Virus record (IMG/VR): IMGVR_UViG_3300035501_000580
Strand: one strand, 5' to 3'
DNA from: a virus
Lineage: Duplodnaviria > Heunggongvirae > Uroviricota > Caudoviricetes
DNA length: 64,000 nt
In this document: positions 1 to 64,000 of the stretch, piece by piece
Layout: every line of letters starts with the position of its first letter
Position numbering within the stretch: the stretch's first letter is position 1
The notes under the pieces: generated by a model
Told to the model about the DNA's origin: nothing
Database searches by the model: none
Seen by the model: only the letters and a program-made list of their open reading frames with translations
Program-made: the position numbers and the translations under genes

Positions 1-258
1 ATCTGGAATTACACCTCCATTACAAACAGCATCATATTTGAATATACTCTCTACGATGTCATTCTCATAAATCGGCTCACCATTGATGTCATTCAAACCA
101 GTCCATTGGTCAACTGTTTTCTCATCAACAAGGTGATTCTGGTTTCCTACAATAATCTGTGTCTTGTCTTGATACACATTTTTACTGGGATAACCATGAA
201 CCCACTGCTTGTCCATTGTCTTACCACGAAAACGTATATTTCTCATAACTTGTATTTT

Positions 259-909
259 TTATAATGTTCCTTCTATTAATTCACGTGGGATTGTTGCATA
301 GTCCCTGTCGGTTTTTATTCTCAGGATGTTGAATTTGTTGGCCAAGTGTTTCATCTTAGCATTCACACCCTCATCATGGAATTTCAACTTAGTCAAACCA
401 AATTGAACCTCTGTCAATAAATCCATCAATCGTGCGAAATTTATCACTGAACAACCAGATACTAATTCGGTTTCCTTGCCTTGATGCTTCTCGAGCAACT
501 CAGGTAACTCATCTTCAAAAGTTCGCCATTCCGACCTCAACGGATCATTCTCGCTCACTTCACCTCGGACACCATTTTCAGTAGAATGAAGTTCCATAAG
601 ATAACTAAATACTTCCACCGCCTTGGGTAAACCATTCTTGTGGGTAATGTCATCTATACTCAATGTCTCATCAAAACTGTCAATGAAATCAATCACAACC
701 ATTAAGTCATGTATCGGTCTCCGGAAGTCATATGTCAGACCATATTCTTCAAATGTCATGGTCTGTTCTTCATATTCCTTTTGTTTGATTGTGTTGGCGA
801 TAAAGCAAGCGATTCCCTCTTTGTCTACTCGATATAGATTAACCTGACTGCCAAAGAAAGAATTATTCAGTATCCTTATGGCCAACTTTTTCATTACTTG
901 ATTGCTCAT
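259..909 (-). CDS. hypothetical protein (216 aa)
   Basis: long ORF on the uniformly used minus strand; no recognisable motif. Confidence 0.5.
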   Translation of the reverse strand: MSNQVMKKLAIRILNNSFFGSQVNLYRVDKEGIACFIANTIKQKEYEEQTMTFEEYGLTYDFRRPIHDLMVVIDFIDSFDETLSIDDITHKNGLPKAVEVFSYLMELHSTENGVRGEVSENDPLRSEWRTFEDELPELLEKHQGKETELVSGCSVINFARLMDLLTEVQFGLTKLKFHDEGVNAKMKHLANKFNILRIKTDRDYATIPRELIEGTL

Positions 910-931
910 TTGATTGTTTATTTTAGTTGTG

Positions 932-1144
932 TCACTCAGCTTTCTTTATTTCTTCCAACAACTCAACCATTCTATTGTTGTCCTCCATCTCATTAAGGAA
1001 ATCGAGACAATTCCTACTGTGACTTTTCTCTTTGTCATAATGTCCCAGACGGTCAATAATGGATTTTGGGTTTTTTAGTTGCAGGAATTTAATTTTGATA
1101 CTGTCCATTGTCACATCACCAGACAATGTTTTATCATTTTTCAT
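932..1144 (-). CDS. hypothetical protein (70 aa)
   Basis: ORF in minus-strand gene train. Confidence 0.4.
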   Translation of the reverse strand: MKNDKTLSGDVTMDSIKIKFLQLKNPKSIIDRLGHYDKEKSHSRNCLDFLNEMEDNNRMVELLEEIKKAE

Positions 1145-1162
1145 AACAGAACTGACCTTTAA

Positions 1163-1687
1163 TTAGTTTGCACGAGCTCCTTCGACTTCCCAAAATCTTT
1201 TCTTCTCTTTAAAATTAGTAACCAGTTTGTTAGTCATCCATTTTTTAATGTTGGATGAACCACAAAACATTGGTTGGGTAATAGGATCTTCGGAAAGTAC
1301 ATCAATCAATGTAGCGATATTTTTCGTATCATCTAAACGTGTCTGGTAGGGGAATATGTCAAATGGAACAAAAAAGTTGTCATTTATGTATGTATATGTA
1401 AAATTATCATGCCACCAACATTTATGTGCCTTAATAAAATTTCCATATTCAGCAGACACAGCCTGAAACCTTTCAACCATCCATTTGTGTTTATTATTTT
1501 CGGTAAGTCTTTTGTCCTCATCCATATCAACACTCCAGAAATAGTCCAGAAGTTCACATAGTTTTAAGACCGCATTACTTCGACCATTTTTTTTGGATAA
1601 TGATTTGAATGATTCACCGGGGTATATGACCTTTTCATCAATCATACAACTTAATAATCCTTCGATTTGAGAATGTGAAAGTACCAT
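1163..1687 (-). CDS. hypothetical protein (174 aa)
   Basis: ORF preceded (minus sense) by conserved promoter unit at 1715-1815. Confidence 0.55.
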   Translation of the reverse strand: MVLSHSQIEGLLSCMIDEKVIYPGESFKSLSKKNGRSNAVLKLCELLDYFWSVDMDEDKRLTENNKHKWMVERFQAVSAEYGNFIKAHKCWWHDNFTYTYINDNFFVPFDIFPYQTRLDDTKNIATLIDVLSEDPITQPMFCGSSNIKKWMTNKLVTNFKEKKRFWEVEGARAN

Positions 1688-1714
1688 AATTTTTTTTTGT
1701 TTTATTGGGGTTTA

Positions 1715-1815
1715 ACTTTGTTTTTTATTTACACTACAAAGTTACTGGTTTTTTTCAACATATCCAAATAAACTGTGCTAAAAAAAATGTTAAAAATTTC
1801 ATTAGCACAGTCTAC
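1715..1815 (-). promoter_or_regulatory. conserved promoter unit (Bacteroidetes -33/-7 type)
   Basis: tacactacaaagttactgg ... shared with >=11 other copies. Confidence 0.6.
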
Positions 1816-1827
1816 GATTTATTTTCG

Positions 1828-2319
1828 TCATTCAAAGAACTGGATGTTTTTGTCGTTGGGGTTTTCTGATGACCTCGCTTTTTCAGTGGCCTCCTTTACA
1901 ACACCATCTACGGCCTTTCTAACCTGTCGTGAAAATTCCTGAGCCATCACTATCGGGAAAATTTGGTCAACATATCTCTTACATTCTTTCTTAATGACAG
2001 ACAGTAGATTGTTTTGCATCTGATATATCTCATTCCCAATCAAACGGTCAACCTCATCTTTTGTCTGTTGTCTAATCTTCTCGACCACTTCCTTTCCCAG
2101 ATGGTCTTTCACATATCCATTCCATCGTTTCTCATCATATACAGAACCTTCAATGATGTCTTTCACTTTATTGACAACTTCCTCATTTTCGATTTTCTTG
2201 ATGTAGGAGTTCGCCAATTTGTTGAGGACTGTTTCCTTTATCTGGACTTCCAATTCCCCATCACCTTCAATTAACTTTTCGAGGGCTTCCAAACTATTCA
2301 CTTGTAATTTCAAACTCAT
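1828..2319 (-). CDS. hypothetical acidic coiled-coil protein (163 aa)
   Basis: ORF; K/E-rich, no motif. Confidence 0.5.
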   Translation of the reverse strand: MSLKLQVNSLEALEKLIEGDGELEVQIKETVLNKLANSYIKKIENEEVVNKVKDIIEGSVYDEKRWNGYVKDHLGKEVVEKIRQQTKDEVDRLIGNEIYQMQNNLLSVIKKECKRYVDQIFPIVMAQEFSRQVRKAVDGVVKEATEKARSSENPNDKNIQFFE

Positions 2320-2326
2320 CGTACGA

Positions 2327-4471
2327 TTAATTTTCGTTGTTAAACATTCTATAAAATTTACTTGACTTGGCTTCCTCTTCGGTCTTGAAATAATTACCAG
2401 AGTTATATAGTCTTTCTACTCTTGGTTTGACATCATATTCCTCATCACCATAGTCTTGTTCACTTCTGACTATTCCATCAGCATCTACATAATAAAATTC
2501 TCCATCATAAGCTCGCCACTTTGGACAAACATATTTAGACCAATCTCGTTCTGTGTGACTTGGGAAAAGGATACACTCATTATCTTCATATCCTTGGAGT
2601 GTACCATCTTCATTTAACAACAATCTGGATGACAGTTCCATGTTCGGATTAGTGAAGATTGATATGGTTGTTTCATTAGTTACTTTTCTGATACTTCCAA
2701 ATCTTACATATCCAAAACAGGGCGAATATAACTTGGTTCCCTTGGGTGTTCCATTCAATATCTTGGCAATGTTGATGCCTGTTGTTTTCCAGAATAATGG
2801 ATTTTCATCATCTTCAAAGAACTCATCACACCACAAATAATCATTGGCTTCCTTTGTGAAATAATTACCTTGTTCTGTGACCGACGTAATTGTTAACTCT
2901 TGTCCACAATACTGAGTCATTTTTTTACAGAACCAAATATGTCCGGAGGGTTGATCGATGGCGATATCTCCTATTTCTGTCTTAGCGGATTTATCATACC
3001 ATTCCTTGGATTTTACTCGAACAACATCACCAATTTTATGTTTCGGTTTGACTTCTTCCTTGACCTCAAATTCCGGTTTATCTACGGCTGAGTTAGTATC
3101 ACAGTCAACTTCAATGTCATCAACATCATCAAATATTTCCTCATCCTCATCAACTAAGTCAAAGAACTCATCAGACCAAATGAAATACTGACTATCTTCC
3201 TCCATGAAATAATCACCATTACAGTCGATTGCTTTGATGGTCATTACTTGGTCACAATACTCCTTCATCTCTTGGGTAAAACAAGCATATCCAATTCTAG
3301 TAGGAACAACAACATCACCTAAACCTGACAATTTTCCCTTGGACATTTCATTGAACCATTCCTTGTCATGTATCTTTACCTTGTCACCGATTTTGAACTG
3401 AGGGTAAACGATAATGTCTTCAACACCCCCTTCAAAGAAATCAGGTGCCCAGTCATAATTAAGATCATCTTCCTTCAGTCGGTAGTTTCCATCAGTGTAG
3501 TATGTTTCTTCTTGGATGGTCATTTCCCTTCCACAATACTGAGCCATGTCCTTGGTGAAGTAAAATTTTAGTCCACCTCGTTCCTTGATAAATCCACCAC
3601 ACTCATCTTTCGTCTGTCGTGAAAACCAATCCCAATCTTTAATAGTTACTTTATCACCGGGTGAGTATTTCTTGGCTACCTTTACACACACTTTAATCTT
3701 ATCACCAACGGAATCAAAAAACTTGTCTGACCAAAGGTAATCCTCATCAACACCATCAAGAGTATAAACACCAGACTTAACTCCATTGATTTTCATTATT
3801 TGTCCACAGTAATCATACATCTTCTCCGGAAATTTATATTGAATTCCATCATCCTCGAACTCAACATCACCTTCATTATTGTGGGGCAACAAGTCAAACC
3901 ATTCCTCGGACTTTACCTTGACAACATCTCCTACTTTATATCTTTCGTAATTCGTGTCGTCAGCTAAGTCAAAGAAAGCGGGAGACCAAATGAAATCCAA
4001 CATATCCTCCTTAAGATAATAACCTCCATCTTCAGCTTCCTGTTGAATTGTCATTACTTGTCCACAATACACACTCATCTTCTTGGTGAAATAAACCTCA
4101 TGGTCATCTTCTTCACCAACATAAGCTACTACATCCCCATCAATATCCTTGGGTTGATTAGCGAACCATTCAATAGATTTGATTCGCACCTTTTGACCTT
4201 TTTTATATTCCATCTCTTTTACGTATTCATCAAAAAATCGGTCTATCCAACAAAAATATCCATTATCCTCAGCTAAGTGATATAGACCATTATTTAGCAC
4301 TTCACTGATTGTCATTTTCTTCCCACAATATTCACTCATGGGTCGAAGAAAATAAAGGTTGTTGTTTTGTGAATTAAACTTAAACGGTATGTCACCACTA
4401 TTATCTTTTTGTTGTTCATACCATTCCTTGGACTTAATTCTTACTACATCTCCTACTTTATACTCAGCCAT
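2327..4471 (-). CDS. tandem-repeat protein (714 aa) with six ~95-aa repeats (K.GD.V.IKS.EWF ... YCGQ.MTI ... W.D.FF) plus a distinct C-terminal domain
   Basis: repeats visible directly in the translation; C-terminal ~120 aa paralogous to C-terminus of ORF 4474..4986. Confidence 0.7.
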   Translation of the reverse strand: MAEYKVGDVVRIKSKEWYEQQKDNSGDIPFKFNSQNNNLYFLRPMSEYCGKKMTISEVLNNGLYHLAEDNGYFCWIDRFFDEYVKEMEYKKGQKVRIKSIEWFANQPKDIDGDVVAYVGEEDDHEVYFTKKMSVYCGQVMTIQQEAEDGGYYLKEDMLDFIWSPAFFDLADDTNYERYKVGDVVKVKSEEWFDLLPHNNEGDVEFEDDGIQYKFPEKMYDYCGQIMKINGVKSGVYTLDGVDEDYLWSDKFFDSVGDKIKVCVKVAKKYSPGDKVTIKDWDWFSRQTKDECGGFIKERGGLKFYFTKDMAQYCGREMTIQEETYYTDGNYRLKEDDLNYDWAPDFFEGGVEDIIVYPQFKIGDKVKIHDKEWFNEMSKGKLSGLGDVVVPTRIGYACFTQEMKEYCDQVMTIKAIDCNGDYFMEEDSQYFIWSDEFFDLVDEDEEIFDDVDDIEVDCDTNSAVDKPEFEVKEEVKPKHKIGDVVRVKSKEWYDKSAKTEIGDIAIDQPSGHIWFCKKMTQYCGQELTITSVTEQGNYFTKEANDYLWCDEFFEDDENPLFWKTTGINIAKILNGTPKGTKLYSPCFGYVRFGSIRKVTNETTISIFTNPNMELSSRLLLNEDGTLQGYEDNECILFPSHTERDWSKYVCPKWRAYDGEFYYVDADGIVRSEQDYGDEEYDVKPRVERLYNSGNYFKTEEEAKSSKFYRMFNNEN

Positions 4472-4473
4472 TT

Positions 4474-4986
4474 TTATTTTTGTTTAGGATGGTATGCAAA
4501 ATAAATGTTTGATTTCTCGGCTTCCCCTTCTGTCATAAAGTAATTTCCAAAAAGCCAACGACAGGAATCAGTGGGGGTGAGTTGTTCTTCTTCTTGACGG
4601 ACTAACCCACAATCATTAATATAGAAATACCTGTTTCCTTTCTTAGCTCGGTCTTGTGGTTTATATACTTCCGACCATGATAGTTTCTCTTTACTTGGAT
4701 AGAGGGACACATCTCCACACACATCTTCACTCAGTTCATAATTCTTGCCTCTTATCTCAACCATGGCAATTCCTCGATAATTGAACTTCACGATTCTGTC
4801 ATCATCGGTTTTACATTTTATAATTTTAACAGTTGTCCGGAGACTATCTTCACATTCGATACTATAAAATCTCAGGGCACCATACACATCACACCACAAA
4901 GGTATCATATGTCTAACACTAACGGGGAACTCATTAAGATAGTCAACCACGTATTTATCTCCAAAGTGATAATCATTTTCCATCAT
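4474..4986 (-). CDS. hypothetical protein (170 aa), C-terminal domain paralogous to that of the repeat protein
   Basis: shared YF.I.D.G.VR.EEE ... GNYF.TE.EAEK segment. Confidence 0.55.
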   Translation of the reverse strand: MMENDYHFGDKYVVDYLNEFPVSVRHMIPLWCDVYGALRFYSIECEDSLRTTVKIIKCKTDDDRIVKFNYRGIAMVEIRGKNYELSEDVCGDVSLYPSKEKLSWSEVYKPQDRAKKGNRYFYINDCGLVRQEEEQLTPTDSCRWLFGNYFMTEGEAEKSNIYFAYHPKQK

Positions 4987-5390
4987 CGTACGAAATTATA
5001 ATGAATAGCTAAGTAATGTAAACAATCTACCAAACCAGTTACCAGACCTTTTGTGCAATGAAATCTGATGAACTCTTTTCCGTTTAGGTAATAGATAACG
5101 ACATCTGGTACTCCTTTTCCGACCTCGACACTCATGTAAATGTCGGCACTGTCCTCATCATATTTGTCAGTGATTGTTTTAGGGTAGAGGTTCATCAAGG
5201 CACCAACTGACCAAGCAGGCTGATCTCCATCTTTCGACTCATCATAAATCGGCAAACCTTCCTCATCTGTTGTGAAAATATTACCGATGTTTAATACATT
5301 TCCATCATAGTAGAAGTCTGATGTTCGGGGATCAAAACCTAAGACCATCAACATCGAAGATTGGTCAGGCGTGGTTACTTGTATTTCCAT
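4983..5390 (-). CDS. hypothetical protein (135 aa)
   Basis: ORF, 4-bp start/stop overlap with neighbours. Confidence 0.5.
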   Translation of the reverse strand: MEIQVTTPDQSSMLMVLGFDPRTSDFYYDGNVLNIGNIFTTDEEGLPIYDESKDGDQPAWSVGALMNLYPKTITDKYDEDSADIYMSVEVGKGVPDVVIYYLNGKEFIRFHCTKGLVTGLVDCLHYLAIHYNFVR

Positions 5391-5892
5391 TTTTCAGAAA
5401 GTTATAAAATTCAACATTAAATCCTATCACTCTCGCATGTGCTAAGTCACGATAATAAGTGTAATTTTTAATAGCACTCACGAGGTTTTCATTCATCCCT
5501 TCAAAATCATGCTGGAGTCCAAGAACACGTAGAACTTCCAATGACTGATAAATTTCTTCAAACTCATCAAGAACCTCACAAACACATTCGAGGTTGAGGT
5601 CTTGATACATTCCTTCCTTAACAGAACCGAACACATCTTTATATACATTTTTATATGTAGTGTCTAACTCTGCTTTTCTTTTCATAAGGGTGGTGATAAT
5701 CTGTGTGAACCGGGTGACAAAATTACCCCATTCAAATGTCAACAACACACCACTGATGATTGACACATCCTGAGCTTGACGTTTCCTACCATATAAACAA
5801 CTATTAACACAGGTAGCGAATGTCATGTCAGTTTTAGAAGCCAACTCAAAGATAGAGTCAATTAATTTTTTATTTACAGTATTCATATCCAA
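5365..5892 (-). CDS. hypothetical protein (175 aa)
   Basis: ORF in overlapping operon. Confidence 0.5.
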   Translation of the reverse strand: MDMNTVNKKLIDSIFELASKTDMTFATCVNSCLYGRKRQAQDVSIISGVLLTFEWGNFVTRFTQIITTLMKRKAELDTTYKNVYKDVFGSVKEGMYQDLNLECVCEVLDEFEEIYQSLEVLRVLGLQHDFEGMNENLVSAIKNYTYYRDLAHARVIGFNVEFYNFLKNGNTSNHA

Positions 5893-6404
5893 AATCCTTT
5901 TAATACGTCGTTAACTAAATAATCTCGGTCATCTATTTTGTTGAGGTCACGTTTCATATCTTTAATAACCCATGACCAACTTTCCCTAAACGATACGAAA
6001 TTGTTCGCTGTCATTAGGTCAAGTAACTTAGCGATGTCCATTACATTCACATCTTTGAAGTTATAATCATTGTCCATTGGGATTAATTTACCAACTTCAT
6101 GTTCTACCAATGATGTGTAGGTTTTATCCTCATCACAACAGAGTTTATAGATTAACTTTTGTGTGATTAAGGAAGCCGCGATATGTTCAGAAAGAGTGAA
6201 ATAATCGGGGTCATACTCAAGGATATGTTGTTTCTCCTTGTGAGTATTGTAAATCATATCCAAAATCTGAGCTAAGTCTAAGATATGTTTTGGATAGAAT
6301 TCCTCCGTACATACTCTCGAAAAGGAATAACCCTGATAGACGACGAGTTTCTTAGTGATTAACTCATCCAAGGTGTTTGATATTTGTGACTTGTTCATTG
6401 TCAT
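5883..6404 (-). CDS. hypothetical protein (173 aa)
   Basis: ORF; conserved promoter unit at 6417-6470 just upstream in minus sense. Confidence 0.55.
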   Translation of the reverse strand: MTMNKSQISNTLDELITKKLVVYQGYSFSRVCTEEFYPKHILDLAQILDMIYNTHKEKQHILEYDPDYFTLSEHIAASLITQKLIYKLCCDEDKTYTSLVEHEVGKLIPMDNDYNFKDVNVMDIAKLLDLMTANNFVSFRESWSWVIKDMKRDLNKIDDRDYLVNDVLKGFWI

Positions 6405-6416
6405 TTGTTTTTTGAT

Positions 6417-6470
6417 TACACTACAAAGTTACAGGTTTTTCTCGACCTCTCCAAATAAAAACAGCTAATT
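6417..6470 (-). promoter_or_regulatory. conserved promoter unit
   Basis: gattacactacaaagttacaggttttt ... ctccaaataaa. Confidence 0.6.
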
Positions 6471-6474
6471 ATTG

Positions 6475-7023
6475 TTAACCTTCTCGATTTTTTATGATAC
6501 GATTTTTTTCGTCAGTCGTAATAGTAAAATGTCTTTGAAATTGTACAAGCCCATGTTCAATATATGTCATCCTCATCTGGTAACTGTCTAAAAGTCGAAG
6601 ATAAAATGGTGTTCTGTGCCAACTTCCCTTCAATATGTCAATCACTATATCATTTACCACATTAAGAAGTCTGACCAAATTCTCATAATAAAAGTTACGG
6701 TATATTGAGTTCGTGTACATCTGTGGTTCGATTGTTCTAAATGACAATTCCCTTTTGTCTGAATTGTTTATCATCAGATTATATATGTTGTCATTTAAGT
6801 CGGCTTCTACATCTGGATTAATAAAGACACGAATAAGTTCAATGACATAATTAACCATCCCTTTAAATTCTGCATCTCCAACCCCGACATATTTTTGTTT
6901 GAGTCTTTCTATAACCTTTTCTGTCAAACCCAGTACAGTTCCACTCGGTTGATAAAGACTGTCGATTTCATTTACCACATCTCGTATTTCAGTCTGTGTG
7001 ATATATCTTTTGTCTAATTCCAT
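6475..7023 (-). CDS. hypothetical protein (182 aa)
   Basis: ORF. Confidence 0.5.
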   Translation of the reverse strand: MELDKRYITQTEIRDVVNEIDSLYQPSGTVLGLTEKVIERLKQKYVGVGDAEFKGMVNYVIELIRVFINPDVEADLNDNIYNLMINNSDKRELSFRTIEPQMYTNSIYRNFYYENLVRLLNVVNDIVIDILKGSWHRTPFYLRLLDSYQMRMTYIEHGLVQFQRHFTITTDEKNRIIKNREG

Positions 7024-7029
7024 GACGAT

Positions 7030-7449
7030 TTATTTTCGTTTACTTAACCAACAATTAACCCATTTATCACACAATATCAATGAAAAGATAGAGGGACAAA
7101 AACCACCACCACTAATAAACTCATGGTATAGTTCAATCGTGTCCATCATATTAGCCACTACATATATTGGATTGTTAAATGACTTTCTGGATACATTTGA
7201 AGTGAATTTCTTTCCGGAAGGTGTCTCTTGAAGTAGTCGGTCAATATGTTTCTTTATCAACGGCACAGTATTAATCTCCAAAATAGTGTCCAATACATCA
7301 GCTGCGATTGTCCACTGTTGTCCTATTACTGAGGGATAAAGTGGATCATCATTCTTCTCCAACACAACACCTCGACAAGTATTATTATCATCTAAATTAT
7401 AAGTCACCAAGTCAATCACATACTTAGCGGAACATTCATCAAAAGTCAT
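7030..7449 (-). CDS. hypothetical protein (139 aa)
   Basis: ORF. Confidence 0.5.
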   Translation of the reverse strand: MTFDECSAKYVIDLVTYNLDDNNTCRGVVLEKNDDPLYPSVIGQQWTIAADVLDTILEINTVPLIKKHIDRLLQETPSGKKFTSNVSRKSFNNPIYVVANMMDTIELYHEFISGGGFCPSIFSLILCDKWVNCWLSKRK

Positions 7450-7874
7450 ATCACAATATTTTTTAACATCGTATAAAATTTACTGGTCAAAATAAACGGC
7501 ATGTCATTTCTATCTGTTTTCTCCCAGATTGTTTTGATTTCCCTAATGTCATCAATTACATTAGCTACCATTACTGAAACCATCTTATCTTTCTTGATTA
7601 TTTTTGAACTGTCTATAATTCTGTAATGGTTAACCGGACAATATTTAATTCTACAAAATCCAATACGTTCATCCTCATACTCATCAATGGTCTTTCTAAT
7701 TTCCTCATTATGTCCTTTACCAGTTAACTCATCAATAATGTCAGCTACCATAAAGATAGTTTGATTGTTCTCAGGTTCTAATGTGGAGTATTTCAAAAGG
7801 TCATCTCGGAGTGAACCTTTACATGAATATTTGTTATTGAGTAATTTGAAGATTGTATCGTTTCGTGAAGTCAT
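7446..7874 (-). CDS. hypothetical protein (142 aa)
   Basis: ORF, overlapping stop/start. Confidence 0.5.
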   Translation of the reverse strand: MTSRNDTIFKLLNNKYSCKGSLRDDLLKYSTLEPENNQTIFMVADIIDELTGKGHNEEIRKTIDEYEDERIGFCRIKYCPVNHYRIIDSSKIIKKDKMVSVMVANVIDDIREIKTIWEKTDRNDMPFILTSKFYTMLKNIVI

Positions 7875-8394
7875 TTTGTATTTCTTCTATTTGTTTTACT
7901 CTATGGTCATAATCTATAATCAAATATTTCTCCAATTTAGTGTGAGGTTTAGCCCACTTTATGTCGAGGTCATTAGCCTGTTCAAAACTTAACTTTCGTA
8001 TTTCGTCTAACACAACACTAAGTAACCAAAGATAATATTCATAAGCATTGGTCACATCAGGTATCCTTTCTCTGACGAACTCATATGTTTCACTGTCTCT
8101 GAATAATCTCTCTCGTATAAAATCATCAGCCCAGTCACTCATTGTATTTGGGTAAGTTGTCAAGAGTTGGTCAATTATCCATCCAGTGTTTATTCCTGTT
8201 CGACCATCTTCAACATTAGGTAAACCATAACTTTGCACCCAGAAGTAATATGTACAATTAGTGGGGAGTTCATATCTATCATCAGCGGACAAATTTACAC
8301 CTACGAGTTCATCAGGCATCCTATTAATTATATCCCTGACTTCTTTACTGAATTTATCGTACGACAGTTTCATATATTTCTCGATATTTGACAA
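7834..8394 (-). CDS. hypothetical protein (186 aa)
   Basis: ORF. Confidence 0.5.
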   Translation of the reverse strand: MSNIEKYMKLSYDKFSKEVRDIINRMPDELVGVNLSADDRYELPTNCTYYFWVQSYGLPNVEDGRTGINTGWIIDQLLTTYPNTMSDWADDFIRERLFRDSETYEFVRERIPDVTNAYEYYLWLLSVVLDEIRKLSFEQANDLDIKWAKPHTKLEKYLIIDYDHRVKQIEEIQNDFTKRYNLQITQ

Positions 8395-8851
8395 CTAATT
8401 CCACTCTAAATTTCTCCACCATTGTCTCCGGATGTTGGAAATTATATTCAAGTATGTCAAGTAAGGAAGCTATCTTTAAGTAGTTATCACCTCCATCAGT
8501 TTTGACAAGTGTAGAATCAACATAATCTACATCTGGGTGGAGTTTATGTTCATCAATTAGTTTCTGGATATAGTTCTTGTATTTTCTCACATAAGGTTTT
8601 TCCTCATCAAAATCAAGAACAGCATCACAAATGTCACACCATGTTTGGACTGAAGTGTCGGTTTTCTTGTAACAGTTGGTCTGAATTTTAATAGACACCC
8701 AACAATTCAGTATAGTATTTGAACATCTACCTATGTCGAAAAAACCTTGGTCATCATCTCTATCAATGTAGTAGATACTGAGCCAATCAATAAACTCATT
8801 AATATATTCCTTCATGTTCATTCCATTATTTCTCCACCACCAAATTTCCAA
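8354..8851 (-). CDS. hypothetical protein (165 aa)
   Basis: ORF. Confidence 0.5.
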   Translation of the reverse strand: MEIWWWRNNGMNMKEYINEFIDWLSIYYIDRDDDQGFFDIGRCSNTILNCWVSIKIQTNCYKKTDTSVQTWCDICDAVLDFDEEKPYVRKYKNYIQKLIDEHKLHPDVDYVDSTLVKTDGGDNYLKIASLLDILEYNFQHPETMVEKFRVELVVKYREIYETVVR

Positions 8852-9429
8852 ATACCTAAATCTTGTACCTTCACATTTTTACAATTTTTTACAGTCCAAG
8901 TTGAGGGGTTCATGAAAAAATTAATGATGTGTGTCTTGTTACATCTTTGACATTTATATATTAGACAACCATTGTACTCTTGTATTGGAGGATTAACCCA
9001 AATGTTAGCTGAGTATTTGTGAATATTTTCCCAGTTAATATCAACCAAGTCATACCGACGATTTTTTTCGTACCCACAATATTCACACACACATTTGATT
9101 TCTTTATTAGATATCCAAGATTTACCAATACAACATCTATATTCAACTAATGCATCCTTACTTGACACTGTGGGATAATAGTAATTTTCATTTTTACCAC
9201 CAATCCATTTAGAAACTTTGATAGTGATGTCTTGATCCCATAGTCGTTTCAGTTCAATCTTAGCGGTATATTCTTCACTACCATCTTTGAAATCCACACG
9301 TGTCTTTTCAAATGTGAGGTCATCATCATTTATATAGAATACGTATGGTTGGGGTTCACCTTTATATTTCCATTTCTCAGGATAACAGGTAACTTTGATT
9401 CGATAAGTATAAGTCTTTTTAGTTTTCAT
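8818..9429 (-). CDS. hypothetical Cys-rich protein (203 aa), possible zinc-binding (C.C..C ... C..C)
   Basis: paired cysteines CVCEYCG and CQRCNKTH in translation. Confidence 0.5.
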   Translation of the reverse strand: MKTKKTYTYRIKVTCYPEKWKYKGEPQPYVFYINDDDLTFEKTRVDFKDGSEEYTAKIELKRLWDQDITIKVSKWIGGKNENYYYPTVSSKDALVEYRCCIGKSWISNKEIKCVCEYCGYEKNRRYDLVDINWENIHKYSANIWVNPPIQEYNGCLIYKCQRCNKTHIINFFMNPSTWTVKNCKNVKVQDLGIWKFGGGEIME

Positions 9430-9676
9430 ATTCTTCTACATTAAAATTAACAGGTTCATCACAATCAATCTCCGGATATGACTCAACGAAATCAAATTCA
9501 TTAGTCCATTGGTGGAAGGTCAACTCAATATCTTTGTATGTAAAGTGAGCTGAGTATTGTCTATTCCATCCATATTGTGTTTCGTTACTATCCGTCACTT
9601 CCCAATTCAACTCATCATCAAGAATAGTGAGAGGTTCATTGGGATACTTTTCAAATGTCAATATATATTTTCTCAT
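9419..9676 (-). CDS. hypothetical protein (85 aa)
   Basis: ORF. Confidence 0.4.
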   Translation of the reverse strand: MRKYILTFEKYPNEPLTILDDELNWEVTDSNETQYGWNRQYSAHFTYKDIELTFHQWTNEFDFVESYPEIDCDEPVNFNVEEYEN

Positions 9677-10002
9677 TCCAATACTATTACATCTATTGAG
9701 TCGTTAACATAGAAATATTTGTATGTTCCATCTCGACGTTTCATACAATATAGTTTCTTGTTGTCATCGAATTGAAAATTTGTTCCTATTTCATATTCAC
9801 CCATCCTATCTCTAACCAATATAGTCTGGTTCTGGAAAAGGAAACGTTGGATATCACCATCAAAGTTAATATGTATCCAAGCTTTCGTTGGGTTGAATTT
9901 TTGGTCATAGTCCCACCACTCAGCTACTATAAGACAAATAAAATATAGTAGTAAGGGGGCTACAAACATACATAAGAACGGGAGCATATCATCGAGTGTC
10001 AT
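9673..10002 (-). CDS. hypothetical small membrane protein (109 aa)
   Basis: N-terminal hydrophobic helix. Confidence 0.45.
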   Translation of the reverse strand: MTLDDMLPFLCMFVAPLLLYFICLIVAEWWDYDQKFNPTKAWIHINFDGDIQRFLFQNQTILVRDRMGEYEIGTNFQFDDNKKLYCMKRRDGTYKYFYVNDSIDVIVLE

Positions 10003-10336
10003 AATTTATCAACGGTTTTAGGGATAATATTTTTTTCAATTAATCTGTCATATAGTTTATCAGCGAAATCTGTGTTAGCCAAGTTTTCAAGAGAATGAAT
10101 ACCCATCTCTTTCATTAGTTGGTCTATGATGTCGCTAATTTTTTCTTGAGTATTGTCCATGTGATGATGATTTTTAAGGAGTTTACTATAAACATAACAA
10201 AGATAATTTCGTATTACTGTTAAAAGATATTAAGGATGGTCGTAGGAGTTAATTAGAGGACTTCTGACGGACTTTGAGGTGTCAGGATAGAGAAGTTATC
10301 ATCTGTCACCTCAAAGTGTCTTAAATCGCAAATAAA

Positions 10337-11248
10337 TCAATATTTTTTTTCTTCATTCATAAAATAGTCGATACGGTTTTTGATAGCCGTTCTGAGTAGA
10401 GGTATCTTCTCCAATTTCTGATGTTTAACGATGTCGAGATAAAGTTTGAGAAGTTCGGGTTCATCACTAATTCTAACAGTGGCACCCATTACACCACCCT
10501 TCCAAGAATCCCGATTGACGCCAAGTTCAGTGTCAGATTGGAATTCGAGGTCAACATTTATTTTCTTACAATAATTACCAAGACCTATTTTATTGAGGAA
10601 GGGCACTGACCATTCCCATTGTTCAATCCACCAACGGATACGGGAAACATCTTGAACTGTGTCATTCTTCATACGGTAGGTGGTATTCAATCTAACATCA
10701 ACAAGAGGATAATCATTAATGTCATCTAATTGTCTTTTCTCAACTAACGTCTTATTATTAAAGTCGATTATCCAAGAGTTATCATAGTGGGTTGCTTTGA
10801 AAGGGTTAGAAAAAGTACGGTTACGCCATCTAAAATCAGTCCACCATTTTTCACCATTGATAGAATCCCAACCCCAAGAGTATGAAATAGAAGCATAGTC
10901 AAGACCTGTATTCTCATTGAAGTCATTACCCCATTGCCAACACAAGACACAACCACCAAAATAGATTAGAATTTTGTGAGCCCATTTACAGTCGGTATAA
11001 ACTCCATGATGTGTATAATAAATCATAAGACTGGGGTTGTTATAAAATCCAATATAACCTCGATAGTTTTTGAATTCCTTGACCAGTTCACGATCATTAT
11101 ATTTCTTTCTGTAATACTCTGATATTTCCAATCCCAAAAAATGAAGGATATAAGGAAGTATTAAAATTGCTAAGATAATTAAAACAAATGTTATCATAAT
11201 TAAACGTGTATTATTTCTATTTCCGGAGCGTCTTTGAAATGTTCCCAT
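10337..11248 (-). CDS. Trp-rich membrane-anchored protein (303 aa)
   Basis: N-terminal TM segment IMITFVLIILAILILPYILHFLG; many W residues. Confidence 0.5.
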   Translation of the reverse strand: MGTFQRRSGNRNNTRLIMITFVLIILAILILPYILHFLGLEISEYYRKKYNDRELVKEFKNYRGYIGFYNNPSLMIYYTHHGVYTDCKWAHKILIYFGGCVLCWQWGNDFNENTGLDYASISYSWGWDSINGEKWWTDFRWRNRTFSNPFKATHYDNSWIIDFNNKTLVEKRQLDDINDYPLVDVRLNTTYRMKNDTVQDVSRIRWWIEQWEWSVPFLNKIGLGNYCKKINVDLEFQSDTELGVNRDSWKGGVMGATVRISDEPELLKLYLDIVKHQKLEKIPLLRTAIKNRIDYFMNEEKKY

Positions 11249-11838
11249 CTAAGGTTCTGGACAAGTTGTTTTGTTTCAATGTCCTCCTTCAATAACTCAG
11301 CTCGTGTTTGGTCATAATGTTGAACTATTTTTCCTACCGAAGATGTGAAACCGATTTTATTATCTTGTGTCAGGTAGTAGTAATAATAGTCATCAAATGT
11401 ATAAGACAATCCCAACAACAATACTTTCTCATTTTTAACTTCAACCACTGAGCCAAGTATAGGTTTAATCATATCCACCATTACACTCAGTTTAGAGTCA
11501 GGATAAGTTAATTTTTGGAAAGACTCATGTCGTAAATCGTTTTGAAGTTCACGAATAAAAATCGTCGGGTCAGTTACCATATAAACATCTACGGCATCAG
11601 GCCACCAATAATAAGGCCATTTTGTTGTTGATTTCAGTTCATAATTCTTGAAATACGAAAAAAACATATTCCAAGATTTAGTATATTCATTCCACCAAAA
11701 ATAACTATATGTTGTTCCATCCACTTTAATTAGGAAACGAACATCATGGTTATCTTCAGCTTGTTCGATTATATTAAAAACGTCAGTCCAAGAAGATAAC
11801 TTTCCTGAAAAGACTAACTTAAAATTTATATCTTTCAT
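11200..11838 (-). CDS. hypothetical protein (212 aa)
   Basis: ORF. Confidence 0.5.
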   Translation of the reverse strand: MKDINFKLVFSGKLSSWTDVFNIIEQAEDNHDVRFLIKVDGTTYSYFWWNEYTKSWNMFFSYFKNYELKSTTKWPYYWWPDAVDVYMVTDPTIFIRELQNDLRHESFQKLTYPDSKLSVMVDMIKPILGSVVEVKNEKVLLLGLSYTFDDYYYYYLTQDNKIGFTSSVGKIVQHYDQTRAELLKEDIETKQLVQNLRWEHFKDAPEIEIIHV

Positions 11839-11922
11839 ACTCTAAAAATAACAAACTCTAACTTAGTAGGTGACTGAGCTAACTTGCCGAATCTGTTAAT
11901 GGGTTAGAGTTTGTGTAGTTCT

Positions 11923-12216
11923 TTAATATTCTGTCATTTCTTCAACTTCTTTCGGTTGATCTTTGTGACATGGACAATCTGGGTCATGTATCAGACCACC
12001 TCCTTTTTGATGGGCGAAGTATATATATGAATGACCTTTGTATTTGAATGAAGTGATTGATGAAACAAACCCATCAAAAGGGACATTATATATTTTGGTT
12101 CTATCTACAACTTCATAACCTACTTCTCGTTGATGTTCTACCACAGGTTTGTTAACATCCTTACACGAGGTTAGGGATATAAAAAGGATTGATATAATAA
12201 ATAAAATTTTTTTCAT
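11923..12216 (-). CDS. putative lipoprotein (97 aa)
   Basis: signal peptide with lipobox LTSC. Confidence 0.5.
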   Translation of the reverse strand: MKKILFIISILFISLTSCKDVNKPVVEHQREVGYEVVDRTKIYNVPFDGFVSSITSFKYKGHSYIYFAHQKGGGLIHDPDCPCHKDQPKEVEEMTEY

Positions 12217-12414
12217 GACGATAATATTTCGTAATTAAGGGGAGGCTCGTGCCATCTTCGTGGACTTGTTTGGGGGTTTGACAATACTCTAAATATAATC
12301 CTATCTCAATAAATTTTCTATAAACAGGGGGAGGTCTTGTCATAGTTGAAAATAAAGGACTTCAAAGAAATGCAAGAACTCAGTCCGGATTGTTCTTATA
12401 TAAAATATTAATAA

Positions 12415-12756
12415 TTAAAGGTCGATGATTTCATTACCATTAATGTAAGCATAGTCTGCGTTCTTCAAACGGTAGGCATACTTACCATGAACAACACGAC
12501 GTTCAAGATTGTGGTCAACACCTTTGTACTGGGTGTCATACATCATCATTGAGATGATTTTCCAGAGGGGGTGAGAAACTGCTTGACGGGGAGCATTCTT
12601 CTTCTCAACCAGTTTGTTGTCAGATGCCCATGCAATGATTTGATTGACGGTCATCCAGTTATTACCATTGTGACGGAGTGCTTCTACAACTGCGTCTGAG
12701 TAATCTGTTGTGGTCAAAGTACGACCATTTACTTTCACGTTTCCTTTGCGTGCCAT
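12415..12756 (-). CDS. hypothetical protein (113 aa), paralog of 13785..14117
   Basis: shared W(M/A)T.(N/D)(Q/E)...WAS......(K/R)KNA.R.A.SHPLWKIIS.MM segment; flanks tRNA cluster 1. Confidence 0.6.
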   Translation of the reverse strand: MARKGNVKVNGRTLTTTDYSDAVVEALRHNGNNWMTVNQIIAWASDNKLVEKKNAPRQAVSHPLWKIISMMMYDTQYKGVDHNLERRVVHGKYAYRLKNADYAYINGNEIIDL

Positions 12757-12786
12757 GATTTTAATGTTTTAGAAATTTTACAATAA

Positions 12787-12861
12787 ATTTAATTTGTGAC
12801 TTCGGTGGGGATCGAACCCACGACCTTCCAGTGTTTAACCAGACGCTCTACCAGCTGAGAC
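12787..12861 (-). tRNA. tRNA, atypical (75 nt; anticodon arm TCTGG/TTAAACA/CTGGA, nominal anticodon AAA; irregular D-arm)
   Basis: reverse complement folds with 7-bp acceptor and T-arm GTGGG-TTCGATC-CCCAC; anticodon arm identical to tRNA at 13197..13268. Confidence 0.55.
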
Positions 12862-12961
12862 GTACGAAGTCAATCAATGCTATCTCACGACATGATGATT
12901 ATTTGTGTGTAAAAATTTAAATTCTATAAGAATAATTTAAAAAAATTAGTAAAAAACTCTG

Positions 12962-13034
12962 TGACTCCGGTGGGGCTCGAACCCACGACCCACTGATTAA
13001 GAGTCAGTTGCTCTACCAACTGAGCTACGAAGCC
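12962..13034 (-). tRNA. tRNA-Lys(CTT)
   Basis: cloverleaf: D-arm GCTC-AGTTGGTA-GAGC, anticodon loop CTCTTAA, T-arm GTGGG-TTCGAGC-CCCAC. Confidence 0.85.
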
Positions 13035-13196
13035 TAATCAATCATGTCTCACGACATGATGATTTTCTCTCTCTCACTTAATAAATAATTTATTTATAAA
13101 TCAAAAACTTATATACAATGAAAAAAAAATAATGTACTAAAAAAAAACACTTACTATGGTTATGTCTCACGACATAAAAGCATCAAATGAAAAAGT

Positions 13197-13268
13197 AACT
13201 CCGATGGGACTCGAACCCACGACCTTCCAGTGTTTAACCAGACGCTCTACCAACTGAGCTACGGAGTT
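13197..13268 (-). tRNA. tRNA, canonical 72-nt cloverleaf but anticodon loop TTAAACA (nominal anticodon AAA, C at position 37)
   Basis: perfect D- and T-arms; anticodon stem needs two G.U pairs; isotype uncertain (Phe-like?). Confidence 0.65.
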
Positions 13269-13460
13269 TAATCAGTCTATCTCACGACATGATGATTATT
13301 TAATGTGTAAATTTTAAACAACTTTAAAAATATCAATTAAAACTCATTTGTTATGGTCATGTCTCACGACATGATAATTAAATCAAAAACTTATATAATA
13401 TTAAAAATATAGTAATATGAAAAAAATGTAATAAAAAAGCATTTCAACAAAATTCTTAGG

Positions 13461-13545
13461 AACTCAGGAGGGACTCGAACCCTCGTCGCATGGGTTTCAA
13501 TAAAGAAATTCAACATAGCTCGACCAACTGAGACTTACTGAGTTC
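13461..13545 (-). tRNA. tRNA-like gene (84-85 nt) with good acceptor and T-arm but no canonical anticodon stem
   Basis: AACTCAG/CTGAGTT acceptor, T-arm GAGGG-TTCGAGT-CCCTC; central region does not fold as standard anticodon/variable arm. Confidence 0.45.
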
Positions 13546-13700
13546 TCCATGAAGGGACTATTCGCGAAAAAGTCCCAGACCAAAGACGTCTCTTTGGGGT
13601 TCTTCAATCTTAGAGCTCGGTCAGATTGAAGGAATGTCTCTTCCAAAAGGTGATCTAATGTGTACCATAACCTTTTAATTTTTGTATTAACAAGAACCTA
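13546..13700. ncRNA. candidate structured RNA (three strong hairpins) adjoining the tRNA-like gene
   Basis: hairpins gggact-N11-agtccc, ccaaaga-cgtc-tctttgg, tcaatct-N12-agattga; no ORF. Confidence 0.3.
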
Positions 13701-13784
13701 AGATAATTACACTTCATTTATAAATTCTTGATATGAATTGCGGTGAGGTTCTTTACAATTTATATATAACAAATTCAAAAAACT

Positions 13785-14117
13785 CTATTTTTGACGACGT
13801 ACCCAACGACGACCATTTTTGTCAATATAGACATTGGATACTTTCAACTTGTAGATGAAAACATTGTTGATGTTTGACATTCGAGTGATGACCGGATTTT
13901 TTTCCTCCATCATGTTAGAGATGATTTTCCAGAGGGGGTGAGACATTGCCTTTCGATATGCGTTCTTACGTTCACATAAGTTGTGGTGAGATGCCCACTC
14001 GACCATTTCGTCACAAGTCATCCATTTGTTATTGTTTTCTTCGAGGGTAGTAATGACTGCTTGTTTATATTTTTCTTGTGTCATTACCTGACCATTTACG
14101 ATTACTGAACCTTTCAT
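13785..14117 (-). CDS. hypothetical protein (110 aa), paralog of 12415..12756
   Basis: shared motif; preceded by triplicated promoter unit. Confidence 0.6.
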   Translation of the reverse strand: MKGSVIVNGQVMTQEKYKQAVITTLEENNNKWMTCDEMVEWASHHNLCERKNAYRKAMSHPLWKIISNMMEEKNPVITRMSNINNVFIYKLKVSNVYIDKNGRRWVRRQK

Positions 14118-14134
14118 TGTTTCTTGTTTTAGAG

Positions 14135-14425
14135 AGTTAAACTTTGTTTTTGTTTTACATTACAAAGATACTTGATTTTTTCGACCTGACCAAATTTTAA
14201 GTGTTAAAAATTTGTTAAATCTTTTTTCAATCATCTTGTGTAATGTTGTTTTTAATTACACTACAAAGATACTTGATTTTTTTGACTTGACCAAATTTTA
14301 AGAGCTAAAAATTTGTTAAATCTTTTTTCAATCATCTTTTCAATGTTCTTTTTGTTTTACACTACAAAGTTACAGGTTTTTTATAACATCTCCAAATTTT
14401 AAGTGCTAAAACTTTGTTAAAAATC
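14135..14425 (-). promoter_or_regulatory. three tandem copies of the ~70-bp conserved promoter unit (Bacteroidetes-type -33 TTTG / -7 TAnnTTTG)
   Basis: minus-sense reading gives AAATTTGG-N19-TAACTTTG/TATCTTTG then TAGTGTAA; three near-identical copies in series. Confidence 0.7.
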
Positions 14426-15002
14426 AAATGAAGTCCAAAAGGGTTACATTTGAGGTGGGTTCAATAGTTTCGTTTTTTCGTTTCGCATAGAACCAAGGGA
14501 TAAGTTTCTCATACCATCGAGAATCTTTTTGGTCTGTTGCTGAGATAATAGACATATCAGTGAAATCAGGTGAACCAACATATACCTTCTCATTATCAAA
14601 CTTACGTCTACAACCAAGCAAGTGAACATTATTTCTAAAATATCTACTTGTGAATTCCTTACATAGTTTAATGAATTCCACTTCTTGTATTAATGACGCC
14701 TTTTTTGTATCGAGGGTGAGAATGATGTAATAATCGGTATCTTTATCACCAAAGTTGTCTATCTTATTAATAGTGTGTAGTGTGAATACTCTGGGATTAT
14801 AACTTTTGGTTTCATATATCCCATCACAGACAGATACATTACCATGATCATCAAATCGGACATTAATATCAAGAACTCTAATACCTTCTTTGAGTTGTTG
14901 TCCTAAGTCCTTACTTTGGTGTTTATACATTGGAGTAAGAAACCACATCCACCATTTCTTAGGTGTGATATAACTTAATGATTTATGACTTCCTAATATC
15001 AT
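14424..15002 (-). CDS. hypothetical protein (192 aa)
   Basis: ORF. Confidence 0.5.
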   Translation of the reverse strand: MILGSHKSLSYITPKKWWMWFLTPMYKHQSKDLGQQLKEGIRVLDINVRFDDHGNVSVCDGIYETKSYNPRVFTLHTINKIDNFGDKDTDYYIILTLDTKKASLIQEVEFIKLCKEFTSRYFRNNVHLLGCRRKFDNEKVYVGSPDFTDMSIISATDQKDSRWYEKLIPWFYAKRKNETIEPTSNVTLLDFI

Positions 15003-15157
15003 GTTGTTTCTAAATTAATTACATGATAAAGATAACAAAGTAAATAGTGATTCACCCTAATTTACTGTTAAAATATAAAAAAATTTGATCAACATCCGTA
15101 TTCATAGAGTATATATTATATGATATAACAAACGGTCTACTGGTGGTGAAATAAAAA

Positions 15158-15195
15158 AACCGAATAGATTTTACTTCTATTCGGTTGATTGATAA
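15158..15195 (-). terminator. rho-independent terminator (10-bp stem aaccgaatag/ctattcggtt + T-run in minus sense)
   Basis: hairpin followed by TTTTTTT immediately downstream of the SIR2 gene. Confidence 0.6.
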
Positions 15196-15216
15196 ATATT
15201 TAGATTTAGTTAATTA

Positions 15217-17127
15217 CTATATTTTCAAACCCATAAGATATACATCTAACACATGAGAAAGACCATTTGGTGCATATGTTTTAACTATTTCTGTTCTACT
15301 GGTCATCTTTAGTTTTTCTATCATTTCAGTATTTGGATTTGGGTCTATATATATGATAGGTGTAGTCGATGGAACATAAGTCATTAAATTGGCTGCGGGG
15401 AAAGTTTCTAATGAAGTTCCCACCATTACGAATATGTCACAAGACCTAACCAATTCGATAGCTTCTGTCATTCTATTTACGGTTTCGTGATATAGAGTAA
15501 TCCAAGGTCTCATCTTTGCATTACCATTTGATGTCTGTTTGACTTTTGGGAAATAAGTCCAAACCTTAGCATCTGTTGGTAATCCACAATCTTTATGACT
15601 TTCTGTTGTGTCTATTGTTACAACTCCGGATTGTACATACTTACCATTTACTTTTTTATATTTTGAAACTCCTGCCAATGTTGTTGTTGTTGTGTTATCA
15701 TCTTCGGAAACACTTTTTGTCCAATATGATAAGTCAGCATGGTAGTTTGTATTATCGACATCATCTTCATTGCACATAATCATTAAATTACCATGAAGAT
15801 GTATAAGGTGTTCATCTATGAATTCTTTCGCTGTCATAGATTTTCCAATATTGGTAAATTTCATATATTTATAAAAACCACTATCACTAATTCCATATAT
15901 CGGGGGTTCATATGACGTGTTATAATATCTAAAAAAATAGTCACATAATGCTTTGTCATGTAGGTCATCAATATTCTGAGTAATGATTTTCACATCAAAG
16001 GTATTATGTTTATTTGTTCCTTCACCAATAGTATCATTAATGAATTTATTTATAATTTGATAACCAAGATGCATGGTATTTTTATTAATGTAACTGGCTC
16101 TCAATTCATTAAAAAATCTATTCAAGAAAACAGGGTCAGAATTCCACCCGGATTTTGTCATTATCATATCAATAGGGTTCTCATACCACAAATTACCTTC
16201 TTCCTCACTCTTATATGTATAGATACCATTTTCCTCACTCATACCCGCACCTGTAAAGAAAACAATTCTAACAGGGACTTCACTTGTTTTAATAAGGTCA
16301 TCTTCAGGCCAACCATATTTCTCTAATACTTCCTCAGCTTTAAGAATTAGATAGTTAGCACTTGAATCTGTTCTTGACCATTGTTTATACATTTTCTTTT
16401 TTACTCTATCTCTATCGGTCAAATTTGTTTCATCCTCTGTATGTGTCCAAGTTCCACTATCCCAAGGTTGTTTATATATTCTGGGAAATGTGTGTGTGGT
16501 AAATCGTTTATATTCTTGAAGTGTTTTACCGATACAAGTGTTATAGAATATTCGTCTTTGTGACTTATTCATATTATTTTTCATCGCAACATAAGCCCAG
16601 TGAACATGGGGGTATCTGGCATCCATTACGGGATAATATGTGTATGATGTTCTAAAAGGCGTTAGAGCTTCGGAATCAATCAATGTGAATAATAATGATT
16701 GTATTTCGACAGATATAGATTTGAATTTCTCATTTAGCTCACCTGTTTTTAAATATTGTGGAACATTTTGTGTGGTACTATCATAACTAGCAAGAATAAT
16801 ATTATTATACAGATATAAATCTTCAATTTGTGATATTGTAAGATATGTATTTTGAGTTAAAGATATTGATTTAACACCATTTGGGTGAATTTTTACATCT
16901 TCATTACCATCATACCACCCATCAGTCTCAATTATTCTATTGTTATATACGGGTCTATATACTTGTCGAGTTGTACCATCATCTGAAGTGACAGTAACAA
17001 TTCTACTACCTTTTGGTACATAATAGTTGCCCATCTTATAACAAATTCTATATATTTGTTTATATAGTTTTTGTATTTGACAGGCGGTTTTATAATCTTC
17101 TATAAATTTGTTTTGAAGAAAAGCCAT
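15217..17127 (-). CDS. SIR2-family (sirtuin-like) protein, 636 aa, with ~280-aa unknown N-terminal domain; no zinc-ribbon cysteines
   Basis: motifs TGAGMS (Rossmann GAG.S), TQNIDDLH (QNID.LH), HLHGNL (catalytic HG), VMVGTSLETFPAANL (GTSL.V.P) in correct order. Confidence 0.75.
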   Translation of the reverse strand: MAFLQNKFIEDYKTACQIQKLYKQIYRICYKMGNYYVPKGSRIVTVTSDDGTTRQVYRPVYNNRIIETDGWYDGNEDVKIHPNGVKSISLTQNTYLTISQIEDLYLYNNIILASYDSTTQNVPQYLKTGELNEKFKSISVEIQSLLFTLIDSEALTPFRTSYTYYPVMDARYPHVHWAYVAMKNNMNKSQRRIFYNTCIGKTLQEYKRFTTHTFPRIYKQPWDSGTWTHTEDETNLTDRDRVKKKMYKQWSRTDSSANYLILKAEEVLEKYGWPEDDLIKTSEVPVRIVFFTGAGMSEENGIYTYKSEEEGNLWYENPIDMIMTKSGWNSDPVFLNRFFNELRASYINKNTMHLGYQIINKFINDTIGEGTNKHNTFDVKIITQNIDDLHDKALCDYFFRYYNTSYEPPIYGISDSGFYKYMKFTNIGKSMTAKEFIDEHLIHLHGNLMIMCNEDDVDNTNYHADLSYWTKSVSEDDNTTTTTLAGVSKYKKVNGKYVQSGVVTIDTTESHKDCGLPTDAKVWTYFPKVKQTSNGNAKMRPWITLYHETVNRMTEAIELVRSCDIFVMVGTSLETFPAANLMTYVPSTTPIIYIDPNPNTEMIEKLKMTSRTEIVKTYAPNGLSHVLDVYLMGLKI

Positions 17128-17142
17128 GATATTTTACAACGA

Positions 17143-17502
17143 TCAATTTACAGTATTTATGGTCGTTTTCCATATCTCTAAGTATTCTTCGGCTTTGTTT
17201 GTCCACTCATGGGGGATTAAGATTGCTCGTGCGAAAACTTTCTTTGTCCAACCTTGTATATGTCCATGATTATTTCCTATTTGAAGTCCTTTTTCTTTAT
17301 CAACAGCATATACCAAGTGAGTATAGTAGTTTCCATGAATTTTAATGTAAGCGATGTCACCTTTCTTAAATTGATTCCAGTCGGTTTCGGGAACTAATAT
17401 TACTGGTTCTCTGGATTTCAAAATTGGTGTCATCGAATTTCCCGGTTCTCTGGAGATTATAGTTTCACCTTTCTTCAACCTTTCTACTTTGTAATTTCTC
17501 AT
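17143..17502 (-). CDS. putative S24/S26-type serine peptidase (LexA/UmuD/signal-peptidase-like), 119 aa
   Basis: PGNSMTP (G.SM nucleophile motif) and downstream K; size typical of standalone S24 domain. Confidence 0.45.
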   Translation of the reverse strand: MRNYKVERLKKGETIISREPGNSMTPILKSREPVILVPETDWNQFKKGDIAYIKIHGNYYTHLVYAVDKEKGLQIGNNHGHIQGWTKKVFARAILIPHEWTNKAEEYLEIWKTTINTVN

Positions 17503-17647
17503 ATTTACTTATTTATTTTGATTTTAAGACACTTTAACAGTCCGGATGGTAACTTCTTCATCTCAGTCAGTAAAGTCCGTCAGAACTCGTTATTTTAAGC
17601 CGTACAGATATAACAAGAGCCAAGTAATAGAACTCGGCTCATTATAA

Positions 17648-17899
17648 TCACATTCGACGTGAAAGTCGTCTTTTCATTTTTCTTTTTTGTTGTCCACTCA
17701 TGAAACATCCATGCTTGAGGAAGTATTCATAGTCATATACATCAATCATCGCATCTAAATCAGAACGGTCGTCACCTTGTTCTTCTTGAGTATATGTACC
17801 GATATTTTTAGGTTGGGTGTCTTGTGTCATCATGTTGTCAAAAAATTCTTGATTTCTTTCGACAACATCTGCTAAATCTGTAAAATTTTCTTTTCTCAT
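17648..17899 (-). CDS. hypothetical protein (83 aa)
   Basis: ORF. Confidence 0.4.
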   Translation of the reverse strand: MRKENFTDLADVVERNQEFFDNMMTQDTQPKNIGTYTQEEQGDDRSDLDAMIDVYDYEYFLKHGCFMSGQQKRKMKRRLSRRM

Positions 17900-17903
17900 C
17901 TCT

Positions 17904-18197
17904 TTAATATAAATCTTCTGAAAATAGTAATCTTGTTTCTGATGGTTTCTCAGTCACCTGTCCTGCGTTGTAAGCAATAATGTACGCCTCTTTTCTTCCA
18001 ACAAATCTACCATGTGATGTGAAAAAACCTTGATCACTTGGTCTTTTAGAAACTTCACCGATATATCTTTGAAAAATATCATGGTGACGTAAGCCCAACT
18101 CGATGTCACAAATATCATTATTGTTGTGGTAGGGTTTACAATTTCTGGGTGACAGTCTTCGTATCGCAGAACAAACTATGTATTCTTCTTTTTTCAT
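17904..18197 (-). CDS. hypothetical protein (97 aa)
   Basis: ORF. Confidence 0.4.
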   Translation of the reverse strand: MKKEEYIVCSAIRRLSPRNCKPYHNNNDICDIELGLRHHDIFQRYIGEVSKRPSDQGFFTSHGRFVGRKEAYIIAYNAGQVTEKPSETRLLFSEDLY

Positions 18198-18218
18198 TTA
18201 CTATAAAGATAACAAAAA

Positions 18219-18677
18219 TTAAAGATTGGAATAATCAATAAAGATAGTTTCCATATCATCTTTGTAATCAGAGTTCACTTGTTCCACATTATCATATCCG
18301 GGATTCCACGAATTGTTTTCGTATAGATTTTTTAAGTCCTCTGATGTGATATTGGGGATTTCATAACTACCAACACCATAGTGACGATATGTATCAGTGA
18401 AGTCACCACCAATGATAAGTTTTCTGTTTTTATAGTCAACAGTGATACCAATATGTGCGATTAAATCTTTCTGGGCTAACTTAAACATATCTAAGTGACG
18501 GTATTTAGGTTGGACAAATAGAGTAACCGTATAAGGTACCTTCGCTCTTTCCAAAATAGAGGATAGTACATAAGCAACCCAAGCACAACCTCCATCAAAA
18601 ATTGTATATTCTTTGTCATATAGTTGGGTTGTGTCATCCAGTTCTTTTACAAATTTATCTTGAACATCTAATGTCAT
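18219..18677 (-). CDS. hypothetical protein (152 aa), paralog of 23111..23593
   Basis: shared segment F.GGC..A......E..G.PY. Confidence 0.5.
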   Translation of the reverse strand: MTLDVQDKFVKELDDTTQLYDKEYTIFDGGCAWVAYVLSSILERAKVPYTVTLFVQPKYRHLDMFKLAQKDLIAHIGITVDYKNRKLIIGGDFTDTYRHYGVGSYEIPNITSEDLKNLYENNSWNPGYDNVEQVNSDYKDDMETIFIDYSNL

Positions 18678-18717
18678 GATTGAATAGGTTTTATTTTATT
18701 TATGGTGGTATGAACAA

Positions 18718-18752
18718 AAAAAGAGATGTCAATTTTTGTTGACATCTCGTTC
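18718..18752 (-). terminator. rho-independent terminator (11-bp stem gagatgtcaac/gttgacatctc, T7 tail in minus sense)
   Basis: seen directly downstream of RlpA-like gene. Confidence 0.6.
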
Positions 18753-18772
18753 TATTATAAAAAATAGAAACT

Positions 18773-19153
18773 TCATCTTTTCTTATCACCAAGTGAAATA
18801 ACCTCGATGACTACATCAACTACACCAGCTTTTAACATATCAAGTTCGCGGGCGGCTGACCAAGACAAATCGACAATACGACCTTTTACAAATGGTCCCC
18901 TGTCATTTACTTTCACCACTACAGATTTTCCATTCTTCTTGTTGGTCACTTTAAGGAGTGTACCAAATGGAAACACCTTGTGAGCACAGGTTAGTTTCTC
19001 AGGGTGAAGTCTTTCTCCACTACTTGTAATATTCCTACAAGTTTGGGAATAGTAAGTTGCTTTTCCGTGTTCGACCTGAGTGGGTGTGGTCTCTGCCATT
19101 CCCGACATCAGGGTGCAAACCAACAACATACATATCATCATAAATTTCTTCAT
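18773..19153 (-). CDS. RlpA-like double-psi beta-barrel peptidoglycan lytic enzyme with signal peptide (126 aa)
   Basis: ATYYS ... GERL ... LTCAH ... PFGTLLKVTN.KNGKSVVVKVNDRGPF..GRIVDLS.AA motif order matches RlpA/3D domain. Confidence 0.7.
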   Translation of the reverse strand: MKKFMMICMLLVCTLMSGMAETTPTQVEHGKATYYSQTCRNITSSGERLHPEKLTCAHKVFPFGTLLKVTNKKNGKSVVVKVNDRGPFVKGRIVDLSWSAARELDMLKAGVVDVVIEVISLGDKKR

Positions 19154-19972
19154 AACAATAACGTTTATTTTGTATATGTAGTGTTGGGATTGTTTCTCCC
19201 AACGGCTTTTTCAAAAAAATTAATGGTTGTTTCACAACAACCATTAATAATCACCATCTATTTTCCCCTTTTGTTGTGAAGTGAAAACTTGTTTAGGATT
19301 TTCGGGACTTCACTTATTGAATTTCTACGTTCTCAAAAAAAAAATAAAAATTAACTATAATCTAATCAATCAATCAATATAAGTAAAAAGTCCTCACTTC
19401 AACAATTAAATTTGAAGTCCCAAAATTATAAATACATCCCCATTTCCCAACGATGATGTATTATGTCTCATCTTTTCCATTTGTGTCTTTCGTTGGATAC
19501 CCCTCCAACTTCCCACATCCTCAAAACCTCAGTTATCAATCACAGACTGCAATAAGATTTCTCCGCGAGCCAACTTGAGGTTAAGACACATTCCCCAAGT
19601 AAATAGTATGTTAAAAGAAAACAATTTAGGTGTTGTCTATTAACTTCCTGATTCATTCTACCTTGACTTTCGGTAGTCCACAGGCTTAAAATCGGCGGTA
19701 CTTCAACCTATCGTATACACTCTTAAAGTTCATTCACTTTAATTGGATACATATTAAATATAACAAAAATCTTTCAATATTGTTTTTGAGTTGTTGTTCT
19801 CTCAAAAACCTTACATATTAAATATAACAAAGAAGTTAGATTTTTGTCAAATTGAACTCAAATTTTTTCTATTTGTATCATCTTTGTGTAGATATTTATG
19901 AAAAAAAATTTCACAAATTTTGTCAAATTTTTTACAACAATTTTACAATTTTGTTACAACCATGTCAAAAGG

Positions 19973-20254
19973 TCAGTAAGCTAAGACAAAACCATGTGTT
20001 TCCGGAGACCAAAATCTATTTTCATGTTCAATACCTCGGATAGTTATAGTTCCCTTGTAATCATCTTGTGAGAGGTCAAAAGTAACCTTCATAACCTGTC
20101 CCATCTTTCCGAGGTCTTTATCTAATGTCTTATGAACATTATAGACAGGGATTGAATTCTCATTAAGAAAATTAAAAACTTGGTCGATACTTTTCATAGG
20201 TAGGTTGTTTAATCGACCAATAAGTGAATCATGGGTCATTTTAAGTGAAGTCAT
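19973..20254 (-). CDS. hypothetical protein (93 aa)
   Basis: ORF. Confidence 0.45.
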   Translation of the reverse strand: MTSLKMTHDSLIGRLNNLPMKSIDQVFNFLNENSIPVYNVHKTLDKDLGKMGQVMKVTFDLSQDDYKGTITIRGIEHENRFWSPETHGFVLAY

Positions 20255-21204
20255 TATATTTCGATATTACATCTTGTTAAATAGTCTTTTTCATCAGGTT
20301 CAGTAACGGAGGCCGCCTGATAGTTAATTAGTTTATTAGCGACCATCATCAAGTAATTTTTTTCTTCCTGTCCCATCTCATCACATACATTTACATCTTT
20401 AAGGAATGAACGTAAACGAATGGCGAAAGTTTTATCATTTACTATGCGGTTTCCAATAATAGGGTTCTCATCACAAGGAATAACTTTCTTCATTCTTGTT
20501 TTCCTTATACGTTTGAACTCTTCTTCATTGATACGTTGTTGTTCTTTTATCTCATCCATCTCATCAATATCTTTCATGATACCCGGAATGATTGATGGAA
20601 GTTTATTATATACCAAGTCGGGGAAGTAATCTTTATAGTAGTTTCCCAACAGGTCATATGGTTTATCAATATAATTTTCCCAGTTTGATTTCAAGATAGA
20701 AGGTACATCCATATGTTTACCATCTAATGTGTCCGGGTAGATATTGTAACCAACGACATCACATACATCCATCATACCAAACAAGTCCACGAGATAATCA
20801 ATAGTGAGAGCAACATACATCATATCTTGTTTTTCATCTTCACTTAATTTCTCATAATAATTTTTGGTAATGATTTCAAATGTGGTGGTTAATCCCCAAG
20901 CATCTTCAAGGATATAACGACATTTAATAAGGTTGAGGATAATTTTATTTACCTTTTCAACAGTTAGATTGATGAAATGGGTACATGGTTTTGGACCGAC
21001 ATTATCATAGACTATATCCAATACAATACCAATGATTTCATACTCTTTACGAAGTTGAAAGTTGTAATTCAAATTGTAAAGGTCTTGAAATCGAGTATCA
21101 GGATTTTGACCACGATCACTAATAAGGTCATTAATAAGAGCCTTTATCCATTCTTTTTTGGAGGCCATTCTGGTGAGGTTATCTAAATGTCTCATAATTA
21201 ACAA
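20254..21204 (-). CDS. hypothetical protein (316 aa)
   Basis: ORF. Confidence 0.55.
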   Translation of the reverse strand: MLIMRHLDNLTRMASKKEWIKALINDLISDRGQNPDTRFQDLYNLNYNFQLRKEYEIIGIVLDIVYDNVGPKPCTHFINLTVEKVNKIILNLIKCRYILEDAWGLTTTFEIITKNYYEKLSEDEKQDMMYVALTIDYLVDLFGMMDVCDVVGYNIYPDTLDGKHMDVPSILKSNWENYIDKPYDLLGNYYKDYFPDLVYNKLPSIIPGIMKDIDEMDEIKEQQRINEEEFKRIRKTRMKKVIPCDENPIIGNRIVNDKTFAIRLRSFLKDVNVCDEMGQEEKNYLMMVANKLINYQAASVTEPDEKDYLTRCNIEI

Positions 21205-21485
21205 AATGCGATGTCTTCTGGTTCAAGGATTTCAGTATCCATAATCCTTTCTTCAAAATGTTCGGTGAATTTTTTGTTTTCTTCGAGAGTTATATCATCA
21301 CCTTCACCACCATAGTTACAGTGAATACAGACATAACCTCTTGGATTGAACGCTCCACATTTGGGACATACATCAATACATGGAGCCCAGTTTCGACAGA
21401 AGTGGTAATATTTTTTCAGAAGTAAATAATCTTCGATAGATATTGTAACTTCCACATTATCTTCAGAAATTGAATGTTGAATCAT
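21198..21485 (-). CDS. hypothetical Cys-rich protein (95 aa), possible zinc ribbon (CPKCG ... CIHCN)
   Basis: two C..C pairs. Confidence 0.45.
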   Translation of the reverse strand: MIQHSISEDNVEVTISIEDYLLLKKYYHFCRNWAPCIDVCPKCGAFNPRGYVCIHCNYGGEGDDITLEENKKFTEHFEERIMDTEILEPEDIAFC

Positions 21486-21498
21486 CTTAACAATAAAA

Positions 21499-21819
21499 TT
21501 AAAAAATTAACAAAACCCACCCAATCCAGCATCCGATTTCATCAAATAACATATCTACTTGGTCAAAAACTCCATACGAAAAATAATCGTAGAGTTCCTT
21601 ACATAGACCGATGAACAATGTTATAAGACATGAAACGGATGCTTGGTTTATCTTCTCCATTGATTTGAAAAACTTACTGATTAATAAAACCAAGATAAGT
21701 GAAACCAAGAGGTGAAGATAAAATTCAGGTTGGATAGTGAACAGGTAATGATATAGGTCAGTCACCATTTGCCAAGAATTTTTGAATTGAGGGGATTGGT
21801 TCACCCTCATATCCAACAC
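21499..21819 (-). CDS. hypothetical membrane protein (106 aa)
   Basis: two hydrophobic segments. Confidence 0.4.
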   Translation of the reverse strand: MLDMRVNQSPQFKNSWQMVTDLYHYLFTIQPEFYLHLLVSLILVLLISKFFKSMEKINQASVSCLITLFIGLCKELYDYFSYGVFDQVDMLFDEIGCWIGWVLLIF

Positions 21820-21941
21820 GTCTTGCTTCTCTTAGAATATCACACATTAGGTTGATGTTGTGAGTATTCTGTTCAAACTCAGCAATAAGATAATCGAGAT
21901 AGTTGTCAGTGATGTCTTGTTCAAAAACTTCATCTGCGAGT

Positions 21942-22172
21942 TCAATTTCTTCTTTCGTCAACATAAGTAATACTATTTAACTGGTTTACAATTCTTTTAC
22001 ATTTACGTTCGCTAAAGTAACAAATACTTAGGAATTTATATCTATTTCTAATTGTTTCATAAATCGTGTGACCATGTAGGGCGACTAACATATCATAGAG
22101 GTCATAAGGACACATCTCATATTCGATGTGTTCGTCTGGGTAATGGTATCCACGAATTAACCATACTGTCAT
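21942..22172 (-). CDS. hypothetical protein (76 aa)
   Basis: ORF. Confidence 0.4.
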   Translation of the reverse strand: MTVWLIRGYHYPDEHIEYEMCPYDLYDMLVALHGHTIYETIRNRYKFLSICYFSERKCKRIVNQLNSITYVDERRN

Positions 22173-23104
22173 TTATTAAGTATCTTTGAATAAGTTTCGA
22201 TGAGTGACTTGAAGAACTCTCTGTCATCATTTTGACCAGCACTATCACGACGTAGATACATTTTAAGTTGATAAGTGGTCAGACCGAGATAAAACCTGAT
22301 TGTGTCGAGGTATTCATCTTTAAGTCTCTCATCAAAAATATAACAAAAATTAGATGGATAATGACGCAAAAAATCCATAAAATATTGGTGGCCTTTGACA
22401 TCATTATATAAACCAACATTGAGGTATTGTTGACGAACTGGGAAAATAGGATAACCTAAACTAAGGATTCTTATGATGTTAACTCTTTCGTCATTTTCGG
22501 CATCTGAGAAAAAGTCATCAAGACCATCCTCACGAAATATTTCAAGTTGTTCATCATACATTTCACTCCAAGATGTCGCTTTGGTTTTGTTTTTGATACC
22601 ATAATTCCAAGCGAAGTAATTGAAGTCCTGAGAGTCTATAATCTTTTTTACTACATCCTCATGTTCCAAGACAAGACAGAAGTGATTGTAAGGGTTGTTT
22701 AGATTTACTTTTTTGGGGATGTTGTAAAATCGTTTGTGACGGATTTCATCATTATCTCTAAGTTTCATCATCTTTTGTGTTTCCGGACTCGGTTCACTTT
22801 TCCATTCATCACCACCAAAATAAGTGAGATTGTTAAAGTAACATAGAACACCATCAATGTCTTCATCAAAAAACTGTTCTAATATTTTAACAGTTAGAAT
22901 ACCCTCATCAGGAGTGAGATAACCATAGTCATTATAAACACCATAGATAATTGGGCACATAGGTATTAGTGAGTAACAACCATTCCAGAGAATAGCGTCA
23001 CTAAAGTCAAGGTCAGATTGAATTTTACACAGGATACCAGCGACCCTTTGACCTTCTTGAATGGGGATTTGTGAGATACACCCAGATGAATTAAAACATC
23101 CCAT
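22169..23104 (-). CDS. hypothetical protein (311 aa)
   Basis: ORF. Confidence 0.55.
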   Translation of the reverse strand: MGCFNSSGCISQIPIQEGQRVAGILCKIQSDLDFSDAILWNGCYSLIPMCPIIYGVYNDYGYLTPDEGILTVKILEQFFDEDIDGVLCYFNNLTYFGGDEWKSEPSPETQKMMKLRDNDEIRHKRFYNIPKKVNLNNPYNHFCLVLEHEDVVKKIIDSQDFNYFAWNYGIKNKTKATSWSEMYDEQLEIFREDGLDDFFSDAENDERVNIIRILSLGYPIFPVRQQYLNVGLYNDVKGHQYFMDFLRHYPSNFCYIFDERLKDEYLDTIRFYLGLTTYQLKMYLRRDSAGQNDDREFFKSLIETYSKILNK

Positions 23105-23110
23105 AGTTAA

Positions 23111-23593
23111 TTAAATATTTGATTCAAAAATTTTATTCAAGTCTTTTTTGAACGTACGATTATATTTCGTGTTCCAACTTTGATTCCAGTCACCATCACG
23201 ATATACCTTTCGTAGTTCTTTGGCGGTGGATTGTCTTTTTATTCTGGCTAATCCTCGACCAAACATAACAGTGTATTTTATTTCACCACCAATGACGACA
23301 TTTTTATTACCAACACGAACAGAGATACCAACATGATAGCAAAGACCATCATAAACGATTTCACTAAGTGTTGAGGTTTTGATTGATTTCAAACGAGGTG
23401 CCCAGACAATAATGTTATATGGGATACCCAGTTCTTCGAGATGACGAGCGATTTCAGATGCGGCGAACATACAACCACCATGAAAGAGTTCGTGTTTATC
23501 TTTCCAATAGTTGACCAAATCATCAACTTCTTTGATTATGTCTTTTCTTGTTCTCATATATTGTTTGTTTTGAATTACACTACAAAGATACAA
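23111..23593 (-). CDS. hypothetical protein (160 aa), paralog of 18219..18677
   Basis: shared motif; promoter unit at 23572-23640 upstream. Confidence 0.5.
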   Translation of the reverse strand: MYLCSVIQNKQYMRTRKDIIKEVDDLVNYWKDKHELFHGGCMFAASEIARHLEELGIPYNIIVWAPRLKSIKTSTLSEIVYDGLCYHVGISVRVGNKNVVIGGEIKYTVMFGRGLARIKRQSTAKELRKVYRDGDWNQSWNTKYNRTFKKDLNKIFESNI

Positions 23594-23640
23594 GAAAAAA
23601 TTGAAACCACCAAATATTTTACTAAAAAAAATAACAAAAA
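23572..23640 (-). promoter_or_regulatory. conserved promoter unit (variant)
   Basis: attacactacaaagatacaag ... ccaccaaatatttt. Confidence 0.5.
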
Positions 23641-23668
23641 AAAATGGGGCAAAGTAAATTACTTTGTC
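23641..23668 (-). terminator. rho-independent terminator (stem ggggcaaagta/tactttgtccc, T8 tail in minus sense)
   Basis: hairpin + A8 on plus strand. Confidence 0.55.
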
Positions 23669-23711
23669 CCGACCGTTTAGTTCTGTTTACTAATTAACTG
23701 TATTGTAAGTT

Positions 23712-23888
23712 TTAGATACCAAGTGAATCAACGGCTACTGTGTCAACAGCAAGTGAATCTACACCAAGAGAGTCAACAACGACTTCGGTAGAGTCAGTAG
23801 AGGTTTCAGAACCAGCACCTGCACCATTTGTACAAGCAACACATGACATAGCAAACACTGCAACAATCGCGATAAGAATTTTCTTCAT
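23712..23888 (-). CDS. small secreted lipoprotein (58 aa) with VDSLG/VDSLA repeats; not in supplied ORF track
   Basis: translation MKKILIAIVAVFAMSCVACTNGAGAGSETSTDSTEVVVDSLGVDSLAVDTVAVDSLGI; lipobox MSC. Confidence 0.45.
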   Translation of the reverse strand: MKKILIAIVAVFAMSCVACTNGAGAGSETSTDSTEVVVDSLGVDSLAVDTVAVDSLGI

Positions 23889-23973
23889 GATTTTTTAGTT
23901 ATTATTGAATTTTTATTTTATTTATTGGTGGTGACTTTTACATCACCACCAAGGTTATTTATGTTTAATTAAT

Positions 23974-25092
23974 TTATTTACTTGTAACAGTTACCGTACG
24001 ATTACTTTCGTAGTCAGAACCAAATTGCTGAGTAGCACCACCAGCAACCACAGACAGACGAGTAGTAGGTACACCACGTTCTACAAGTGCATTACGAACA
24101 GCTTCTGCACGATGGAGTGAGAGTGTTGAGTTATAAGTTTCCTCACCTTCGATAGATGCCCAACCAGTGATTACATATTCTTTGTTGTCACTCTTAATTT
24201 GAGTTGCGAGAGTGTCAAGGACTTTATTTGAAGTGGGATCCAAAGTATATTCACCCTTTGTAAAGTAAGGAGATGATACTACATAACTTGTTACGGGTAC
24301 TTCACGAACAACTTCACGAACAACATCATTAGTAACTACAACAGTATCAGGAGTTACATTAGATAGACGTTCTACCATTTCATCATATTCACGAACTGTA
24401 TAAGCTTTTGTGAAGTTGTGAGTTGTTACACCCTTTGAATTTTTATGTCCAAACTTATATGTGAAACCAACTTCAAGACCAACACGTGCTTTGTTTACAT
24501 TGTAGTAAGGTTCACCAGTGTAATTAGAACCTGAAAGGGCATACATTACAGTGGGTCGAACATCAATTACCCAAGCTTTTGTTTCACCAAGATTGAAGGC
24601 CAAGTCAATACCCATTTTAGTGGCGAAGGCATTACGACCAACTGCTTGAACGGTAGGAACATTACCTTTATCTTCTACTGTACCATTACCATAAGCATGA
24701 AGCCAACCAACACCAACGAAGGGGATTACTTCTACTCGGTCACTTTCACCACGATATTTGTGAAAGATATTGTTGAGATTTAGACGGGCGTTCAGTCCAA
24801 CATAACTTGCGTCTACGAATTTGTTTCGTGTAGAGAAACCATCATGGAATACTGCTTCACCATTAAGTTCCATACCAAAGATAGGAGTGAACCATTTACC
24901 AAGATAGAGATTAGCATCAGGAGCTACTGTCCAATTTGAATGACCAATAATATCATTCATACCAACTTGTCCACCAACAGAAACACCAACATAAGTGTTA
25001 TCGAAGAATTTAGAACCCTCAACTGTGGTTTGTTGGGCAAACATTGAAAGTGAGGCAAATACCATCACCAACATCATAATAATTTTTTTCAT
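23974..25092 (-). CDS. OmpA-family outer-membrane protein (signal peptide, beta-rich N-domain, C-terminal OmpA peptidoglycan-binding domain), 372 aa
   Basis: C-terminal GWASIEGEETYNSTLSLHRAEAVRNALVERGVPTTRLSVVAGG matches OmpA_C consensus; N-terminal MKKIIMMLVMVFASLSMFAQQ signal. Confidence 0.75.
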   Translation of the reverse strand: MKKIIMMLVMVFASLSMFAQQTTVEGSKFFDNTYVGVSVGGQVGMNDIIGHSNWTVAPDANLYLGKWFTPIFGMELNGEAVFHDGFSTRNKFVDASYVGLNARLNLNNIFHKYRGESDRVEVIPFVGVGWLHAYGNGTVEDKGNVPTVQAVGRNAFATKMGIDLAFNLGETKAWVIDVRPTVMYALSGSNYTGEPYYNVNKARVGLEVGFTYKFGHKNSKGVTTHNFTKAYTVREYDEMVERLSNVTPDTVVVTNDVVREVVREVPVTSYVVSSPYFTKGEYTLDPTSNKVLDTLATQIKSDNKEYVITGWASIEGEETYNSTLSLHRAEAVRNALVERGVPTTRLSVVAGGATQQFGSDYESNRTVTVTSK

Positions 25093-25175
25093 AAAATCTT
25101 TTTTCCTTTTATTAAATTTTGTTTTAATAAGAACTAACGGTTAAAAAACTTACATATTAAATATAACAAACAAAT

Positions 25176-25685
25176 TTATGTTCGTACGACTTTTCGCCGT
25201 AATTTTTCATATTTTTTTATATCCTCATAAGCATTCATTACCCTTTTCCGATACCAATAAGATTTACCATTGTGTAGTTGGATGGCTGTTTTCATTGAAT
25301 AATCCGGGTTGTGGGCTTTCTGCATAAGGTCAAATATTTCATAGGCTGAGTCAAAACTGAGGACATCGTTCATACTGTAATTTGTATTGTGAACTCGATT
25401 TACCTCATTAACATAGACTGGAGTGATTTGAAAATAACCTTTTGCACCTTTTGAGGATACCTGTGTTGAGTCATATTCACTTTCAACCTTCATCAGAGCC
25501 ATAGTGAACATATTCCAATCAGACATTTGGTCATCAGATTCCTTTATATTATTTTCTTGACCTAAAGAAACCGTTTCCACTGTGTTTTCTTGGTTAGTTG
25601 GTCTAAGGAGAAAATAGAGAGTGAAAACGGTATTAAAAAATAGGGAAATAATAAATAGAAATCTTTGCAATCGCAGAAGATTCAT
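25176..25685 (-). CDS. lytic transglycosylase (SLT domain), N-terminal membrane anchor, 169 aa
   Basis: VESEYDSTQVSSKGAKGYFQI matches ES-N8-S.AGA.G.MQ SLT catalytic motif. Confidence 0.7.
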   Translation of the reverse strand: MNLLRLQRFLFIISLFFNTVFTLYFLLRPTNQENTVETVSLGQENNIKESDDQMSDWNMFTMALMKVESEYDSTQVSSKGAKGYFQITPVYVNEVNRVHNTNYSMNDVLSFDSAYEIFDLMQKAHNPDYSMKTAIQLHNGKSYWYRKRVMNAYEDIKKYEKLRRKVVRT

Positions 25686-25746
25686 ATTAAATATAACAAA
25701 TTTTTTTTGGTTTTCATCCTAACCAATTATCAGTCAGGATTCTCAC

Positions 25747-26115
25747 TTAGAGTTTATAAAATCGAGCTCCAGATTCATTGATAAGGGCATGTGTGAACTT
25801 ATCAGCTCTCTCATATGTTTTGAAATGTCGAGTTATCACATCATCATTGGAGAGGTGGATTTCAACACTGGGGTACTCCATGACATACTTAGTGTCAGGG
25901 TGGATATACAAGTCTTCATCAATATAATCTTTTATTTCAGATTCCGGTATGTTTTGTGAAGTTAAAACATCATGGTAGTATCCACCAATGACTGGAAGAA
26001 AAGAGATACCAAAGAGATGATGTTTTGTGTGGTAACAAATAGGAGAATATTCCTTTGAACCAAATAACCTGATTTCTACGATTTGAACTGAGTTGATAAA
26101 TTGATAAGTTCGCAT
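25747..26115 (-). CDS. hypothetical protein (122 aa)
   Basis: ORF. Confidence 0.45.
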   Translation of the reverse strand: MRTYQFINSVQIVEIRLFGSKEYSPICYHTKHHLFGISFLPVIGGYYHDVLTSQNIPESEIKDYIDEDLYIHPDTKYVMEYPSVEIHLSNDDVITRHFKTYERADKFTHALINESGARFYKL

Positions 26116-26270
26116 AATGACAGATTTTTAGACGTAAGATACTACAATTTTCTTTCCTTTAACCTTGATAGAACGTATTTTGTCACCAATAACACATTCA
26201 CCAAAGATGACATCATAATCTTCACATTCATCAGGAAGACTATTTAGAATTTCTTTTAACTTAGATACCT

Positions 26271-26795
26271 TCATGATTCGGAATTTTTAATGTTTGGGAG
26301 ATGTTTAATATAATACTCAGCTTCTGATTTTGTGTCAAAGTAGTTACCACATTGTTTACGGAACTCATCTACAGATTCACGTATTCCAATGATAGCTGAG
26401 CGGATTTGACCTGTCGAACTGATGTACCAATATTTGTAGTCAGATACAGGTTTTTCGATGTCCTCCAATTTGACATGGACTATATTGTCATAACTACCAT
26501 CTATTTTGATATAAGTGTCAAAAGGAGTGATGGGGTTTTGAATAACTCCGGTTTGGTTGTGCCCTCGGTAGGTGAACATAACGTGTGAACCAGATTCAAA
26601 AGGATAAGTTCGTTCGGTTTCGGTAAAGTTGGTTTTGTCATTTATATTTACAAAACTTGGGAGAACTTTACCATCTCGTGTACGATAACTTTTCGTATTG
26701 TCATCCCAAAAGAATGTGTCACCTTTTCGGGGTTTGTCTTCACCAAAGATGGGTAATGTTTTCTTGACTGTATATTGGGTAAAAGTTGTAGACAT
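26271..26795 (-). CDS. hypothetical protein (174 aa)
   Basis: ORF. Confidence 0.5.
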   Translation of the reverse strand: MSTTFTQYTVKKTLPIFGEDKPRKGDTFFWDDNTKSYRTRDGKVLPSFVNINDKTNFTETERTYPFESGSHVMFTYRGHNQTGVIQNPITPFDTYIKIDGSYDNIVHVKLEDIEKPVSDYKYWYISSTGQIRSAIIGIRESVDEFRKQCGNYFDTKSEAEYYIKHLPNIKNSES

Positions 26796-26901
26796 GATTT
26801 ATTGTTTAGATAGTTAGTGATTTTGTTTGAAAAAATTCCCACAGGTCTTTTACCGATCAGGACTATTACACCTGTGGGAATGAACGATATGACTAAAATG
26901 T

Positions 26902-27177
26902 TTAAACTTCTGCTTCTTCTTCAAGTGGTTGAATAGATTTGATTTCCACCACTGAACTTGGGTGGTAGCATCGCCAGTCACAACGGTCGATGTCCCAGTA
27001 AGAGTTGAAACCATATTCACCCGGACCATAACCACCTTGTGGGCGGTAGTTTTGTTCGGAGATGTATTCAGGGTCTGTGGTACCCTTAGCTTCTCGGAGT
27101 TCACCATTCTTTTTGACGTAGGTGAAAGTAACGATTGACGTTTGGAGAGCTTTACGGAGTTGTTGAAGGGTTGTCAT
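26902..27177 (-). CDS. hypothetical protein (91 aa)
   Basis: ORF directly downstream (minus sense) of promoter unit 27195-27290. Confidence 0.5.
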   Translation of the reverse strand: MTTLQQLRKALQTSIVTFTYVKKNGELREAKGTTDPEYISEQNYRPQGGYGPGEYGFNSYWDIDRCDWRCYHPSSVVEIKSIQPLEEEAEV

Positions 27178-27194
27178 GATTTCTTTATTTAGAG

Positions 27195-27290
27195 AGTTAA
27201 ACTTTTGTTTTCTTTTTACACTACAAAGATACTTGATTTTTTTGACCTGACCAAATTTTAAGTGCTAAAAATTTGTTAAATCTTTTATCT
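27195..27290 (-). promoter_or_regulatory. conserved promoter unit
   Basis: tacactacaaagatacttgatttttttgacctgaccaaattttaagtgctaaaaatttgttaaatc. Confidence 0.65.
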
Positions 27291-27302
27291 TATGTAATCC
27301 TA

Positions 27303-27569
27303 TTAAAAAAGGATTCTTTCAAGAAGTGGTCGTTGGGGTGGATATTTAACCAATATATCATCTTCCAATAGATTGAGTAGTTTCTCAGCATGTTCTCTAA
27401 TTGGATGATTCCCATCTCTGGTAGTTAAATCTACTTCACCATCAACCCAACTGAATGGAGGATAAGTCTTGATAGTTTGCCATCCCCACCATCTACGTTT
27501 TTGGATTTTAATGATTTCATAGTCATAATTTCCAGTTGTGTATAAACGATATTTAGTTTTCGTTGCCAT
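27303..27569 (-). CDS. hypothetical protein (88 aa)
   Basis: ORF downstream of duplicated promoter units 27590-27775. Confidence 0.5.
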   Translation of the reverse strand: MATKTKYRLYTTGNYDYEIIKIQKRRWWGWQTIKTYPPFSWVDGEVDLTTRDGNHPIREHAEKLLNLLEDDILVKYPPQRPLLERILF

Positions 27570-27589
27570 AATTTTTTGTTTAGAGAGTT

Positions 27590-27775
27590 AAACTTTTGTT
27601 TTCTTTTTACACTACAAAGATAATTGATTTTTTTGACCTGACCAAATTTTAAGTGCTAAAAATTTGTTAAATCTTTTATCTTTCATCTTGTGTAATGTTG
27701 TTTTTTAATTACAATACAAAGTTACAGGATTCATCTGGTTTCTCCAAATGAATCCTGTTAAAATATTAAAAACAT
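27590..27775 (-). promoter_or_regulatory. two tandem promoter units
   Basis: tacactacaaagataattga ... and ttacaatacaaagttacagg ... ctccaaatg. Confidence 0.6.
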
Positions 27776-27776
27776 T

Positions 27777-28280
27777 CTATTTAGTTTTGTTGTCGTGATT
27801 TGATAGAACTTTATAAACATTACTTTGAATACTTACCATCTCATCAAACAACTCAACCACACTATTATATTGTGTTTCTGTGATTTCTGTACATTTTACA
27901 TTAGGGTGAGGGTTAAAATTCTCACTATAAGGATTGTCGATATACTGTTCAGATACAAAACTTTCGGTTTGAATTGACATGAATATTCCATTCTCCATAT
28001 AAATGTCATCAGAAATTTCGTAGAATCGTTTCGTCCAAAAACCACCAACAGGTTCGTCATAATCTGTTATTTGAAAAACCGATTTGACTTTTTTGTTAAG
28101 GTCTTCCAATACGAAATAACGACCAACTAAGTTATTGTAGAATTGTAAACATTGTTTCTCTTTATCACTGAGATTAAATTGTTTCTCTTTACTGTGATGA
28201 TATACTAAATAATCTCGAAGAGTTGCGTCAGGGTGGTCTACTAAATAATCCGCCGCATCATTTAATTCTTGTGAACTCAT
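27777..28280 (-). CDS. member 1 of five-gene paralog family (167 aa)
   Basis: shared N-terminal ..DATL..Y.. and ..LVGRYFV.. and C-terminal ..QYN.V...F..(M/L)V motifs. Confidence 0.6.
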   Translation of the reverse strand: MSSQELNDAADYLVDHPDATLRDYLVYHHSKEKQFNLSDKEKQCLQFYNNLVGRYFVLEDLNKKVKSVFQITDYDEPVGGFWTKRFYEISDDIYMENGIFMSIQTESFVSEQYIDNPYSENFNPHPNVKCTEITETQYNSVVELFDEMVSIQSNVYKVLSNHDNKTK

Positions 28281-28298
28281 TGTTTATAATTTTAGTTG

Positions 28299-28877
28299 TC
28301 AAAAAGTATAGACAAGTTGGTTGAATGCATTAATCACCTCATTATATTGTTCTTTGGTGATTTCAATAACTTCCAAACCTTCATAATCTTCTTCTTTAAT
28401 TCTTGATTCTTTATGGAAGATTTGATAACGTAGTTTACCATAAGGACTATACTTGAATACATTTTCATTAACATAGTGGATATAGACATTTTCAATCTTA
28501 TAACTCTGGGTTTGGATTTCAGGAACATAGAAAACCATAGTCGTATTACTCTTGTGATCAATAAGTTTGTAATACTTATCTATGTATTCATCATCCTCTC
28601 TAATCCAAGGTCGTAGTTTATGTAACTTCTCGGTATCCTGTTCCAACATATATGAATCCGACCACTCAAGGAAACCGGAGTAATTACCTTCGGGATGTTC
28701 TTTTAGATAGAGTTCCATTAGTTCATTTTCACGAATTACCTCTGGAACATCATCATCATCATTTAATTCATCTCGATAAGGATTTGTGTAGTTTTCATAA
28801 TTTGGTTCTTCTGGTTCTCGTTTTTTTAGAGACTCATAGGCCAATTCTTCCATTGTAATATTCTCATTCATTTTCAA
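28299..28877 (-). CDS. member 2 of paralog family (192 aa)
   Basis: C-terminal ITKEQYNEVINAFNQLV matches family. Confidence 0.55.
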   Translation of the reverse strand: MKMNENITMEELAYESLKKREPEEPNYENYTNPYRDELNDDDDVPEVIRENELMELYLKEHPEGNYSGFLEWSDSYMLEQDTEKLHKLRPWIREDDEYIDKYYKLIDHKSNTTMVFYVPEIQTQSYKIENVYIHYVNENVFKYSPYGKLRYQIFHKESRIKEEDYEGLEVIEITKEQYNEVINAFNQLVYTF

Positions 28878-29364
28878 TATGTTTAGTTTCTATATGTTCA
28901 ATTTGATTGAATACATCCAAAAGACCATTGACTTCTTCTCTCATATGTGAATACTCAAATTCACTTATTTCAAAGACTTCAATTTTATTAACATCATAAT
29001 CTAAATCGACAGTTGAATATGGATTGTCAAAGATATATAGAGGGATTTCTTTGTCCCATTCAAACTTTAATGACTGTTGATAATCCCCATCAAGGTTTGT
29101 GTGATTGATGAATTTAAATATTGTGTGAGTTTTGGCGGTGTCATTTGAAACATGGTCAACCTTAAAGTAAAGAATTTCAGCGTCTCCATTAATCTTAATC
29201 ACAAAATATTTTCCTACCAATGTCTTAAACCACTGGGCATACTCACTATTGTTATCCAGTTCTTCAAAAAATTTAGTTTTAACATAGTATTGTTTAAATT
29301 CTTCAAGAGTTGCGTCTGGATGAATAAAAAGATATTGTTTTAGTTCCTTAAAATATTTTTCCAT
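28864..29364 (-). CDS. member 3 of paralog family (166 aa)
   Basis: HPDATLEEF ... LVGKYFVI ... EFEYSHMREEVNGLLDVFNQI. Confidence 0.6.
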   Translation of the reverse strand: MEKYFKELKQYLFIHPDATLEEFKQYYVKTKFFEELDNNSEYAQWFKTLVGKYFVIKINGDAEILYFKVDHVSNDTAKTHTIFKFINHTNLDGDYQQSLKFEWDKEIPLYIFDNPYSTVDLDYDVNKIEVFEISEFEYSHMREEVNGLLDVFNQIEHIETKHIENE

Positions 29365-29366
29365 AG

Positions 29367-29837
29367 TTATAACAGTGAAAGTTTATCAGATGATGCTTGT
29401 ATTTTTTGTATTTCATTCATAGCTTTTATATACTCATCAGATGAAATTTCTACATATCGGTGTGGATTAAGAGACATTTCTTCAATAAGGGCATATGGAT
29501 TATCAAACTTATCGAATGGAACGTTGTGATTATCCAGTCTTGTAACGGTCACACTTTGTTGTTCATCATAGTTGTCAAAATGAACTTCATACAATTTTTT
29601 AGTCAATCCTCGTTTTGTGTCAAGGTCAACTGCAGACAACAAGAAATAACACAAATACTTATTAGGGATAGTAAGTTTGAAACATTTACCTACTTGTTCC
29701 TCAAACCAAGCATTGTATTTTATTTTTCTCATGTTACGTTCCTTCTTTTCTTCCTGAAGGTAATCATAATATTCTTGTAGAGATGCCTTGGGATTATCTT
29801 GTAGGAAATCTCTAAGTTTTTGTAATCCAGAACCCAT
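29367..29837 (-). CDS. member 4 of paralog family (156 aa)
   Basis: NPKASLQEYYDYL ... QVGKCF ... SDEYIKAMNEIQKI. Confidence 0.55.
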   Translation of the reverse strand: MGSGLQKLRDFLQDNPKASLQEYYDYLQEEKKERNMRKIKYNAWFEEQVGKCFKLTIPNKYLCYFLLSAVDLDTKRGLTKKLYEVHFDNYDEQQSVTVTRLDNHNVPFDKFDNPYALIEEMSLNPHRYVEISSDEYIKAMNEIQKIQASSDKLSLL

Positions 29838-29839
29838 TG

Positions 29840-30202
29840 TTATAATTGTTTTACTAAAGTTATTGTATCATCACTATTTTCCATCAGAGGTTTATACCCA
29901 TTACGAATATACCATTCAAGTATGTCATTGGGGACAACCTTATTATAATCAAGATATACTTCTGTCATACCTGCTTCCTTAGCCAACTGTTCAGCCTTTT
30001 GTAGAAGTCTTGTAGCAATACCTTGTTTACGTTTATCTTCGTCTACATACAAACAATAGATATAAGACTTAACCGGATATATCAAAGAAATTGGTTCATC
30101 ATATATATCCAAGTGAACCGTACCACCTTCTTCAAAAATCAAATCTGTGGTTCGGTCTTTCCAAATTTGATGTTGTACTTTAATCATGTTGTTGTTCATC
30201 AA
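29840..30202 (-). CDS. GNAT-family N-acetyltransferase (120 aa)
   Basis: motif A RKQGIATRLLQKAEQLAKEAG (Q/R..G.A), size and position of acetyl-CoA binding segment. Confidence 0.65.
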   Translation of the reverse strand: MMNNNMIKVQHQIWKDRTTDLIFEEGGTVHLDIYDEPISLIYPVKSYIYCLYVDEDKRKQGIATRLLQKAEQLAKEAGMTEVYLDYNKVVPNDILEWYIRNGYKPLMENSDDTITLVKQL

Positions 30203-30716
30203 TTACGTCAATATCTTCATTTAAGAACTCCATTGTGTTTAGTTGAGAGGGTTGAAAATACTTCTTGACCAAACGAATATAATCATCTTTTGAGATTTCA
30301 TATATCACAGAGTCAGGGTCATTTTTTCTCTCGATATTACCCAACCAAGGATTATCAAACATCTCCAACCATTCCTCACAGTCATATTGGATATTTGTTT
30401 GTACTTCAGTGGGGTGTCCATACTTGTCATAGATAGCACAAGCTTGGTAACATTCTTGAGCGTAGGCTTCTTGTTTTTCCAAGTCAACATGGTCAACTTT
30501 GAATATTTCTCGATACAGGAAAGTAGGAGTTTTCATATCTTCCTTAACAAAATATCGACCTACCAAATTACCATACCAACAATTAGCATATGAAGTTTTA
30601 ATGTCTTGATCTTTTTCGATACGTTTGAGGTGTTTTAGATATTCTTCAAGGGTGGCTTCAGAATTAAACTCCATATATTTTTCTACATTAAATATTTCTT
30701 CACTTAATTTTGCCAT
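30180..30716 (-). CDS. member 5 of paralog family (178 aa)
   Basis: SEATLEEYLKHL ... LVGRYFVKED ... DDYIRLVKKYFQ. Confidence 0.6.
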   Translation of the reverse strand: MAKLSEEIFNVEKYMEFNSEATLEEYLKHLKRIEKDQDIKTSYANCWYGNLVGRYFVKEDMKTPTFLYREIFKVDHVDLEKQEAYAQECYQACAIYDKYGHPTEVQTNIQYDCEEWLEMFDNPWLGNIERKNDPDSVIYEISKDDYIRLVKKYFQPSQLNTMEFLNEDIDVIDEQQHD

Positions 30717-30718
30717 GA

Positions 30719-31003
30719 TTACAACTCATTAATTTCGTTACTTTTATATTTTTGATATGTAATTTTTTGATTTTCAGGATAGACTATATAATTAAAGTCT
30801 GCATCACTAAAACCAGGGTCATATTCTGGTTCAAAACCTGATGACAACAACTCCCAAAGATAATCTCTACCGGATTTTGGTTTGTCAAGAAGGAGTTTCA
30901 ATTTCTGTCCAATATAGTGGGGATAACCATCTTGTGATACATATAACTCAACAGGTTTCTCACTTCTTGAATCTATAATCTTTATTTTACAACTTGTGCT
31001 CAT
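30719..31003 (-). CDS. hypothetical protein (94 aa)
   Basis: ORF. Confidence 0.4.
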   Translation of the reverse strand: MSTSCKIKIIDSRSEKPVELYVSQDGYPHYIGQKLKLLLDKPKSGRDYLWELLSSGFEPEYDPGFSDADFNYIVYPENQKITYQKYKSNEINEL

Positions 31004-31016
31004 AGTTAATCTATTA

Positions 31017-31334
31017 TTAAATTATATCACTATCATAACTAATCTCAACATTTCCAAAATAAAGACCTACATGGGCATATCCATCTTCATTTTGATATGA
31101 AATCTGAAGGTTTTCCTCGATAAAGTCTGTAATGAATCTACTAAGGAACTTACCATTTTTCTCCACCCATTGATAATATTCCTCATTCTCTCGGTCTCTT
31201 TGTAACTGAGAATAGTTTTCATTAATTTGGTCAATAGTTTTTTGATGTTCGATACGTTCTTGTTCCAGTTGTTTGTTTACTTCCAGAAGGTGACGTTCAA
31301 GTTCATCACGAGTTAATTTGTTTGCCATATCCAT
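31017..31334 (-). CDS. hypothetical coiled-coil protein (105 aa)
   Basis: ORF. Confidence 0.4.
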   Translation of the reverse strand: MDMANKLTRDELERHLLEVNKQLEQERIEHQKTIDQINENYSQLQRDRENEEYYQWVEKNGKFLSRFITDFIEENLQISYQNEDGYAHVGLYFGNVEISYDSDII

Positions 31335-31586
31335 TTAATTTCTATTGAGTTTAAGAATTGACCTCTAATCATTTTTTTATTTTTGAGAGGGTATTGAAAG
31401 AGCTCATAATTTTTCCAACCCTTTACAATAAGGTAGTTAAATCTCTTGAAACGAAATCCATATTTTTTGATAGGTCGGCCATAAAGGTCAATCTTATCTT
31501 CACAGGTACCAAAGTTTATAATCATCTTGTTGTTTGATTTAAGATTAATTGGGTTGGGGAGATTGTTTCACTCCCCTTCCCAGATT

Positions 31587-32408
31587 TTATTTATCACCTC
31601 GACGGATATTCCACATTGAGTTTGTTCCACCACCCAAAACAATATCAACATTGGGATTGGCTTTATCTACAATCTTCAACATGATAAACTGTTCAGGGGA
31701 TAGGTTCATCTCTTTCATATACGCCTTGTCGGCCTCAGCACGAGCGATCTCAGCTTTCTTACGGGCTTCCTCTTTTTCAGCCAGTCGTTGTTGAGTTTGA
31801 CGAGCTTGAATTGCGGCGGCGGTGTTATTCATCTCAGCCAGTTGTTTGTCATTAGGTTTAGCTCGACCTGTGATGACTTCTCGAACTTCAACAGGAAATT
31901 CTTTCTTCTTTGACAGATTTTGAATATGTGTCACCAGTTTATTCTTTACTGCGGTATCAATCTGTGTACAAACTTCTCGGTTAGACATTAGGTCAAAAGG
32001 ACTATACTTTGAAATCTCCTCACGAACGAAATTACGATATACTACTTCAATGTTATTCTTGAACCAATCAACACCATAGTTCTTCATTAGAATAGGAGAT
32101 TTACCCGGTGTGATTTGGAGGGTGATATATGTCGCATAGTCCAGAGGGGTGTTATCATTAGACATAATATCATCAAAATCAACATCATATCGTTGGGGTG
32201 TGATTTTGAATGTTTCTGAACTTGTAGATGCACAACACCAAGTCAGACCAGTTTGAACAGGGGTATCATCAACACCACCATGACCAAAAAACCAAGGCTT
32301 GTAAATAAGAACCGCTTCCTCATCAGCATCAGGAGTAACCATATGACAAGAGGACATAGACATCATGGTAACAATGGCCATGACAAAAAATAGAAACTTC
32401 TTAAACAT
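31587..32408 (-). CDS. SPFH/band-7 (stomatin/prohibitin-like) domain lipoprotein, 273 aa
   Basis: lipoprotein signal MSMSSC; central SPFH-like segment and C-terminal A/E/K-rich coiled coil (AAIQARQTQQRLAEKEEARKKAEIARAEADKA). Confidence 0.55.
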   Translation of the reverse strand: MFKKFLFFVMAIVTMMSMSSCHMVTPDADEEAVLIYKPWFFGHGGVDDTPVQTGLTWCCASTSSETFKITPQRYDVDFDDIMSNDNTPLDYATYITLQITPGKSPILMKNYGVDWFKNNIEVVYRNFVREEISKYSPFDLMSNREVCTQIDTAVKNKLVTHIQNLSKKKEFPVEVREVITGRAKPNDKQLAEMNNTAAAIQARQTQQRLAEKEEARKKAEIARAEADKAYMKEMNLSPEQFIMLKIVDKANPNVDIVLGGGTNSMWNIRRGDK

Positions 32409-32437
32409 AATTTATTTGAGATTTAATTAACTTTTGT

Positions 32438-32854
32438 TTACTTTTTTACATGAACATCTGTAATGTAACTGGGTTTCTCCATTGATGTATAAGACATATC
32501 ATCTATCTTTATGACACGATATTGACTGTCAAAACTTACAAACATCGGACCAGAAACTTTGACACTTCCTTTATAAAACCAGACAAATTTGGGTTTTATT
32601 TGATAACTTACCTTAGCATCTGTTTCTTCTATTATTTCAATACAATCAGGTCTTCCATATGCTTCCAAGATTTGTATTGATGATAGAGGGTGTGTCTCAG
32701 GTTCTTGTTCCCATTTTTCGATATATCCTTTGGGATTGAGTGCCCCAAATAACATAGACTTACGAAATCTTTTCGTCTTGTAGTTAGAATACATCTCCGA
32801 TAGTAATAGAAATATAACAAAAACAAGACCTGTTATAATAAAAATAGTTGTCAT
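32438..32854 (-). CDS. membrane-anchored hypothetical protein (138 aa)
   Basis: N-terminal TM helix. Confidence 0.45.
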   Translation of the reverse strand: MTTIFIITGLVFVIFLLLSEMYSNYKTKRFRKSMLFGALNPKGYIEKWEQEPETHPLSSIQILEAYGRPDCIEIIEETDAKVSYQIKPKFVWFYKGSVKVSGPMFVSFDSQYRVIKIDDMSYTSMEKPSYITDVHVKK

Positions 32855-33369
32855 TTTTCTTCAAACATATTATGGAGTTTATAAAATTCTCTTTTCAACA
32901 TAGTCAACACCCTGATGTTAGGTGTTTTGGGAGGGTTACTGGATAGACATGATTCTTTTTCAGTGTATCCATATTCTTCACCATACATATCAAGTATGAA
33001 ACGACAGATGGCTTGTGATCTTGATTTACCAGCTCGACAGTGAATATAGAAATTACGACCTTTATTTCGTTCAATAAATTCTACACATTTCTTAGCTTGG
33101 TCTTCACTGATACCTAAGAACGTTGTCCCTTTGTATAGGAATTGGTCATCATTCACATCATCAAATTCCATATTCAACACATTATCTGTATCTTTTTGGA
33201 ACCAGTGATATGTTTCTTCATGGAGATAGTTGTTAAGACAATCCGGTGTTCCAATGATAGAGATGAACGCCTTGTCTGTTTCTCTCTCCACATTTTCATC
33301 GCTGATATTCATTCGCCACATCTTAATGTCGAAGTCAGCTTGTGAAAAAACACTTATTCGATTTACCAT
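32851..33369 (-). CDS. dual-specificity/tyrosine protein phosphatase (CX5R), 172 aa
   Basis: HCRAGKSRS signature (HC.5R(S/T)) in translation. Confidence 0.7.
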   Translation of the reverse strand: MVNRISVFSQADFDIKMWRMNISDENVERETDKAFISIIGTPDCLNNYLHEETYHWFQKDTDNVLNMEFDDVNDDQFLYKGTTFLGISEDQAKKCVEFIERNKGRNFYIHCRAGKSRSQAICRFILDMYGEEYGYTEKESCLSSNPPKTPNIRVLTMLKREFYKLHNMFEEK

Positions 33370-33626
33370 GACAGTTCACCATTTACTTCCTTAACATCAT
33401 TCCATTTGAGACGGTCATAGCTTGGGAAAATGATACACTCACCTTTTGAGAACAACTTTCCATACATATCAGTTGCATCACAAAAGACCTCATCATCATT
33501 AATATCGCACGAAAACATAATGGTCTCAAATTCAGAAACACCATTAAATGTTACTTCACCATAGACTGTAGTGTAGAGTGTGATACCTTTTTTACAATGT
33601 CTTAGTATATCAGCGAGATTTATCAT
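33363..33626 (-). CDS. hypothetical protein (87 aa)
   Basis: ORF overlapping neighbours by 4-7 bp. Confidence 0.4.
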   Translation of the reverse strand: MINLADILRHCKKGITLYTTVYGEVTFNGVSEFETIMFSCDINDDEVFCDATDMYGKLFSKGECIIFPSYDRLKWNDVKEVNGELSW

Positions 33627-34102
33627 AATATTTTTTTTACGATTGATTGAATATCCTTAATGTCTTTTGTTCGATTGTATTCTTTCTTTTTGTTGATACA
33701 GTCGATAGGTCGTTCAACCCAGAAACCAGTCACAACAGGATCCTTTGATTGGAATTGAATATCTGTTCCAAAGTCGGTAGTTTCTTTGTCCACCAACCAT
33801 ATATCAATGTGTTTATCACCTTTCATATATAGTGACATGGGTTTTCCGGGTGATGTTTCTTGTCCCATTACACGTTCTTGGATATTGTTTACCCAGAGAA
33901 TAAGTCGACGATAAGCTTCTATTTCATCATGTTTTACTCGGATAACAATGTCTATGTCAGTGGCGGCGTCTCTATTTTCAGGGAACAAACCACAAATATC
34001 AAGAGCGATACTTCCACACACCATCATGTCATAGTGAGGAACACCAAGAATTTCAAGGATGGTGATAGCTTGTTCGAGAGTTTTATAATTTTCAGCAATC
34101 AT
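33623..34102 (-). CDS. minimal nucleotidyltransferase (pol-beta superfamily), 159 aa
   Basis: CGSIALDICGL-N7-ATDIDIVI = GS-N(9-13)-D.D.hh NTase signature. Confidence 0.65.
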   Translation of the reverse strand: MIAENYKTLEQAITILEILGVPHYDMMVCGSIALDICGLFPENRDAATDIDIVIRVKHDEIEAYRRLILWVNNIQERVMGQETSPGKPMSLYMKGDKHIDIWLVDKETTDFGTDIQFQSKDPVVTGFWVERPIDCINKKKEYNRTKDIKDIQSIVKKIL

Positions 34103-34308
34103 AATTAATAGATGTTATAAATTTCTTCTTCAAGTTTATAGAGTTCATTAGAGAGGCGGATGTAAATTCTATCTCGAATCTCACCTGTTTCTTCATCACA
34201 TTCACTATACATGAGGTCACGAAGTTTTGCATCTATTGTTTCATGTAGGTGAACCAATTTTTCTTTGAGGTCGTATTTGTCCATTTTATTTGAAATTAGA
34301 GGTTAGAC

Positions 34309-34929
34309 TTATTTGAGGTGATTTGACAACACCTTATAAAGAGCATTTGATTTTTTCTCAAATTCTTCAATATCAATCATCTCTGGTTCTTCATTCATCC
34401 ATTCTTCTTTGGTTTTCTTTTGGATATTAATGAATTTGTCAGCGATTGTGAGTTGATTAATCAGAGTTTTTGAGTGAGAAATGATAAGAACACCTTTGTA
34501 TTTGTCCTTATTTTCAGTCAAGTAGTCATTGATATATTTACCCCATGACATTTGCATAGAAGCACTCATACCAATTTCAGGTTCATCAAGTACGATATAA
34601 CGGTCATCTGAACAACTAAACAAACCTTTGATTCCATTCATTGTGTTACTTGATGTTGCTACCCAAGATGTGTCACGAAGGAAAACACCACCACCACCCA
34701 TTTCACTATGAAGTCCGGTTCGTTTATCCATAGAAGAATCCGCAACAATCACCTTCTCACCATTGTTCTTTCTTTTGAGGTCAGAAGCAAGGACTTTTCT
34801 AATAAGTGACTTACCTGAACCATTGTCACCTGTAAGGATTGTTACCTTTCCAAGTTCAATCTGTTCAAGAGCATCAACTATATTGTCGAAGGCTTGTTCA
34901 GCATATTCTATGTAATCTTGTTCTGTCAT
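34309..34929 (-). CDS. small ABC/SMC-like P-loop ATPase (206 aa)
   Basis: Walker A GDNGSGKS, Walker B VLDEPEIGMS, H-loop-like ISHS; promoter unit 34940-35010 upstream. Confidence 0.65.
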   Translation of the reverse strand: MTEQDYIEYAEQAFDNIVDALEQIELGKVTILTGDNGSGKSLIRKVLASDLKRKNNGEKVIVADSSMDKRTGLHSEMGGGGVFLRDTSWVATSSNTMNGIKGLFSCSDDRYIVLDEPEIGMSASMQMSWGKYINDYLTENKDKYKGVLIISHSKTLINQLTIADKFINIQKKTKEEWMNEEPEMIDIEEFEKKSNALYKVLSNHLK

Positions 34930-34939
34930 TATATCTTGT

Positions 34940-35010
34940 TTTTTAATTACACTACAAAGTTACAGGTTTTTTCTAACATCTCCAAATTTTAAGTGCTAAA
35001 AATTTGTTAA
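34940..35010 (-). promoter_or_regulatory. conserved promoter unit
   Basis: -7 box TAACTTTG (rc of 34956-34963), -33 TTTG (rc of 34983-34986), 19-nt spacer. Confidence 0.7.
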
Positions 35011-35013
35011 AAG

Positions 35014-35322
35014 TTATTTCCCCATCCCCATTATTATCAAACTATCAAAAATGTCATCAAGAATATTATCCATCACATTTCCATATATACCATCAACAAA
35101 ATCTTCATCAAAATCCGACTGGTCAAAATACTCAAATACAAATTTCTTTATTCCACCATTGTCAATTTTTTCAGAAACAACCTCCCAAGAAGATTCACAA
35201 CTGATAAACTCATCAACAACTAACTGAGCTACTTCGGCGATTACTTCATCCCATATCTCTCCACAATCCTCACGTGCTGATGATAGTTCGGACTCACTAT
35301 ATCTATTATCATACTTTTTCAT
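35014..35322 (-). CDS. hypothetical acidic protein (102 aa)
   Basis: ORF. Confidence 0.4.
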   Translation of the reverse strand: MKKYDNRYSESELSSAREDCGEIWDEVIAEVAQLVVDEFISCESSWEVVSEKIDNGGIKKFVFEYFDQSDFDEDFVDGIYGNVMDNILDDIFDSLIIMGMGK

Positions 35323-35626
35323 TTACTAATTCAACTATTGTATTAATTAATTCTTTATGTTCATTAAAAAAATGTGCAGTTTCAGTTGTCACTCCCCCCC
35401 AATGTACTCGACCTACTCTCCAAAGAAAATAATTCTGAAACTTTTGACAGAGATATAAATCATCATCATTATTGACTGCATAAGACAAGGCATCTAAAAA
35501 GTCATGTCTTATCCACTCTCTTAATTCTTTAATTGTAAAATCTTCTTTCTTTTCAATCATAATATTCATCTTTTTTATAAGAGAAAAATTCGTCATTGTC
35601 ATATCCATAAACTCTATAATTATCAC
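35309..35626 (-). CDS. hypothetical protein (105 aa)
   Basis: ORF. Confidence 0.4.
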   Translation of the reverse strand: MIIIEFMDMTMTNFSLIKKMNIMIEKKEDFTIKELREWIRHDFLDALSYAVNNDDDLYLCQKFQNYFLWRVGRVHWGGVTTETAHFFNEHKELINTIVELVNEKV

Positions 35627-35954
35627 GAATCATATCCATAGCATCATCATAGATGTGACAAATCCATTTATATTCTATTGCGAAATCTTCAAAGTATTCT
35701 TCAACTTCCTTAAATCTTCCTTCACCATTGAAATCTACATCAATCATTTCAACTTCATGTCCTTCTAAATAAACATTAACAAAAGTTGAAGATTTTAGGA
35801 TGATTTGGTACACTTTATTAACTATTTCCTCATAATATTTGGGATTATTCAATAGTTCTTTCGCAGTAATTTGAGGTTTCATTGTTTTAACCAGTTTTTT
35901 GATAGGTAGGGTAATTCTTGAAATTTGGCTTGGACTGTATATCCGGTTAACCAT
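35553..35954 (-). CDS. hypothetical protein (133 aa)
   Basis: ORF. Confidence 0.4.
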   Translation of the reverse strand: MVNRIYSPSQISRITLPIKKLVKTMKPQITAKELLNNPKYYEEIVNKVYQIILKSSTFVNVYLEGHEVEMIDVDFNGEGRFKEVEEYFEDFAIEYKWICHIYDDAMDMIRDNYRVYGYDNDEFFSYKKDEYYD

Positions 35955-36970
35955 TTTATCGCACGAACATCTGTCGTCGTAATCTCATCATCTATTTTAA
36001 TCACAGTTCCGGATATATTCAAACAATCATTAGATGGAAATTTACATAGACCTGCTTTCAATAGACCACATTGGTATTTTACATCATGGATTAACTCATA
36101 ATTAAAGGGGATTTCAATATCAAGTTTAGTTTTTGTTTCATGGGATTTCTTATAACTCATACATTTATCCCTCATAGGACAATCCCAACAACCAACCTCA
36201 TTTGGTCTATAATAATGTGCATTTGGATCCCTTTCCAGATTATGTGTATGGGCAATTAAACATGAAGTCTTTCTAAAAATAGGGACATCATAAGACTTAG
36301 CAATTTCTCTCAGTCTATTATCTCTCTCATCAGATATAAATTTCTTCAACCCAAACTCATGTCCATCATACGGTTTGAAATGAATATCTTGACTTTCTAA
36401 ATATTGTTTTAGTGAGGGGTTGACCTGTAATCCTGAATACCCAATAGATGTTTTATATTCAGAAGCAGTTCGACATACAAAGTCAAAGACATCATCAGAG
36501 TCATTTACATCACGAATGATAGGTCTGAACTCAATGTTATACTTGTAATTACTTTGAGAAATGACATCGAGATTGTGAATAAACCGTTTTAATGTATTAC
36601 CATCATAAGGAGAATCATAACCAAAAGTAGATAAACCAAAATGAAGGTTCAAGTCAAAAGTTTCCAAAATAGGAAACTTTGATATATCTCCTTTGGTGAT
36701 TATGATAACTGGGCCTGTATGACCAACACTTTCCAATCTCCTAAGTTTCTTTACAGTATCATCAACTTGTAGAAGGGGATCTCCATACATCAAATTAATC
36801 GCAACCGGAAAACTTTTGAAGATGGGATTGATTTCTTCTGGTAAAATGTCATAGTTTAATTTGTCAGTTTCAATCGCTCGACAATACTTACAACCAAAAC
36901 ATTTATTTAGACCATGTGAATAACTGACGAAACTTTTCGTAAAGTATAGGTCTTTAATTAAATCATTCAT
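35879..36970 (-). CDS. hypothetical Cys-cluster protein (363 aa); possible Fe-S enzyme, not a canonical radical-SAM motif
   Basis: N-terminal CFGCKYC (C.2C.2C) and later C..CPMRDKC cluster. Confidence 0.45.
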   Translation of the reverse strand: MNDLIKDLYFTKSFVSYSHGLNKCFGCKYCRAIETDKLNYDILPEEINPIFKSFPVAINLMYGDPLLQVDDTVKKLRRLESVGHTGPVIIITKGDISKFPILETFDLNLHFGLSTFGYDSPYDGNTLKRFIHNLDVISQSNYKYNIEFRPIIRDVNDSDDVFDFVCRTASEYKTSIGYSGLQVNPSLKQYLESQDIHFKPYDGHEFGLKKFISDERDNRLREIAKSYDVPIFRKTSCLIAHTHNLERDPNAHYYRPNEVGCWDCPMRDKCMSYKKSHETKTKLDIEIPFNYELIHDVKYQCGLLKAGLCKFPSNDCLNISGTVIKIDDEITTTDVRAIKWLTGYTVQAKFQELPYLSKNWLKQ

Positions 36971-37047
36971 CCCACAATTTTATAAAAACATATATTAAAA
37001 GACAGATAGTCACGACAGCTAATGCCATGGCTATCACTAATAGAATA

Positions 37048-37419
37048 TCATTGACCGACATAATCTTTAGAATGTAATTTCAGTGAATAGACTTCATCAA
37101 GCATTGTGACAACTTCTTTTAGTTTATCACATATCTTGTCATACTTATCAATAATCACATTTACATTTTGGGGAAGTGATGTATAACCACTATATCCATA
37201 ATGTCGTTGGAGTTCTTGATAGAATGAATTTTTATCAGTCTTATCTGAGAAGTATTTTATAAAATCAGTAATGTCATCTTTCATTGGTTGGTCACATTCT
37301 TTCTGAGCATCCAACCAACCATTTATATAACTATCAACATTTTTCTTAGAGAGATTGTTGTCATTATATAAAATGTTCAGAGCTTTCTGTTTGACTTCTT
37401 CTGTCTTAAACTTTTTCAT
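37048..37419 (-). CDS. hypothetical protein (123 aa)
   Basis: ORF. Confidence 0.45.
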   Translation of the reverse strand: MKKFKTEEVKQKALNILYNDNNLSKKNVDSYINGWLDAQKECDQPMKDDITDFIKYFSDKTDKNSFYQELQRHYGYSGYTSLPQNVNVIIDKYDKICDKLKEVVTMLDEVYSLKLHSKDYVGQ

Positions 37420-37718
37420 TTTTCTTTGTTTAATTTTTTGTTTATTTTTTTAATATCCCTAATGTTCTCACAAATATCAAAGTAAACATTAATGATCAAC
37501 CAACAAAACAGAGAGGCAACCACAACCACAAAGAAACATAATATACAAAATGTTAGTGTCGCCATTTTTCTAATTGTTTTTCTTTTCTATCGAGAATACT
37601 GTAGGTTATAACGTAGATAATGATTTCGAGTCCAAAGATAATGGCTCCAATACCTGCACAGTAACACATAATCATCAAAACGATAGCATGAATTCCTGTA
37701 AACATACCTTACTTATTA

Positions 37719-37952
37719 TTAATCTTCATCTCCTGCATAGTAACAAACAGAACTGAACAACAGAGCCATGACACCGATCCAAGATGAAATTGACAGGATA
37801 AGGTCAATCAATCTGTCTTTTCTGAGGGTTTCTTTTGAGGGGACAGGTCGAGTTTTATAATAGTTCTTTGTGATTTTTCCAGTCAACCAGAAGTTAACTA
37901 TACAACCAAGAACATAGATGATAAAAATAATTAACCAAGTGCTCATAATCAA
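37719..37952 (-). CDS. small 2-TM membrane protein (77 aa)
   Basis: two hydrophobic helices. Confidence 0.45.
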   Translation of the reverse strand: MIMSTWLIIFIIYVLGCIVNFWLTGKITKNYYKTRPVPSKETLRKDRLIDLILSISSWIGVMALLFSSVCYYAGDED

Positions 37953-38158
37953 TTTTTATAAATGTGAAGTTGAATTATTAAGATGATATAAACTACAACG
38001 GATCCCCAAGAAAAGAGTGACATTATAAAGTGAAATATCAAATCACGTTGTATGTTTTTGAACCTAAGAGATGATTTTTTGTAATCACTCAATATGATAT
38101 GGATAGTATAAAGTCCAAGACAATATGCTACTAAAATACCTAAAATATATCCTATCAT
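37949..38158 (-). CDS. small 2-TM membrane protein (69 aa)
   Basis: two hydrophobic helices; translationally coupled to upstream NTase (ATGA overlap). Confidence 0.45.
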   Translation of the reverse strand: MIGYILGILVAYCLGLYTIHIILSDYKKSSLRFKNIQRDLIFHFIMSLFSWGSVVVYIILIIQLHIYKN

Positions 38159-39429
38159 TTCTGGTTGAATTTATTTCGTGCATATAACAGGAGGTCATTT
38201 ACCATATCAACAGAAATCTCATCAGGAATAACAGATTTAGATATTTCTTCATCCATTTGAGATTTAAGTTCTGTTAGTTTAGACATCAACTCATCATAAG
38301 TATATTTTCTATTTCTAACATCAAGGAGAAAATCAGCATCAATTCCTCTACGGTCAAGTTTAAGTCCTTCACCCTTAGCTACTTCAATCGCCATAGAAAT
38401 CAGACGGAAACAGTGACACATATTCTTAGCATCATAGAACTTCGCTGAGTTTTCTTTTTCGAGTCCTTCAAGGTTGTTTTCATACCGAGCTTTGTTACGG
38501 TTTTTCTTCCAATCCTCATACTCACGATATTTCTTACAATGTTGTCTATAACCATTTTCATTGTAAGACATATAACAAATAGGTGTAGAACCTTTTAATG
38601 TTTCTGAAAAACGGATTTCATTACTTGAACCCACATTAGAAATGATACCGCAGTGTTTACCAAAAGGAGTTTTAATTTTTTCATAAAGATTTTTCATTAC
38701 CCAAGACCATTTCATTTCGGTCTGGTCAAATTTAGATGTTAAAGTTGTATATACATAGTTCAAGAATTTGTCATTACGATTTTTTTCGTCGGTGAAAAAT
38801 TCTTTTGTGATACCATTTAGTTCAATGTGTTGACCAAAGTCATAGAACACATCAAACATATTAGGCATATTGGGCACATTTACCAATCCACAGTTACTTT
38901 GGTCAAGACCTCGTTCACTGAGCCAAGTTTGAATGTTTTGACTACCCTGTCCCTTAAAAGTATAACAAAAATCGAGGGGAGTCTTTCTAACCATCTTCTC
39001 AATGTCCCAGTGAATTTTCTTATCTTGTCCCTGAGCCTTTTTAATCTGAGACACAGCATAACCACCAAAAGGCATGAAACATTGTTTGGTGATGAATTGG
39101 TCACGATACTTTTTGATATTCGTAATGATGGGGTGTTCATACAAGACCTTATCATCAGGAACGAACAGGGCTTCCAATACAGTGGGGTTAGATGATAGGA
39201 GTAGTCTCATGAACTTACCTATCTCCCACCAACAGGTATCATGTTTCTCATCACAGATTTCATTCTGGTAATCAAAACCAAGGTCAAGAAGTTGATTTGA
39301 GGGAGCGATATAGATACCACCTTCATCAACGTCACTTGTTTCGACATTGGTACCATAGACCTGTGAACCCCTTATGTAACGATATAAGAGAAGTCCTTTA
39401 TCTTCTATGTCTTTGAATGTTAGTTTCAT
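38155..39429 (-). CDS. pol-beta-superfamily nucleotidyltransferase, 424 aa (OAS/cGAS/DncV-like arrangement GS.VYGT-N5-SDVDEG)
   Basis: N-terminal RGSQVYGTNVETSDVDEGGIYI signature. Confidence 0.55.
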   Translation of the reverse strand: MKLTFKDIEDKGLLLYRYIRGSQVYGTNVETSDVDEGGIYIAPSNQLLDLGFDYQNEICDEKHDTCWWEIGKFMRLLLSSNPTVLEALFVPDDKVLYEHPIITNIKKYRDQFITKQCFMPFGGYAVSQIKKAQGQDKKIHWDIEKMVRKTPLDFCYTFKGQGSQNIQTWLSERGLDQSNCGLVNVPNMPNMFDVFYDFGQHIELNGITKEFFTDEKNRNDKFLNYVYTTLTSKFDQTEMKWSWVMKNLYEKIKTPFGKHCGIISNVGSSNEIRFSETLKGSTPICYMSYNENGYRQHCKKYREYEDWKKNRNKARYENNLEGLEKENSAKFYDAKNMCHCFRLISMAIEVAKGEGLKLDRRGIDADFLLDVRNRKYTYDELMSKLTELKSQMDEEISKSVIPDEISVDMVNDLLLYARNKFNQK

Positions 39430-39587
39430 TTTATTTCATCATTTTACGATTACCATTTTGGTCAACCTCATAGAGATTATACCATTCAATGTCCGGTTCA
39501 TTCAAACCCCAAAACTTAACGAGGTCATCCTTTGTCATTTTTTTACCTGAGTAAGAGGGTTTGAGAAGGGTGTCATTAAAGACTTCT

Positions 39588-40202
39588 TTAACTTCGGCTT
39601 GATACATGATAGTTGTTGTTATAAAGTTTAGGGAATTTGTTTTCTAACTCGGTTTCGATTTGATTAATGTTCATCTGTGTTTCAACTTGTTTAATCATCC
39701 AAGGAACATAGTTTTCATCATAATCCTCTCTGTCTTTGAACTCTTTGAGAACCTTATCTGTTTTGAAATCTCTAATCGCCCAGTCTGATGTGATACCTGA
39801 ACGACCAGTTGAGAAGATTTCAAGATAACGAAGGTAACTATCTACCAACCAATCCCAACCAAGGACATTATATAGATACATAACCATCGGCCAGTTAAGT
39901 AAAACCAAGTCTTCTTTCTCAATGATTTCTTCACTGACAAGATTTCCATATTGGTAACAACAATGTACATCAAGGAGATATACCATGCCTTTTACTTTAT
40001 CACCAAAATCTTCAGTGATTTTTACCAAACCCCAATCATATTCTTCACCCAAGTATTCTGAGGTGAGTCCTATGAAATCACCTTCCTCATTATTGTGGAC
40101 AGTGAATAGGGGTGAACGGAGGGACTTTCTTGCATATTTACTAAGACACTTGGCCTTAACTATATACAATTTACCTAAGTAGTTGTGGTCGTAACTAAAC
40201 AT
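39588..40202 (-). CDS. hypothetical protein (204 aa)
   Basis: ORF. Confidence 0.5.
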   Translation of the reverse strand: MFSYDHNYLGKLYIVKAKCLSKYARKSLRSPLFTVHNNEEGDFIGLTSEYLGEEYDWGLVKITEDFGDKVKGMVYLLDVHCCYQYGNLVSEEIIEKEDLVLLNWPMVMYLYNVLGWDWLVDSYLRYLEIFSTGRSGITSDWAIRDFKTDKVLKEFKDREDYDENYVPWMIKQVETQMNINQIETELENKFPKLYNNNYHVSSRS

Positions 40203-40214
40203 ATTCTTTAAGTT

Positions 40215-40517
40215 TTAGAAATAACTGGGATAATTGTCTGTTGAAATGATTTTTACATCATCTATTGAAATGTTAACATTAGATAATTGTGATTCTTGAC
40301 CATAATCACCAGTATATGACATTTCAATAGATAGATTATTTTTTAGATAATCTTTGATGTATCTATCCAAGAACTGACCGTTTAATGTTTTCCAGTTTTC
40401 ATATGCTGTGTCAAACTGGTCAAGTTTTTGGATGAGTTTAATATTTTCAGTTTTCAAATCAGTCATCTCATTGTTTAGACGTCTGATTTCATCTCGAAGT
40501 TCCTGTTTAGTTTCCAT
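40215..40517 (-). CDS. hypothetical coiled-coil protein (100 aa)
   Basis: ORF downstream of promoter unit 40535-40610. Confidence 0.45.
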   Translation of the reverse strand: METKQELRDEIRRLNNEMTDLKTENIKLIQKLDQFDTAYENWKTLNGQFLDRYIKDYLKNNLSIEMSYTGDYGQESQLSNVNISIDDVKIISTDNYPSYF

Positions 40518-40534
40518 TTTTAGTGGTGTTTATT

Positions 40535-40610
40535 AATTACACTACAAAGATACAGGTTTTTTTTCAGTCCTCCAAATTTTAAGTGCTAAAAATTTGTTAA
40601 AGTTTTTGGT
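40535..40610 (-). promoter_or_regulatory. conserved promoter unit
   Basis: attacactacaaagatacaggtttttttt ... ctccaaattttaagtgctaaaaatttgttaaag. Confidence 0.65.
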
Positions 40611-40959
40611 TGTTTAGACTAATGTAAGGAAACTTTACTTCCATCACATTCGCAATAATCTCATTTACTTTGTCCTCCGGAAGTTTATCATCAACATATT
40701 TCTTCACTCCCTCTGAAATTTTAGTTGAGATTAAACTGTAAGCCTGTTCTTGAATTAATTGATTAATCATGTCATTCAAATGTTTATCCAGACTTGAAAC
40801 AATTTCTTCGTTCAATCCTGTTTCAATCCAACGATCAAGTTCCTGAGAAATCATCTGGTTCAACTCATCATTGAATTGATTTAGATGTTGTATCGTAAAC
40901 TGATGAAGATTTTGAACTTCCATTCTTAGTAGTGAATGGTTAGGTAACTCTTTTTCCAT
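40597..40959 (-). CDS. hypothetical protein (120 aa)
   Basis: ORF. Confidence 0.45.
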   Translation of the reverse strand: MEKELPNHSLLRMEVQNLHQFTIQHLNQFNDELNQMISQELDRWIETGLNEEIVSSLDKHLNDMINQLIQEQAYSLISTKISEGVKKYVDDKLPEDKVNEIIANVMEVKFPYISLNNQKL

Positions 40960-40974
40960 ATCTATGTTATTTTA

Positions 40975-42420
40975 TTAATTTATATGATTCGTCAAAATTG
41001 CCACGAAATCTTTCGCTCGTGTTAGACCTACATATCTTAGTTGTCTTTGTATTTTTTCATCACCACACTTATTTGAAATGTCGATATCATTCAATAGTAC
41101 ATTTCCAAAAGTACAACCTTGTGATTTGTGGATAGTGTGAACATAACCAAAATCAACTACCTTAGCTTGTAATAGGTTTCCATATTGGTCATATATATTA
41201 TCATTTACAAACAATAACTCATCCAGTGCTTTGATACGTTTCAACACCATTCCTTTTTGGATAGGTGTTTCACAATCTTTATATCTTCGCCACTGTTCAA
41301 CTTTCTCATAACATACAATTTTACAAGCCTCATAATTGACAGGATTATTTCTCACATCTATATAAGGTATTTCCAAAGGTGTTCCTATCGCATCTGAAAT
41401 ATACATATCTGTTATTGTAAGTTCCAAGTCACCACAATATGAATGAATTAAATCCTTTACTCTTTCTTTACGTTCTGATATTATTTCATCAACAGTATAA
41501 CTTTCAGAGTTAAGGAAACGATAAGTTCCATTGTGATAACCCCAATTACTATAAGACATTAATGGTTCACCCGGTTCAGGAATTAGACCATATCCAAGTT
41601 TTTTTCTAATCACTGAGTTTAGTTTTTCAACATTATTATTTGTGTATGTCAAAATTCTAAAATAATTAGGGTCTGTTTTTAGTCCATCAATATACTTATC
41701 AATAATTTCTATTAGTTCATTTCCTGTGGTTATATATCTGACACCTTTATCTCCCTCATACTTAGATGAATATGATAGTTCTCCTTCTATTCTCACTTTG
41801 GTTGCTTCTTCCAAAATAGGGACATCATCAGTTCTCTCTACTTTTGTGAGTTCGATGTTTTTATTCTTATCTCTAAATACAATAGAAATATCACCTTCAT
41901 TCACAGGAGCTAACTGGGCAGGATCACCAATGAAAATAATCTTACAACCATGTGCTTCACTTTTTTCAATGACATCTTTATAATTATCTTCAGACAACAT
42001 AGACGCCTCATCAATAATTATAATACTATGGTCTCGGATTTCATCTTTGTCAGCATATGTTCTTTTCTTTTTGGAAGCGTCAAACTCATTACCATCAAGG
42101 TCATATTCAATCATAATACCAAATAGAGAGTTGACTGTATATACTTTCTTACCCACTTTTGATTTTAAGACCGCCGCCGCCTTGTGTGTAGTCGCCGCGA
42201 ATAGGATAGGTCGATATGTCCAGTAACGAGCATAGACAATTTCCATCATAGTCGTTTTACCTGTTCCAGCCCATCCCATTATTGTGAGCACTCGATTATC
42301 AGGATTGTTGTCTTTTATGAATTTGTCAACCTCATCGAGTGCATCTAATTGTTGGTCATTTAATTTGAAAGGTAACTTAATGGAAAAATCTCCTATTGTG
42401 TTCAGATATGTTTTGTTCAT
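40975..42420 (-). CDS. SF1 DNA helicase, Dda/RecD-like (481 aa)
   Basis: Walker A GWAGTGKTT, motif II IIIIDEASML, C-terminal VHTIHKSQGCTF (helicase motif V/VI region). Confidence 0.8.
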   Translation of the reverse strand: MNKTYLNTIGDFSIKLPFKLNDQQLDALDEVDKFIKDNNPDNRVLTIMGWAGTGKTTMMEIVYARYWTYRPILFAATTHKAAAVLKSKVGKKVYTVNSLFGIMIEYDLDGNEFDASKKKRTYADKDEIRDHSIIIIDEASMLSEDNYKDVIEKSEAHGCKIIFIGDPAQLAPVNEGDISIVFRDKNKNIELTKVERTDDVPILEEATKVRIEGELSYSSKYEGDKGVRYITTGNELIEIIDKYIDGLKTDPNYFRILTYTNNNVEKLNSVIRKKLGYGLIPEPGEPLMSYSNWGYHNGTYRFLNSESYTVDEIISERKERVKDLIHSYCGDLELTITDMYISDAIGTPLEIPYIDVRNNPVNYEACKIVCYEKVEQWRRYKDCETPIQKGMVLKRIKALDELLFVNDNIYDQYGNLLQAKVVDFGYVHTIHKSQGCTFGNVLLNDIDISNKCGDEKIQRQLRYVGLTRAKDFVAILTNHIN

Positions 42421-42776
42421 TGTTTCTCAAAATAAAATAAACCATCCCACTCCAACTCTGTTACCATGTTGTATTTCTCAGCAAGACGGTAAATAAATGG
42501 TTGTTTAACTCTTGACATCAGGGTTTTCAATTTGTTCCTAAACCCTTCTATTGTCAGTACATCTTTATAATAGTTACATTGACGACAAGAAGGCATCAGG
42601 TTGTCTATATCATTCAAATCTATATCTTCTTTTTTCCAATATGAACGATATACTGAAACAACATGGTCAACTTGCATATCTTTCATCTCCAACTCACATC
42701 CACAATATGCACAGTGACCGTTGTATTTTTTATAAACTTCCTCCCTGAGTTTTTTACTTATCGGTTTTCTTTTCAT
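42417..42776 (-). CDS. HNH endonuclease (119 aa)
   Basis: CAYCGC ... DHVVSV ... N ... CRQCNYYK. Confidence 0.7.
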   Translation of the reverse strand: MKRKPISKKLREEVYKKYNGHCAYCGCELEMKDMQVDHVVSVYRSYWKKEDIDLNDIDNLMPSCRQCNYYKDVLTIEGFRNKLKTLMSRVKQPFIYRLAEKYNMVTELEWDGLFYFEKQ

Positions 42777-42829
42777 AACTTCTTAAAAATTAGAAAGTTG
42801 AATCATTTTCAGTTCAACTTTCTATTGTA

Positions 42830-43300
42830 TTATCGTCGGCCTCTACCACCGTTATTATGTTGTTGTGTATTCGGTTTCCCCTGTGGTCGGTTGTTAGATT
42901 TATTTTGTCTAACTTGTGGTCGGTTGTTGTGTCGAGGTTGTGTTCTATATTTAGGTTGGTATCCACGAGGCCTATCATAATAATGGTGTCGTGAATGATT
43001 GTAGAAAATCCATCTCTTTACTGGGACAAAATTCCTAATAAAAATACCACTTTGATTATATAGACCTACCTCAATACCACAAGGTAGAAGTTCCCAATAC
43101 ACATTACTTGGAATAGTTCCCACAATGTGATATGAATAAAACCCATCATTCACAAAGGCCGGGTCATTGATAAGTCCGGTGATGACATAATCATAATAAA
43201 CTGGTCGATAATCACTGTCAACACTCTGAGCCACCACACATGATGTCAGTCCAATAAAAGACATCAATAGACAAACTATGAATTTTCGCATTGTCTTCAT
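42830..43300 (-). CDS. secreted/lipoprotein-like protein with Arg/Gln/Asn-rich C-terminus (156 aa)
   Basis: signal peptide, LTSC. Confidence 0.45.
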   Translation of the reverse strand: MKTMRKFIVCLLMSFIGLTSCVVAQSVDSDYRPVYYDYVITGLINDPAFVNDGFYSYHIVGTIPSNVYWELLPCGIEVGLYNQSGIFIRNFVPVKRWIFYNHSRHHYYDRPRGYQPKYRTQPRHNNRPQVRQNKSNNRPQGKPNTQQHNNGGRGRR

Positions 43301-44070
43301 TTATTTAACCATTTATTTTTTAAGTCTTCTCTGTTTTCTTTGTTAGCAATCTCATAAGAAACAATATCCCATACACTTCTGGTATATTCCTGTCCTTCTG
43401 GGTTTACTTTAACTACTTGTGATTTGTAGATGAAACGACCAAACTTTTTATCATCAGAAACCAAATTCCAATCATTTCCAGTCTGTTCCAAACACAACTT
43501 AACTTGTTCATCTGAATTGTGTCCTCTCAGGGTGTTGTGTGAGAGATATGTCTGACAAAACTGATTCTTTGAGTTCTTAATACAATCTATCTGACGGTAT
43601 AAGAACCAAGCTAACATATCATTCTCATTAGGAACAACCCATACCTTACAGTCGAACACATAATCTTTCATTTCAAAGATGTGGTCAAATCTGGGGACAA
43701 GTTTCAACTCATATTCAATCATCAACTTTGTGAAGTATGATGTTGCAATAGAGGGAATGATGGACAAAAGTTTACACATTCTACCATCAAAGGGTACACA
43801 GGTTTCATTAGTGTCTCGAATGACAAGACTAATTTCATCTGATTGAACAAAAGCACCTACACAATTTTGGATATTCTTACATAGATACTTCGCAGTTTTA
43901 TTCATCATCTCAATAAACTGCTCATCAAATGGTTTCTCAAATTTGTTTTTGATTAATGTGGAAAAATTCTTACCATCAATCATAACCATAATGTAACCAT
44001 TTGGAAGAAGTCGATAATCAGTCAGACTTCTGTAATACTCACATTTTTCTTTTAGGGTTCGGAAAATCAT
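43297..44070 (-). CDS. Thg1-like protein (tRNA-His guanylyltransferase family / 3'-5' polymerase), 257 aa
   Basis: RLLPNGYIMVMIDGKNFS ... KPFDEQFIEMMNKTA ... AFVQSDEISLV aligns with Thg1 conserved blocks (RLLPN.WIVVRIDGR.F ... KPND ... GQSDE.S). Confidence 0.7.
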   Translation of the reverse strand: MIFRTLKEKCEYYRSLTDYRLLPNGYIMVMIDGKNFSTLIKNKFEKPFDEQFIEMMNKTAKYLCKNIQNCVGAFVQSDEISLVIRDTNETCVPFDGRMCKLLSIIPSIATSYFTKLMIEYELKLVPRFDHIFEMKDYVFDCKVWVVPNENDMLAWFLYRQIDCIKNSKNQFCQTYLSHNTLRGHNSDEQVKLCLEQTGNDWNLVSDDKKFGRFIYKSQVVKVNPEGQEYTRSVWDIVSYEIANKENREDLKNKWLNK

Positions 44071-44150
44071 AACAATTAATTTTGAATTTCACTATAAAAA
44101 TAACAAACTCAGCCAAGTTTAAGTTAACATTGACTGAGTTTTTACAATTT

Positions 44151-45284
44151 TTAGTAATTCATTATCATTATGTGTGTGACGTTCGTGTCATTTCTACCCA
44201 TAAAATTGACTTGGTATTTCTTGTCAAACGTCACAATCCTGATTCCGGGTTTGTTATACAGGTCATAAATGAAATCTGTATATTTAATATCTACCATCCA
44301 CTTAGCTTTACATTCATTGATAAGATAGTTCGCTAATCTAATTTGGTCATCCTTTGTAAATTCATTCTGGGCATAAGTGGAGAAGGTACTGTCATAAGGA
44401 GGATCCAAGAATATAAAATCATTCTCGGTTGGATTACATTTCTTCAAAAATTCCTCAAAGTCAAGATTGAATATAGAGGTCTTATTGAAATGTTCCATCA
44501 CCTCATCTGACTTGTAATAATTAGTTTTACTTGATAATGATTTTTTATTATATCCCATTCCTCCATAGGGTACATTAAATTCACCATTGTCATTATACCT
44601 AAACATCCCTGAGTAAGCATAGTTCCTAATAAAAAAATACAAGGCACAGTGGAGAGTTCTATCTTGTTTAGTTAGTTTCTCATCATTATACAAAGTTCGA
44701 TAAGTCATATACAGAGCAGAGTGAATGGCGGTTTGTATATTATCATCAGCCATCATTAGGTCAAGTTCAGTATTATTCTCATCCAACTTTTTCATTCGTT
44801 TCATCTTGCGAAATAAATTCGTTTTGAGTTCTTGAATAAAAGTCCAATTAGTTTTCTTAAATGAATCAGGACAGATACAATCAATATTATCTTTATAGTC
44901 TTCACAATAAGCATCAATCATATCTTTTACTCTACTCTCACGAATGACATCTTTCCAGAATATTGAGTATATACCATCAACTAAGTATTTTTTGGATGTG
45001 AGAAATAAATGTTTTACTAACCCCCAAGACTTAATAATATCTCCAACATACTCAAAGAATTGATTATCAGAGGTTTTAATACATTTATATAGGTCTGTCA
45101 ATTCCCACGAAAAGTCATTGATATAGTATTCATTGGCTTCTACACCCATGAATACAGAACCTCCACCCACAAATGGTTCAAAGTATCTATCAAATTCAGG
45201 GAGGTTGGGAATGATATATGGTAATTCTTTTTCTTTACCACCAGTATATTTAATTATAGGTGATAGTCCGGTACTTCTTTCCAT
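44151..45284 (-). CDS. DNA adenine N6-methyltransferase, Dam family (377 aa)
   Basis: motif I FEPFVGGGSVF and motif IV FLDPPY. Confidence 0.75.
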   Translation of the reverse strand: MERSTGLSPIIKYTGGKEKELPYIIPNLPEFDRYFEPFVGGGSVFMGVEANEYYINDFSWELTDLYKCIKTSDNQFFEYVGDIIKSWGLVKHLFLTSKKYLVDGIYSIFWKDVIRESRVKDMIDAYCEDYKDNIDCICPDSFKKTNWTFIQELKTNLFRKMKRMKKLDENNTELDLMMADDNIQTAIHSALYMTYRTLYNDEKLTKQDRTLHCALYFFIRNYAYSGMFRYNDNGEFNVPYGGMGYNKKSLSSKTNYYKSDEVMEHFNKTSIFNLDFEEFLKKCNPTENDFIFLDPPYDSTFSTYAQNEFTKDDQIRLANYLINECKAKWMVDIKYTDFIYDLYNKPGIRIVTFDKKYQVNFMGRNDTNVTHIMIMNY

Positions 45285-45285
45285 A

Positions 45286-45885
45286 TTACAAATGATGCCA
45301 GTGTTTTCTACAAACTGATTTATATGTTACATTACCTTGTTCGATTTCTACACTCGGACCTCCATATTCGATTTCACCATTGACAAATCTAATATGACAA
45401 ATAGCTTTTCCATCACATCTATCAATCTCACAAGGGGTATCAATCTCAATAAATTCATCAGCAAGTGCCAATAAATGTTTACTCCCTTCAAATAACTCAC
45501 CATTAATGTCAGTTTTTAGACCATAACAAAAGACATCAATACCTCTAATGTCGGCAATATCACATAGAGTTAACACATCTTCTCTTGTCAAAAACTGAGC
45601 TTCATCAACAAAAAGAACCCCAAAATCAAGTAATGATAAGGATTCTCTAAGGTCTTCAAAATAATATGTGGGTTCTTCATTTTTCGTAATTCGTGATTTC
45701 GTTACACCCCAACCAATGAATTTAGTGTCATTCCCAGTTGTTTCTCTGGTGTCAACACATGGTTTTACAATAATTGGATTTTTTCTTCGTCGTTTGTATG
45801 AATCAAATTGGGTTAACATTTTAGATGTCTTACCTGAACCCATACAACCATAATTAAATACTATCTTACCCATTCGTTTCTTCAA
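45286..45885 (-). CDS. tdk: thymidine kinase (199 aa)
   Basis: P-loop GCMGSGKTS, KPCVDTR, VDEAQFL, C-terminal zinc cysteines. Confidence 0.8.
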   Translation of the reverse strand: MKKRMGKIVFNYGCMGSGKTSKMLTQFDSYKRRRKNPIIVKPCVDTRETTGNDTKFIGWGVTKSRITKNEEPTYYFEDLRESLSLLDFGVLFVDEAQFLTREDVLTLCDIADIRGIDVFCYGLKTDINGELFEGSKHLLALADEFIEIDTPCEIDRCDGKAICHIRFVNGEIEYGGPSVEIEQGNVTYKSVCRKHWHHL

Positions 45886-46199
45886 TTTCTTTTTTAATGT
45901 AATATGTCAATCCCCATACATTGTCATAGGTCACTCCACACAGTTCCCACCCCTGTCTACCAAGTGTGTTCAACTGGGCTTCTGAAACCTCCTTGTTGGT
46001 TCTAACTATTTTGTACTTATATCTTTTCATAACCTAAACATAACAAAAAAGAGAGAGGTCATGCGACCCCTCTCATGTTAAATTTTCTCAACCATCCAGT
46101 CAATCCAATCATCAAGTGAAAACAGGTAGTTCTCCGCTGACTCTAAATCATAAAACTTCCCAAAACTACCTAAACCATAAACATTTACTAAGGTATACA

Positions 46200-46421
46200 T
46201 CACCAACAACTAACATCAGTAATGTCCTTTTCAACATTACAGTAAACACATCCGATTAAGACTGATGAACCAAGACCTCCGGGAATGAACTTATAATAGT
46301 AATGTTCACCTGTTGCGGGGAGGTTTCCATTAGCGAAGGAATGAGGACACACTTTCTTATGTTCCTCCATAAAGGCCAACGCTTCCTTTTCTTCTTCGTC
46401 GTTTAATTCAAAAGTCATCAT
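46200..46421 (-). CDS. hypothetical Cys-containing small protein (73 aa)
   Basis: ORF. Confidence 0.4.
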   Translation of the reverse strand: MMTFELNDEEEKEALAFMEEHKKVCPHSFANGNLPATGEHYYYKFIPGGLGSSVLIGCVYCNVEKDITDVSCW

Positions 46422-46423
46422 AA

Positions 46424-47566
46424 TTAATATCCTATTGTTGAACCTTCATATGTACGGTTCAACTGATTATTCACTTTATAGAACACACAACACTTAGGTA
46501 TATCTTTAAGTTTTGTTGCTCCTATATATGTCATTGTACTTCTCAATCCACCAAGAAATTCCTCATTTACATCATCAACTGAACCTACATATGGTACCAA
46601 ACTAACACGGCCTTCACTGGCTCGATACTTACGTTTTCCATCACCAAATTTTTCCTGAGCCAGTGATGAACTCATACCATAGAACAACTTGAACTTTTTG
46701 GTTTCATATACTTTTTCATGATTAACTACACCCATGACATAATTAACCACCTCTGTTGTTCGTTCATTTGTGAGGTATGTCTTTTCAACTATTTCTCCAT
46801 CAGCTTCCGTTGTTCCAGCATACAAACTACCAATCATGATAAAATCCGCACCTGCTCCAAAAGCCTTACCAATATCACCCGGACAAGTAATTCCACCATC
46901 AGAACAACACATACCCCCCACTTGGTGAGCCGCATCCGCACATTCTATGATAGTTGATAATTGAGGGCGACCTACACCAGTTTGTTTTCTCGTGATACAT
47001 TGTCCACCACCACCAATTCCAGCTTTGATTATGTCAGCTCCCGAAAGGATAAGGTCTTCAACAATATCACCAGTAACAACATTACCAACCATCAAAAGAC
47101 AATTAGGATATACCTTACGAATATCAATGACCAGTTGTTTTACCTGTGGAATATAACCATTAGGGACATCAATACAAATGGACATACTATAGTCTTTACC
47201 ACTGAAAACTTCTTCATTCAGTTGTTTCAGTTTATCAACACCATTGTCTTTTAGTCCAATAGAAATAAATGTTCGTTTTCGTTCATCGTCAGACAAACTC
47301 TTGAAGAAGTCAATAAGGTCATTAACTTCATGGTGTTTATGCAGACAGGCAAACAAACCAACTTTTAACATCTTCCTCGTCACATCAAAGTTACCGATTG
47401 TACCCATATTAGCCTGCATTATACCAGTTCCTTTAATCGTATAAGGACACCATTTGAATTTATACTCTCGTGTTATATCTGCATCTTTACGACTGGCGAT
47501 AGTGGAACGACGAGGCTTAATCAAAACATCTGAAAAGTCTAACTCTGTTTTTTCTAATATCTGCAT
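46424..47566 (-). CDS. guaC: GMP reductase (IMPDH/GMPR family TIM barrel), 380 aa
   Basis: VLIKPRRSTI, IGGGGQCITR.QTGVGRPQLS, CSDGGI, LFYGMSS ... YRA.EG ... GGLRS blocks align with GuaC. Confidence 0.75.
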   Translation of the reverse strand: MQILEKTELDFSDVLIKPRRSTIASRKDADITREYKFKWCPYTIKGTGIMQANMGTIGNFDVTRKMLKVGLFACLHKHHEVNDLIDFFKSLSDDERKRTFISIGLKDNGVDKLKQLNEEVFSGKDYSMSICIDVPNGYIPQVKQLVIDIRKVYPNCLLMVGNVVTGDIVEDLILSGADIIKAGIGGGGQCITRKQTGVGRPQLSTIIECADAAHQVGGMCCSDGGITCPGDIGKAFGAGADFIMIGSLYAGTTEADGEIVEKTYLTNERTTEVVNYVMGVVNHEKVYETKKFKLFYGMSSSLAQEKFGDGKRKYRASEGRVSLVPYVGSVDDVNEEFLGGLRSTMTYIGATKLKDIPKCCVFYKVNNQLNRTYEGSTIGY

Positions 47567-47585
47567 TTTTATTTTATTTTAGGAT

Positions 47586-48125
47586 TTACTTTTTACCACC
47601 AGAATAACCATGATCGATTACATCTTCAATGGCTTCTGTTTCTTCAATCTCAAACTGACCAAGACGATATGATGAAAAGTAGAATAGGTCACTTACTTCA
47701 TCAAAAATTCCACTAATTTCTCTAAGACAATTAGTCGCCTTGATATATGCCTTACGTTTAGCTCGACTCATTGCGATACGATAACCTGTGACATCATTGT
47801 TCTCATCATCAGGAGAAAGAGTTGCCACACCTGTTGACTTAGCTTTCCAAATATTCTTCTTGAAATCTCTCTTATACCCATACTTAGTCAGGATTGTTGC
47901 AATGGGTTCAGGAAGTGTTTTCAAACCAAGATTTTCCAACTCAGCTTCCAGTTTTGTGAATTTGAAACCAGACCATACCGATACAATAGTCCGATTTTCT
48001 ACAGTCTTTTTGGAAATACTCGTGTCATCAAAAGTGAGCTTTATAAATTTATTATCCATATCTTTATAAGTATTAATTATTAAATTACATATTAAACATA
48101 ACAAAAAAAGGATGAAAATGGACAT
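47586..48125 (-). CDS. secreted hypothetical protein (179 aa)
   Basis: signal peptide. Confidence 0.45.
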   Translation of the reverse strand: MSIFILFLLCLICNLIINTYKDMDNKFIKLTFDDTSISKKTVENRTIVSVWSGFKFTKLEAELENLGLKTLPEPIATILTKYGYKRDFKKNIWKAKSTGVATLSPDDENNDVTGYRIAMSRAKRKAYIKATNCLREISGIFDEVSDLFYFSSYRLGQFEIEETEAIEDVIDHGYSGGKK

Positions 48126-48139
48126 TACGAAATAAAATC

Positions 48140-48636
48140 GTCAAAAAAAAGACCGGATAATTAAATCCAGTCTTTATGGGAGATAACCTGCCCGGTTGAT
48201 AGAAACGTTCTCGAACACGCTAGAGAGGCTCAGCGGGACAAAACACACAGACCTGAGAACCTTGTGATACACAGTCACCCATGCACCCAACCCCAATGGA
48301 TTTTCTATACCTTTGACACCTTAGTCCTATCATGGGGTACTGCCATGTAATAGTAACCCAAGATGTGATAGGTGTTCAAATATCTTGATATGAGACCACA
48401 TACCTTCAACTATAAGACACCCCTTATTCGGTATAGACCATTTGAGGCCGACCTATTGTTACCAATAGGTGAACCAAGGTCTGAACCTTATTTCTCCGGT
48501 GGTCATTCCACCCTCACCCCACTCCCGTAGGAGTCAAAGGTTCGCCCCCTTCTTTTCCATTCATTTTGTGAACTAAATTATGGCTGACACCAACGTACTC
48601 CTATAGTTTTGTTCATCTCATAAAAACTCAAATTCC
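48140..48636. ncRNA. candidate large structured ncRNA (GC-elevated ~500-nt ORF-free region)
   Basis: no ORF on the coding strand, GC content clearly above surroundings, many short complementary segments. Confidence 0.3.
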
Positions 48637-48753
48637 TTGTTTACCATCGTGGGTTGCCAGAAGATGATTTTTTACAGACTTTGTTCACCAAGAGTCCGAA
48701 TAGAACACACATCCATTGCCTTTCAGATAGCCTCGGTTATCGGCGGAGAGGGA

Positions 48754-48838
48754 GGGATTCGAACCCCCGGACCAATAATGGCCAACGGTTTTCAAGACCG
48801 CCGCAATCGACCACTCTGCCACCTCTCCAAAATTTGTT
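48754..48838 (-). tRNA. tRNA-Ser(TGA), class II
   Basis: anticodon loop CTTGAAA, long variable arm, T-arm GGGGG-TTCGAAT-CCCTC. Confidence 0.85.
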
Positions 48839-49398
48839 TAACCAAATTTTTTAATTGTATCTTGAACTCGATTTAACCAACCTGTCAAGAATTGTTTTTG
48901 TGAAGGATTTTTAGCAACATTATCCTTATATCTTTGGATTCTTTGATTACCTAATTCCTTCGCAATTTCATCTTTATGAACTCCATTAGCATATGAAATT
49001 GTTGTTTGTCCAATCTTACCATCTACAACAATATTCACCTTACATACTTTATTTATGGCTTGTTGTAATAATTTAACTGAACCTACACAACCACTATTTA
49101 CTGCATGATCATATAAATGAGCTGAGATTAATAAAGAATCAAAACTATCAATCTTCATAGTGTTATAAAAATTAGTGAGATAAAATTCCTCTACTAATGT
49201 TTGTAATTGTAGATTGTTTATTTTTTGATTCCATTTTAGAGGTTTATTCTTATCTACAATACTCCATCCAGACCACTTAGGCCAATTCTTTCTGGAAATA
49301 CCACAGTAAGTTTCTCCACCTCTATCTCCTTTTACATTTGCATATCCACCTTCAATAGTTAAAGTTGCGTCAATAATTTGTTTCGCTTTGGTTGTCAT
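48838..49398 (-). CDS. endolysin-type lysozyme, glycoside hydrolase family 108 with C-terminal PG-binding-like domain (186 aa)
   Basis: N-terminal EGGYANVKGDRGGETYCGIS = GH108 hallmark EGG(Y/F).N...D.GG.T..GI. Confidence 0.75.
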   Translation of the reverse strand: MTTKAKQIIDATLTIEGGYANVKGDRGGETYCGISRKNWPKWSGWSIVDKNKPLKWNQKINNLQLQTLVEEFYLTNFYNTMKIDSFDSLLISAHLYDHAVNSGCVGSVKLLQQAINKVCKVNIVVDGKIGQTTISYANGVHKDEIAKELGNQRIQRYKDNVAKNPSQKQFLTGWLNRVQDTIKKFG

Positions 49399-49780
49399 TT
49401 GTTTGTTTTACATATTGTGTATGGTCAGAATAACCAAGGATGTAAATTATTAAAATCTCTTTCTTCACTTACATTTGGTTCATTTAACATCTGACGAATT
49501 TGGTAGTCAGTAAAGTTTCTCAACTGTTTTTCAAAAGTAACATCTTCAAATCGCATAGGTAGAAAATTTTAAGGTTAGTATTAATGCGGAGAGCAGTGGA
49601 CACGAACCACATACGATTACTCGTACAATCGGTTTAGCAGACCGTCCTTTTACCTCAAAAGTTTACTCTCCATAATCAACAAGATTCAAAATCAAAACCA
49701 CCTATATAAATTTATGTACTAAAAAGTTGCGGTATGAATCTTTACTTCATCTAATATATTTATGTAATTGTGAGCCCGGT

Positions 49781-49853
49781 GGGACTCGAACCCACGACCC
49801 CCACATTAAAAGTGTGGTGCTCTACCATCTGAGCTACGGACCCCAACCTAATG
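49781..49853 (-). tRNA. tRNA-Lys(TTT)
   Basis: anticodon loop CTTTTAA; canonical D and T arms. Confidence 0.85.
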
Positions 49854-50441
49854 TTTGTCTTTTATTGTCCATGTGATATTTCTACCAAAACCTCTATTCG
49901 CTCCTTTATATGTAGAAGTGAGTGAGTGACAATTTGGACAAACCAATCTTAAATTATTCTCAGAGTTATTTTCTGAGTTTCCATCTATGTGATCGATTTC
50001 TAAAGGAATAGTGTTTGTATATGGGTTTACTTTTGACCAACCACATTCACAACATTTATAATCAAACTTTTCAAATATATAACGTCGTAATTGCTTAGGT
50101 AATTGTCCCCATTTTGTTGACTTAGCGATTGAGTTATCTAATTTGTAATGTTCCACCCACTGTTTATATTCAAAGTCCTGTTGACATTTATTTGAACAAT
50201 ATTTACATCCGGACTTTATTTCTTTTCCACAATATTTACAGTAGGTTTTCTTACCTTGACCTTTATTGACAGGTTGTTTTCCTGAGTTTTTAGACCGAAC
50301 AGGTAACTCAAAACCTCTATTCCTCATTACTTTCTTGATATTGTTACCAGAACATCCAAATAGACGACCAATTTCCTCATAAGAAAGTTTATCTACAAAT
50401 ATATATCTCTTTAATATGTCAATGTTCTCAGTCCAATCCAT
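49848..50441 (-). CDS. HNH homing endonuclease (197 aa)
   Basis: C..C zinc pairs and PLEIDHIDGNSENNSENNLRLVCPNCHSL. Confidence 0.75.
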   Translation of the reverse strand: MDWTENIDILKRYIFVDKLSYEEIGRLFGCSGNNIKKVMRNRGFELPVRSKNSGKQPVNKGQGKKTYCKYCGKEIKSGCKYCSNKCQQDFEYKQWVEHYKLDNSIAKSTKWGQLPKQLRRYIFEKFDYKCCECGWSKVNPYTNTIPLEIDHIDGNSENNSENNLRLVCPNCHSLTSTYKGANRGFGRNITWTIKDKH

Positions 50442-50443
50442 AG

Positions 50444-50516
50444 AGTTGACGAGCGGAGTCGAACCGCTGAATAATGGTTTTGCAGACCAGTCCCTTAACC
50501 ACTTGGGTACGTCAAC
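50444..50516 (-). tRNA. tRNA-Cys(GCA)
   Basis: anticodon loop CTGCAAA, T-arm AGCGG-TTCGACT-CCGCT. Confidence 0.8.
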
Positions 50517-50526
50517 ATTGTTTAGG

Positions 50527-50608
50527 TGCTCATGAAGGGACTCGAACCCATACGTCTTTTGACAACAGATCCTAAGTCTGTCGCGTCTACCAATTCCGCC
50601 ACATGAGC
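50527..50608 (-). tRNA. tRNA-Leu(TAG), class II
   Basis: anticodon arm ACAGA-CTTAGGA-TCTGT, long variable arm. Confidence 0.8.
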
Positions 50609-50614
50609 AGTCTA

Positions 50615-51313
50615 TTAAGTTCTTTCTTGTTTAGATGATTGAGATGTTTTCAAGATAGAAGCGTCATACATTTCAGGAGAAGTAATAATATCTCTACCTC
50701 TACTTGGTGCATTATTCTTCATATTATCTAACATTGATTGAAATTGTGATTTTCTATCATCACTTGTTTTCAATACATCATCTCTTTCACCACTGGAAGC
50801 CAACTGATAAACTGTATTAGGAGCACCTGATTGAACAGTTCTTGAAGATGCACTATTATATACATTAGAACTTCCAGATAAATAATCAGTTGTTGTAGTA
50901 GGTATGGTAATGTTAGTATTTATTACGCCATTATATCTAAAAAAGTGTATAGTTGTCGTACCTAAACTCGCATATACCATTACACTATTTTGTTTGAAAT
51001 CTGATATCCATTGACTACCAGAATACATACAAATATGACCGGGAGCACTTTGGTTGTAAGTAGGTTTCATATATACTGCAATATCACCGGGTTGAGGTGT
51101 ATATGTACTGGCATTACTACTACTCATCTGGGCAACTTCATTAAAACCTATTGAGGGTAAATAATTAATATATTTCCAAGCCCAGTCAGGTCTTCCTGAT
51201 GTGGATAACCCTCCAGATTCAATGGCCATTCTGACATACTTCGCACACTTACCTTGTGATTTAACAGAGGCTCTACTTGCTAATGAATTTACACATTTTT
51301 GTAAATCAAACAT
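50615..51313 (-). CDS. CHAP-domain peptidoglycan hydrolase with S/T-rich C-terminal region (232 aa)
   Basis: Cys block GKCAKYVRMAI and His block GDIAVY ... GHICMY. Confidence 0.65.
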   Translation of the reverse strand: MFDLQKCVNSLASRASVKSQGKCAKYVRMAIESGGLSTSGRPDWAWKYINYLPSIGFNEVAQMSSSNASTYTPQPGDIAVYMKPTYNQSAPGHICMYSGSQWISDFKQNSVMVYASLGTTTIHFFRYNGVINTNITIPTTTTDYLSGSSNVYNSASSRTVQSGAPNTVYQLASSGERDDVLKTSDDRKSQFQSMLDNMKNNAPSRGRDIITSPEMYDASILKTSQSSKQERT

Positions 51314-51337
51314 AATTCACCTATTCCAATATATCGG

Positions 51338-51408
51338 TTGGAATATCAAGGCTCGAACTTGAAACGACAGAACCAAAATCTGTAGTGTTACCATTACACC
51401 ATATTCCA
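51338..51408 (-). tRNA. tRNA-Gln(TTG)
   Basis: anticodon arm ACAGA-TTTTGGT-TCTGT. Confidence 0.8.
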
Positions 51409-51416
51409 ATGTTTAG

Positions 51417-51490
51417 CGGTGTATATGGGACTCGAACCCATGACCCCCTGCGTGACAGGCAGGTATTCTAACCATCTGAACTAATACACC
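51417..51490 (-). tRNA. tRNA-Asp(GTC)
   Basis: anticodon arm CCTGC-CTGTCAC-GCAGG. Confidence 0.85.
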
Positions 51491-51497
51491 TCACTAT

Positions 51498-51968
51498 TTA
51501 ATAATTATCATCTTTATCTACGGCGACACCTTCCCAAATACCTAAAAGGTTTTCGTCAGTTTCAGGGTTTTCGATAAAGTATTCTTCAACTTTTTCTTTA
51601 GTTTTATTATTAAATTTATAGACAGTTATTGATTTTACGGTAGGACATCTATCTTCTTCTTCTAACTCAGCAATGTCCCATACAACATCAACAATTCTAT
51701 AAAAATCCCAAAAGAACACACCTTCACCAAACCATTGTTTACCTACATAAAAGGGAGTATACATCTCAAGATGTCTTAACACATCTTCTTTATATCTGGT
51801 TTTTATTTCTTCAATTTCTTGTTCTCTTCTAGAACGATACGAACCAGTGTCTTTTATGTGATTTAATTGGTCTATATACATTGTTCTTATATATGAACAA
51901 ATTCTTTCATAATGTTCATGGAAATAATTGATATTTCTACGAGCTTCTTTAATGTGACTTTTTATCAT
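51498..51968 (-). CDS. hypothetical protein (156 aa)
   Basis: ORF. Confidence 0.5.
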   Translation of the reverse strand: MIKSHIKEARRNINYFHEHYERICSYIRTMYIDQLNHIKDTGSYRSRREQEIEEIKTRYKEDVLRHLEMYTPFYVGKQWFGEGVFFWDFYRIVDVVWDIAELEEEDRCPTVKSITVYKFNNKTKEKVEEYFIENPETDENLLGIWEGVAVDKDDNY

Positions 51969-51995
51969 GATTGATTAAAGGTTAAAATATATGTG

Positions 51996-52070
51996 GGGGT
52001 TAGAATGAGGATCGAACTCATACCACAAGTGCCACAAACTCGGATGCTAACCGTTAACACCATCTAACCC
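51996..52070 (-). tRNA. tRNA-His(GTG) with encoded G-1
   Basis: anticodon loop TTGTGGC; extra 5' G pairing with discriminator C (8-bp acceptor). Confidence 0.8.
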
Positions 52071-52226
52071 ATGTCAAAAAATCTCGACTAACAGCTCATC
52101 TTCTTGTATCCATACTTTCCAGATGATTTTGAGCTTCATAGTGTTATCGGGTATGAACTCTCATGGTTACTGACTTCGAGATTTCAAATGTGAACACTAC
52201 TACTAACCATTTTTCATGTTCTTTGG

Positions 52227-52298
52227 TAGCGGGGGTAGGGATCGAACCTACGACCTTAAGCTTATGAGGCTTACGAGCTACCTCTGCTCTACCCCGCA
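52227..52298 (-). tRNA. tRNA-Met(CAT) (elongator or Ile2-type); CCA encoded downstream at 52224-52226
   Basis: anticodon arm TAAGC-CTCATAA-GCTTA. Confidence 0.8.
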
Positions 52299-52303
52299 AT
52301 ATA

Positions 52304-52771
52304 TCATAATTTCAATAGACCATTATCAAATTCCCAATGATGATTAGGACACAAACCAATTAGATTGTCCGGGTTATTTATTTCTGATATTGGAGTGTCA
52401 TCACTAAACTCTGAAACTGGTTTAATGTGAGCTACCTCAACATGATTTGTATAACCACATATTTCACATCTATAAGGTTTATTTGATTTCATGAATGATT
52501 TTCTGGCAAGTCTTGTGATAGAACTTCGAGCGGATTGCCAATTTTTTCTATTTTTGAATAAATCACCTTTTGTTTGGATAGATATTGGAGTTTTAGTTTG
52601 ACTTTGTGGTTCAGGTATCATCAGGTCTTTACATCTTTTTTTGATGGATGTTTTGACATTTGATGACATCGGATATACATAACCAAATCTATAACTTAAA
52701 TCTTTCCATGTAGATGATGTCAAAATAATTTCAGAAAACTGTTCATCATCAAATGAATCTAAATTAGTCAT
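52304..52771 (-). CDS. HNH homing endonuclease (155 aa)
   Basis: CEICGY ... AHIKP ... NLIGLCPNHH. Confidence 0.7.
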   Translation of the reverse strand: MTNLDSFDDEQFSEIILTSSTWKDLSYRFGYVYPMSSNVKTSIKKRCKDLMIPEPQSQTKTPISIQTKGDLFKNRKNWQSARSSITRLARKSFMKSNKPYRCEICGYTNHVEVAHIKPVSEFSDDTPISEINNPDNLIGLCPNHHWEFDNGLLKL

Positions 52772-52786
52772 ATCTTATTATTTTAG

Positions 52787-52859
52787 AGCCGAATAAGGGA
52801 CTCGAACCCATGACCCCGAGATTACAAATCACGTGCTCTACCAACTGAGCTAATTCGGC
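52787..52859 (-). tRNA. tRNA-Thr(TGT)
   Basis: anticodon loop TTTGTAA; one mismatch in anticodon stem. Confidence 0.75.
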
Positions 52860-53100
52860 ATGATTAAAATTTGGTTTTATTTACTACATCAGAAGAAAAG
52901 GTAAAAAGGTGGTTGGAATGATAATGAATTATTTTTGATTTTCTCGCAAATAATTCATAGGTATCATTCCGGAAGGACAAAAGTAGTAAGTAGAAGATGC
53001 TTCAAGATACCACTTAAAGGCCTTTTTAAATGATTTACAAATTTTCTTCATAACTGTAAACTTATTATATATATTAAAATTTCAATGTTCTCTTAATTTG

Positions 53101-53173
53101 TGGAGTCACTCGGGATCGAACCGAGAACCATAGAATGCAAATCTATAATTTTAGCCAGTTAAACTATGACCCC
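53101..53173 (-). tRNA. tRNA-Ala(TGC)
   Basis: anticodon arm ATAGA-TTTGCAT-TCTAT. Confidence 0.8.
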
Positions 53174-53255
53174 CGACTGAGGCGGGAAGGATTTGAACCA
53201 ACAACCAGGATCCCATGCACTACTCCGTTGCCCACTGAGGGGTAAATCCCTCTTC
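53174..53255 (-). other. tRNA-like element (T-loop GGTTCAAATCC) without foldable cloverleaf; flanked by direct repeat ACTGAGG
   Basis: T-arm-like segment only; acceptor complement absent. Confidence 0.25.
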
Positions 53256-53269
53256 CCTTAGTTATCGCT

Positions 53270-53560
53270 TTACGTTTCTGTTCCTCGTGTCACTTGTGTC
53301 CGTATTCCCTTTGTGTCAGTCCGTATTCCATTTTGTGTCACCGAGTTCGTATTCCATTTTGTGTCATCCAGTTTTCCCATTGTGTCATCCCGTTTCCATC
53401 CGGTTCCTGTTTCTGTATCAAGAGTTTCCATCTGTTTCTGTATCCACTTGTGTCCGTATTCCCCAGTGTCCGTTTCCATGTTTTTGTGTCACCTGTAATC
53501 TGTTGTGTCACCCGTAGTCCTATTGCGTTTCCGTAGTTGTGTCGTAGTAGGAAATTACCT
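53270..53560. repeat. degenerate tandem repeat array (TTGTGTCA / GTATTCC / GTTTCC units, ~20-24 bp period), strongly pyrimidine-skewed on plus strand
   Basis: read directly: cttgtgtccgtattcc, ctttgtgtcagtccgtattcc, attttgtgtcaccgagttcgtattcc ... Confidence 0.7.
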
Positions 53561-53590
53561 ACTCTATCCAAATTGAGCTACCGCCCATGG
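53551..53590 (-). pseudogene. tRNA 5'-half fragment (acceptor + D-arm GCTC-AATTTGGATA-GAGT) lacking T-arm
   Basis: reverse complement GGGCGGTAGCTCAATTTGGATAGAGTAGGTAATTTC; no downstream T-arm. Confidence 0.35.
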
Positions 53591-53663
53591 CATCGGGTAC
53601 GGGATTTGAACCCGTGTTCCTACCGTGAAAGGGTAATGTCCTAGACCCCTAGACGAACCCGAC
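53591..53663 (-). tRNA. tRNA-Glu(TTC)
   Basis: anticodon loop CTTTCAC, T-arm ACGGG-TTCAAAT-CCCGT. Confidence 0.8.
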
Positions 53664-53753
53664 AAACTTAAATTGTAATTCTACTTCAAAGAACTGTATA
53701 TTAAATATAACAAATAATCTTGATTTCTCTCAGATTTATTGTTTTTTTTTCTG

Positions 53754-53826
53754 TGGAGAAGGATGGAATCGAACCATCATAAGAGGATTTTCAGTCCACC
53801 GCATTGACCAACTTTGCTACCTCTCC
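53754..53826 (-). tRNA. tRNA-Phe(GAA)
   Basis: anticodon loop CTGAAAA, T-arm GATGG-TTCGATT-CCATC. Confidence 0.8.
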
Positions 53827-53832
53827 ATTTTG

Positions 53833-53916
53833 TGGGAGTGGAGGGAATCGAACCCCCTCAGACGATAGTCAGCAGATTTACAGTCTGCCGCGACTCTCCA
53901 ACTTCGCCGCACTCCC
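53833..53916 (-). tRNA. tRNA-Tyr(GTA), class II
   Basis: anticodon arm GCAGA-CTGTAAA-TCTGC, long variable arm. Confidence 0.85.
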
Positions 53917-53925
53917 AATTTGTTG

Positions 53926-54007
53926 TACCTTCTCTGGGACTCGAACCCAGACACTGTTAAGTATTTGATTTTGAATCAAACGTGTCTACCAATTCCACCA
54001 AGAAGGC
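53926..54007 (-). tRNA. tRNA-Leu(CAA), class II
   Basis: anticodon arm TTTGA-TTCAAAA-TCAAA, long variable arm. Confidence 0.8.
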
Positions 54008-54009
54008 AA

Positions 54010-54052
54010 AAAAGAAACTCACATCTTCTGGTTAATTAGAATATGTGAGTTT
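54010..54052. terminator. bidirectional terminator-like hairpin (10-bp stem aaactcacat/atgtgagttt flanked by A4 and T4)
   Basis: seen in sequence immediately downstream (minus sense) of tRNA block. Confidence 0.5.
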
Positions 54053-54292
54053 TATATCATTTTAATTATTACACATTAACACACATATCCGGTATCCCCC
54101 AAATCTTCATCAGATGTGGTTGATGATTGGTAACAACTATATGTAAACTGTTTATGTGACATAATTATCATATTCTAATAAAATAGACAAGATTCAACTT
54201 TGACCTGAAAAAAATATAATGAACATAAGTTTGCGGTATGAATCTTTACTACCAATTTAATTTATTTATGTAAATTTATTTTTAAAATTTTG

Positions 54293-54365
54293 AGCGAGAT
54301 ATGGGACTCGAACCCACGACTTTCAGATTGGAAATCTGACGCTCTACCAACTGAGTTAATCTCGC
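54293..54365 (-). tRNA. tRNA-Gly(TCC)
   Basis: anticodon arm TCAGA-TTTCCAA-TCTGA. Confidence 0.8.
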
Positions 54366-54640
54366 AAGTAAACAGGCGACGTAGAACTGGGGTTATGTTC
54401 ACCCCAATAAACACACACTCGAAATCTGGTAGCTTTCTACCCCCACTTAGACGTCCCCTTTCGTGTCCTCTGTATCAGGGTTCTCAGTACAGCAATCTTT
54501 CAGGTATCAACACCTCCCCATTCTATGTCTTTGGCTTGGATACACTAACTTCAACCATCAGACCAGTTCTCTCAACATTAGACTCCTATGGATGTGATTA
54601 TCCAAATCGGGATAATCAATACTTCACTCTACTTGATTAG
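54366..54640. ncRNA. candidate structured RNA / non-coding spacer (GC-elevated, no minus-strand ORF)
   Basis: composition shift and absence of coding capacity on the used strand. Confidence 0.2.
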
Positions 54641-54900
54641 AGCAAATGTCTCACATAGTGTCTGTGTCCATTGTATCCAAGTTTCGATTTCCATTGTATC
54701 CAAGTTTCGATTTCCATTGCAACCCCTTCGTTTCCATCTGTTTCCATATTATATAGGTGTCATCACTCTGTATTCCTATTTTTATTGTTTCCCTTTGTAT
54801 CCGTTCGTGACTCAAGTTTTGTATCCACCCTTCGATGTCCATTGTATCCACCCTTCGATGTCCATTGTATCAATCTGTAATCTACATGAATGAGAAATAT
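54640..54900. repeat. second degenerate tandem repeat array (TTGTATCC-containing units incl. two perfect 23-bp tandem copies ccattgtatccaagtttcgattt and ttgtatccacccttcgatgtcca x2)
   Basis: read directly; same TGT(A/G)TCC core as array at 53270-53560. Confidence 0.7.
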
Positions 54901-55016
54901 TGCCCTTATCCCTTTTCAACCACACCATCAACAGGTCGTTTTTACATACGAACTAAACCTTCGACGTGTATAATTGTATTCTACACACCTGTTAAATTTT
55001 CAATGTTCTCTTTTCG

Positions 55017-55090
55017 CGGCTCAGGTAGGACTCGAACCTACGACACCCTGATTAACAGTCAGGTGCTCTAACCTACTGAGCTACTGAGCC
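55017..55090 (-). tRNA. tRNA-Asn(GTT)
   Basis: anticodon arm CCTGA-CTGTTAA-TCAGG. Confidence 0.85.
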
Positions 55091-55098
55091 AACTCATC

Positions 55099-55524
55099 TT
55101 AAATATTTATGATTTTCTCAAACGAAAAATCTTCGTAATTCAAAGGTTCATATTGGTTATGTGTTTCCTTAAATGGTACATTAACCTTTATGGCATTTCT
55201 ATTTTGAAGTTTCTCGATAGGTATTAACATCAATATTTTAGATTCTACATTATAGATTGAAAAATAATCAATGTCATTACAATCATATTTTTTAAAGTAG
55301 TTGTGACCATTCCTAATAGTTCCACTTCTTAAATCTACGGTAAAACCATCTTTCTTCATTTTATATGAAGTTTTAACCTGTATTTTATTAAGTTTACCAT
55401 TAAATTCGGCTATCAAATCAGCACTTTCATTGTCACCAAATGGGATATAAACAGGAACTCCTAACTCCACGAATTTGGTTAATGTAATTGCTTCTCCAAT
55501 ATTTCCAACTCTTTTACTCTGCAT
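55099..55524 (-). CDS. putative PD-(D/E)XK-type nuclease (possible homing endonuclease), ~141 aa from Met at 55524
   Basis: GEAITLTKFVELG ... PFGDNESADLIAE ... KIQVKT resembles D..E.K restriction-fold core; start trimmed to avoid tRNA-Pro overlap. Confidence 0.4.
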   Translation of the reverse strand: MQSKRVGNIGEAITLTKFVELGVPVYIPFGDNESADLIAEFNGKLNKIQVKTSYKMKKDGFTVDLRSGTIRNGHNYFKKYDCNDIDYFSIYNVESKILMLIPIEKLQNRNAIKVNVPFKETHNQYEPLNYEDFSFEKIINI

Positions 55525-55526
55525 AG

Positions 55527-55599
55527 TCGGGATGACACGACTCGAACGTGCGACCTCACCACCCCAAATGGCAAATTCTACCAACTGAAATACATCCCG
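55527..55599 (-). tRNA. tRNA-Pro(TGG)
   Basis: anticodon loop TTTGGGG, T-arm GCACG-TTCGAGT-CGTGT. Confidence 0.7.
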
Positions 55600-55610
55600 A
55601 AAAATTTTAA

Positions 55611-55688
55611 TGGTCAGGTGGGAAGGACTCGAACCTCCAACAGTACGACCTACTTCGGCCGCCCTCTAACCAATTGATCTACCACCTG
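55611..55688 (-). tRNA. tRNA-like gene with genomically encoded CCA; good acceptor/T-arm, irregular D- and anticodon arms; 5' part overlaps the last 8 codons of HNH gene
   Basis: acceptor CAGGTGG/CCACCTG, T-arm GGAGG-TTCGAGT-CCTTC, ACCA tail; anticodon stem closes a 6-nt loop. Confidence 0.4.
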
Positions 55689-56253
55689 TTTTTCTAATAC
55701 CTTGTATGATTTTTCTTGTCAATCCAAAAAACTCAGCCACTTTTTCCCAAGAATTAAGTTCCAGATATTTTTGATTTACTTCATCACAAGAAGGATACCT
55801 TTTATCTTTCAATCTACATTCAGGAGAACAATAGATTTTACCTTTCATTCTGGTGAACAACTTACCACAACATTTACATTTAGTATAAGCTGTTTTCTTA
55901 GGTGTGATAAAAGATGATTTATTGGAATCTTCTATGACTTCATTAATCTCATCCATGTTAAGTCCGGGGTTGTGAATTTCCCTATGACAATTAGCACACA
56001 ATAATTGACATTTATCCAACTCTTTGTTAAGTATGTCAATTCTGGTATTTGCGAAGTGATGGATATCTAATTGAAATAACTTAGTAGAAGGGTTGATGTG
56101 GTGAAAATCGAGAGCTGATATATTATGATTATATCCACAGATTTCACATTTACCACCCTTAAAGATGATAGCCTCATATTTTCTTTTGAGACCTCTTATC
56201 TTCTGGTTAGTATATTTATTAGGGTTGTCCATAACTTCAAAATTTGTGTCCAT
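55666..56253 (-). CDS. HNH homing endonuclease (195 aa)
   Basis: KCEICGY ... DFHHINP ... LLCANCHREIH; second zinc module CKCCG ... CSPEC. Confidence 0.7.
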   Translation of the reverse strand: MDTNFEVMDNPNKYTNQKIRGLKRKYEAIIFKGGKCEICGYNHNISALDFHHINPSTKLFQLDIHHFANTRIDILNKELDKCQLLCANCHREIHNPGLNMDEINEVIEDSNKSSFITPKKTAYTKCKCCGKLFTRMKGKIYCSPECRLKDKRYPSCDEVNQKYLELNSWEKVAEFFGLTRKIIQGIRKTGGRSIG

Positions 56254-56524
56254 CCAAGGAATTGAACCTTTGTGGTTGAAAAATGTCTAACCACCTACGA
56301 CCTCCGGAGAGTCATCCCTATTACCAAACAGGGCAAGAACAGACAAGTGACCATTGTTTTGGTACAATGGAGAAAACCCGTACAAGGCTACCAATTAGGC
56401 GGCGGCGTACATGACCTTTTCGGGTCGTGAAAAATTGTTGCCAGTTAAATAGGCCATAGACTTCTCCTTCATTCCTACTCATATGTCATCAATACCAGTC
56501 ATCCCCTTATATTTATTTTACTTT

Positions 56525-56560
56525 GTGGAGATGGTGGGGATCGAACCCACGTCTAACATA
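56525..56560 (-). pseudogene. tRNA 3'-half fragment (variable loop + T-arm GTGGG-TTCGATC-CCCAC + acceptor CATCTCC-A)
   Basis: no matching 5' half (GGAGATG) nearby. Confidence 0.4.
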
Positions 56561-56589
56561 CTTTCTTAATATTATCAACAAAATCTATA

Positions 56590-56663
56590 GTGGTCCGGAT
56601 AGGGCTTGAACCTATGACCTTCTGATTATGAGTCAGCTGCTCTAACCAACTGAGCTACGGGAC
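56590..56663 (-). tRNA. tRNA-Met(CAT), second copy (distinct sequence; elongator/initiator/Ile2 not resolvable)
   Basis: anticodon loop CTCATAA, T-arm ATAGG-TTCAAGC-CCTAT. Confidence 0.8.
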
Positions 56664-56858
56664 CGAAATACAAAGTTCAATAAATGGATATGAGTTATAA
56701 TGAGTTGCAATAAATTGCGGTATGAACTTTTATGTATTTTAATGAAAATTAATAGACGAATTTATCAAGATACTATCACTCTATGGCAGAGGATTATTGC
56801 GGTCTGTATCTTTATTTAAGTTTCAACAAATTAAATATAACAAAATGATTTCAATTTT

Positions 56859-57317
56859 CTACTTTTTTGTCAATTTTTCTTTGACTATTTGAGAAGCCAT
56901 TGCACCATCAACTTGACCTGTATAAGTTTTGTTGATGTATCCCATGACTTTTCCCATACCTGACATATCCGTTACTGAAAAATCTGAAATAACTTGGTCA
57001 ACGATTTTTTCAACTTCATCTACTGTCAACATTTTAGGGAGATATTCACTAAGGACACGATATTCTCTGATTTCCTTATCCGCTAATTCAGGTCTATGAT
57101 TAACTCGATAAATTTCACAAGTTTCCAGACGGGACTTAGCTAACTTTTGAATAATCTTAATAATGTCTTTATCATCAGGATTTTTATTTCCATTCTTAGC
57201 TGTTTTCAATTCCATGATAGATGTTTTGATATTACGAATTGTATCTGCTCGTAATTCATCTCTGGATTTGATAGCTTCCATTAAATCCTTTTGAAGTTTT
57301 TCTTCAAGAGTGTTCAT
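56859..57317 (-). CDS. YqeY/GatB-C-terminal-domain-like protein (152 aa)
   Basis: LEEKLQKDLMEAIKSRDELRADTIRNIKTSI ... LSEYLPKMLTVDEVEKIVDQVISD ... MGKVMGYINK ... GQVDGAMASQIVKEKL aligns along whole length with YqeY family. Confidence 0.65.
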   Translation of the reverse strand: MNTLEEKLQKDLMEAIKSRDELRADTIRNIKTSIMELKTAKNGNKNPDDKDIIKIIQKLAKSRLETCEIYRVNHRPELADKEIREYRVLSEYLPKMLTVDEVEKIVDQVISDFSVTDMSGMGKVMGYINKTYTGQVDGAMASQIVKEKLTKK

Positions 57318-57337
57318 CTGTAAAAATTTTTAGTTAG

Positions 57338-57411
57338 TTGGACTGATGGGATTTGAACCCATGACCCCTACATTATCAGTGTAGTGCTCTAACCAACTGA
57401 GCTACAGTCCA
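57338..57411 (-). tRNA. tRNA-Ile(GAT)
   Basis: anticodon arm CTACA-CTGATAA-TGTAG. Confidence 0.85.
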
Positions 57412-57589
57412 AGAATAAACAAGATGTGGGTGTTCTTCCTATTTTTATTCAGTGGTGGAAATCCAAGCAACCCACTTTTCTCATATACCGAAGTGATATG
57501 AGCATTGTATAATTAATGATTGTCGAGAAGTTATTGCAGTTACCACATCTTTATGTAAAACAAAACAATAAACAAAAAACAATATGTTG

Positions 57590-57624
57590 TGATCCGGATG
57601 AGATTCGAACTCATGACCCACAGT
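57590..57624 (-). tRNA. 3' exon of split tRNA (anticodon 3' stem ACTGT, variable GGGTC, T-arm ATGAG-TTCGAAT-CTCAT, acceptor CCGGATC-A)
   Basis: pairs perfectly with 5' exon at 58245..58283 across a 620-bp interruption. Confidence 0.6.
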
Positions 57625-58244
57625 TTAGCATACTACTCTATATTTCTATAGCCAATATTATTAATATTGTTGTAGTCTGGACTTTGTCTTCACCATTTCA
57701 GGTAGGAGTGCGTAAAGTCTCTACGGAGTCTCTTATAAGTAAGTTCCCTCGGCGTTTTCTTCATCATTATATTGTGTATAACATGCTAAGACGTTCACCG
57801 ATATAGCACTCTCCAGTTTATGTGTTAATCCATGATGTTGTATTTCAACAGATAATTTACCTCTACACTTACGTGAACAACAAGTACAATTTAGTTTACT
57901 TGGTTTTTGTAAGTGTGTTTGTCGTTTTTCTCTGATAAATATTTCACCACACCACGGACATTGTAATTTTACCATTTGTTTACCTTTTAATAAACCATGT
58001 AATTTACAATGTTCTTTATTCACCATAACTTCAAGATTTTCTATACGATTATCTTTCTTATTATGATTTTTGTGATGAACAACTTCATTACTATTCAAAA
58101 CTCGACCAAGATAATTTTCCATAATTACTCTATGTTCTAAAACATATCCAGCATCTGATGCGTTTGGATGTTCAGGACATAATACATAATTGTAATCACC
58201 TTTACTTATAACTTTTTGAATATTCCACATAAACGCTCCTATTA
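57625..58244 (-). mobile_element. ~620-bp intervening element inside tRNA anticodon loop carrying HNH endonuclease ORF (candidate group I intron or HEG insertion)
   Basis: exon halves on both sides; SD AGGAG + ATG begin 3 nt and 17 nt (respectively) after the anticodon loop. Confidence 0.5.
57733..58230 (-). CDS. HNH homing endonuclease (165 aa) encoded within the tRNA-interrupting element
   Basis: SNEVVHHKNHNKKDNRIENLEVMVNKEHCKLHG (HNH) and C-terminal CPWCG ... CTCCSRKC zinc module. Confidence 0.7.
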   Translation of the reverse strand: MWNIQKVISKGDYNYVLCPEHPNASDAGYVLEHRVIMENYLGRVLNSNEVVHHKNHNKKDNRIENLEVMVNKEHCKLHGLLKGKQMVKLQCPWCGEIFIREKRQTHLQKPSKLNCTCCSRKCRGKLSVEIQHHGLTHKLESAISVNVLACYTQYNDEENAEGTYL

Positions 58245-58283
58245 TTCAAAGACTGTTGCTCTATCCAACTGAGCTACCGGACC
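58245..58283 (-). tRNA. 5' exon of split tRNA (acceptor GGTCCGG, D-arm GCTC-AGTTGGATA-GAGC, anticodon stem ACAGT + loop CTTTGAA; nominal anticodon TTG)
   Basis: reverse complement of 58245-58283. Confidence 0.6.
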
Positions 58284-58376
58284 AATATTTACAAGGTTCA
58301 TTTTCTGATCAAAATTCATAAAAGTAAATCTTGCGGTGAGAACCTTTAAATTAAACTTACATATTAAATATAACAA

Positions 58377-58901
58377 CTATTCTTCATTTTTACCTCTTTT
58401 TCCTAAATTTATTTCGTAATATTTTATCTGATTTGCGAGTTCAGGGCCAAATACAACTTCTTTTGTTGAGGTATGTTCAGCCCAATCTTCGGGATGGTCT
58501 TCTCCGCCAAAAATGAAATACTTCTCACTTATTACAGAGAGTGCATCTTCGAGGATTTCAGATATAAGTTGTCTTGATAAATCTGTTCCATTAAAGAAAG
58601 CTATGACTTCTTTAAGGATACCTTTTTCTCTCAGATTAACATCAACATACGACGCACCCCGATAGACCTTAAATAATTTTTCACCCGTTTCAGGATTGTA
58701 TTTATGTAGGTCTCTAACTGCGATATATGGTTTGTTGTACTTATAGTTATCCAGAATAAACTGAATTACATCATTGACAGCTAACCAATATAAATCAGCG
58801 TCATTTCTTATTTCGGCTTGGTAATATTTCATTTTATATATTTCATTACTCCCCAGACAAAAATAAGGATACCTGCAAGAACCGGAAGTCCACCAAGACA
58901 T
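58377..58901 (-). CDS. hypothetical protein (174 aa)
   Basis: ORF downstream of promoter unit 58995-59065. Confidence 0.5.
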   Translation of the reverse strand: MSWWTSGSCRYPYFCLGSNEIYKMKYYQAEIRNDADLYWLAVNDVIQFILDNYKYNKPYIAVRDLHKYNPETGEKLFKVYRGASYVDVNLREKGILKEVIAFFNGTDLSRQLISEILEDALSVISEKYFIFGGEDHPEDWAEHTSTKEVVFGPELANQIKYYEINLGKRGKNEE

Positions 58902-58994
58902 TCGGGTGTGTAACCATTAAATGAGGCGAGGATAAGGATGATACCGAGAATTATTCTTTTCATAACTTTGTTTTTTAATTTGTTTGACTTGTTT

Positions 58995-59065
58995 TTTAAT
59001 TACACTACAAAGTTACAGGTTTTTCTCGACATAACCAAATTTTAAATGTTAATTATTTGTTAATT
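58995..59065 (-). promoter_or_regulatory. conserved promoter unit
   Basis: attacactacaaagttacaggtttttctcgacataaccaaattttaaatg. Confidence 0.65.
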
Positions 59066-59896
59066 TTTTGATGATGATAGTATTTGTTTCTCTATCAGTT
59101 TATATGACCTAAAAAACATATATGGGAGGATATTCAAATCAGAAAAACCATATGTTCCGCACGAAAAAAAATCGTGAACTTCAATAGGAACAGTGGATTC
59201 GTCTTTCAATACCGCAACATCCAAAGTATATTCTCTGAGATAGGGGATATAGGCTGACAATACATCTATCATTTCTTTGATTATATTGACATCAGGGAAT
59301 ACAGTAAAATCACCTGAGTAGTTTTGAAGTCCACTTAGTTTTTGATTATGGATAAAACAACGATACTCAGATACTATTTCTTTATCACCTATCAGTAACT
59401 CGCTAATTTGGACAGTATATTTATTATCGAAGTAATCTCTAATCTCATAGTCATAGTTTTTACCATTTGATTCGTCTTTAATGAAATGGTTAGACTTCGC
59501 GAATAGAGGTTTTTTATTATATACTGAACTGGGATAGACATTTTTAACCACTCTCTTAGCATAGTTAAACAAACATTCTGGGAGGTTTCTTGGTTGAATA
59601 TTTACATCTACATCGAGTTTAACATATTCAGACATATATTTTTTAAGGAATAATGTGACAAACTCGACGGAACCAATAGGGATAACTCGTTCGATATCAC
59701 ATTTACAAGTTAGTATATCCAATTCATTCAGTTCATCAAATGTACAGAAAGTTGTTCCCATTGAATCTGGAACACACCAATTTTGATATTTCACAGCATT
59801 GACAAGTTCCAGTTCAAAGTCATATATCACCTGATTAGTTTCCGGAGATACTTGACATAAAAACAATATAAAATCACTCTTTTTCTCCATGATCAA
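59060..59896 (-). CDS. hypothetical protein (278 aa), possibly ATP-grasp-like
   Basis: weak; segment ISELLIGDKEIVSEYRCFIH reminiscent of ATP-grasp central strand. Confidence 0.35.
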   Translation of the reverse strand: MIMEKKSDFILFLCQVSPETNQVIYDFELELVNAVKYQNWCVPDSMGTTFCTFDELNELDILTCKCDIERVIPIGSVEFVTLFLKKYMSEYVKLDVDVNIQPRNLPECLFNYAKRVVKNVYPSSVYNKKPLFAKSNHFIKDESNGKNYDYEIRDYFDNKYTVQISELLIGDKEIVSEYRCFIHNQKLSGLQNYSGDFTVFPDVNIIKEMIDVLSAYIPYLREYTLDVAVLKDESTVPIEVHDFFSCGTYGFSDLNILPYMFFRSYKLIEKQILSSSKN

Positions 59897-60434
59897 GTTT
59901 CTGCATGAATTTAATTAGTTTTTCTTTGGCTACTTTACAATGGTCATAGTCATAAAACATATTTCCCATAAATTCCCTGACTGCATCTTTCTTTACATCT
60001 CTACCAAATTTTTCCATATGAATTCCACCATCAGATGAAATAAAGTAGTAGTATGATATGGGAATGATTTCATACTTTTTATATTCTCGTTTATTTAGTT
60101 TATTGATGGTAAAAGATTCATTAGGTTCTCTTTGGTTTTTCCACCTTACAATGAGTTTATTTGGTTCATCAGACACGATAACACCATCATTTAGAATATC
60201 TTTACCATTATATCTAACAGTAATAAATTGTCCCTCTTTGTATTCAGGTATCCAAGGTGAGACTAACTTAAAATAGTCCTTATTACTAAAATCCAGACAA
60301 GGGGGAAGTTCAATACCACCATTTGTAGTATTAACTATTCCATCATTTGAGAACACTATTTTATCACCTGTTTTTATTTTTAGAGAAGGGATAGGTGCAA
60401 TCGCTTCATATGTCTTGTATTCTATATCTTCCAT
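59874..60434 (-). CDS. hypothetical protein (186 aa)
   Basis: ORF. Confidence 0.5.
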   Translation of the reverse strand: MEDIEYKTYEAIAPIPSLKIKTGDKIVFSNDGIVNTTNGGIELPPCLDFSNKDYFKLVSPWIPEYKEGQFITVRYNGKDILNDGVIVSDEPNKLIVRWKNQREPNESFTINKLNKREYKKYEIIPISYYYFISSDGGIHMEKFGRDVKKDAVREFMGNMFYDYDHCKVAKEKLIKFMQKLDHGEKE

Positions 60435-62326
60435 TAATCTTCGTATAATTTAATTTCAACATTATTTTTCTTAGCTTTCGTCATTTTACTTGATGAACCT
60501 TCCAAGTCATTAGTGAACAAAATCTTAACCTCTTTCCATGATGTTGTTTCTACATATTGAGGATGAGCCTGCAACCACAATTTCTTGGTCTTATATGATG
60601 TATTACTGGGTTCACCTGTCATGATAATAGGAATTTTATTTTCCTTTGTTTCAGTCAAATATGGGACATTAAATCGTTTCATATATACCTTAACATCATC
60701 CAATCTCACGTCGTATAGAATAATATCAACAATAGAATTTGGAATACCATCATAAGATACATCAATTCCTGACAATTTCTTAGCTAACCAAAGTGAGTTC
60801 TTCGGACCACAGTTATCAAAACCAAGTGATTCAATTATCTCATTCATAGTTAATTTTGTTCGACGTTCTTTCAGTCCATTGATTATATTGGAGGTGGATT
60901 TACTTTGACCTAATTCCTGTTCAATAAGATTAAGTGATTCATCATCCATTAATTGAATAATGTTATCAGTGTTCTTAATCTCAAACAATTTAGAAGCTAC
61001 CTTTTCACCAATACCATCAATTTTCAAGACCTTTACTGAATTGATAAACTTAATATATAGTTCATCTTGGTCTGTCATTTCTTTCATTAGATGTTCACAA
61101 CCGGACTTTTCATCAGTTTTAATCCATGTACCACTTTTAGGTAGGTCATATTCATCAGAGTGTGTCAATATCTCATAACAGAAGGGAATAATATCACCAG
61201 CTAATGAAATACGGATAGATGAACCAATACCAACATGATTACTTTTTAGATAGTCAAGATTATGAAGGGATACTCGATTTACTTTTTTACCACCAAGTAT
61301 AACATCTTCACAAATACCAACAGGATAATACTCACCAGTTTTACCTACATTCCATTCAATAGATTTAACTTTAGTTTCAACAATTTCCGGTTTGAATTTG
61401 ATAGCAACACAATCTTCTTGACGGGCACGAGTATAATCACCTAAACGATTTTGACAGTTAGGTTTAATGACAAATCCATCAAGAGGCCACTGAGTCCTTT
61501 CTCTGAAATCATCATAATAATCATATATCTCATCAAAGTCATTTAAGTCATCATAACCAAAATTCATCGGACTTACTTGTTCACCCGGTGTAAATTGAGT
61601 TTGATAAGGTACTTCCATGATAAGACCATCAGAATATACTTCACGAAAATCATAACATACCCAAGATAAGTCATTCCTCATCTCTATCTGTTCAGGAGTT
61701 CCTTCCCAATCCTGTCCAAGTAAACCAGCGACAAAACTACGGGGCATGGTGAACTTGTCTGAATATTTTTCCTCAAACAAGCTTTTCATGATTAAACATT
61801 CTCCACGAACAACGAAATATTCTGGAAGTAGATTATACTCATCATCATTAACACAAGTATCAATCCACTCATATACACCATCAATAAAGTTTCGTTTCCA
61901 TTCCTGTTCAAACCACACTTTAATGTCTTTACCATATTCACCATCACCACGAGTAGAAACAGACACCAGTTTACCTTTATTATCTATGACTACCTCAAAT
62001 GAACATCCATCAAGTTTAGGTGTTGTTTGAAATCCCCAAGAAGATGACTTGACATTTTTAGATTTGTCCAGATACTTCTTCACTTCATCAGCATACTTCT
62101 TAAAGTCCACCTTTCCATTTTCATCTTCTTTAATCTGAATTTTGGAAAGTGAACCCATGATGAAAGGATGTTTTACTGTGTATGACTTTTGGTGATGTGT
62201 ACCAATATAACCTTTGTTTTCCAAGTTGAGTTGAGACTCTAACCTGTCAAACTCCAAGTCAGTCATAATGGGTTCTCCATTATAGTAGGCTTCCTTCGCC
62301 TCATCATATAATTCTTTATCTGTCAT
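60434..62326 (-). CDS. ligA: NAD-dependent DNA ligase (LigA family), 630 aa
   Basis: N-terminal YYNGEPIMTDLEFDRL (Ia domain), adenylation lysine motif KLDGCS, C-terminal HhH IDGIGEKVASKL. Confidence 0.7.
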   Translation of the reverse strand: MTDKELYDEAKEAYYNGEPIMTDLEFDRLESQLNLENKGYIGTHHQKSYTVKHPFIMGSLSKIQIKEDENGKVDFKKYADEVKKYLDKSKNVKSSSWGFQTTPKLDGCSFEVVIDNKGKLVSVSTRGDGEYGKDIKVWFEQEWKRNFIDGVYEWIDTCVNDDEYNLLPEYFVVRGECLIMKSLFEEKYSDKFTMPRSFVAGLLGQDWEGTPEQIEMRNDLSWVCYDFREVYSDGLIMEVPYQTQFTPGEQVSPMNFGYDDLNDFDEIYDYYDDFRERTQWPLDGFVIKPNCQNRLGDYTRARQEDCVAIKFKPEIVETKVKSIEWNVGKTGEYYPVGICEDVILGGKKVNRVSLHNLDYLKSNHVGIGSSIRISLAGDIIPFCYEILTHSDEYDLPKSGTWIKTDEKSGCEHLMKEMTDQDELYIKFINSVKVLKIDGIGEKVASKLFEIKNTDNIIQLMDDESLNLIEQELGQSKSTSNIINGLKERRTKLTMNEIIESLGFDNCGPKNSLWLAKKLSGIDVSYDGIPNSIVDIILYDVRLDDVKVYMKRFNVPYLTETKENKIPIIMTGEPSNTSYKTKKLWLQAHPQYVETTSWKEVKILFTNDLEGSSSKMTKAKKNNVEIKLYED

Positions 62327-62391
62327 AATATAATTTGATTAAAAAAGTAAAAGGAGATACCTTATAAAAGATACCTCCTATATTAATTTAG

Positions 62392-62474
62392 TACCAGCAC
62401 TGGGACTCGAACCCAGACAGCACAATTGCCAAGGGATTTTAAGTCCCTCGTGTCTACCATTCCACCATGCTGGC
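62392..62474 (-). tRNA. tRNA-Leu(TAA), class II
   Basis: anticodon arm AGGGA-CTTAAAA-TCCCT, long variable arm. Confidence 0.85.
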
Positions 62475-62496
62475 ATCCTTATATTTATGTAGAAGG

Positions 62497-62967
62497 TTAA
62501 TTTACCTTTTTGTTTTTACCTCTATAATTATCTGTAAGAGCATGACAATTTGGACATAATACTTGTAAATTATCTAATCTATTGTCACTTCGATTACCAT
62601 TTATGTGGTGTAGTTCTAATGGGATTGTTTCATTTTCCCATGTTGTCCTACCACACCTCTCACATTTACAATTTTTTAAACCTTCTCGTATAAGTCTATT
62701 TTTTAGTTTATATGAATTGTAATAACATCCATCAACTAATATTTCAGATAGAGGTTTGGTTTCTATTGGCTTGAATTTTAGTCCAACATTCCAACCTTGT
62801 CCTGTAAAATGTGAAATGTCTAAATTTAACTCTTTTATCTTTTTAGTCACAGTTTCATAATTACCACCAGCAGGAATTAAACCCAATGTTTTGATAACAC
62901 CTGCAATAGAATTATTTTCAGTGACTGCTTTGACAAATTGTTCATCAGTCCATTTCTTTTTAGACAT
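62497..62967 (-). CDS. HNH homing endonuclease (156 aa)
   Basis: CKCERCG ... [29 protein letters not shown]. Confidence 0.75.
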
Positions 62968-63010
62968 ATCTGAATTAAACTACATATTAAATATAACAAA
63001 AATACTTAGA

Positions 63011-63997
63011 TTATTTGGATTTCTTCATCTTTTTTTCATTTTTTACTTGTTTCAAAAGACTGGGAAGTTGTCTATAACATTCAGTTTCTGTTATCGTCGG
63101 TCGTGCGAAAGCTTGTTTTAATAGTTTATCCTTAATCTCCTGAACTTCTTTACATGGTTCTAACTCCAAACTATACATGATATCATCTCCACTAATAGGT
63201 AATTTATATCCAAACATAGGATTATTAATATGTTTCATGAAGTAATCGAATTGACCTGTTACATTGTGTTCAGGAGCATGGGACATATTATCACATTCGA
63301 TAAGTTTACACAGTCTGATATACATTTCGGTCGTACCACATTCATAAACTAACTTATTAAATGACTTTTCTTTCATCTTACAACAGTCATTTCCAAAGTT
63401 CTTAGTTCTCATGTGATTTCTTACCAACCAAGATACTTTTTTGACAGTTTTATTATCAAATTTGAGGTTGTATAACATTTTCTGGGCATACTTTACGGAA
63501 TAAACCTCATGTTCATAAAAATGTACTTTATTATCTTTACGAATTTGGGTTTCAATTTTTCCATAATCATGACAAATACAAGCCAACGCATTGATTAGGT
63601 CAGGTTCATAATGGTTCTGGTAGTATTCAAGAACGGCCATTGTGTGTTCATAAACGTCACCAAAATGATATTCGTTTTGTTCCATACCCATCATGTGTCT
63701 AAATGTGTTATCGACGAAATCCATTACTTTGGTTTCACATAAAGTTCTAACACCATAGACAGGATTTTTTGACACGAGGATTTTAGAGAACTCATCACGT
63801 ATTCTCTCTCTTGAAATGATATTAAGACCATATCTATTTTCGATTAGACCTTCATATGTTTTCTTATCAATATCAAAACCAAGGACAGTGGCCATACGAA
63901 TACATCTCATAATACGAAGTGGATCATCATTGAAAGTAGTGTTTACATCTTCCAAAGGACATCTAATGATTTTGTTCTTAATGTCATCCAATCCCAT
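63011..63997 (-). CDS. tRNA nucleotidyltransferase (CCA-adding enzyme) C-terminal body incl. HD-like region; N-terminal catalytic head lies beyond the window edge
   Basis: FNDDPLRIMRCIRMATVLGFDID = hallmark ED.LR.LRA.RFAA.LGF of class-II CCA enzymes/poly(A) polymerases; CHDYGK HD-like motif; ORF open at window boundary. Confidence 0.6.
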   Translation of the reverse strand: MGLDDIKNKIIRCPLEDVNTTFNDDPLRIMRCIRMATVLGFDIDKKTYEGLIENRYGLNIISRERIRDEFSKILVSKNPVYGVRTLCETKVMDFVDNTFRHMMGMEQNEYHFGDVYEHTMAVLEYYQNHYEPDLINALACICHDYGKIETQIRKDNKVHFYEHEVYSVKYAQKMLYNLKFDNKTVKKVSWLVRNHMRTKNFGNDCCKMKEKSFNKLVYECGTTEMYIRLCKLIECDNMSHAPEHNVTGQFDYFMKHINNPMFGYKLPISGDDIMYSLELEPCKEVQEIKDKLLKQAFARPTITETECYRQLPSLLKQVKNEKKMKKSK

Positions 63998-64000
63998 CTT

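Follow-up and report, generated by a model that had tools for sequence, protein, structure and literature searches.

Organization of the locus

The window, that is, the whole 64-kb stretch of phage DNA analysed here, has all its genes on the minus strand and a G+C content of 33-37%, and it belongs to a large phage, contigs with the same genes reaching 326-352 kb. Its main tRNA array, made up of about 20 tRNAs and a permuted tmRNA, occupies 48.7-62.5 kb and includes the conventional tRNA-Phe(GAA) mentioned in a preliminary description of this DNA, which ARAGORN locates at 53753-53826 on the minus strand. Further degenerate tRNA-like pieces are found at 55614-55688 and near 53174-53275 and 53490-53590. 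The genes that concern us lie 35 kb away from this array, surrounded by unannotated accessory genes, one of which has a Pfam hit to Acb3 (a CBASS inhibitor) and another a Sir2 domain. They form a cluster filling the 1,028-nt intergenic stretch between two small paralogous ORFs of the minus strand, one of 110 aa directly upstream (13785-14117) and one of 113 aa directly downstream (12415-12756). In minus-strand 5' to 3' order, the cluster consists of an aberrant element recognized by sequence reading, folding and its membership in the repeat families D2 and D4 (tRNA-like 4; 13462-13547), a tRNA with the anticodon AAA (odd2; 13196-13268), a tRNA-Lys(CUU) identified by both ARAGORN and Rfam (12962-13034) and a second AAA tRNA identified by Rfam (odd1; 12797-12871), which ends 40 nt short of the start codon (ATG) of the 113-aa gene. 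Beyond tRNA, a scan of the cluster against Rfam at a permissive threshold gave chance-level matches alone. Contigs break within the cluster, which is consequently to be regarded as repeat-rich. The preliminary description had placed the two AAA tRNAs at 13197-13268 and 12787-12861; the former placement holds with one added nucleotide, while the latter was 10 nt too low. To that description can be added that the genes are on the minus strand, that the odd pair flanks and derives from tRNA-Lys(CUU) and that tRNA-like 4 lies upstream.

A common leader, AATCATCATGTCGTGAGA, precedes odd2, tRNA-Lys(CUU) and odd1, and within it a copy of the motif ATGTCGTGAGA is located 11-12 nt upstream of each of the three genes. 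This motif is the core of the palindrome CATGTC-GTGA-GACATG and corresponds to the repeat families D3 and D5. It is present in five exact copies on the minus strand (12883-12893, 13047-13057, 13165-13175, 13280-13290 and 13362-13372), all within about 500 bp (12883-13372) and none elsewhere in the 64 kb. The leader is conserved between the two haplotypes of the phage that are compared below, and since the part of the palindrome that is kept is the 5' arm and the 'loop' rather than the pairing, it would be more in keeping with a promoter, a protein operator or another site recognized by its sequence than with a simple RNA hairpin. The products of the two flanking genes are 52% identical to each other (E 1e-26). 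A model of the 113-aa protein (AF2 pLDDT 70.7) has weak Foldseek matches to forkhead, Fur and H1 winged helices, so that the pair is predicted to adopt a winged-helix fold, and as such these paralogs may bind the CATGTC-GTGA-GACATG palindromes. A different phage contig (L002) encodes a homologue 56% identical to the 110-aa protein and, in addition, a tRNA-Lys(UUU). As for tRNA-like 4, it has an acceptor stem, a canonical T arm and the irregular D arm of odd1 (GUCUCAG..GAGC), together with an anticodon region of 27 nt without a usable anticodon loop; ARAGORN reports it as 'tRNA-??? (ta)', and at a relaxed threshold only.

Fold and anticodon loop of odd1 and odd2

The preliminary description had characterized odd2 as a perfect cloverleaf, and our analysis bears this out: odd2 is a canonical tRNA of 73 nt, called tRNA-Phe(aaa) by ARAGORN and scoring 58.8 bits against the Rfam tRNA family (RF00005), the gathering score of which is 29. 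As read from the sequence, every conserved tertiary nucleotide is present (U8, A14, G15-C48, G18G19, G26, G46, G53, T54 Psi55 C56, R57, A58 and C61), as is the discriminator A73. Its 75-nt paralog odd1, likewise ending in A73, scores 39.8 bits against the same gathering score of 29. It is missed by ARAGORN at default settings and called tRNA-Phe(aaa) at a relaxed threshold only, and its D arm is bulged by extra nucleotides in the D region, as noticed before; there are two of them. Both genes belong structurally to the tRNA family RF00005, the cloverleaf being supported by covariation in RNAalifold, and neither of them encodes CCA.

The observation that first drew attention to these genes, an identical anticodon arm in two tRNAs with differing acceptor stems, is fully confirmed. 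In the window there are exactly two copies of the 23-mer GTCTGGTTAAACACTGGAAGGTC, at 13221-13243 in odd2 and at 12822-12844 in odd1 (both on the minus strand), where none would be expected by chance, and the identical stretch shared by the two genes is 41 nt long (GGTAGAGC...GGGTTCGA). The arm folds into a stem with the pairs U27-A43, C28-G42, U29.G41, G30.U40 and G31-C39, two of which are G.U pairs, and into the loop U32 U33 A34 A35 A36 C37 A38, which gives the anticodon AAA followed by C37, as initially proposed; in RNAfold, the single extension of the stem is a U32-A38 pair. It had also been suggested that a better alternative fold might restore a standard loop. However, registers shifted by 1 or 2 nt, with a UAA or UUA anticodon, U33 and a purine at position 37, leave three to four mismatches in five pairs when examined by hand and give no acceptable stem. 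The loop UUAAACA is the sole tenable fold of the shared arm.

With respect to canonical elongator tRNAs, the loop has the expected U33, while position 37 is a C in both copies and in both haplotypes and AAA lies outside the set of anticodons in use among bacteria and phages. We know of essentially no decoding tRNA without a purine at position 37. Conversion of A34 to I34 by TadA is unlikely in view of the published specificity of this deaminase: its substrate context is the U33-A34-C35-G36 of tRNA-Arg(ACG), and the odd tRNAs present UAAA instead of UACG.

Origin from tRNA-Lys

The closest relative of both odd1 and odd2 is the adjacent tRNA-Lys(CUU), with 81% identity overall and 86% outside the anticodon arm, and when the arm is disregarded, the three tRNAs most similar to them among about 160 phage tRNAs all belong to Lys (0.81-0.86). 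By this comparison the two genes are shown to be, as far as gene sequences can tell, duplicates within the phage's own tRNA-Lys lineage. The Lys gene at this position may be ancestral and the odd genes local duplicates, given that the contig with the 56%-identical homologue of the flanking protein also has a tRNA-Lys(UUU). The body and A73 are thus those of a tRNA-Lys (86% match to Lys(CUU) outside the arm), with the YUU anticodon missing, U35 and U36 being the main LysRS determinants. The identity set of PheRS comprises G34, A35, A36 and A73 along with a Phe-type core, in E. coli with the variable loop G44-U45-G46-U47. Among these determinants, A35, A36 and A73 are present in the odd tRNAs, as is U20, G34 is absent and the variable loop reads AGGUC rather than GUGUC; the rules followed by the host PheRS may differ.

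Compared in register, the anticodon arm matches the Lys arms at 11 of 23 positions. An alignment to Lys(CUU) that involves a '3-nt slide' yields 15 matches out of 20 with two gaps, and an inversion of the hairpin loop, from CUUUUAA to UUAAAAG, would account for five of seven positions. Both origins are suggestive, neither is demonstrable, and neither accounts for C37. There is no canonical loop within one mutation of UUAAACA.

Sequence reality and conservation

The DNA of odd1 and odd2 is 100% identical in at least nine independent metagenome contigs from JGI and Logan samples (e.g. L003, L007, L010 and L014), and a second haplotype was found in five contigs (L008, L009, L011, L012 and L013) in which both anticodon arms are unchanged. 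This rules out the assembly or sequencing error in the loop that the preliminary description had allowed for. In a comparison that rests on these two haplotypes, and along which divergence is mosaic (some adjacent coding regions have no substitutions), the four tRNA-like elements together differ by 2 substitutions in 307 nt, whereas the spacers around odd2 (13035-13195 and 13269-13461) have accumulated 31 substitutions in 279 aligned nt (about 11%) as well as 95 indel columns. The only change in odd2 is G57A, a purine for a purine in the T loop, that is, one change in 73 nt where about eight would be expected from the flanking spacers. In odd1 the only change is A68G, which turns U5-A68 into U5.G68 and keeps the pair. 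The blocks conserved between the haplotypes correspond to units of leader plus tRNA. Since tRNA-like 4, which does not decode, is equally conserved (no substitution in 86 nt), conservation at this locus is by itself no proof of decoding.

Additional evidence comes from the comparison of the two paralogs, the stems of which differ in a pair-preserving manner at 1-72 (G-C/A-U), 5-68 (U-A/C-G) and 49-65 (G-C/G.U), implying that the fold has been under selection since odd1 and odd2 diverged. When RNAalifold was applied to the tRNA family, the cloverleaf was recovered with compensatory double changes in 10 of the 21 pairs. Odd2 therefore does not look like a pseudogene, with its intact structure, its compensatory changes and a single change over 73 nt, compared with about 11% for the spacers. 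The case of odd1 is less clear, because of its D-arm bulge and because the spacers flanking it offer 0 substitutions for comparison.

Relatives of the locus more than about 6% diverged were not found by arm, leader, protein or INPHARED searches. No match was obtained in IMG/VR with the exact 23-mer of the arm, with a body-specific degenerate pattern or with an 18-mer of the leader, nor in protein-based locus searches with three neighbouring genes. The arm 23-mer and the degenerate pattern also gave no match in the JGI metagenome contigs, a weak null as this collection evidently lacks the phage. In INPHARED, blastn returned generic tRNA bodies alone, at about 80% identity (e.g. a LUZ24-like tRNA-Pro with the loop CUUGGAC).

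The loop UUAAACA and AAA anticodons in other phages

Searching IMG/VR for the loop with a body-independent pattern yielded 10 stretches, three of which belong to tRNA(UAA) genes in a different register and a fourth to no tRNA. TTAAACA is part of the anticodon loop in the other six: four of them, from two lineages (L016/L019/L021 and L023), have a 7-nt loop with the anticodon AAA, and two have an 8-nt loop, UUAAACAA (L017 and L024). L017 also carries a CUA suppressor tRNA. Three further instances were added from JGI metagenome contigs (L051, L052 and L055). Cellular genomes were scanned with a restrictive pattern in one genome per species, covering 185,579 bacterial and archaeal species (596 Gb), and only one of the 10 pattern matches was a tRNA; it is located on a MAG contig of 67% G+C that carries phage genes (L034). 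Altogether, AAA tRNAs with C37 and the loop of the odd pair are known from five lineages of viral contigs (L016/L051, L023, L034, L052 and L055). They differ from the odd pair in backbone, acceptor stem and discriminator, and there is no homology in the stem sequences. An A15:U48 core is common to L016a, L023, L055 and, less closely, L034, a group distinct from odd1 and odd2, and the body of L052 is Phe-like. The loop is thus carried by the A15:U48 group and by L052, at least two or three backbones besides that of the odd pair. The finding of the same loop on different viral backbones, combined with its near-absence from 185,579 cellular genomes, suggests that selection acts on the loop itself.

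In a wider scan of IMG/VR for loops of the form Y-U-AAA-N-A, position 37 of the AAA tRNAs was A in six lineages, G in six, C in two or three and U in one, which does not support C37 as the dominant form. Examples are L073, L088 and L092 for A37, L078, L081 and L085 for G37, and L077 for U37. Even within the L016 lineage this position varies, being C in L016 and A in L073. Some of the viral AAA tRNAs have clear Phe bodies and look like G34A variants. The one in L085 is part of a large array, with no other Phe tRNA called within the fetched stretch, and others occur beside further A34 tRNAs (His-AUG in L093 and Thr-AGU in L092). A small protein encoded beside the AAA tRNA of L023 proved unrelated to the winged-helix genes that flank our cluster.

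The premise of the preliminary description, that bacteria have A34 almost exclusively in tRNA-Arg(ACG), holds in the literature (PMC8007984). The A34 option is described as universally missing in the Phe/Leu box, and phage tRNA sets were reported to be without the same 'prohibited' anticodons (PMC8007984). Our surveys show AAA tRNAs, as predicted from their genes, to be a rare and virus-restricted exception to this rule. Natural tRNAs with an encoded A34 are otherwise the tRNA-Thr(AGU) and tRNA-Leu(AAG) of Mollicutes, Leuconostocaceae and some Firmicutes, in which A34 is probably unmodified and reads NNU (PMC8007984, PMC3711424); these serve four-codon boxes and have a purine at position 37, whereas the odd pair has C37 and belongs to the split Phe/Leu box. 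The anticodon AAA itself is shared with the engineered yeast tRNA-Phe(AAA) (Kwon 2003), with an M. jannaschii tRNA-Tyr(AAA) employed in reassigning UUU (PMC11066159) and with a mistranslating variant of human tRNA-Ser(AAA) (PMC12993449), which show that AAA can read UUU in vivo, though inefficiently (PMC11066159, PMC12993449). Unlike the odd tRNAs, these are artificial or single-nucleotide anticodon variants of an otherwise unchanged tRNA, and none has C37.

Among phage tRNAs, the closest parallel is with elongator tRNAs that evade anticodon nucleases, such as the tRNA-Lys, tRNA-Thr and tRNA-Asn of T5 in the face of PARIS and the tRNAs of mycobacteriophages (PMC10264068, PMC12409363). Like odd1 and odd2, they are phage-borne, intact cloverleaves, and the likeness extends to a member of the Lys family, to the vicinity of accessory genes and to an anticodon loop or stem off the host norm. 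However, in these escape tRNAs the cognate anticodon is unaltered and position 37 is a purine; having AAA and C37, the odd pair cannot replace tRNA-Lys.

Possible functions of odd1 and odd2

The reading that we favour, tentatively and with somewhat less than even confidence, is that selection maintains odd1 and odd2 as true tRNA genes of the phage and that they are most likely UUU-reading elongators, probably charged with phenylalanine. A duplication in the tRNA-Lys lineage would have been followed by the gain of a new anticodon arm with AAA and C37. Each gene stands behind its own conserved leader with AATCATCATGTCGTGAGA, which could be a promoter or a processing element. We infer that transcription from the minus strand would be followed by trimming by RNase P and RNase Z, and that CCA would be added by the host enzyme since none is encoded. 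Charging with phenylalanine is probable because A35, A36 and A73 are main PheRS determinants, and the odd tRNAs would then supplement the phage's own tRNA-Phe(GAA), reading UUU through three Watson-Crick A-U pairs. With an A in place of C37 the loop would contain five consecutive A residues; the C would break up this run and might thereby fix the pairing register without i6A37.

A number of features speak against decoding. Three A-U pairs without a modified purine at position 37 should decode weakly, and C37 together with a Lys-type body without G34 argue against an efficient decoder. That an AAA anticodon can read UUU in vivo in E. coli is nevertheless established by the yeast tRNA-Phe(AAA) system, and an M. 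jannaschii tRNA(AAA) gave 3.2% reassignment at UUU in the same host (PMC11066159). A special enrichment of UUU, which had been proposed as a check, is not seen in the 74 ORFs of the window, the late genes being outside it: TTT:TTC is 64:36, at 29 per 1000 codons, a skew below those of AAT:AAC (72:28) and TAT:TAC (79:21), and Asn and Tyr have no A34 tRNA. The location off the main array and the presence of a conserved non-decoding neighbour, tRNA-like 4, also weigh against a decoder.

The preliminary description had further raised the possibility of suppressor-like or recoding tRNAs, which finds no support in our data and is rejected. AAA pairs with no stop codon, and there is no register that places UUA, CUA or UCA at positions 34-36 on a paired stem. 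The ORFs of the window are intact in genetic code 11, with TAA, TGA and TAG all used as stops. A frameshift (quadruplet) suppressor would require a loop of 8 nt, whereas that of the odd tRNAs has 7 nt and is closed by G31-C39.

A functional RNA that does not decode, in the vein of the tRNA-like regulatory RNAs listed in the preliminary description, is nearly as likely as a decoder, although it has to be called doubtful too. Odd1 and odd2 would then be tRNA-shaped RNAs on a tRNA-Lys body with the anticodon loop as a functional display, serving as a decoy, competitive inhibitor or sponge for a host defence nuclease that targets tRNAs, or as a binder of complementary loops, e.g. those of tRNA-Lys(UUU), Asn(GUU) or Thr(UGU). 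This would make sense of a Lys-type body with an anticodon that LysRS cannot use and of a C37 ill-suited to decoding, of the site off the main array beside tRNA-Lys and the conserved tRNA-like 4, of the genes with an Acb3 hit and with a Sir2 domain in the surrounding accessory region, and of a loop that is found on differing phage backbones and is essentially absent from cells, but not of the variation at position 37 in the L016 lineage. That phages use tRNAs to counter anticodon nucleases is known (PMC10264068, PMC11555353), and one nuclease offers a specific lead. AriB of PARIS cleaves tRNA-Lys(UUU), Thr(UGU) and Asn(GUU) at U36AAUC|A41; the change U39A abolishes cleavage, and the resistant tRNA-Lys of T5 reads U36AAACC41 (PMC12409363). 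The loop U33-AAACA-38 equals the AriB site U36AAUCA41 with this cleavage-abolishing U-to-A change, and AAACA spells AAA, AAC and ACA, the overlapping codons of the three AriB target tRNAs. The odd RNAs could therefore be imagined as anti-defence tRNA mimics, in which an uncleavable copy of the AriB motif would trap or block the nuclease or shield anticodons. We regard this as a long shot, given that the match is one of 6 nt found after many ideas had been tried, that it is 3 nt out of register with a real site spanning the loop-stem junction, and that AriB also reads the D loop and other distal positions.

It is rather unlikely, in our judgement, that odd1 and odd2 are neutral or recently inactivated duplicates of tRNA-Lys in a tRNA gene graveyard, the identity of their arms coming from recent duplication or gene conversion and their conservation from tRNA copies acting as recombination anchors. 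The D-arm insertion and the score of 39.8 bits of odd1 would agree with such relics, as would a plainly defective neighbour in tRNA-like 4, the other degenerate tRNA-like pieces in the window, a repeat-rich cluster with contig breaks and a mosaic divergence of the haplotypes. Moreover, AAA tRNAs elsewhere are of mixed origin and have any base at position 37, as expected of sporadic mutants. Relics should not, however, show compensatory acceptor-stem changes between odd1 and odd2, nor one change in the 73 nt of odd2 where about eight were expected, nor conserved blocks that match the leader-plus-tRNA units, and the loop is neither one mutation away from a canonical one nor confined to this backbone, UUAAACA recurring on unrelated ones. 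The odd genes might also mainly be cleavage signals at which RNase P and RNase Z would cut a polycistronic transcript and so set the 5' end of the mRNA of the 113-aa gene, the anticodon loop being of no consequence. These enzymes need the acceptor and T domains only, and the position of odd1 40 nt before the ATG has a counterpart in L016 and L023, where a same-strand ORF begins about 30 nt downstream of the AAA tRNA. We nevertheless find this improbable. Phage genomes are compact, and a tRNA close to an ORF is nothing unusual in them; a loop that did not matter would neither stay identical in paralogs with diverged acceptor stems nor recur exactly on other backbones.

Significance

Odd1 and odd2 are a variant on known phage tRNA genes, set apart by their forbidden anticodon and by the pyrimidine that occupies position 37. 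An A34 in the Phe/Leu box is deemed forbidden across life, and a purine at position 37 is near-universal. If odd1 and odd2 are charged and used, in line with the UUU-reading elongators that we favour, the pair would be a natural exception to both of these rules and would provide a ready-made scaffold for a UUU-specific tRNA with which to split the Phe codon pair. If they are uncharged, they would represent tRNA-shaped RNAs with a non-translational role, which could lie in the conflict between phage and host over tRNA cleavage, and should they turn out to mimic the AriB motif, they would constitute a new class of phage RNA counter-defence.

Repeated motif and hairpin region in the tRNA cluster

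The small cluster that carries the two AAA tRNA genes is marked by a short repeated motif, ATGTCGTGAGA, of which five exact copies are present, all of them within 500 bp (12883-13372, minus strand). The motif forms the core of the palindrome CATGTC-GTGA-GACATG, and three of the five copies precede the 5′ end of a tRNA by 11-12 nt and lie inside the longer sequence AATCATCATGTCGTGAGA. It could act as a promoter, serve as an operator for the predicted winged-helix proteins encoded on either side of the cluster, or form a processing hairpin.

The fourth tRNA-like element of the cluster (approximately 13462-13547, minus strand) has an anticodon region of 27 nt and is preceded by about 150 nt of strong hairpins. 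In the region 13455-13700 (minus strand), the stems of these hairpins are CTTCAATCT/AGATTGAAG, CCAAAGA/TCTTTGG and GGGACT/AGTCCC. When the two haplotypes, i.e. the two versions of the cluster region found across contigs, are compared, the 240 nt made up of the hairpins and the tRNA-like element are near-invariant, and the six differences found in 13455-13700 are, as judged by eye, apparently situated in hairpin loops. The fold z-score of the region is -1.55, and a search of 13455-13700 against Rfam returned nothing beyond a chance-level match to the 3′ end of tmRNA. The region may represent a structured non-coding RNA with a tRNA-like domain at its end.

Intergenic DNA upstream of the 110-aa gene contains a direct repeat at 14144-14421 (offset of about 100 nt, 85% identity). 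A 66-nt element at 14357-14422 recurs 20 kb away at 34947-35012 with 97% identity.

Main tRNA array and tmRNA

The main array includes a permuted tmRNA (56304-56615, minus strand; Rfam tmRNA_permuted, 60.7 bits), which is adjoined by a tRNA-Met and for which ARAGORN gives the tag peptide GNNFSRPEKVMYAAA*. Additional weak or non-canonical tRNA-like sequences were observed in the array, all on the minus strand: one at 55614-55688 (30.2 bits) with an aberrant anticodon loop, one at 49588-49670 (35.4 bits) that is called as Ser-GCT only at a relaxed threshold, and two pieces resembling tRNA halves (53174-53275 and 53490-53590) that no tool called. Within the window, no tRNA was called for Val or Trp, and an Arg tRNA was called in the relaxed ARAGORN run only.

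Unusual tRNAs in other contigs

An 8-nt anticodon loop, UUAAACAA, is found in tRNAs of two viral contigs that are related to each other (L017, 4476-4553; L024, 2030-2107), and ARAGORN reads it as the four-base anticodon 'aaac'; L017 also encodes a CUA suppressor tRNA, and L024 another tRNA with a four-base call, 'acaa'. One phage (L016, 4258-4334 and 5885-5958; also L051) has a pair of AAA tRNAs that differ at position 37, which is C in one and A in the other. Each of the pair directly follows a conserved promoter-like box, CGCGAA...TATTATGA, and is followed about 30 nt downstream by an ORF, the 257-aa product behind the first tRNA having an N-terminal hydrophobic stretch. The acceptor stem of both is 8 bp long or, equivalently, contains a G-1:C73 pair, a reading in which they resemble tRNA-His.

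Short type I tRNAs (75-77 nt) with anticodon UAA and loop CUUAAAC are found in the phage tRNA arrays of L018, L020, L022, L036, L038, L040 and L044; a long variable arm is the norm for bacterial tRNA-Leu. A34 anticodons besides Phe-AAA, namely Thr-AGU and His-AUG, are present in the large phage arrays of L092 and L093, the former also including a UUA (ochre) suppressor tRNA.

Accessory genes and base composition

Accessory genes surround the cluster and also occur in other parts of the window. Among their products are an Acb3-like protein (10337-11248; Pfam, 30.7 bits; Acb3 is a CBASS inhibitor), a small protein with similarity to a PI-PLC X domain (14424-15002), a 636-aa Sir2-domain protein (15217-17127) and an RlaP-family nucleotidyltransferase of the RNA-repair pathway (38155-39429).

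GpC is strongly depleted in the window (odds ratio 0.45). Codons of the form NGC are nearly missing from the 74 ORFs, with 10 TGC against 287 TGT and only 6 AGC, 15 GGC and 7 CGC. Over the whole window GCGC is absent (11.7 expected), CTAG occurs 6 times (99 expected) and GATC 46 times (240 expected). The overall pattern looks like avoidance of restriction sites or of GpC methylation.

Follow-up and report, generated by a model that had tools for sequence, protein, structure and literature searches.

Coliphage T7 carries the tandem early promoters A1, A2 and A3, and the early promoters of phages T4 and T5 are of the extended-consensus type. The middle and late promoters of T4 retain the start-proximal element, with the upstream element replaced or absent. 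Promoter-early stem-loop (PeSL) cassettes are known from the T4-type phages RB49, phi1, PST and nt-1 (PMC2839356, PMC4122927). In Flavobacterium johnsoniae, promoters possess the box TAHHTTTG (no G at -10 or -9) and AT-rich motifs at -18 and -28, transcription starts 4-5 nt past the box, and the mean leader length is 33 nt (PMC6847099). That early promoters of phages imitate the consensus of the host and recur as cassettes is a well-established principle, which is found here in a little-studied phage group; in the literature searched, we identified no description of such cassettes in Bacteroidota phages, and the papers on PeSL and on Flavobacterium promoters were the useful ones.

We analyzed a 64-kb stretch of DNA (the window), which corresponds to ~225-289 kb of a 351.6-kb phage contig. 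A cassette of ~90 bases is used 12 times in these 64 kb of the ~350-kb uncultivated phage. We interpret it as a promoter that is read by the host RNA polymerase with the primary sigma factor of the Bacteroidota sigma-ABfr type, and that is strong and probably early (probability of about 0.8). The start site, sigma dependence, strength and timing are inferred from sequence and are given below as predictions.

Using the pattern TTTGG-N19-TAnCTTTGTAnTGTAA with at most two mismatches, we found exactly 12 sites in the 64-kb window, all of them on the minus (gene) strand, against 0 matches in 100 dinucleotide-preserving shuffles; all 12 copies listed in the earlier note are thus present. The looser pattern TTTG-N18-22-TAnnTTTG has 12 matches on the gene strand, which are exactly the same 12 modules, compared with ~3 in simulation for both strands together. 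The 12 modules are the sole full-consensus Bacteroidota promoter sites on the gene strand of the window. The same cassette families were recovered by a repeat finder, with conservation spanning 60-111 nt. The copies outside the triple tandem array are the following, with start positions predicted by the start-site rule of PMC6847099:

1729-1768, minus strand: copy ahead of the 174-aa ORF 1163-1687, with a 45-nt leader from the predicted start at 1732
6416-6455, minus strand: copy ahead of the 173-aa ORF 5883-6404, with a 15-nt leader from the predicted start at 6419
23575-23614, minus strand: divergent copy ahead of the 148-aa ORF 23111-23557, with a 21-nt leader from the predicted start at 23578
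27216-27255, minus strand: type B copy ahead of the 91-aa WYL_2 ORF 26902-27177, with a 42-nt leader from the predicted start at 27219
27607-27646, minus strand: type B copy ahead of the 88-aa ORFan 27303-27569, with a 41-nt leader from the predicted start at 27610
27709-27748, minus strand: distal promoter of a tandem pair; predicted start 27712, 102 nt upstream of copy 27607-27646
34947-34986, minus strand: copy ahead of the 206-aa P-loop ORF 34309-34929, with a 21-nt leader from the predicted start at 34950
40537-40576, minus strand: copy ahead of the 100-aa ORFan 40215-40517, with a 23-nt leader from the predicted start at 40540
59000-59039, minus strand: copy ahead of the 44-aa ORF 58829-58963, with a 40-nt leader from the predicted start at 59003

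The architecture of the cassette, its position and orientation, its conservation in relatives and its match to host genomes are direct observations. All copies are intergenic and co-oriented with the genes. The invariant alignment columns are the -33 TTTGG, T-12, A-11, C-9, T-8, T-7, T-6, G-5 and TAnTGTAA, and every one of the 12 copies has the -7 box TA(A/T)CTTTG. According to the consensus and the information profile, an A-tract at approximately -22 to -17 of the spacer is present in most copies, and the -28 region is less clearly AT-rich. An ATG is located 11-41 nt past TGTAA in every copy, so that the predicted leaders are 15-45 nt long; past three of the copies, this ATG opens just a 24-codon mini-ORF that enters the next promoter.

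Some copies have individual surroundings. The copy at 1729-1768 has its own upstream hairpin (CTGTGCTAA/TTAGCACAG), a canonical terminator hairpin with T9 lies directly upstream of the copy at 23575-23614, and the copy at 27709-27748 overlaps a 15-bp terminator-like hairpin (27724-27758). The 100-aa ORFan at 40215-40517 is followed by an operon of 204-aa and 58-aa ORFs and RlaP. Altogether, at least nine transcription units have one or more of the 12 copies at their head; the genes in these units are mostly small and without known relatives, yet most of the window lacks relatives as well. Among the 10 downstream ORFs scanned, five have no PHROG or Pfam family match, and most of the other matches are weak. 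The candidate anti-defence genes (Acb3-like, SIR2) do not stand directly behind a copy of the cassette motif (motif 1).

The invariant columns of the cassette are the positions that are nearly invariant in F. johnsoniae promoters (PMC6847099). The earlier note had proposed the layout of Bacteroidota primary-sigma promoters, and this was borne out in 12 of 12 copies by the -33 TTTG, the 20-nt gap and a -7 box that conforms to TAHHTTTG. With the sigma-ABfr promoters of Bacteroides fragilis and F. johnsoniae (PMC6847099) the phage cassette has in common the -7 and -33 elements, the 20-nt gap and the A/T-rich -18 spacer, as well as the start context (C/T)AGTGTAA and ~30-nt leaders without Shine-Dalgarno motifs. 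In 29 independent generic promoters from 204 kb of Bacteroidota loci, TTTG is followed by C, A, G or A, T, G, G or T, A, A. The TAGTGTAA extension that is conserved in the phage copies this context and corresponds to the discriminator and start-site preference of the host itself. The base at -4 differs, being T in the phage copies versus the C preferred by host promoters. Furthermore, unlike the promoters of Bacteroidota hosts, the phage copies are near-identical over 60-111 nt, occur in tandem, and share a genome-specific 30-nt upstream half.

The 40-nt core pattern of the cassette occurs exactly in genomes of Prevotella, Bacteroides, Porphyromonas, Alistipes and Flavobacteriales. The exact core matched 36 genome stretches, of which 28 are in Bacteroidota (13 of these 28 in Prevotella, Prevotellaceae or Alloprevotella), and the remaining eight are in metagenome-assembled contigs labelled as other phyla; among those eight, two contigs (4 stretches) carry multi-copy phage-like cassettes. 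Rfam scanning of the 18 host loci with the best-matching promoters revealed no relevant RNA gene. Shine-Dalgarno-like motifs precede 5 of 94 genes in comparison with a 9% background, and A is found at -3 in 56%. Sigma-70-type promoters were considered and rejected, as such sites are rarer than in shuffles (71 observed versus 92 expected). The assignment to a Bacteroidota host, which had been made from the promoter consensus, holds on three independent lines: the consensus match, the genomes with the exact core, and the depletion of Shine-Dalgarno motifs together with A at -3. Thus, the host phylum can be assigned from sequence alone.

By the proposed mechanism, the polymerase would make contact with two elements, TTTG at -36 to -33 and TA(A/T)CTTTG at -12 to -5, which are separated by a 20-nt spacer that has its A-tract near -18. 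Transcription would start at the G of TGTAA, 5 nt past the box, producing A-rich leaders of 15-45 nt that lack a Shine-Dalgarno motif. The AT-rich 30 nt upstream of -33 would most likely serve as a UP-like enhancer. As in T4, T5 and T7, the promoters of the phage come closer to the host consensus than do most promoters of the host, and they have AT-rich upstream enhancer regions. An early promoter class, active before the takeover of the host, is suggested by three points: the small genes without relatives, the perfect agreement with the host consensus, and the parallel to T4 and T7. The phage may also encode a sigma factor with host-like specificity; the search covered ~74 kb of the ~352-kb genome. 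The cassettes are compact, apparently very strong Bacteroidota promoters with natural one-, two- and three-copy versions, and they are possible expression parts for Bacteroides or Prevotella.

The three-copy version is found at the following locus:

14120-14432, minus strand: the triple tandem array, units of 101 bp each, flanked by the stop codon of the 192-aa ORF (14424-15002) on one side and the 110-aa ORF on the other
14357-14396, minus strand: distal promoter, spacer type A; -33 TTTG at 14393-14396, -7 box TAACTTTG at 14365-14372, predicted start G 14360
14256-14295, minus strand: middle promoter; -7 box at 14264-14271, predicted start 14259
14155-14194, minus strand: proximal promoter, type B; -7 box at 14163-14170, predicted start 14158
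14261-14335, minus strand: mini-ORF of 24 codons (MIEKRFNKFLALKIWSSQKNQVSL), lying between the distal and the middle promoter and ending with the TAG within TTTGTAGTG
14160-14234, minus strand: second 24-codon mini-ORF, between the middle and proximal promoters
13785-14117, minus strand: 110-aa ORF behind the array; small family of ~23 members, predicted winged-helix fold

The middle promoter is a mosaic of a type B spacer and a type-A-like leader, and the 41-nt leader of the proximal promoter includes GTTTAACTCTCTAAA. Tandem Repeats Finder (TRF) reported a period of 101 with 2.7 copies and 85% matches at 14147-14421. The 306-nt intergenic region of the array is identical or has 3-4 substitutions in seven independent metagenome assemblies in its full-length context, including a strain at ~96% identity, and thus the array is not an assembly artefact; the triple copy reported previously is real. 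Three co-oriented full-consensus promoters spaced by 101 bp stand in series ahead of one transcription unit, and they would fire independently into the 110-aa gene. Tandem pairs are present as well, at 27712/27610 in this phage, at 19081/19181 of L113, and in the related contig at 2263/2352 of L087. The array resembles T7 A1-A3 in having several predicted strong host-polymerase promoters in a row with one downstream target. It differs from them in its apparent location inside the genome rather than at an injected end, in that its units are true 101-bp repeats of each other, and in the host sigma family.

The structure of the 110-aa product was predicted with pLDDT 86, and Foldseek matched it to forkhead, histone H1 and Fur-type winged-helix proteins (probability ≤0.99, with weak E-values of 0.02-0.2). 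The dual cassette, consisting of a distal and a proximal promoter, precedes three unrelated genes. The gene behind the third dual cassette also encodes 110 aa; it was considered as a paralogue of the gene behind the array and rejected, as the two have no similarity. The 24-codon mini-ORF was likewise rejected as a real peptide gene. Most differences between its copies are nonsynonymous (20 against 6), and therefore it is probably incidental.

Useful relatives of the phage were found by protein search followed by contig look-ups. The INPHARED phage collection contains no close relative, and a search of viral and metagenome contigs for loci related to the helicase gave relatives of 25-28% identity only. 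Relatives with 51-64% helicase identity keep the core and spacer TTTGGACATGTCAAAAATnTCCATTAACTTTGTAGyGTAATTAAAAA. In relatives, the promoter stands directly ahead of the orthologous operon that ends with RlaP, in synteny with the copy at 40537-40576, and in two of them the syntenic promoter is without a clean -33 TTTG. A related 360-kb contig contains at least 20 cassettes in 24 kb.

Eight of the 12 copies share a well-conserved upstream half of the cassette (TTAACAAATTTTTAGCACTTAAAA; 74-100% pairwise); in the four copies with predicted starts 1732, 6419, 23578 and 27712 it has diverged. These 30 nt are uniform within a genome and different between lineages. A search of IMG/VR with the upstream half (TTAACAAANTTTTARCNCTTAAAATTTGG) gave 0 matches, hence the upstream half is specific to this phage. 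The high identity between copies, in which upstream half, core and leader are mixed differently, points to duplication of the cassettes and recombination among them.

Besides the promoter role, and possibly together with it, the cassettes could persist mainly as PeSL-like recombination modules of ~100 bp that shuffle small genes without relatives, which we regard as a possible but unlikely main function. The different mixing of upstream half, core and leader from copy to copy agrees with such modules, as does the ~100-bp extent of conservation. Two copies that flank the 88-aa ORFan (27216-27255 and the copy at 27572-27682) are 97% identical across 111 nt, one type of dual cassette stands ahead of three different genes, and in this phage the extra 100-aa ORFan lies between the syntenic promoter and the conserved operon; in addition, assemblies often break at cassettes. 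The likeness to PeSL extends to repeated ~100-bp regulatory cassettes that match the host consensus and have an AT-rich upstream region, to their position before small relative-less genes, and to chimeric combinations that suggest recombination between copies. However, the consensus is that of Bacteroidota instead of sigma-70 and there is no sequence homology with PeSL, strains at 95-99% identity show no insertions or deletions bounded by cassettes, and no circular or recombinant junctions were observed. A stable stem-loop also distinguishes PeSL from the phage cassette: folding is significant in only one of the 12 copies (predicted start 27712, z-score -6.3), the others having z-scores of -1.9 to +1.2, and a hairpin lies just upstream of two or three further copies. 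The stem-loop was accordingly rejected as an integral part of the cassette.

The host consensus leaves the near-identity of the 30 nt upstream of -33 (8 copies, lineage-specific) unexplained. Full activity or regulation of the promoters might depend on a phage factor (sigma, activator or repressor) that recognizes TTAACAAATTTTTAGCACTTAAAA, perhaps the 110-aa winged-helix-like product in a feedback loop; we consider this very unlikely. The upstream half is indeed conserved within the genome far beyond the need of the host consensus and differs between lineages, an 8-bp inverted repeat (CAAATTTT-N8-AAAATTTG) in it overlaps -33, and the most heavily promoted gene has a predicted winged-helix DNA-binding fold. 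Nevertheless, the winged-helix assignment relies on the weak Foldseek E-values mentioned above, and four copies keep a perfect core without the conserved upstream half. The repeat was rejected as an operator, with a weak possibility remaining, as its arms are not kept complementary in divergent copies and no compensating changes occur there. Moreover, host promoters have a similar layout of GC-pentamer, A-tract and TTTGG, and therefore a UP-like element and recombination would be enough to account for the upstream half.

Finally, a non-promoter nature of the repeats (a miniature mobile element, replication iterons or a small-peptide coding sequence) is highly implausible: the tandem 101-bp units superficially resemble iterons and a 24-codon ORF is conserved at the junctions, but every copy is intergenic, points the same way as the genes and is followed by an ATG at a distance typical of promoters, the invariant positions coincide exactly with those of host promoters, the window has no GC-skew switch, the repeats have no terminal inverted repeats or target-site duplications, and the differences between mini-ORF copies are mostly nonsynonymous.

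A second motif, TTTGTTATATTTAATATGTAA (motif 2), was identified at 11 sites of at least 21 bits by a position matrix, the best of 40 simulations reaching 17. Its core TTGTTATRT occurs 18 times, 17 of them on the gene strand, versus 4.5 expected; the previous estimate of ~15 sites is a fair one. The strong sites and variants include:

62983-62999, minus strand: motif 2 site (TTGTTATATTTAATATG), 15 nt upstream of a 156-aa ORF
58360-58376, minus strand: motif 2 site
56827-56843, minus strand: motif 2 site upstream of tRNA-Met and a permuted tmRNA
53697-53713, minus strand: motif 2 site ~35 nt upstream of tRNA-Glu
48088-48104, minus strand: motif 2 site upstream of a block with an IMPDH/GMP-reductase-like gene
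25683-25699, minus strand: motif 2 site that abuts the start of a 169-aa ORF
25153-25169, minus strand: motif 2 site upstream of an OmpA-domain ORF
19750-19830, minus strand: tandem pair of motif 2 sites (64 nt apart) that heads an 819-nt stretch without ORFs
15022-15038, minus strand: motif 2 variant upstream of the 192-aa ORF, the gene before the triple array
13756-13772, minus strand: motif 2 variant that heads a tRNA-like cluster, a short way downstream of the 110-aa ORF

Together, the 12 predicted starts and the 11 second-class sites provide a concrete transcription map for a part of the ~352-kb genome. The earlier note had called the second motif unrelated to the first; however, the two align in register, with a common TAHHTTT box and TGTAA start context, and hence this description does not hold. 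Motif 2 has A in place of G at -5, a new adjacent TTTGT element, and no -33 element. By analogy with the middle and late promoters of T4, it keeps the box and the start register without the -33 element, and this is the pattern expected of a promoter class for a modified polymerase or an alternative sigma factor. Unlike those promoters, motif 2 precedes tRNA clusters as well as protein genes. It also resembles an extended -10 element (TGnTATATT), a kind of element that is not known to be used by the host sigma. An RNA shared downstream of the sites was looked for and rejected, the alignment showing nothing past the motif, and a search of IMG/VR with motif 2 gave six matches, all to one unrelated single-copy sequence.

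These two related classes offer a testable handle on transcription switching in huge Bacteroidota phages. A broader reading, which we rate as quite unlikely, is that Bacteroidota huge phages (~350-390 kb, probably with Prevotella-type hosts) employ a promoter code of two tiers, both of which go back to a single architecture. Class 1 would be the perfect host-consensus cassette, whose upstream half is uniform per genome and is maybe read by the phage winged-helix protein overproduced from the triple array. Class 2, in the same register, would need a phage-modified polymerase because G-5 is changed to A and the -33 element is absent. In addition, the class 1 cassettes would be recombination modules of the PeSL kind, by which new small genes come to lie behind ready promoters. 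The sites of motifs 1 and 2 interleave along the window and form no temporal blocks, a point against the main interpretation of the cassettes given above. Motif 2 is conserved in relatives, where it occupies, among others, the place equivalent to 48088-48104.

On the minus strand of the window, positions 14120-14432 are occupied by three 101-bp units arranged head-to-tail (Tandem Repeats Finder: period 101, 2.7 copies, 85% matches), each of which contains TTTGG-N19-TA(A/T)CTTTGTA(G/A)TGTAA. A pattern search allowing up to two mismatches located exactly 12 sites of this module (motif 1, carried by a repeated promoter-like cassette) across the 64 kb of the window. Every site is on the minus strand, the sites coincide with the copy sites listed in the earlier note, and the pattern occurred 0 times in 100 dinucleotide-preserving shuffles. 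Since the long ORFs and the 22 tRNA genes of the window are, without exception, on the minus strand as well, every copy is co-oriented with genes. The published looser consensus TTTG-N18-22-TAnnTTTG has 12 gene-strand matches, which are exactly the modules, and gives ∼3 matches in simulated sequences, both strands together. The gene strand has 19 intergenic TAHHTTTG boxes, 12 of them in modules. Seven independent metagenome assemblies contain the full 306-nt intergenic region of the triple array; it is either identical in them or has 3-4 substitutions, and one of the seven is a strain ∼96% identical overall. The triple array is real, and the observation of a repeated cassette is confirmed.

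In the alignment of the 12 copies, the invariant columns are TTTGG at -33, T-12, A-11, C-9, T-8, T-7, T-6, G-5, and TAnTGTAA. The box reads TA(A/T)CTTTG, with TTTG located 20 nt upstream and an A-tract at about -22 to -17; a predicted start at the G of TGTAA gives leaders of 15-45 nt before the next ATG. In Flavobacterium johnsoniae promoters, T-12, A-11, T-8, T-7, T-6 and G-5 are nearly invariant and G never occurs at -10 or -9, which gives the box TAHHTTTG; transcription starts 4-5 nt past the box, AT-rich motifs are found near -18 and -28, and the leaders have a mean length of 33 nt, lack a Shine-Dalgarno sequence and favour A at -3 (Baez et al., PMC6847099). As judged from its sequence, the module fits every point of this description (PMC6847099) and has each sequence-level feature of a Bacteroidota primary-sigma promoter, its start site and sigma dependence being predicted. 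The phage specificity of TAGTGTAA was tested on 29 generic promoters from 204 kb of Bacteroidota loci that were not chosen for TAGTGTAA. After TTTG, these host promoters have C (66%), A (52%), G/A, T (55%), G (41%), G/T, A (62%) and A (62%), with the consensus cAgTGtAA; therefore, TAGTGTAA copies the host discriminator and start-site preference, although the host promoters have C at -4 whereas the phage module has T. The earlier proposal of a Bacteroidota-type promoter is thus well supported by the consensus match.

The species-representative genome collection contains the exact 40-nt core pattern in 36 stretches, 28 of them labelled Bacteroidota. Thirteen of these 28 belong to Prevotella, Prevotellaceae or Alloprevotella, and the remaining ones to Bacteroides, Phocaeicola, Muribaculaceae, Porphyromonas, Alistipes, Rikenellaceae, Capnocytophaga and Flavobacteriales. 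The eight stretches without this label lie on metagenome-assembled contigs that carry labels of other phyla. Two of these contigs are evidently mis-binned phage DNA: JBGVNW010000068.1 (360,293 bp; retrieved loci L078, L086 and L087), labelled 'Bacilli bacterium', with at least 20 cassettes in 24 kb, and a second contig with five cassettes. JBGVNW010000068.1, deposited within a Bacilli metagenome-assembled genome, shows tRNA and ORF similarity to the window and most likely represents a huge phage of this broad group that was mis-binned. In the window, Shine-Dalgarno-like motifs precede 5 of 94 genes, which is below the 9% background, A occupies position -3 in 56% of genes, and sigma-70-type sites are fewer than in shuffles (71 vs. 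92). The core matches in host genomes, the Shine-Dalgarno depletion and the shortage of sigma-70-type sites all agree with the Bacteroidota host phylum that the earlier note had assigned. Both the promoter and the host-phylum readings are well supported by sequence evidence.

The 30 nt upstream of -33 (TTAACAAATTTTTAGCACTTAAAA) are 74-100% identical in eight copies and diverged in four; the TTAACAAATTTTTAGCACTTAAAA upstream half was absent from IMG/VR. Uniform upstream halves differ by lineage (AATAATTATTATTTTGAAAAAAAGTTGCTGAAAAA in the 360-kb contig, TTTTTTCAAAAAAAGTTTAAAAATTG in another), and the layout common to all upstream versions and host promoters consists of a GC-containing pentamer, an A-tract and TTTGG. 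A UP-like enhancer is the simplest reading of the upstream half. Many unrelated promoters with the same core in IMG/VR and host loci carry (T/A)GTTAAA, ATAATTGC or AAAAAGTTG 15-40 nt upstream of -33, which may represent a general upstream promoter element of gut Bacteroidota; we found no description of it. Three host loci from Muribaculaceae and Prevotella (L060, L080 and L083) contain several promoters that are near-identical to one another, have (T)GCTGAAAAA-TTTGGATA upstream and are followed by leaders with a strong Shine-Dalgarno-like sequence AAAGGAGGTGT, unusual for Bacteroidota; these promoters may be part of a repeated or mobile element in the hosts.

Similarity patterns differ between the upstream half, core and leader across the copies, which are named here by predicted start. 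The 14259 copy combines a core and upstream half of spacer type B with a leader of type A, and a copy beyond the window joins the leader of the 1732 copy to the upstream half of the 6419 copy. Such mixed combinations indicate recombination among cassettes. The 88-aa ORFan at 27303-27569 lies between two copies sharing 97% identity over 111 nt. A dual cassette, consisting of a type A promoter, ∼100 nt, and a type B promoter with leader GTTTAACTCTCTAAA, occurs three times before unrelated genes:

Dual cassettes
14120-14432, minus strand: triple array, before the 110-aa gene
27712/27610, minus strand: pair of copies, before the 88-aa gene
∼8 kb beyond coordinate 1: pair of copies, before an unrelated 110-aa membrane-like protein

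Every dual-cassette junction contains an ATG-led 24-codon ORF with its stop in the next -7 box region. A constrained peptide was considered and rejected, because the codon differences between copies are mostly nonsynonymous (20 vs. 6), arguing against peptide-level constraint.

Syntenic loci of relatives (GC 25-27%) carry TTTGGACATGTCAAAAATnTCCATTAACTTTGTAG(C/T)GTAATTAAAAA, which is the type A core of the window with its spacer flavour and leader start; the sequence upstream of -33 is unrelated. In the window, the 40540 copy is followed by a 100-aa ORFan and then by an operon of 204-aa, 58-aa and RlaP genes, and the orthologous operon of two relatives (34%, 57-62% and 71-72% identity, respectively) comes directly after a motif-1-like promoter. 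That the position is conserved over such deep divergence speaks for a function.

Viewed as a genomic phenomenon, the cassettes have their closest described analogue in the PeSLs of T4-type phages. These elements of ∼100 bp unite a stem-loop with an early promoter of host consensus and an AT-rich upstream region, associate with genes without known relatives, and recombine mutually (PMC2839356, PMC4122927). The present cassettes share the host-consensus promoter and the AT-rich upstream region, stand mostly before genes without known relatives and occur as mosaic copies, but do not share the stem-loop. Significant folding was detected in the 27712 copy only (a 15-bp hairpin overlapping -33, z-score -6.3), which looks like a terminator of the upstream unit, and the other 11 copies had no significant fold (z-scores -1.9 to +1.2); stem-loops thus do not define the cassette. 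Directly upstream of the 23578 copy there is a canonical hairpin with a T9 terminator, and the 1732 copy has its own hairpin upstream. Since stem-loops are not general and close strains show no cassette-bounded insertions or deletions, the cassettes are regarded as analogues of PeSLs rather than members. In geometry, the triple array resembles the tandem early promoters A1-A3 of T7. A search of the literature library at hand found no description of such cassettes in Bacteroidota phages; they are a clean if ordinary example of a phage strategy already known, here in huge phages from a poorly studied group.

The extremely strong early expression that the earlier note suggests for the triple array is a prediction. 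No close relatives were found for the 110-aa product encoded behind the array. Its family consists of ∼23 small proteins with invariant R55, H60, P61 and Y89. The AlphaFold2 model built with the family alignment (pLDDT 86) has a helix-helix-helix-hairpin topology, and Foldseek against PDB matched it to winged-helix domains only (forkhead, histone H1 globular domain, Fur/Zur, and archaeal-virus F93), with probability up to 0.99 and weak E-values of 0.02-0.2. The product may plausibly be a small nucleic-acid-binding protein that is required in quantity. In another relative, a homologue with 50% identity has a tRNA cluster upstream and no tandem promoters, thus the triple arrangement is not tied to this gene family.

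At a score of at least 21 bits, motif 2 (TTTGTTATATTTAATATGTAA) has 11 sites, each of them intergenic and on the gene strand (best simulated score, 17), and its core TTGTTATRT occurs 18 times vs. 4.5 expected. The sites interleave with those of motif 1 along the window and head tRNA clusters, a permuted tmRNA, an 819-nt ORF-free stretch and several protein genes. The earlier view that this motif is unrelated to the module needs correction, as TTTGT, TATATTTA and ATATGTAA of motif 2 stand in register with CCTG, TAACTTTG and TAGTGTAA of motif 1. Compared with motif 1, TAHHTTT and TGTAA are kept, the near-invariant G-5 is replaced by A, and the -33 element is missing; the motif is also readable as an extended -10-like TGnTATATT. 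A tRNA promoter of the 360-kb relative is a hybrid of both motifs. Motif 2 may reasonably be regarded as a second class needing a modified polymerase or a phage factor. It is kept in relatives, often directly after a hairpin and with an ATG four bases on; these transcripts would be leaderless if the start-site rule holds. The following features are associated with motif 2:

Features associated with motif 2
12757-13784, minus strand: tRNA-like cluster that follows a motif 2 site (13772)
13740-13755, 56800-56815 and 58330-58345, minus strand: (C)ACCGCAA-like short motif, 15-30 nt downstream of three motif 2 sites
19154-19972, minus strand: ORF-free 819-nt stretch with a tandem pair of motif 2 sites (64 nt apart) at its head
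56395-56585, minus strand: permuted tmRNA (Rfam RF04321, 60.7 bits vs. threshold 47)

The tmRNA, also reported by ARAGORN with tag peptide GNNFSRPEKVMYAAA, overlaps or abuts tRNA-Met downstream of a motif 2 site, and SmpB is encoded by a relative (locus L051, 15656-16108). The tRNA-like cluster contains four T-arm-like repeats (12795, 12960, 13194 and 13458), beside which the 42-nt TACGAAGTCAATCAATGCTATCTCACGACATGATGATTATTT occurs three times; ARAGORN predicts tRNA-Lys(CTT) and an odd tRNA-Phe with anticodon AAA, and Rfam a weak tRNA at 12797-12871. The 819-nt stretch, which ends near a terminator-like hairpin (19219-19248) and has no Rfam match at gathering threshold, could be a non-coding RNA. 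Alignment of the regions downstream of motif 2 revealed no conservation beyond the (C)ACCGCAA-like motif.

The window corresponds, in reverse orientation, to ∼225-289 kb of a metagenomic contig of 351.6 kb, and the INPHARED phage collection contains no close relative of it. Relatives whose helicases are 51-64% identical are located on 360-390 kb contigs and form with it a family of huge phages. The load of accessory and nucleic-acid-metabolism genes is typical:

Gene content and repeats of the window
NAD-dependent ligase, PIF1/RecD-like helicase and Dam-type methylase
IMPDH/GMP-reductase-like gene
Thg1, RlaP and CCA-adding/HD enzyme
22 tRNAs and the permuted tmRNA
10337-11248 and 15217-17127, minus strand: weak match to Acb3 (CBASS inhibitor) and 636-aa protein with SIR2 domain, candidate counter-defence/defence-related genes
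2327-4471, minus strand: 714-aa ORF with ∼6 internal repeats of ∼87-90 aa (DNA repeat families spaced 255-357 nt)
54648-54890: tRNA-rich region with two short 23-bp tandem-repeat arrays (TTGTATCCAAGTTTCGATTTCCA and a variant)

RlaP, Thg1, the CCA-adding/HD enzyme and the NAD-dependent ligase (38155-39429, 43297-44070, 63011-63997 and 60434-62326, minus strand) adjoin the large tRNA array, and the presence of tRNA/RNA-repair and maturation genes beside it suggests that the phage keeps up its own tRNA pool. The 714-aa ORF has a weak match to the SH3_15 domain.

Follow-up and report, generated by a model that had tools for sequence, protein, structure and literature searches.

The window analysed here, a stretch of 64,000 nucleotides, carries at 15217–17127 on its minus strand an ORF of 636 amino acids with an ATG start, in which an N-terminal domain without known family is followed by a sirtuin domain without zinc ribbon (Table 1). 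The ORF is real and not a chance pattern, and the phage encoding this fusion is a giant bacteriophage. One public gene call (P0001, 605 aa) starts the same ORF at Met32; from the comparison with relatives the ATG at position 17127 is judged to be the correct start, since a fragment of 82% identity (P0006) begins at the same Met and the residues F8 and D11 are invariant in the family. The neighbours of the gene are an S24-like ORF, T4_Y16D, DPBB_1 and a PI-PLC-X-like ORF. The S24-like ORF lies upstream, with 15 nt between its end and the start of the sirtuin gene, and is probably co-transcribed with it as a two-gene unit; its homologues (50–79% identity) stand upstream of sirtuins in other phages, in the loci L006, L016, L021/23, L040/83/84, L069 and L076. 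Terminator-like hairpins are found on both sides of this unit, and the downstream one has a T-run and lies 31 nt past the stop codon of the sirtuin gene; such hairpins are no commoner in the region than in shuffled sequences, and for the upstream one only the position is suggestive. Accessory and anti-defence genes are located near the sirtuin gene, including an Acb3-like ORF at 10337–11248. Elsewhere, the window contains 23 tRNA genes, a permuted tmRNA and genes for RlaP, Thg1-like and CCA-adding/HD enzymes. The NAD-dependent ligase that the sequence-only reading had placed at 60434 was found to be a DNA ligase (LigA) at 60434–62326.

Table 1. Features of the sirtuin locus and positions in the 64,000-nucleotide window (residue numbers refer to the 636-aa protein).
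Feature	Residues	Position	Strand	Basis
Complete ORF: N-terminal domain without known family and zinc-free sirtuin		15217..17127	-	ORF call, Pfam, PDB match, motif reading
N-terminal domain	1-255	16363..17127	-	family alignments, AF2 models
Signature motif DARYPHVHWAY	169-179	16591..16623	-	family alignment
Conserved linker helix LILKAEEVLEKYG..., leading into the Rossmann fold	256-285	16273..16362	-	AF2, family alignments
Sirtuin catalytic domain	286-636	15220..16272	-	Pfam PF02146, PHROG, PDB, NCBIfam
FFTGAGMS, NAD-binding GAGxS motif (GAGxS 293-297)	290-297	16237..16260	-	alignment and motif reading
Cofactor-binding loop GIYTYK	301-306	16210..16227	-	alignment
ITQNIDDLH (Gln384, Asn385, Asp387)	382-390	15958..15984	-	alignment and motif reading
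Query-specific insertion of ~45 aa between DLHDKA and HLHG	394-438	15814..15948	-	alignment; pLDDT <50
HLHGNL (catalytic His H445)	443-448	15784..15801	-	alignment and motif reading
Small domain in place of the zinc ribbon	449-538	15514..15783	-	alignment, AF2, motif reading
Query-specific low-confidence insert in the small domain	~463-512	15592-15741	-	AF2, alignment
Substrate-binding loop MRPWITLYHE	539-548	15484..15513	-	alignment
VMVGTSLETFPAANL, GTS motif (GTS 570-572)	567-581	15385..15429	-	alignment and motif reading
IYIDPNPN, adenine-ribose binding motif ((N/D)xxP 595-598)	592-599	15331..15354	-	alignment and motif reading
119-aa S24/S26-peptidase-like ORF (GNSM motif)		17143..17502	-	weak family matches
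Terminator-like hairpin upstream of the two-gene unit		17617..17640	-	position
Terminator-like hairpin with T-run downstream of the sirtuin gene		15158..15186	-	hairpin scan
R2K-clade ATP-grasp peptide ligase		59060..59890	-	comparison with relatives

Judged by its database matches, the C-terminal part of about 350 residues is a classical sirtuin of the CobB-like type. SIR2 (PF02146), the only Pfam family with a match at E<=1, covers residues 293–393 and about 535–600 with E=4.3e-15 and 56.6 bits, the gathering score being 24, and the 636-aa protein also matches PHROG 2162 'Sir2' (1.7e-10) and the sequence of E. coli CobB in PDB (8.7e-11). All of the NCBIfam matches are models for 'NAD-dependent protein deacylase', but membership of the CobB equivalogs is not reached, the scores lying far below the cut-offs of the curated models NF001753 (78.2 bits against 243) and NF040867 (59 bits against 320). 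The AF2 models are of moderate confidence (mean pLDDT 62–66), and all 50 of the fold neighbours listed from PDB are classical deacylases (CobB, Sir2Af1/2, SIRT5, PfSir2A and SIRT2). The four sirtuin motifs named in the sequence-only reading were all located in the ORF, as FFTGAGMS, ITQNIDDLH, HLHGNL and VMVGTSLETFPAANL in this order. Moreover, alignment with CobB and the relatives revealed the complete classical set, namely GAGxS, TQNxD, the HG His, GTS and (N/D)xxP, and the catalytic residues, whose absence from a proper alignment had been considered beforehand, are all there (His445, Asn385 and Asp387). The cofactor-binding loop differs from the consensus GIPTFR of the family and CobB by Tyr305 in place of Phe and Lys306 in place of Arg, and the usual FGE of the substrate-binding loop reads YHE. 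In addition, the insertion between DLHDKA and HLHG is of very variable length in the family, 0 to about 190 aa.

The Cys4 zinc ribbon is truly missing from the protein, as had been noticed from the letters: the only cysteines between the HG motif (446) and the GTS motif (570) are C452, C514 and C563, no CxxC pair is formed, and the small domain in place of the ribbon holds one conserved cysteine, Cys452 ('MC'). The ribbon is also missing from the closest cellular homologues, those of Prevotella and Winogradskyella, which are annotated as NAD-dependent deacylases, and from 66 of the 71 nearest IMG/VR phage sirtuins that could be parsed. Since the loss is common to the closest cellular and phage relatives, it is a trait of the subfamily or lineage and not evidence of NADase activity. 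A tempting but wrong inference is thereby corrected: a sirtuin without zinc ribbon need not be a NADase of the defence type, since the ribbon is missing throughout a Bacteroidota/phage subfamily annotated as deacylases. Of the two things that the sequence-only reading had jointly set against itself, a deacylase clade and an overlooked zinc module, the former was found, the clade being CobB-like, and the latter was not.

The N-terminal domain is mainly helical in the AF2 models, with a beta-hairpin insert at about residues 36–95, and structure prediction, which had been suggested for this domain, gave in a Foldseek search against BFVD a best E of 0.46, that is, no match. No Pfam or PHROG family matches the approximately 285 residues before the GAG motif, and scans of every member of the N-terminal domain family with Pfam and PHROG gave scattered single-member noise only, as did the domain profile against the PDB sequences (NCS-1 at E=0.14); the earlier description as a long domain without known family thus stands. 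A family of proteins with the same architecture was recovered by exhaustive HMMER search and is defined here by a helical domain with F..DY, PH.HW.Y, R...Y and P..Y followed by a zinc-free sirtuin, a definition that covers the query protein. In a word-indexed protein search the full protein had retrieved five matches and the domain profile one fragment. The family consists of 11 full-length members of 441–636 aa, and related metagenomic phages contain the fusion in roughly a dozen protein clusters. The HMM of the N-terminal domain matched the fused proteins with E=1e-54 to 1e-74 and nothing else. The domain has 16 invariant residues, including F8, D11, P173, H174, H176, W177, Y179, R191, Y195, P215 and Y218; its motif spanning the family is PH.HW.Y...R...Y, accompanied by F..DY and P..Y, and P-H-x-H-W-x-Y is invariant in all 11 full-length members. 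The linker helix contributes the invariant residues A264, E265, Y271 and G272. No relatives were obtained with the pattern PH[VY]HW[AL]Y in the IMG/VR and JGI metagenome contigs or with the full protein in the IMG/VR contigs, and none of 50,697 phage records matched the 6.5-kb region by megablast. An origin of the domain from an adjacent free-standing gene was rejected, no stand-alone homologue being found in about 90 loci or elsewhere in the window.

Searching with a profile of the phage clade recovered proteins of Prevotella and Winogradskyella at 45–50% identity, whose annotation is 'SIR2 family NAD-dependent protein deacylase', and in a rough NJ tree the query falls into a phage clade beside these proteins, at a large distance from both E. 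coli CobB and the clade of the Serratia phage BF sirtuin. The nearest cellular homologues are indirectly consistent with Bacteroidetes as the candidate host. The related phage contig L098 has a sirtuin gene at the same syntenic position, and the query shares only 28% identity with the sirtuin P0007, whereas the neighbouring genes are 63–79% identical; such rapid divergence amid conserved neighbours would be expected of a protein that interacts with the host. Eight of the 11 members of the fusion family keep the canonical residues of the cofactor loop and FGE, and in the subclade of the query, P0007 and P0015 the cofactor-loop Arg is changed to Lys or Tyr and FGE to YHE, YDE or YEE. These alterations, at two positions of functional importance, serve as a counterweight to a deacylase reading, and the activity may therefore be changed in the subclade. 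In the loci L006 and L008, a divergent fused copy lies immediately upstream of a canonical short sirtuin, an arrangement that suggests a different activity acquired by the fused copy. Furthermore, an R2K homologue is located 0.7–3 kb downstream of the sirtuin with the N-terminal domain in three relatives and 42 kb away here. The linkages to R2K, CofE-like and AAA+ genes are seen in relatives of one phage lineage only and cannot be counted as independent of one another, and this window does not preserve the linkage.

Because the PF02146, PDB sequence and fold, and NCBIfam matches as well as the nearest relatives are those of deacylases, we tentatively consider it quite possible, and likelier than the other readings, that the protein is an NAD+-dependent protein deacylase that is targeted or regulated by its N-terminal domain. 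It would be the phage version of a CobB-like, naturally zinc-free sirtuin subfamily of Bacteroidota and their large phages. The sirtuin, probably expressed together with the small S24-like ORF as a two-gene unit, would remove acyl groups from protein lysines in an NAD+-dependent manner, giving nicotinamide and O-acyl-ADP-ribose, and the N-terminal domain, which probably holds the key to target choice, would most likely recruit or gate the sirtuin toward certain proteins of host or phage in the course of infection. In place of a protein-docking surface, the invariant His, Trp, Tyr and Arg residues of this domain could form a ligand-binding or catalytic site. It is distinctly unlikely, but conceivable, that the His/His/Trp/Tyr/Arg/Tyr cluster is such a new site and the fusion one arm of an undescribed phage protein-modifying system, to which the R2K ATP-grasp peptide ligase, a CofE-like gamma-glutamyl ligase and a PF00004 AAA+ ATPase would also belong in related phages, possibly as a writer/eraser pair by which aminoacyl or glutamyl groups, or ADP-ribose, are put on and taken off host proteins of translation or metabolism. 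In the literature searched, the classical (non-defence) sirtuins of phages appear in comparative-genomics predictions only, and no biochemical characterisation was found. With its defined, conserved extra domain, the fusion family offers a practical entry to how phage sirtuins act on the host, that is, which proteins are deacylated or ADP-ribosylated and whether this serves takeover or counter-defence; should the fused domain turn out to be a new enzyme or sensor of a ligand, this would also bring a new principle into the regulation of sirtuins.

The altered loops could also mean a switch from deacylation to mono-ADP-ribosylation or another NAD+-dependent transfer onto a host factor picked by the N-terminal domain. 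Such a transferase, which we regard as unlikely, would agree with the loss, in the query subclade, of Arg from the cofactor loop and of Gly from FGE, with the canonical short sirtuin beside the fused copy in L006 and L008, which is the pattern of a duplicate with a new function, and with reports of sirtuins that are ADP-ribosyltransferases (PMC9503650; PMC8556138); the relatives' gene is linked to the protein-modifying R2K ATP-grasp and CofE-like ligases, and elsewhere R2K genes are linked to ADP-ribosylglycohydrolase (PMC4431377). However, the ADP-ribosylating SirTM sirtuins are, as reported in a review, without deacylase activity most likely for want of the catalytic His (PMC8556138), and this residue is kept in the query; no macro, ARH or NADAR partner genes were found in the flanks, and most members of the fusion family have a fully canonical deacylase motif set. 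It seems improbable that the protein is a catalytically weakened or regulatory sirtuin-like protein, for example a sensor of NAD+ or ADPr or a decoy binding a defence protein or host factor, in which the N-terminal domain is the functional part: the fast divergence relative to the neighbours, the two long low-confidence insertions and the altered loop residues would fit, but the core residues for NAD binding and catalysis have all been retained despite that divergence, which argues for selection on catalysis.

For most viral sirtuins, Iyer et al. 2022 (PMC9503650) put forward a role in RNA or tRNA repair by KptA-like removal of 2'-phosphate, with the prediction that those of jumbo phages act in RNA repair. 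The richness of this window in tRNA and RNA-processing genes and the nine IMG/VR loci in which a Thg1-like gene and a short sirtuin are no more than about 5 kb apart point in that direction, but the RNA-repair genes of the window lie 20–45 kb from the sirtuin, none for 2H, Nudix, cREC, PIN, RNA-ligase or HAD proteins adjoins it in the window or the family loci, and the query is only ~25% identical to the Serratia phage BF sirtuin, a distant outgroup in the tree, which makes this role very unlikely here. Least probable of all is that the protein works in the manner of ThsA or DSR, as a NADase effector that drains NAD+ so as to exclude superinfecting phages or shut down the host. The sequence-only reading had drawn this likeness from the missing zinc ribbon, and the large multidomain build of the phage-borne protein and the nearby anti-defence genes such as the Acb3-like ORF would agree with it. 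This likeness was not borne out, and a defence-type SIR2 was rejected: no PADLOC family and no SIR2_2 in Pfam matched at E<=1, the listed fold neighbours are all classical deacylases, and cellular homologues with a deacylase annotation lack the zinc ligands as well. The peptide-binding elements are kept across the fusion family, the phage's own LigA requires NAD+, and the sensor or partner domains typical of defence SIR2 proteins were not found, there being no SLOG, TIR/ThsB, HerA, pAgo or DSR C-terminal solenoid among the neighbours or in the N-terminal domain.

SirTM and the query are both microbial sirtuins, and the role of SirTM is conflict-related, but SirTM has no catalytic His and an adjoining macrodomain gene (PMC8556138), whereas His445 is retained in the query and no macrodomain gene was found in its flanks, and identity with SirTM was rejected on these grounds. 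ThsA, DSR1/2 and SIR2-HerA share with the query the SIR2 superfamily, NAD+ binding and the missing zinc ribbon; they match in no sequence model, are not among the listed fold neighbours and have another sensor/partner architecture. The sirtuin of Serratia phage BF (AQW88637.1) is likewise phage-encoded, zinc-free and from a jumbo phage, but it has the motif variants TANVDD and GSS and adjoins NAMPT, NMNAT and Nudix genes, unlike the query. The best solved-structure matches by sequence and fold, CobB and SIRT5 (PDB 1S5P, 6RXJ, 2B4Y), have the Rossmann core and catalytic His in common with the query; they own a Cys4 zinc ribbon and have no equivalent of the N-terminal domain, and the query is the reverse. 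Their Tyr-x-x-Arg pair, which recognises succinyl-lysine, corresponds to F-x-x-x-R in the query. The short deacylases of Bacteroidota (such as Prevotella pallens P0070 and Winogradskyella eximia P0045) and the short phage sirtuins (such as LR756500 from a huge phage, L040) have the same PF02146 core, motif set and lack of Cys4, and over conserved columns the catalytic domain of the query is 30–36% identical to the former and 34–46% to the latter. These short proteins comprise 221–276 aa, with mostly 7–12 and up to 41 residues before GAG, whereas the query has an extra N-terminal region of 285 residues, two insertions of about 45 aa each, YK in place of FR and YHE in place of FGE.

One uninterrupted ORF of 636 codons occupies positions 15217–17127 in a window where every gene is transcribed in the same (minus) direction. 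Judged by its homologues, the true start is the ATG at 17127, because the related fragment P0006 (82% identity) shares this initial Met and neither F8 nor D11 varies across the family of fused proteins; the Met32 start of one public gene call was therefore rejected. The four sirtuin signature blocks expected from the sequence-only reading are present in order (see table), and at the sequence level a chance match to SIR2 is ruled out by the scores against Pfam PF02146 (E=4.3e-15, 56.6 bits; gathering score 24), PHROG 2162 'Sir2' (1.7e-10) and E. coli CobB in PDB (8.7e-11). Every line of evidence groups residues 286–636 with the classical deacylase sirtuins and not with the defence-type SIR2 NADases. 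PF02146 is the sole SIR2-type Pfam family found, two further Pfam matches (E=0.03–0.04) being noise, the PADLOC defence models gave zero matches even at E≤1, and the NCBIfam matches are exclusively to 'NAD-dependent protein deacylase' models, far under their equivalog cut-offs. Moreover, all of the 50 Foldseek neighbours listed for the AF2 model are deacylases (CobB, Sir2Af1/2, SIRT5, PfSir2A and SIRT2), and alignment with CobB and phage sirtuins recovered the full NAD-binding and catalytic set (GAGxS, Q384/N385/D387, H445, GTS and DPNP). With a profile built from short members of the phage clade, the nearest cellular relatives are Bacteroidota proteins (45–50% identity), which carry the annotation 'SIR2 family NAD-dependent protein deacylase' and stem from Prevotella pallens and several species of Winogradskyella, and a rough NJ tree places the query within the phage clade beside them, with CobB outside.

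The stretch of the query from the HG block to the GTS block holds three lone cysteines (C452, C514 and C563) and, as the earlier reading had noticed, no CxxC pair. By alignment, the absence of the zinc ribbon is real, yet ordinary for the subfamily: the corresponding segment of the Prevotella and Winogradskyella proteins contains one Cys, the four cysteines are also missing from the LR756500 huge-phage sirtuin, the Serratia phage BF sirtuin and two NT5C-sirtuin fusions (P0003 and P0004), and fewer than two CxxC pairs occur in 66 of the 71 parsable sirtuins from the 80 viral loci of IMG/VR that are closest to the query. In the controls, CobB and the database protein P0005, the Cys pairs are visible in the same alignment. 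Because this state is common to the nearest cellular and phage sirtuins, the proposed kinship with ThsA and DSR does not follow from the loss of zinc. In a separate observation, the first ~147 residues of P0002 (386 aa, NCBI) recur from residue 155 of this zinc-free sirtuin as an apparent tandem partial duplication; the second copy alone reaches a complete domain, and an artefact of assembly or gene calling is the probable cause. The 'phage Sir2' of ON470619.1 ('Escherichia phage vB_EcoS-813R8, partial genome') was discarded as the host cobB gene, the stretch around it being E. coli chromosome (lolD-lolE-nagK-cobB-ycfZ-ymfA-potD).

The long N-terminal domain did prove to be outside known families, with no match in Pfam, PHROG, NCBIfam, PDB or BFVD. 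A word-indexed protein search found no relatives of residues 1–285; exhaustive HMMER searching recovered full-length proteins that join the two domains in the same way, and three more came from later searches, giving a family of 11 full-length members (441–636 aa). Sixteen residues of the domain are invariant (F8, D11, D73, P173, H174, H176, W177, Y179, R191, Y195, P215, Y218, A264, E265, Y271 and G272). AF2 predicts a mainly helical domain with a long first helix (residues 5–35) and a beta-hairpin region expanded in the query; pLDDT is ~85–94 for the helices bearing the PH.HW.Y and R...Y motifs and overall confidence only 62–66. The domain HMM detected the fused form only, with no free-standing copy in the ~90 loci retrieved or in the rest of the window and none among the 80 nearest IMG/VR sirtuins, which mostly have 7–12 residues (at most 41) ahead of the GAG motif. 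Phage sirtuins, and R2K ligases of jumbo phages, have already been catalogued computationally (PMC9503650, PMC7824862, PMC4431377), and the literature searched contained no experimental study of a classical sirtuin from a phage. What is new, as far as sequence comparison goes, is a small fusion family restricted to phages with an N-terminal domain of its own, mainly useful as a route to the targets of phage sirtuins.

In the rough tree the query forms one subclade with the related proteins P0007 and P0015, in which the cofactor loop reads GIYTYK or GIPTYY in place of GIPTFR, the substrate loop YHE, YDE or YEE in place of FGE, and the N-terminal domain carries an extra inserted segment. Two insertions of ~45 aa each (394–438 and ~463–512; low model confidence) are private to the query, and the site of the former varies from 0 to ~190 aa across the family. 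On the P0007 and P0015 contigs the gene directly after the divergent fused one encodes a canonical sirtuin of 261 aa that belongs to the same clade; no such second copy was found within the 64-kb window. The phage of contig L006 shares with the window a 119-aa ORF (79% identity) and a DPBB protein (63%); P0007 and the query share only 28%. Proteins engaging host components typically show such a disparity relative to their neighbours.

The source is a jumbo phage, the protein recurring in identical form on contigs of up to 326–352 kb, and the window also encodes endolysin-type genes, a Dda-like helicase, a Dam methylase, a thymidine kinase and, as anticipated, an NAD-dependent DNA ligase. No nucleotide-level match to the 6.5-kb region compared was found among 50,697 deposited phage genomes. 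The window holds 23 tRNA genes (22 by ARAGORN, which also called the tmRNA, and one more by Rfam at 12797–12871); the permuted tmRNA (ARAGORN tag peptide GNNFSRPEKVMYAAA) sits within a cluster of ~20 of them. Together with these, the RlaP, YqeY-like, CCA-adding/HD and Thg1-like genes make up a substantial tRNA maintenance kit. Thg1 homologues (30–35% identity) lie within ~5 kb of short sirtuins in nine IMG/VR loci (L020, L036, L041/42, L057–59, L079 and L085), a possible link between sirtuins and tRNA repair such as Iyer et al. 2022 suggested.

The 119-aa ORF ends 15 nt before the query start; its product (GNSM...GD...TH.V...GNN.G..GWT) matches nothing in PHROG or PDB. Terminator-like hairpins occur immediately upstream of this ORF and 31 nt past the sirtuin stop, their number being not above that in shuffled sequence. 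Homologues of the ORF (50–79% identity) precede sirtuin genes by 0.5–2.7 kb in L006 and eight loci of IMG/VR (some five of them distinct), which otherwise share almost nothing with the window besides the sirtuin, one adding a helicase fragment. In L040 the pair stands beside NadE-, NadD- and Nudix-like ORFs, assigned from sequence motifs alone. Downstream of the query, a phospholipase-C-like catalytic domain is unusual for a phage, and the Acb3 match ~4 kb away suggests an accessory or anti-defence region. Furthermore, an R2K ligase lies 0.7–3 kb downstream of the fused sirtuin in L006, L007 and L011 (42 kb from it in the window), a CofE-like F420_ligase (PF01996) downstream in L006 and L099, and a PF00004 AAA+ ATPase upstream in L006, L007, L009, L096 and L098; the window yielded neither an AAA+ nor a CofE homologue. 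The latter two and the second short sirtuin could form a protein-modification gene set in the relatives. Because these contigs all come from one phage lineage, the linkages are non-independent and serve as hints only. L098 shows synteny with the window (SLT, OmpA, 311-aa ORF and T4_Y16D), and the position of the fused sirtuin is thus conserved.

Sirtuin motifs of the query and features of the window and of related contigs
Feature	Location	Strand	Remark
GAGxS motif	query residues 290–297		FFTGAGMS
Asn/Asp motif	query residues 382–390		ITQNIDDLH
HG motif	query residues 443–448		HLHGNL
GTS motif	query residues 567–581		VMVGTSLETFPAANL
Acb3-like CBASS inhibitor, 303 aa	10337–11248	minus	PF25187, 30.7 bits (gathering score 27)
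tRNA genes	12797–13268 and 48742–62474		
PI-PLC-X-like ORF, 192 aa	14424–15002	minus	PF00388, 29.4 vs 23.1 bits; directly downstream of query
119-aa ORF	17143–17502	minus	weak S24/S26-peptidase similarity, GNSM motif
RlaP, RNA-repair-pathway pol-beta nucleotidyltransferase	38155–39429	minus	
Thg1-like tRNA-His guanylyltransferase	43297–44070	minus	PF04446, 1e-29
Permuted tmRNA	56395–56585	minus	Rfam RF04321, 60.7 bits (gathering score 47)
YqeY-like protein	56859–57317	minus	
R2K-clade ATP-grasp peptide ligase	59060–59890	minus	PF18299, 4.6e-14
Unannotated 186-aa ORF	59874–60434	minus	between R2K and DNA ligases
NAD-dependent DNA ligase	60434–62326	minus	
CCA-adding/poly(A)-polymerase-like protein	63011–63997	minus	HD domain
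119-aa ORF homologues	L006 4670–5023; L040 5206–5532; also L069, L021, L076, L016		
Second short sirtuin, CofE-like ligase, AAA+	L006 9497–11333; L099 5128–6243; upstream genes L096/L098/L009		around fused sirtuin

We tentatively favour, at somewhat under an even chance, an NAD+-dependent protein lysine deacylase targeted or regulated by its phage-specific N-terminal domain. The sirtuin half would strip acyl groups from protein lysines, a chemistry suggested by family membership and the full catalytic residue set including the His, and the N-terminal domain would direct or control it, as its obligate fusion and conservation suggest. The altered cofactor and substrate loops, and the canonical paralogue paired with the divergent gene in relatives, point instead to an ADP-ribosyltransferase or otherwise neofunctionalised copy, which we consider unlikely. 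A weakened or regulatory sirtuin-like protein is more doubtful still. A part in RNA repair, proposed for other jumbo-phage sirtuins (Iyer et al. 2022, PMC9503650), has a slightly smaller chance, since the query differs from those in both clade and gene neighbourhood. Least probable is the NAD+-depleting effector of the sequence-only reading, which every family-level comparison contradicts and which is hard to square with a phage that encodes an NAD+-dependent ligase itself.

Compared with known proteins, the deacylase favoured here shares the lack of the four zinc cysteines with the Serratia phage BF sirtuin, a distant outgroup in the rough tree. The SirTM transferases have lost the catalytic His, a loss reported to explain their missing deacylase activity (PMC8556138), whereas the query keeps it as H445.
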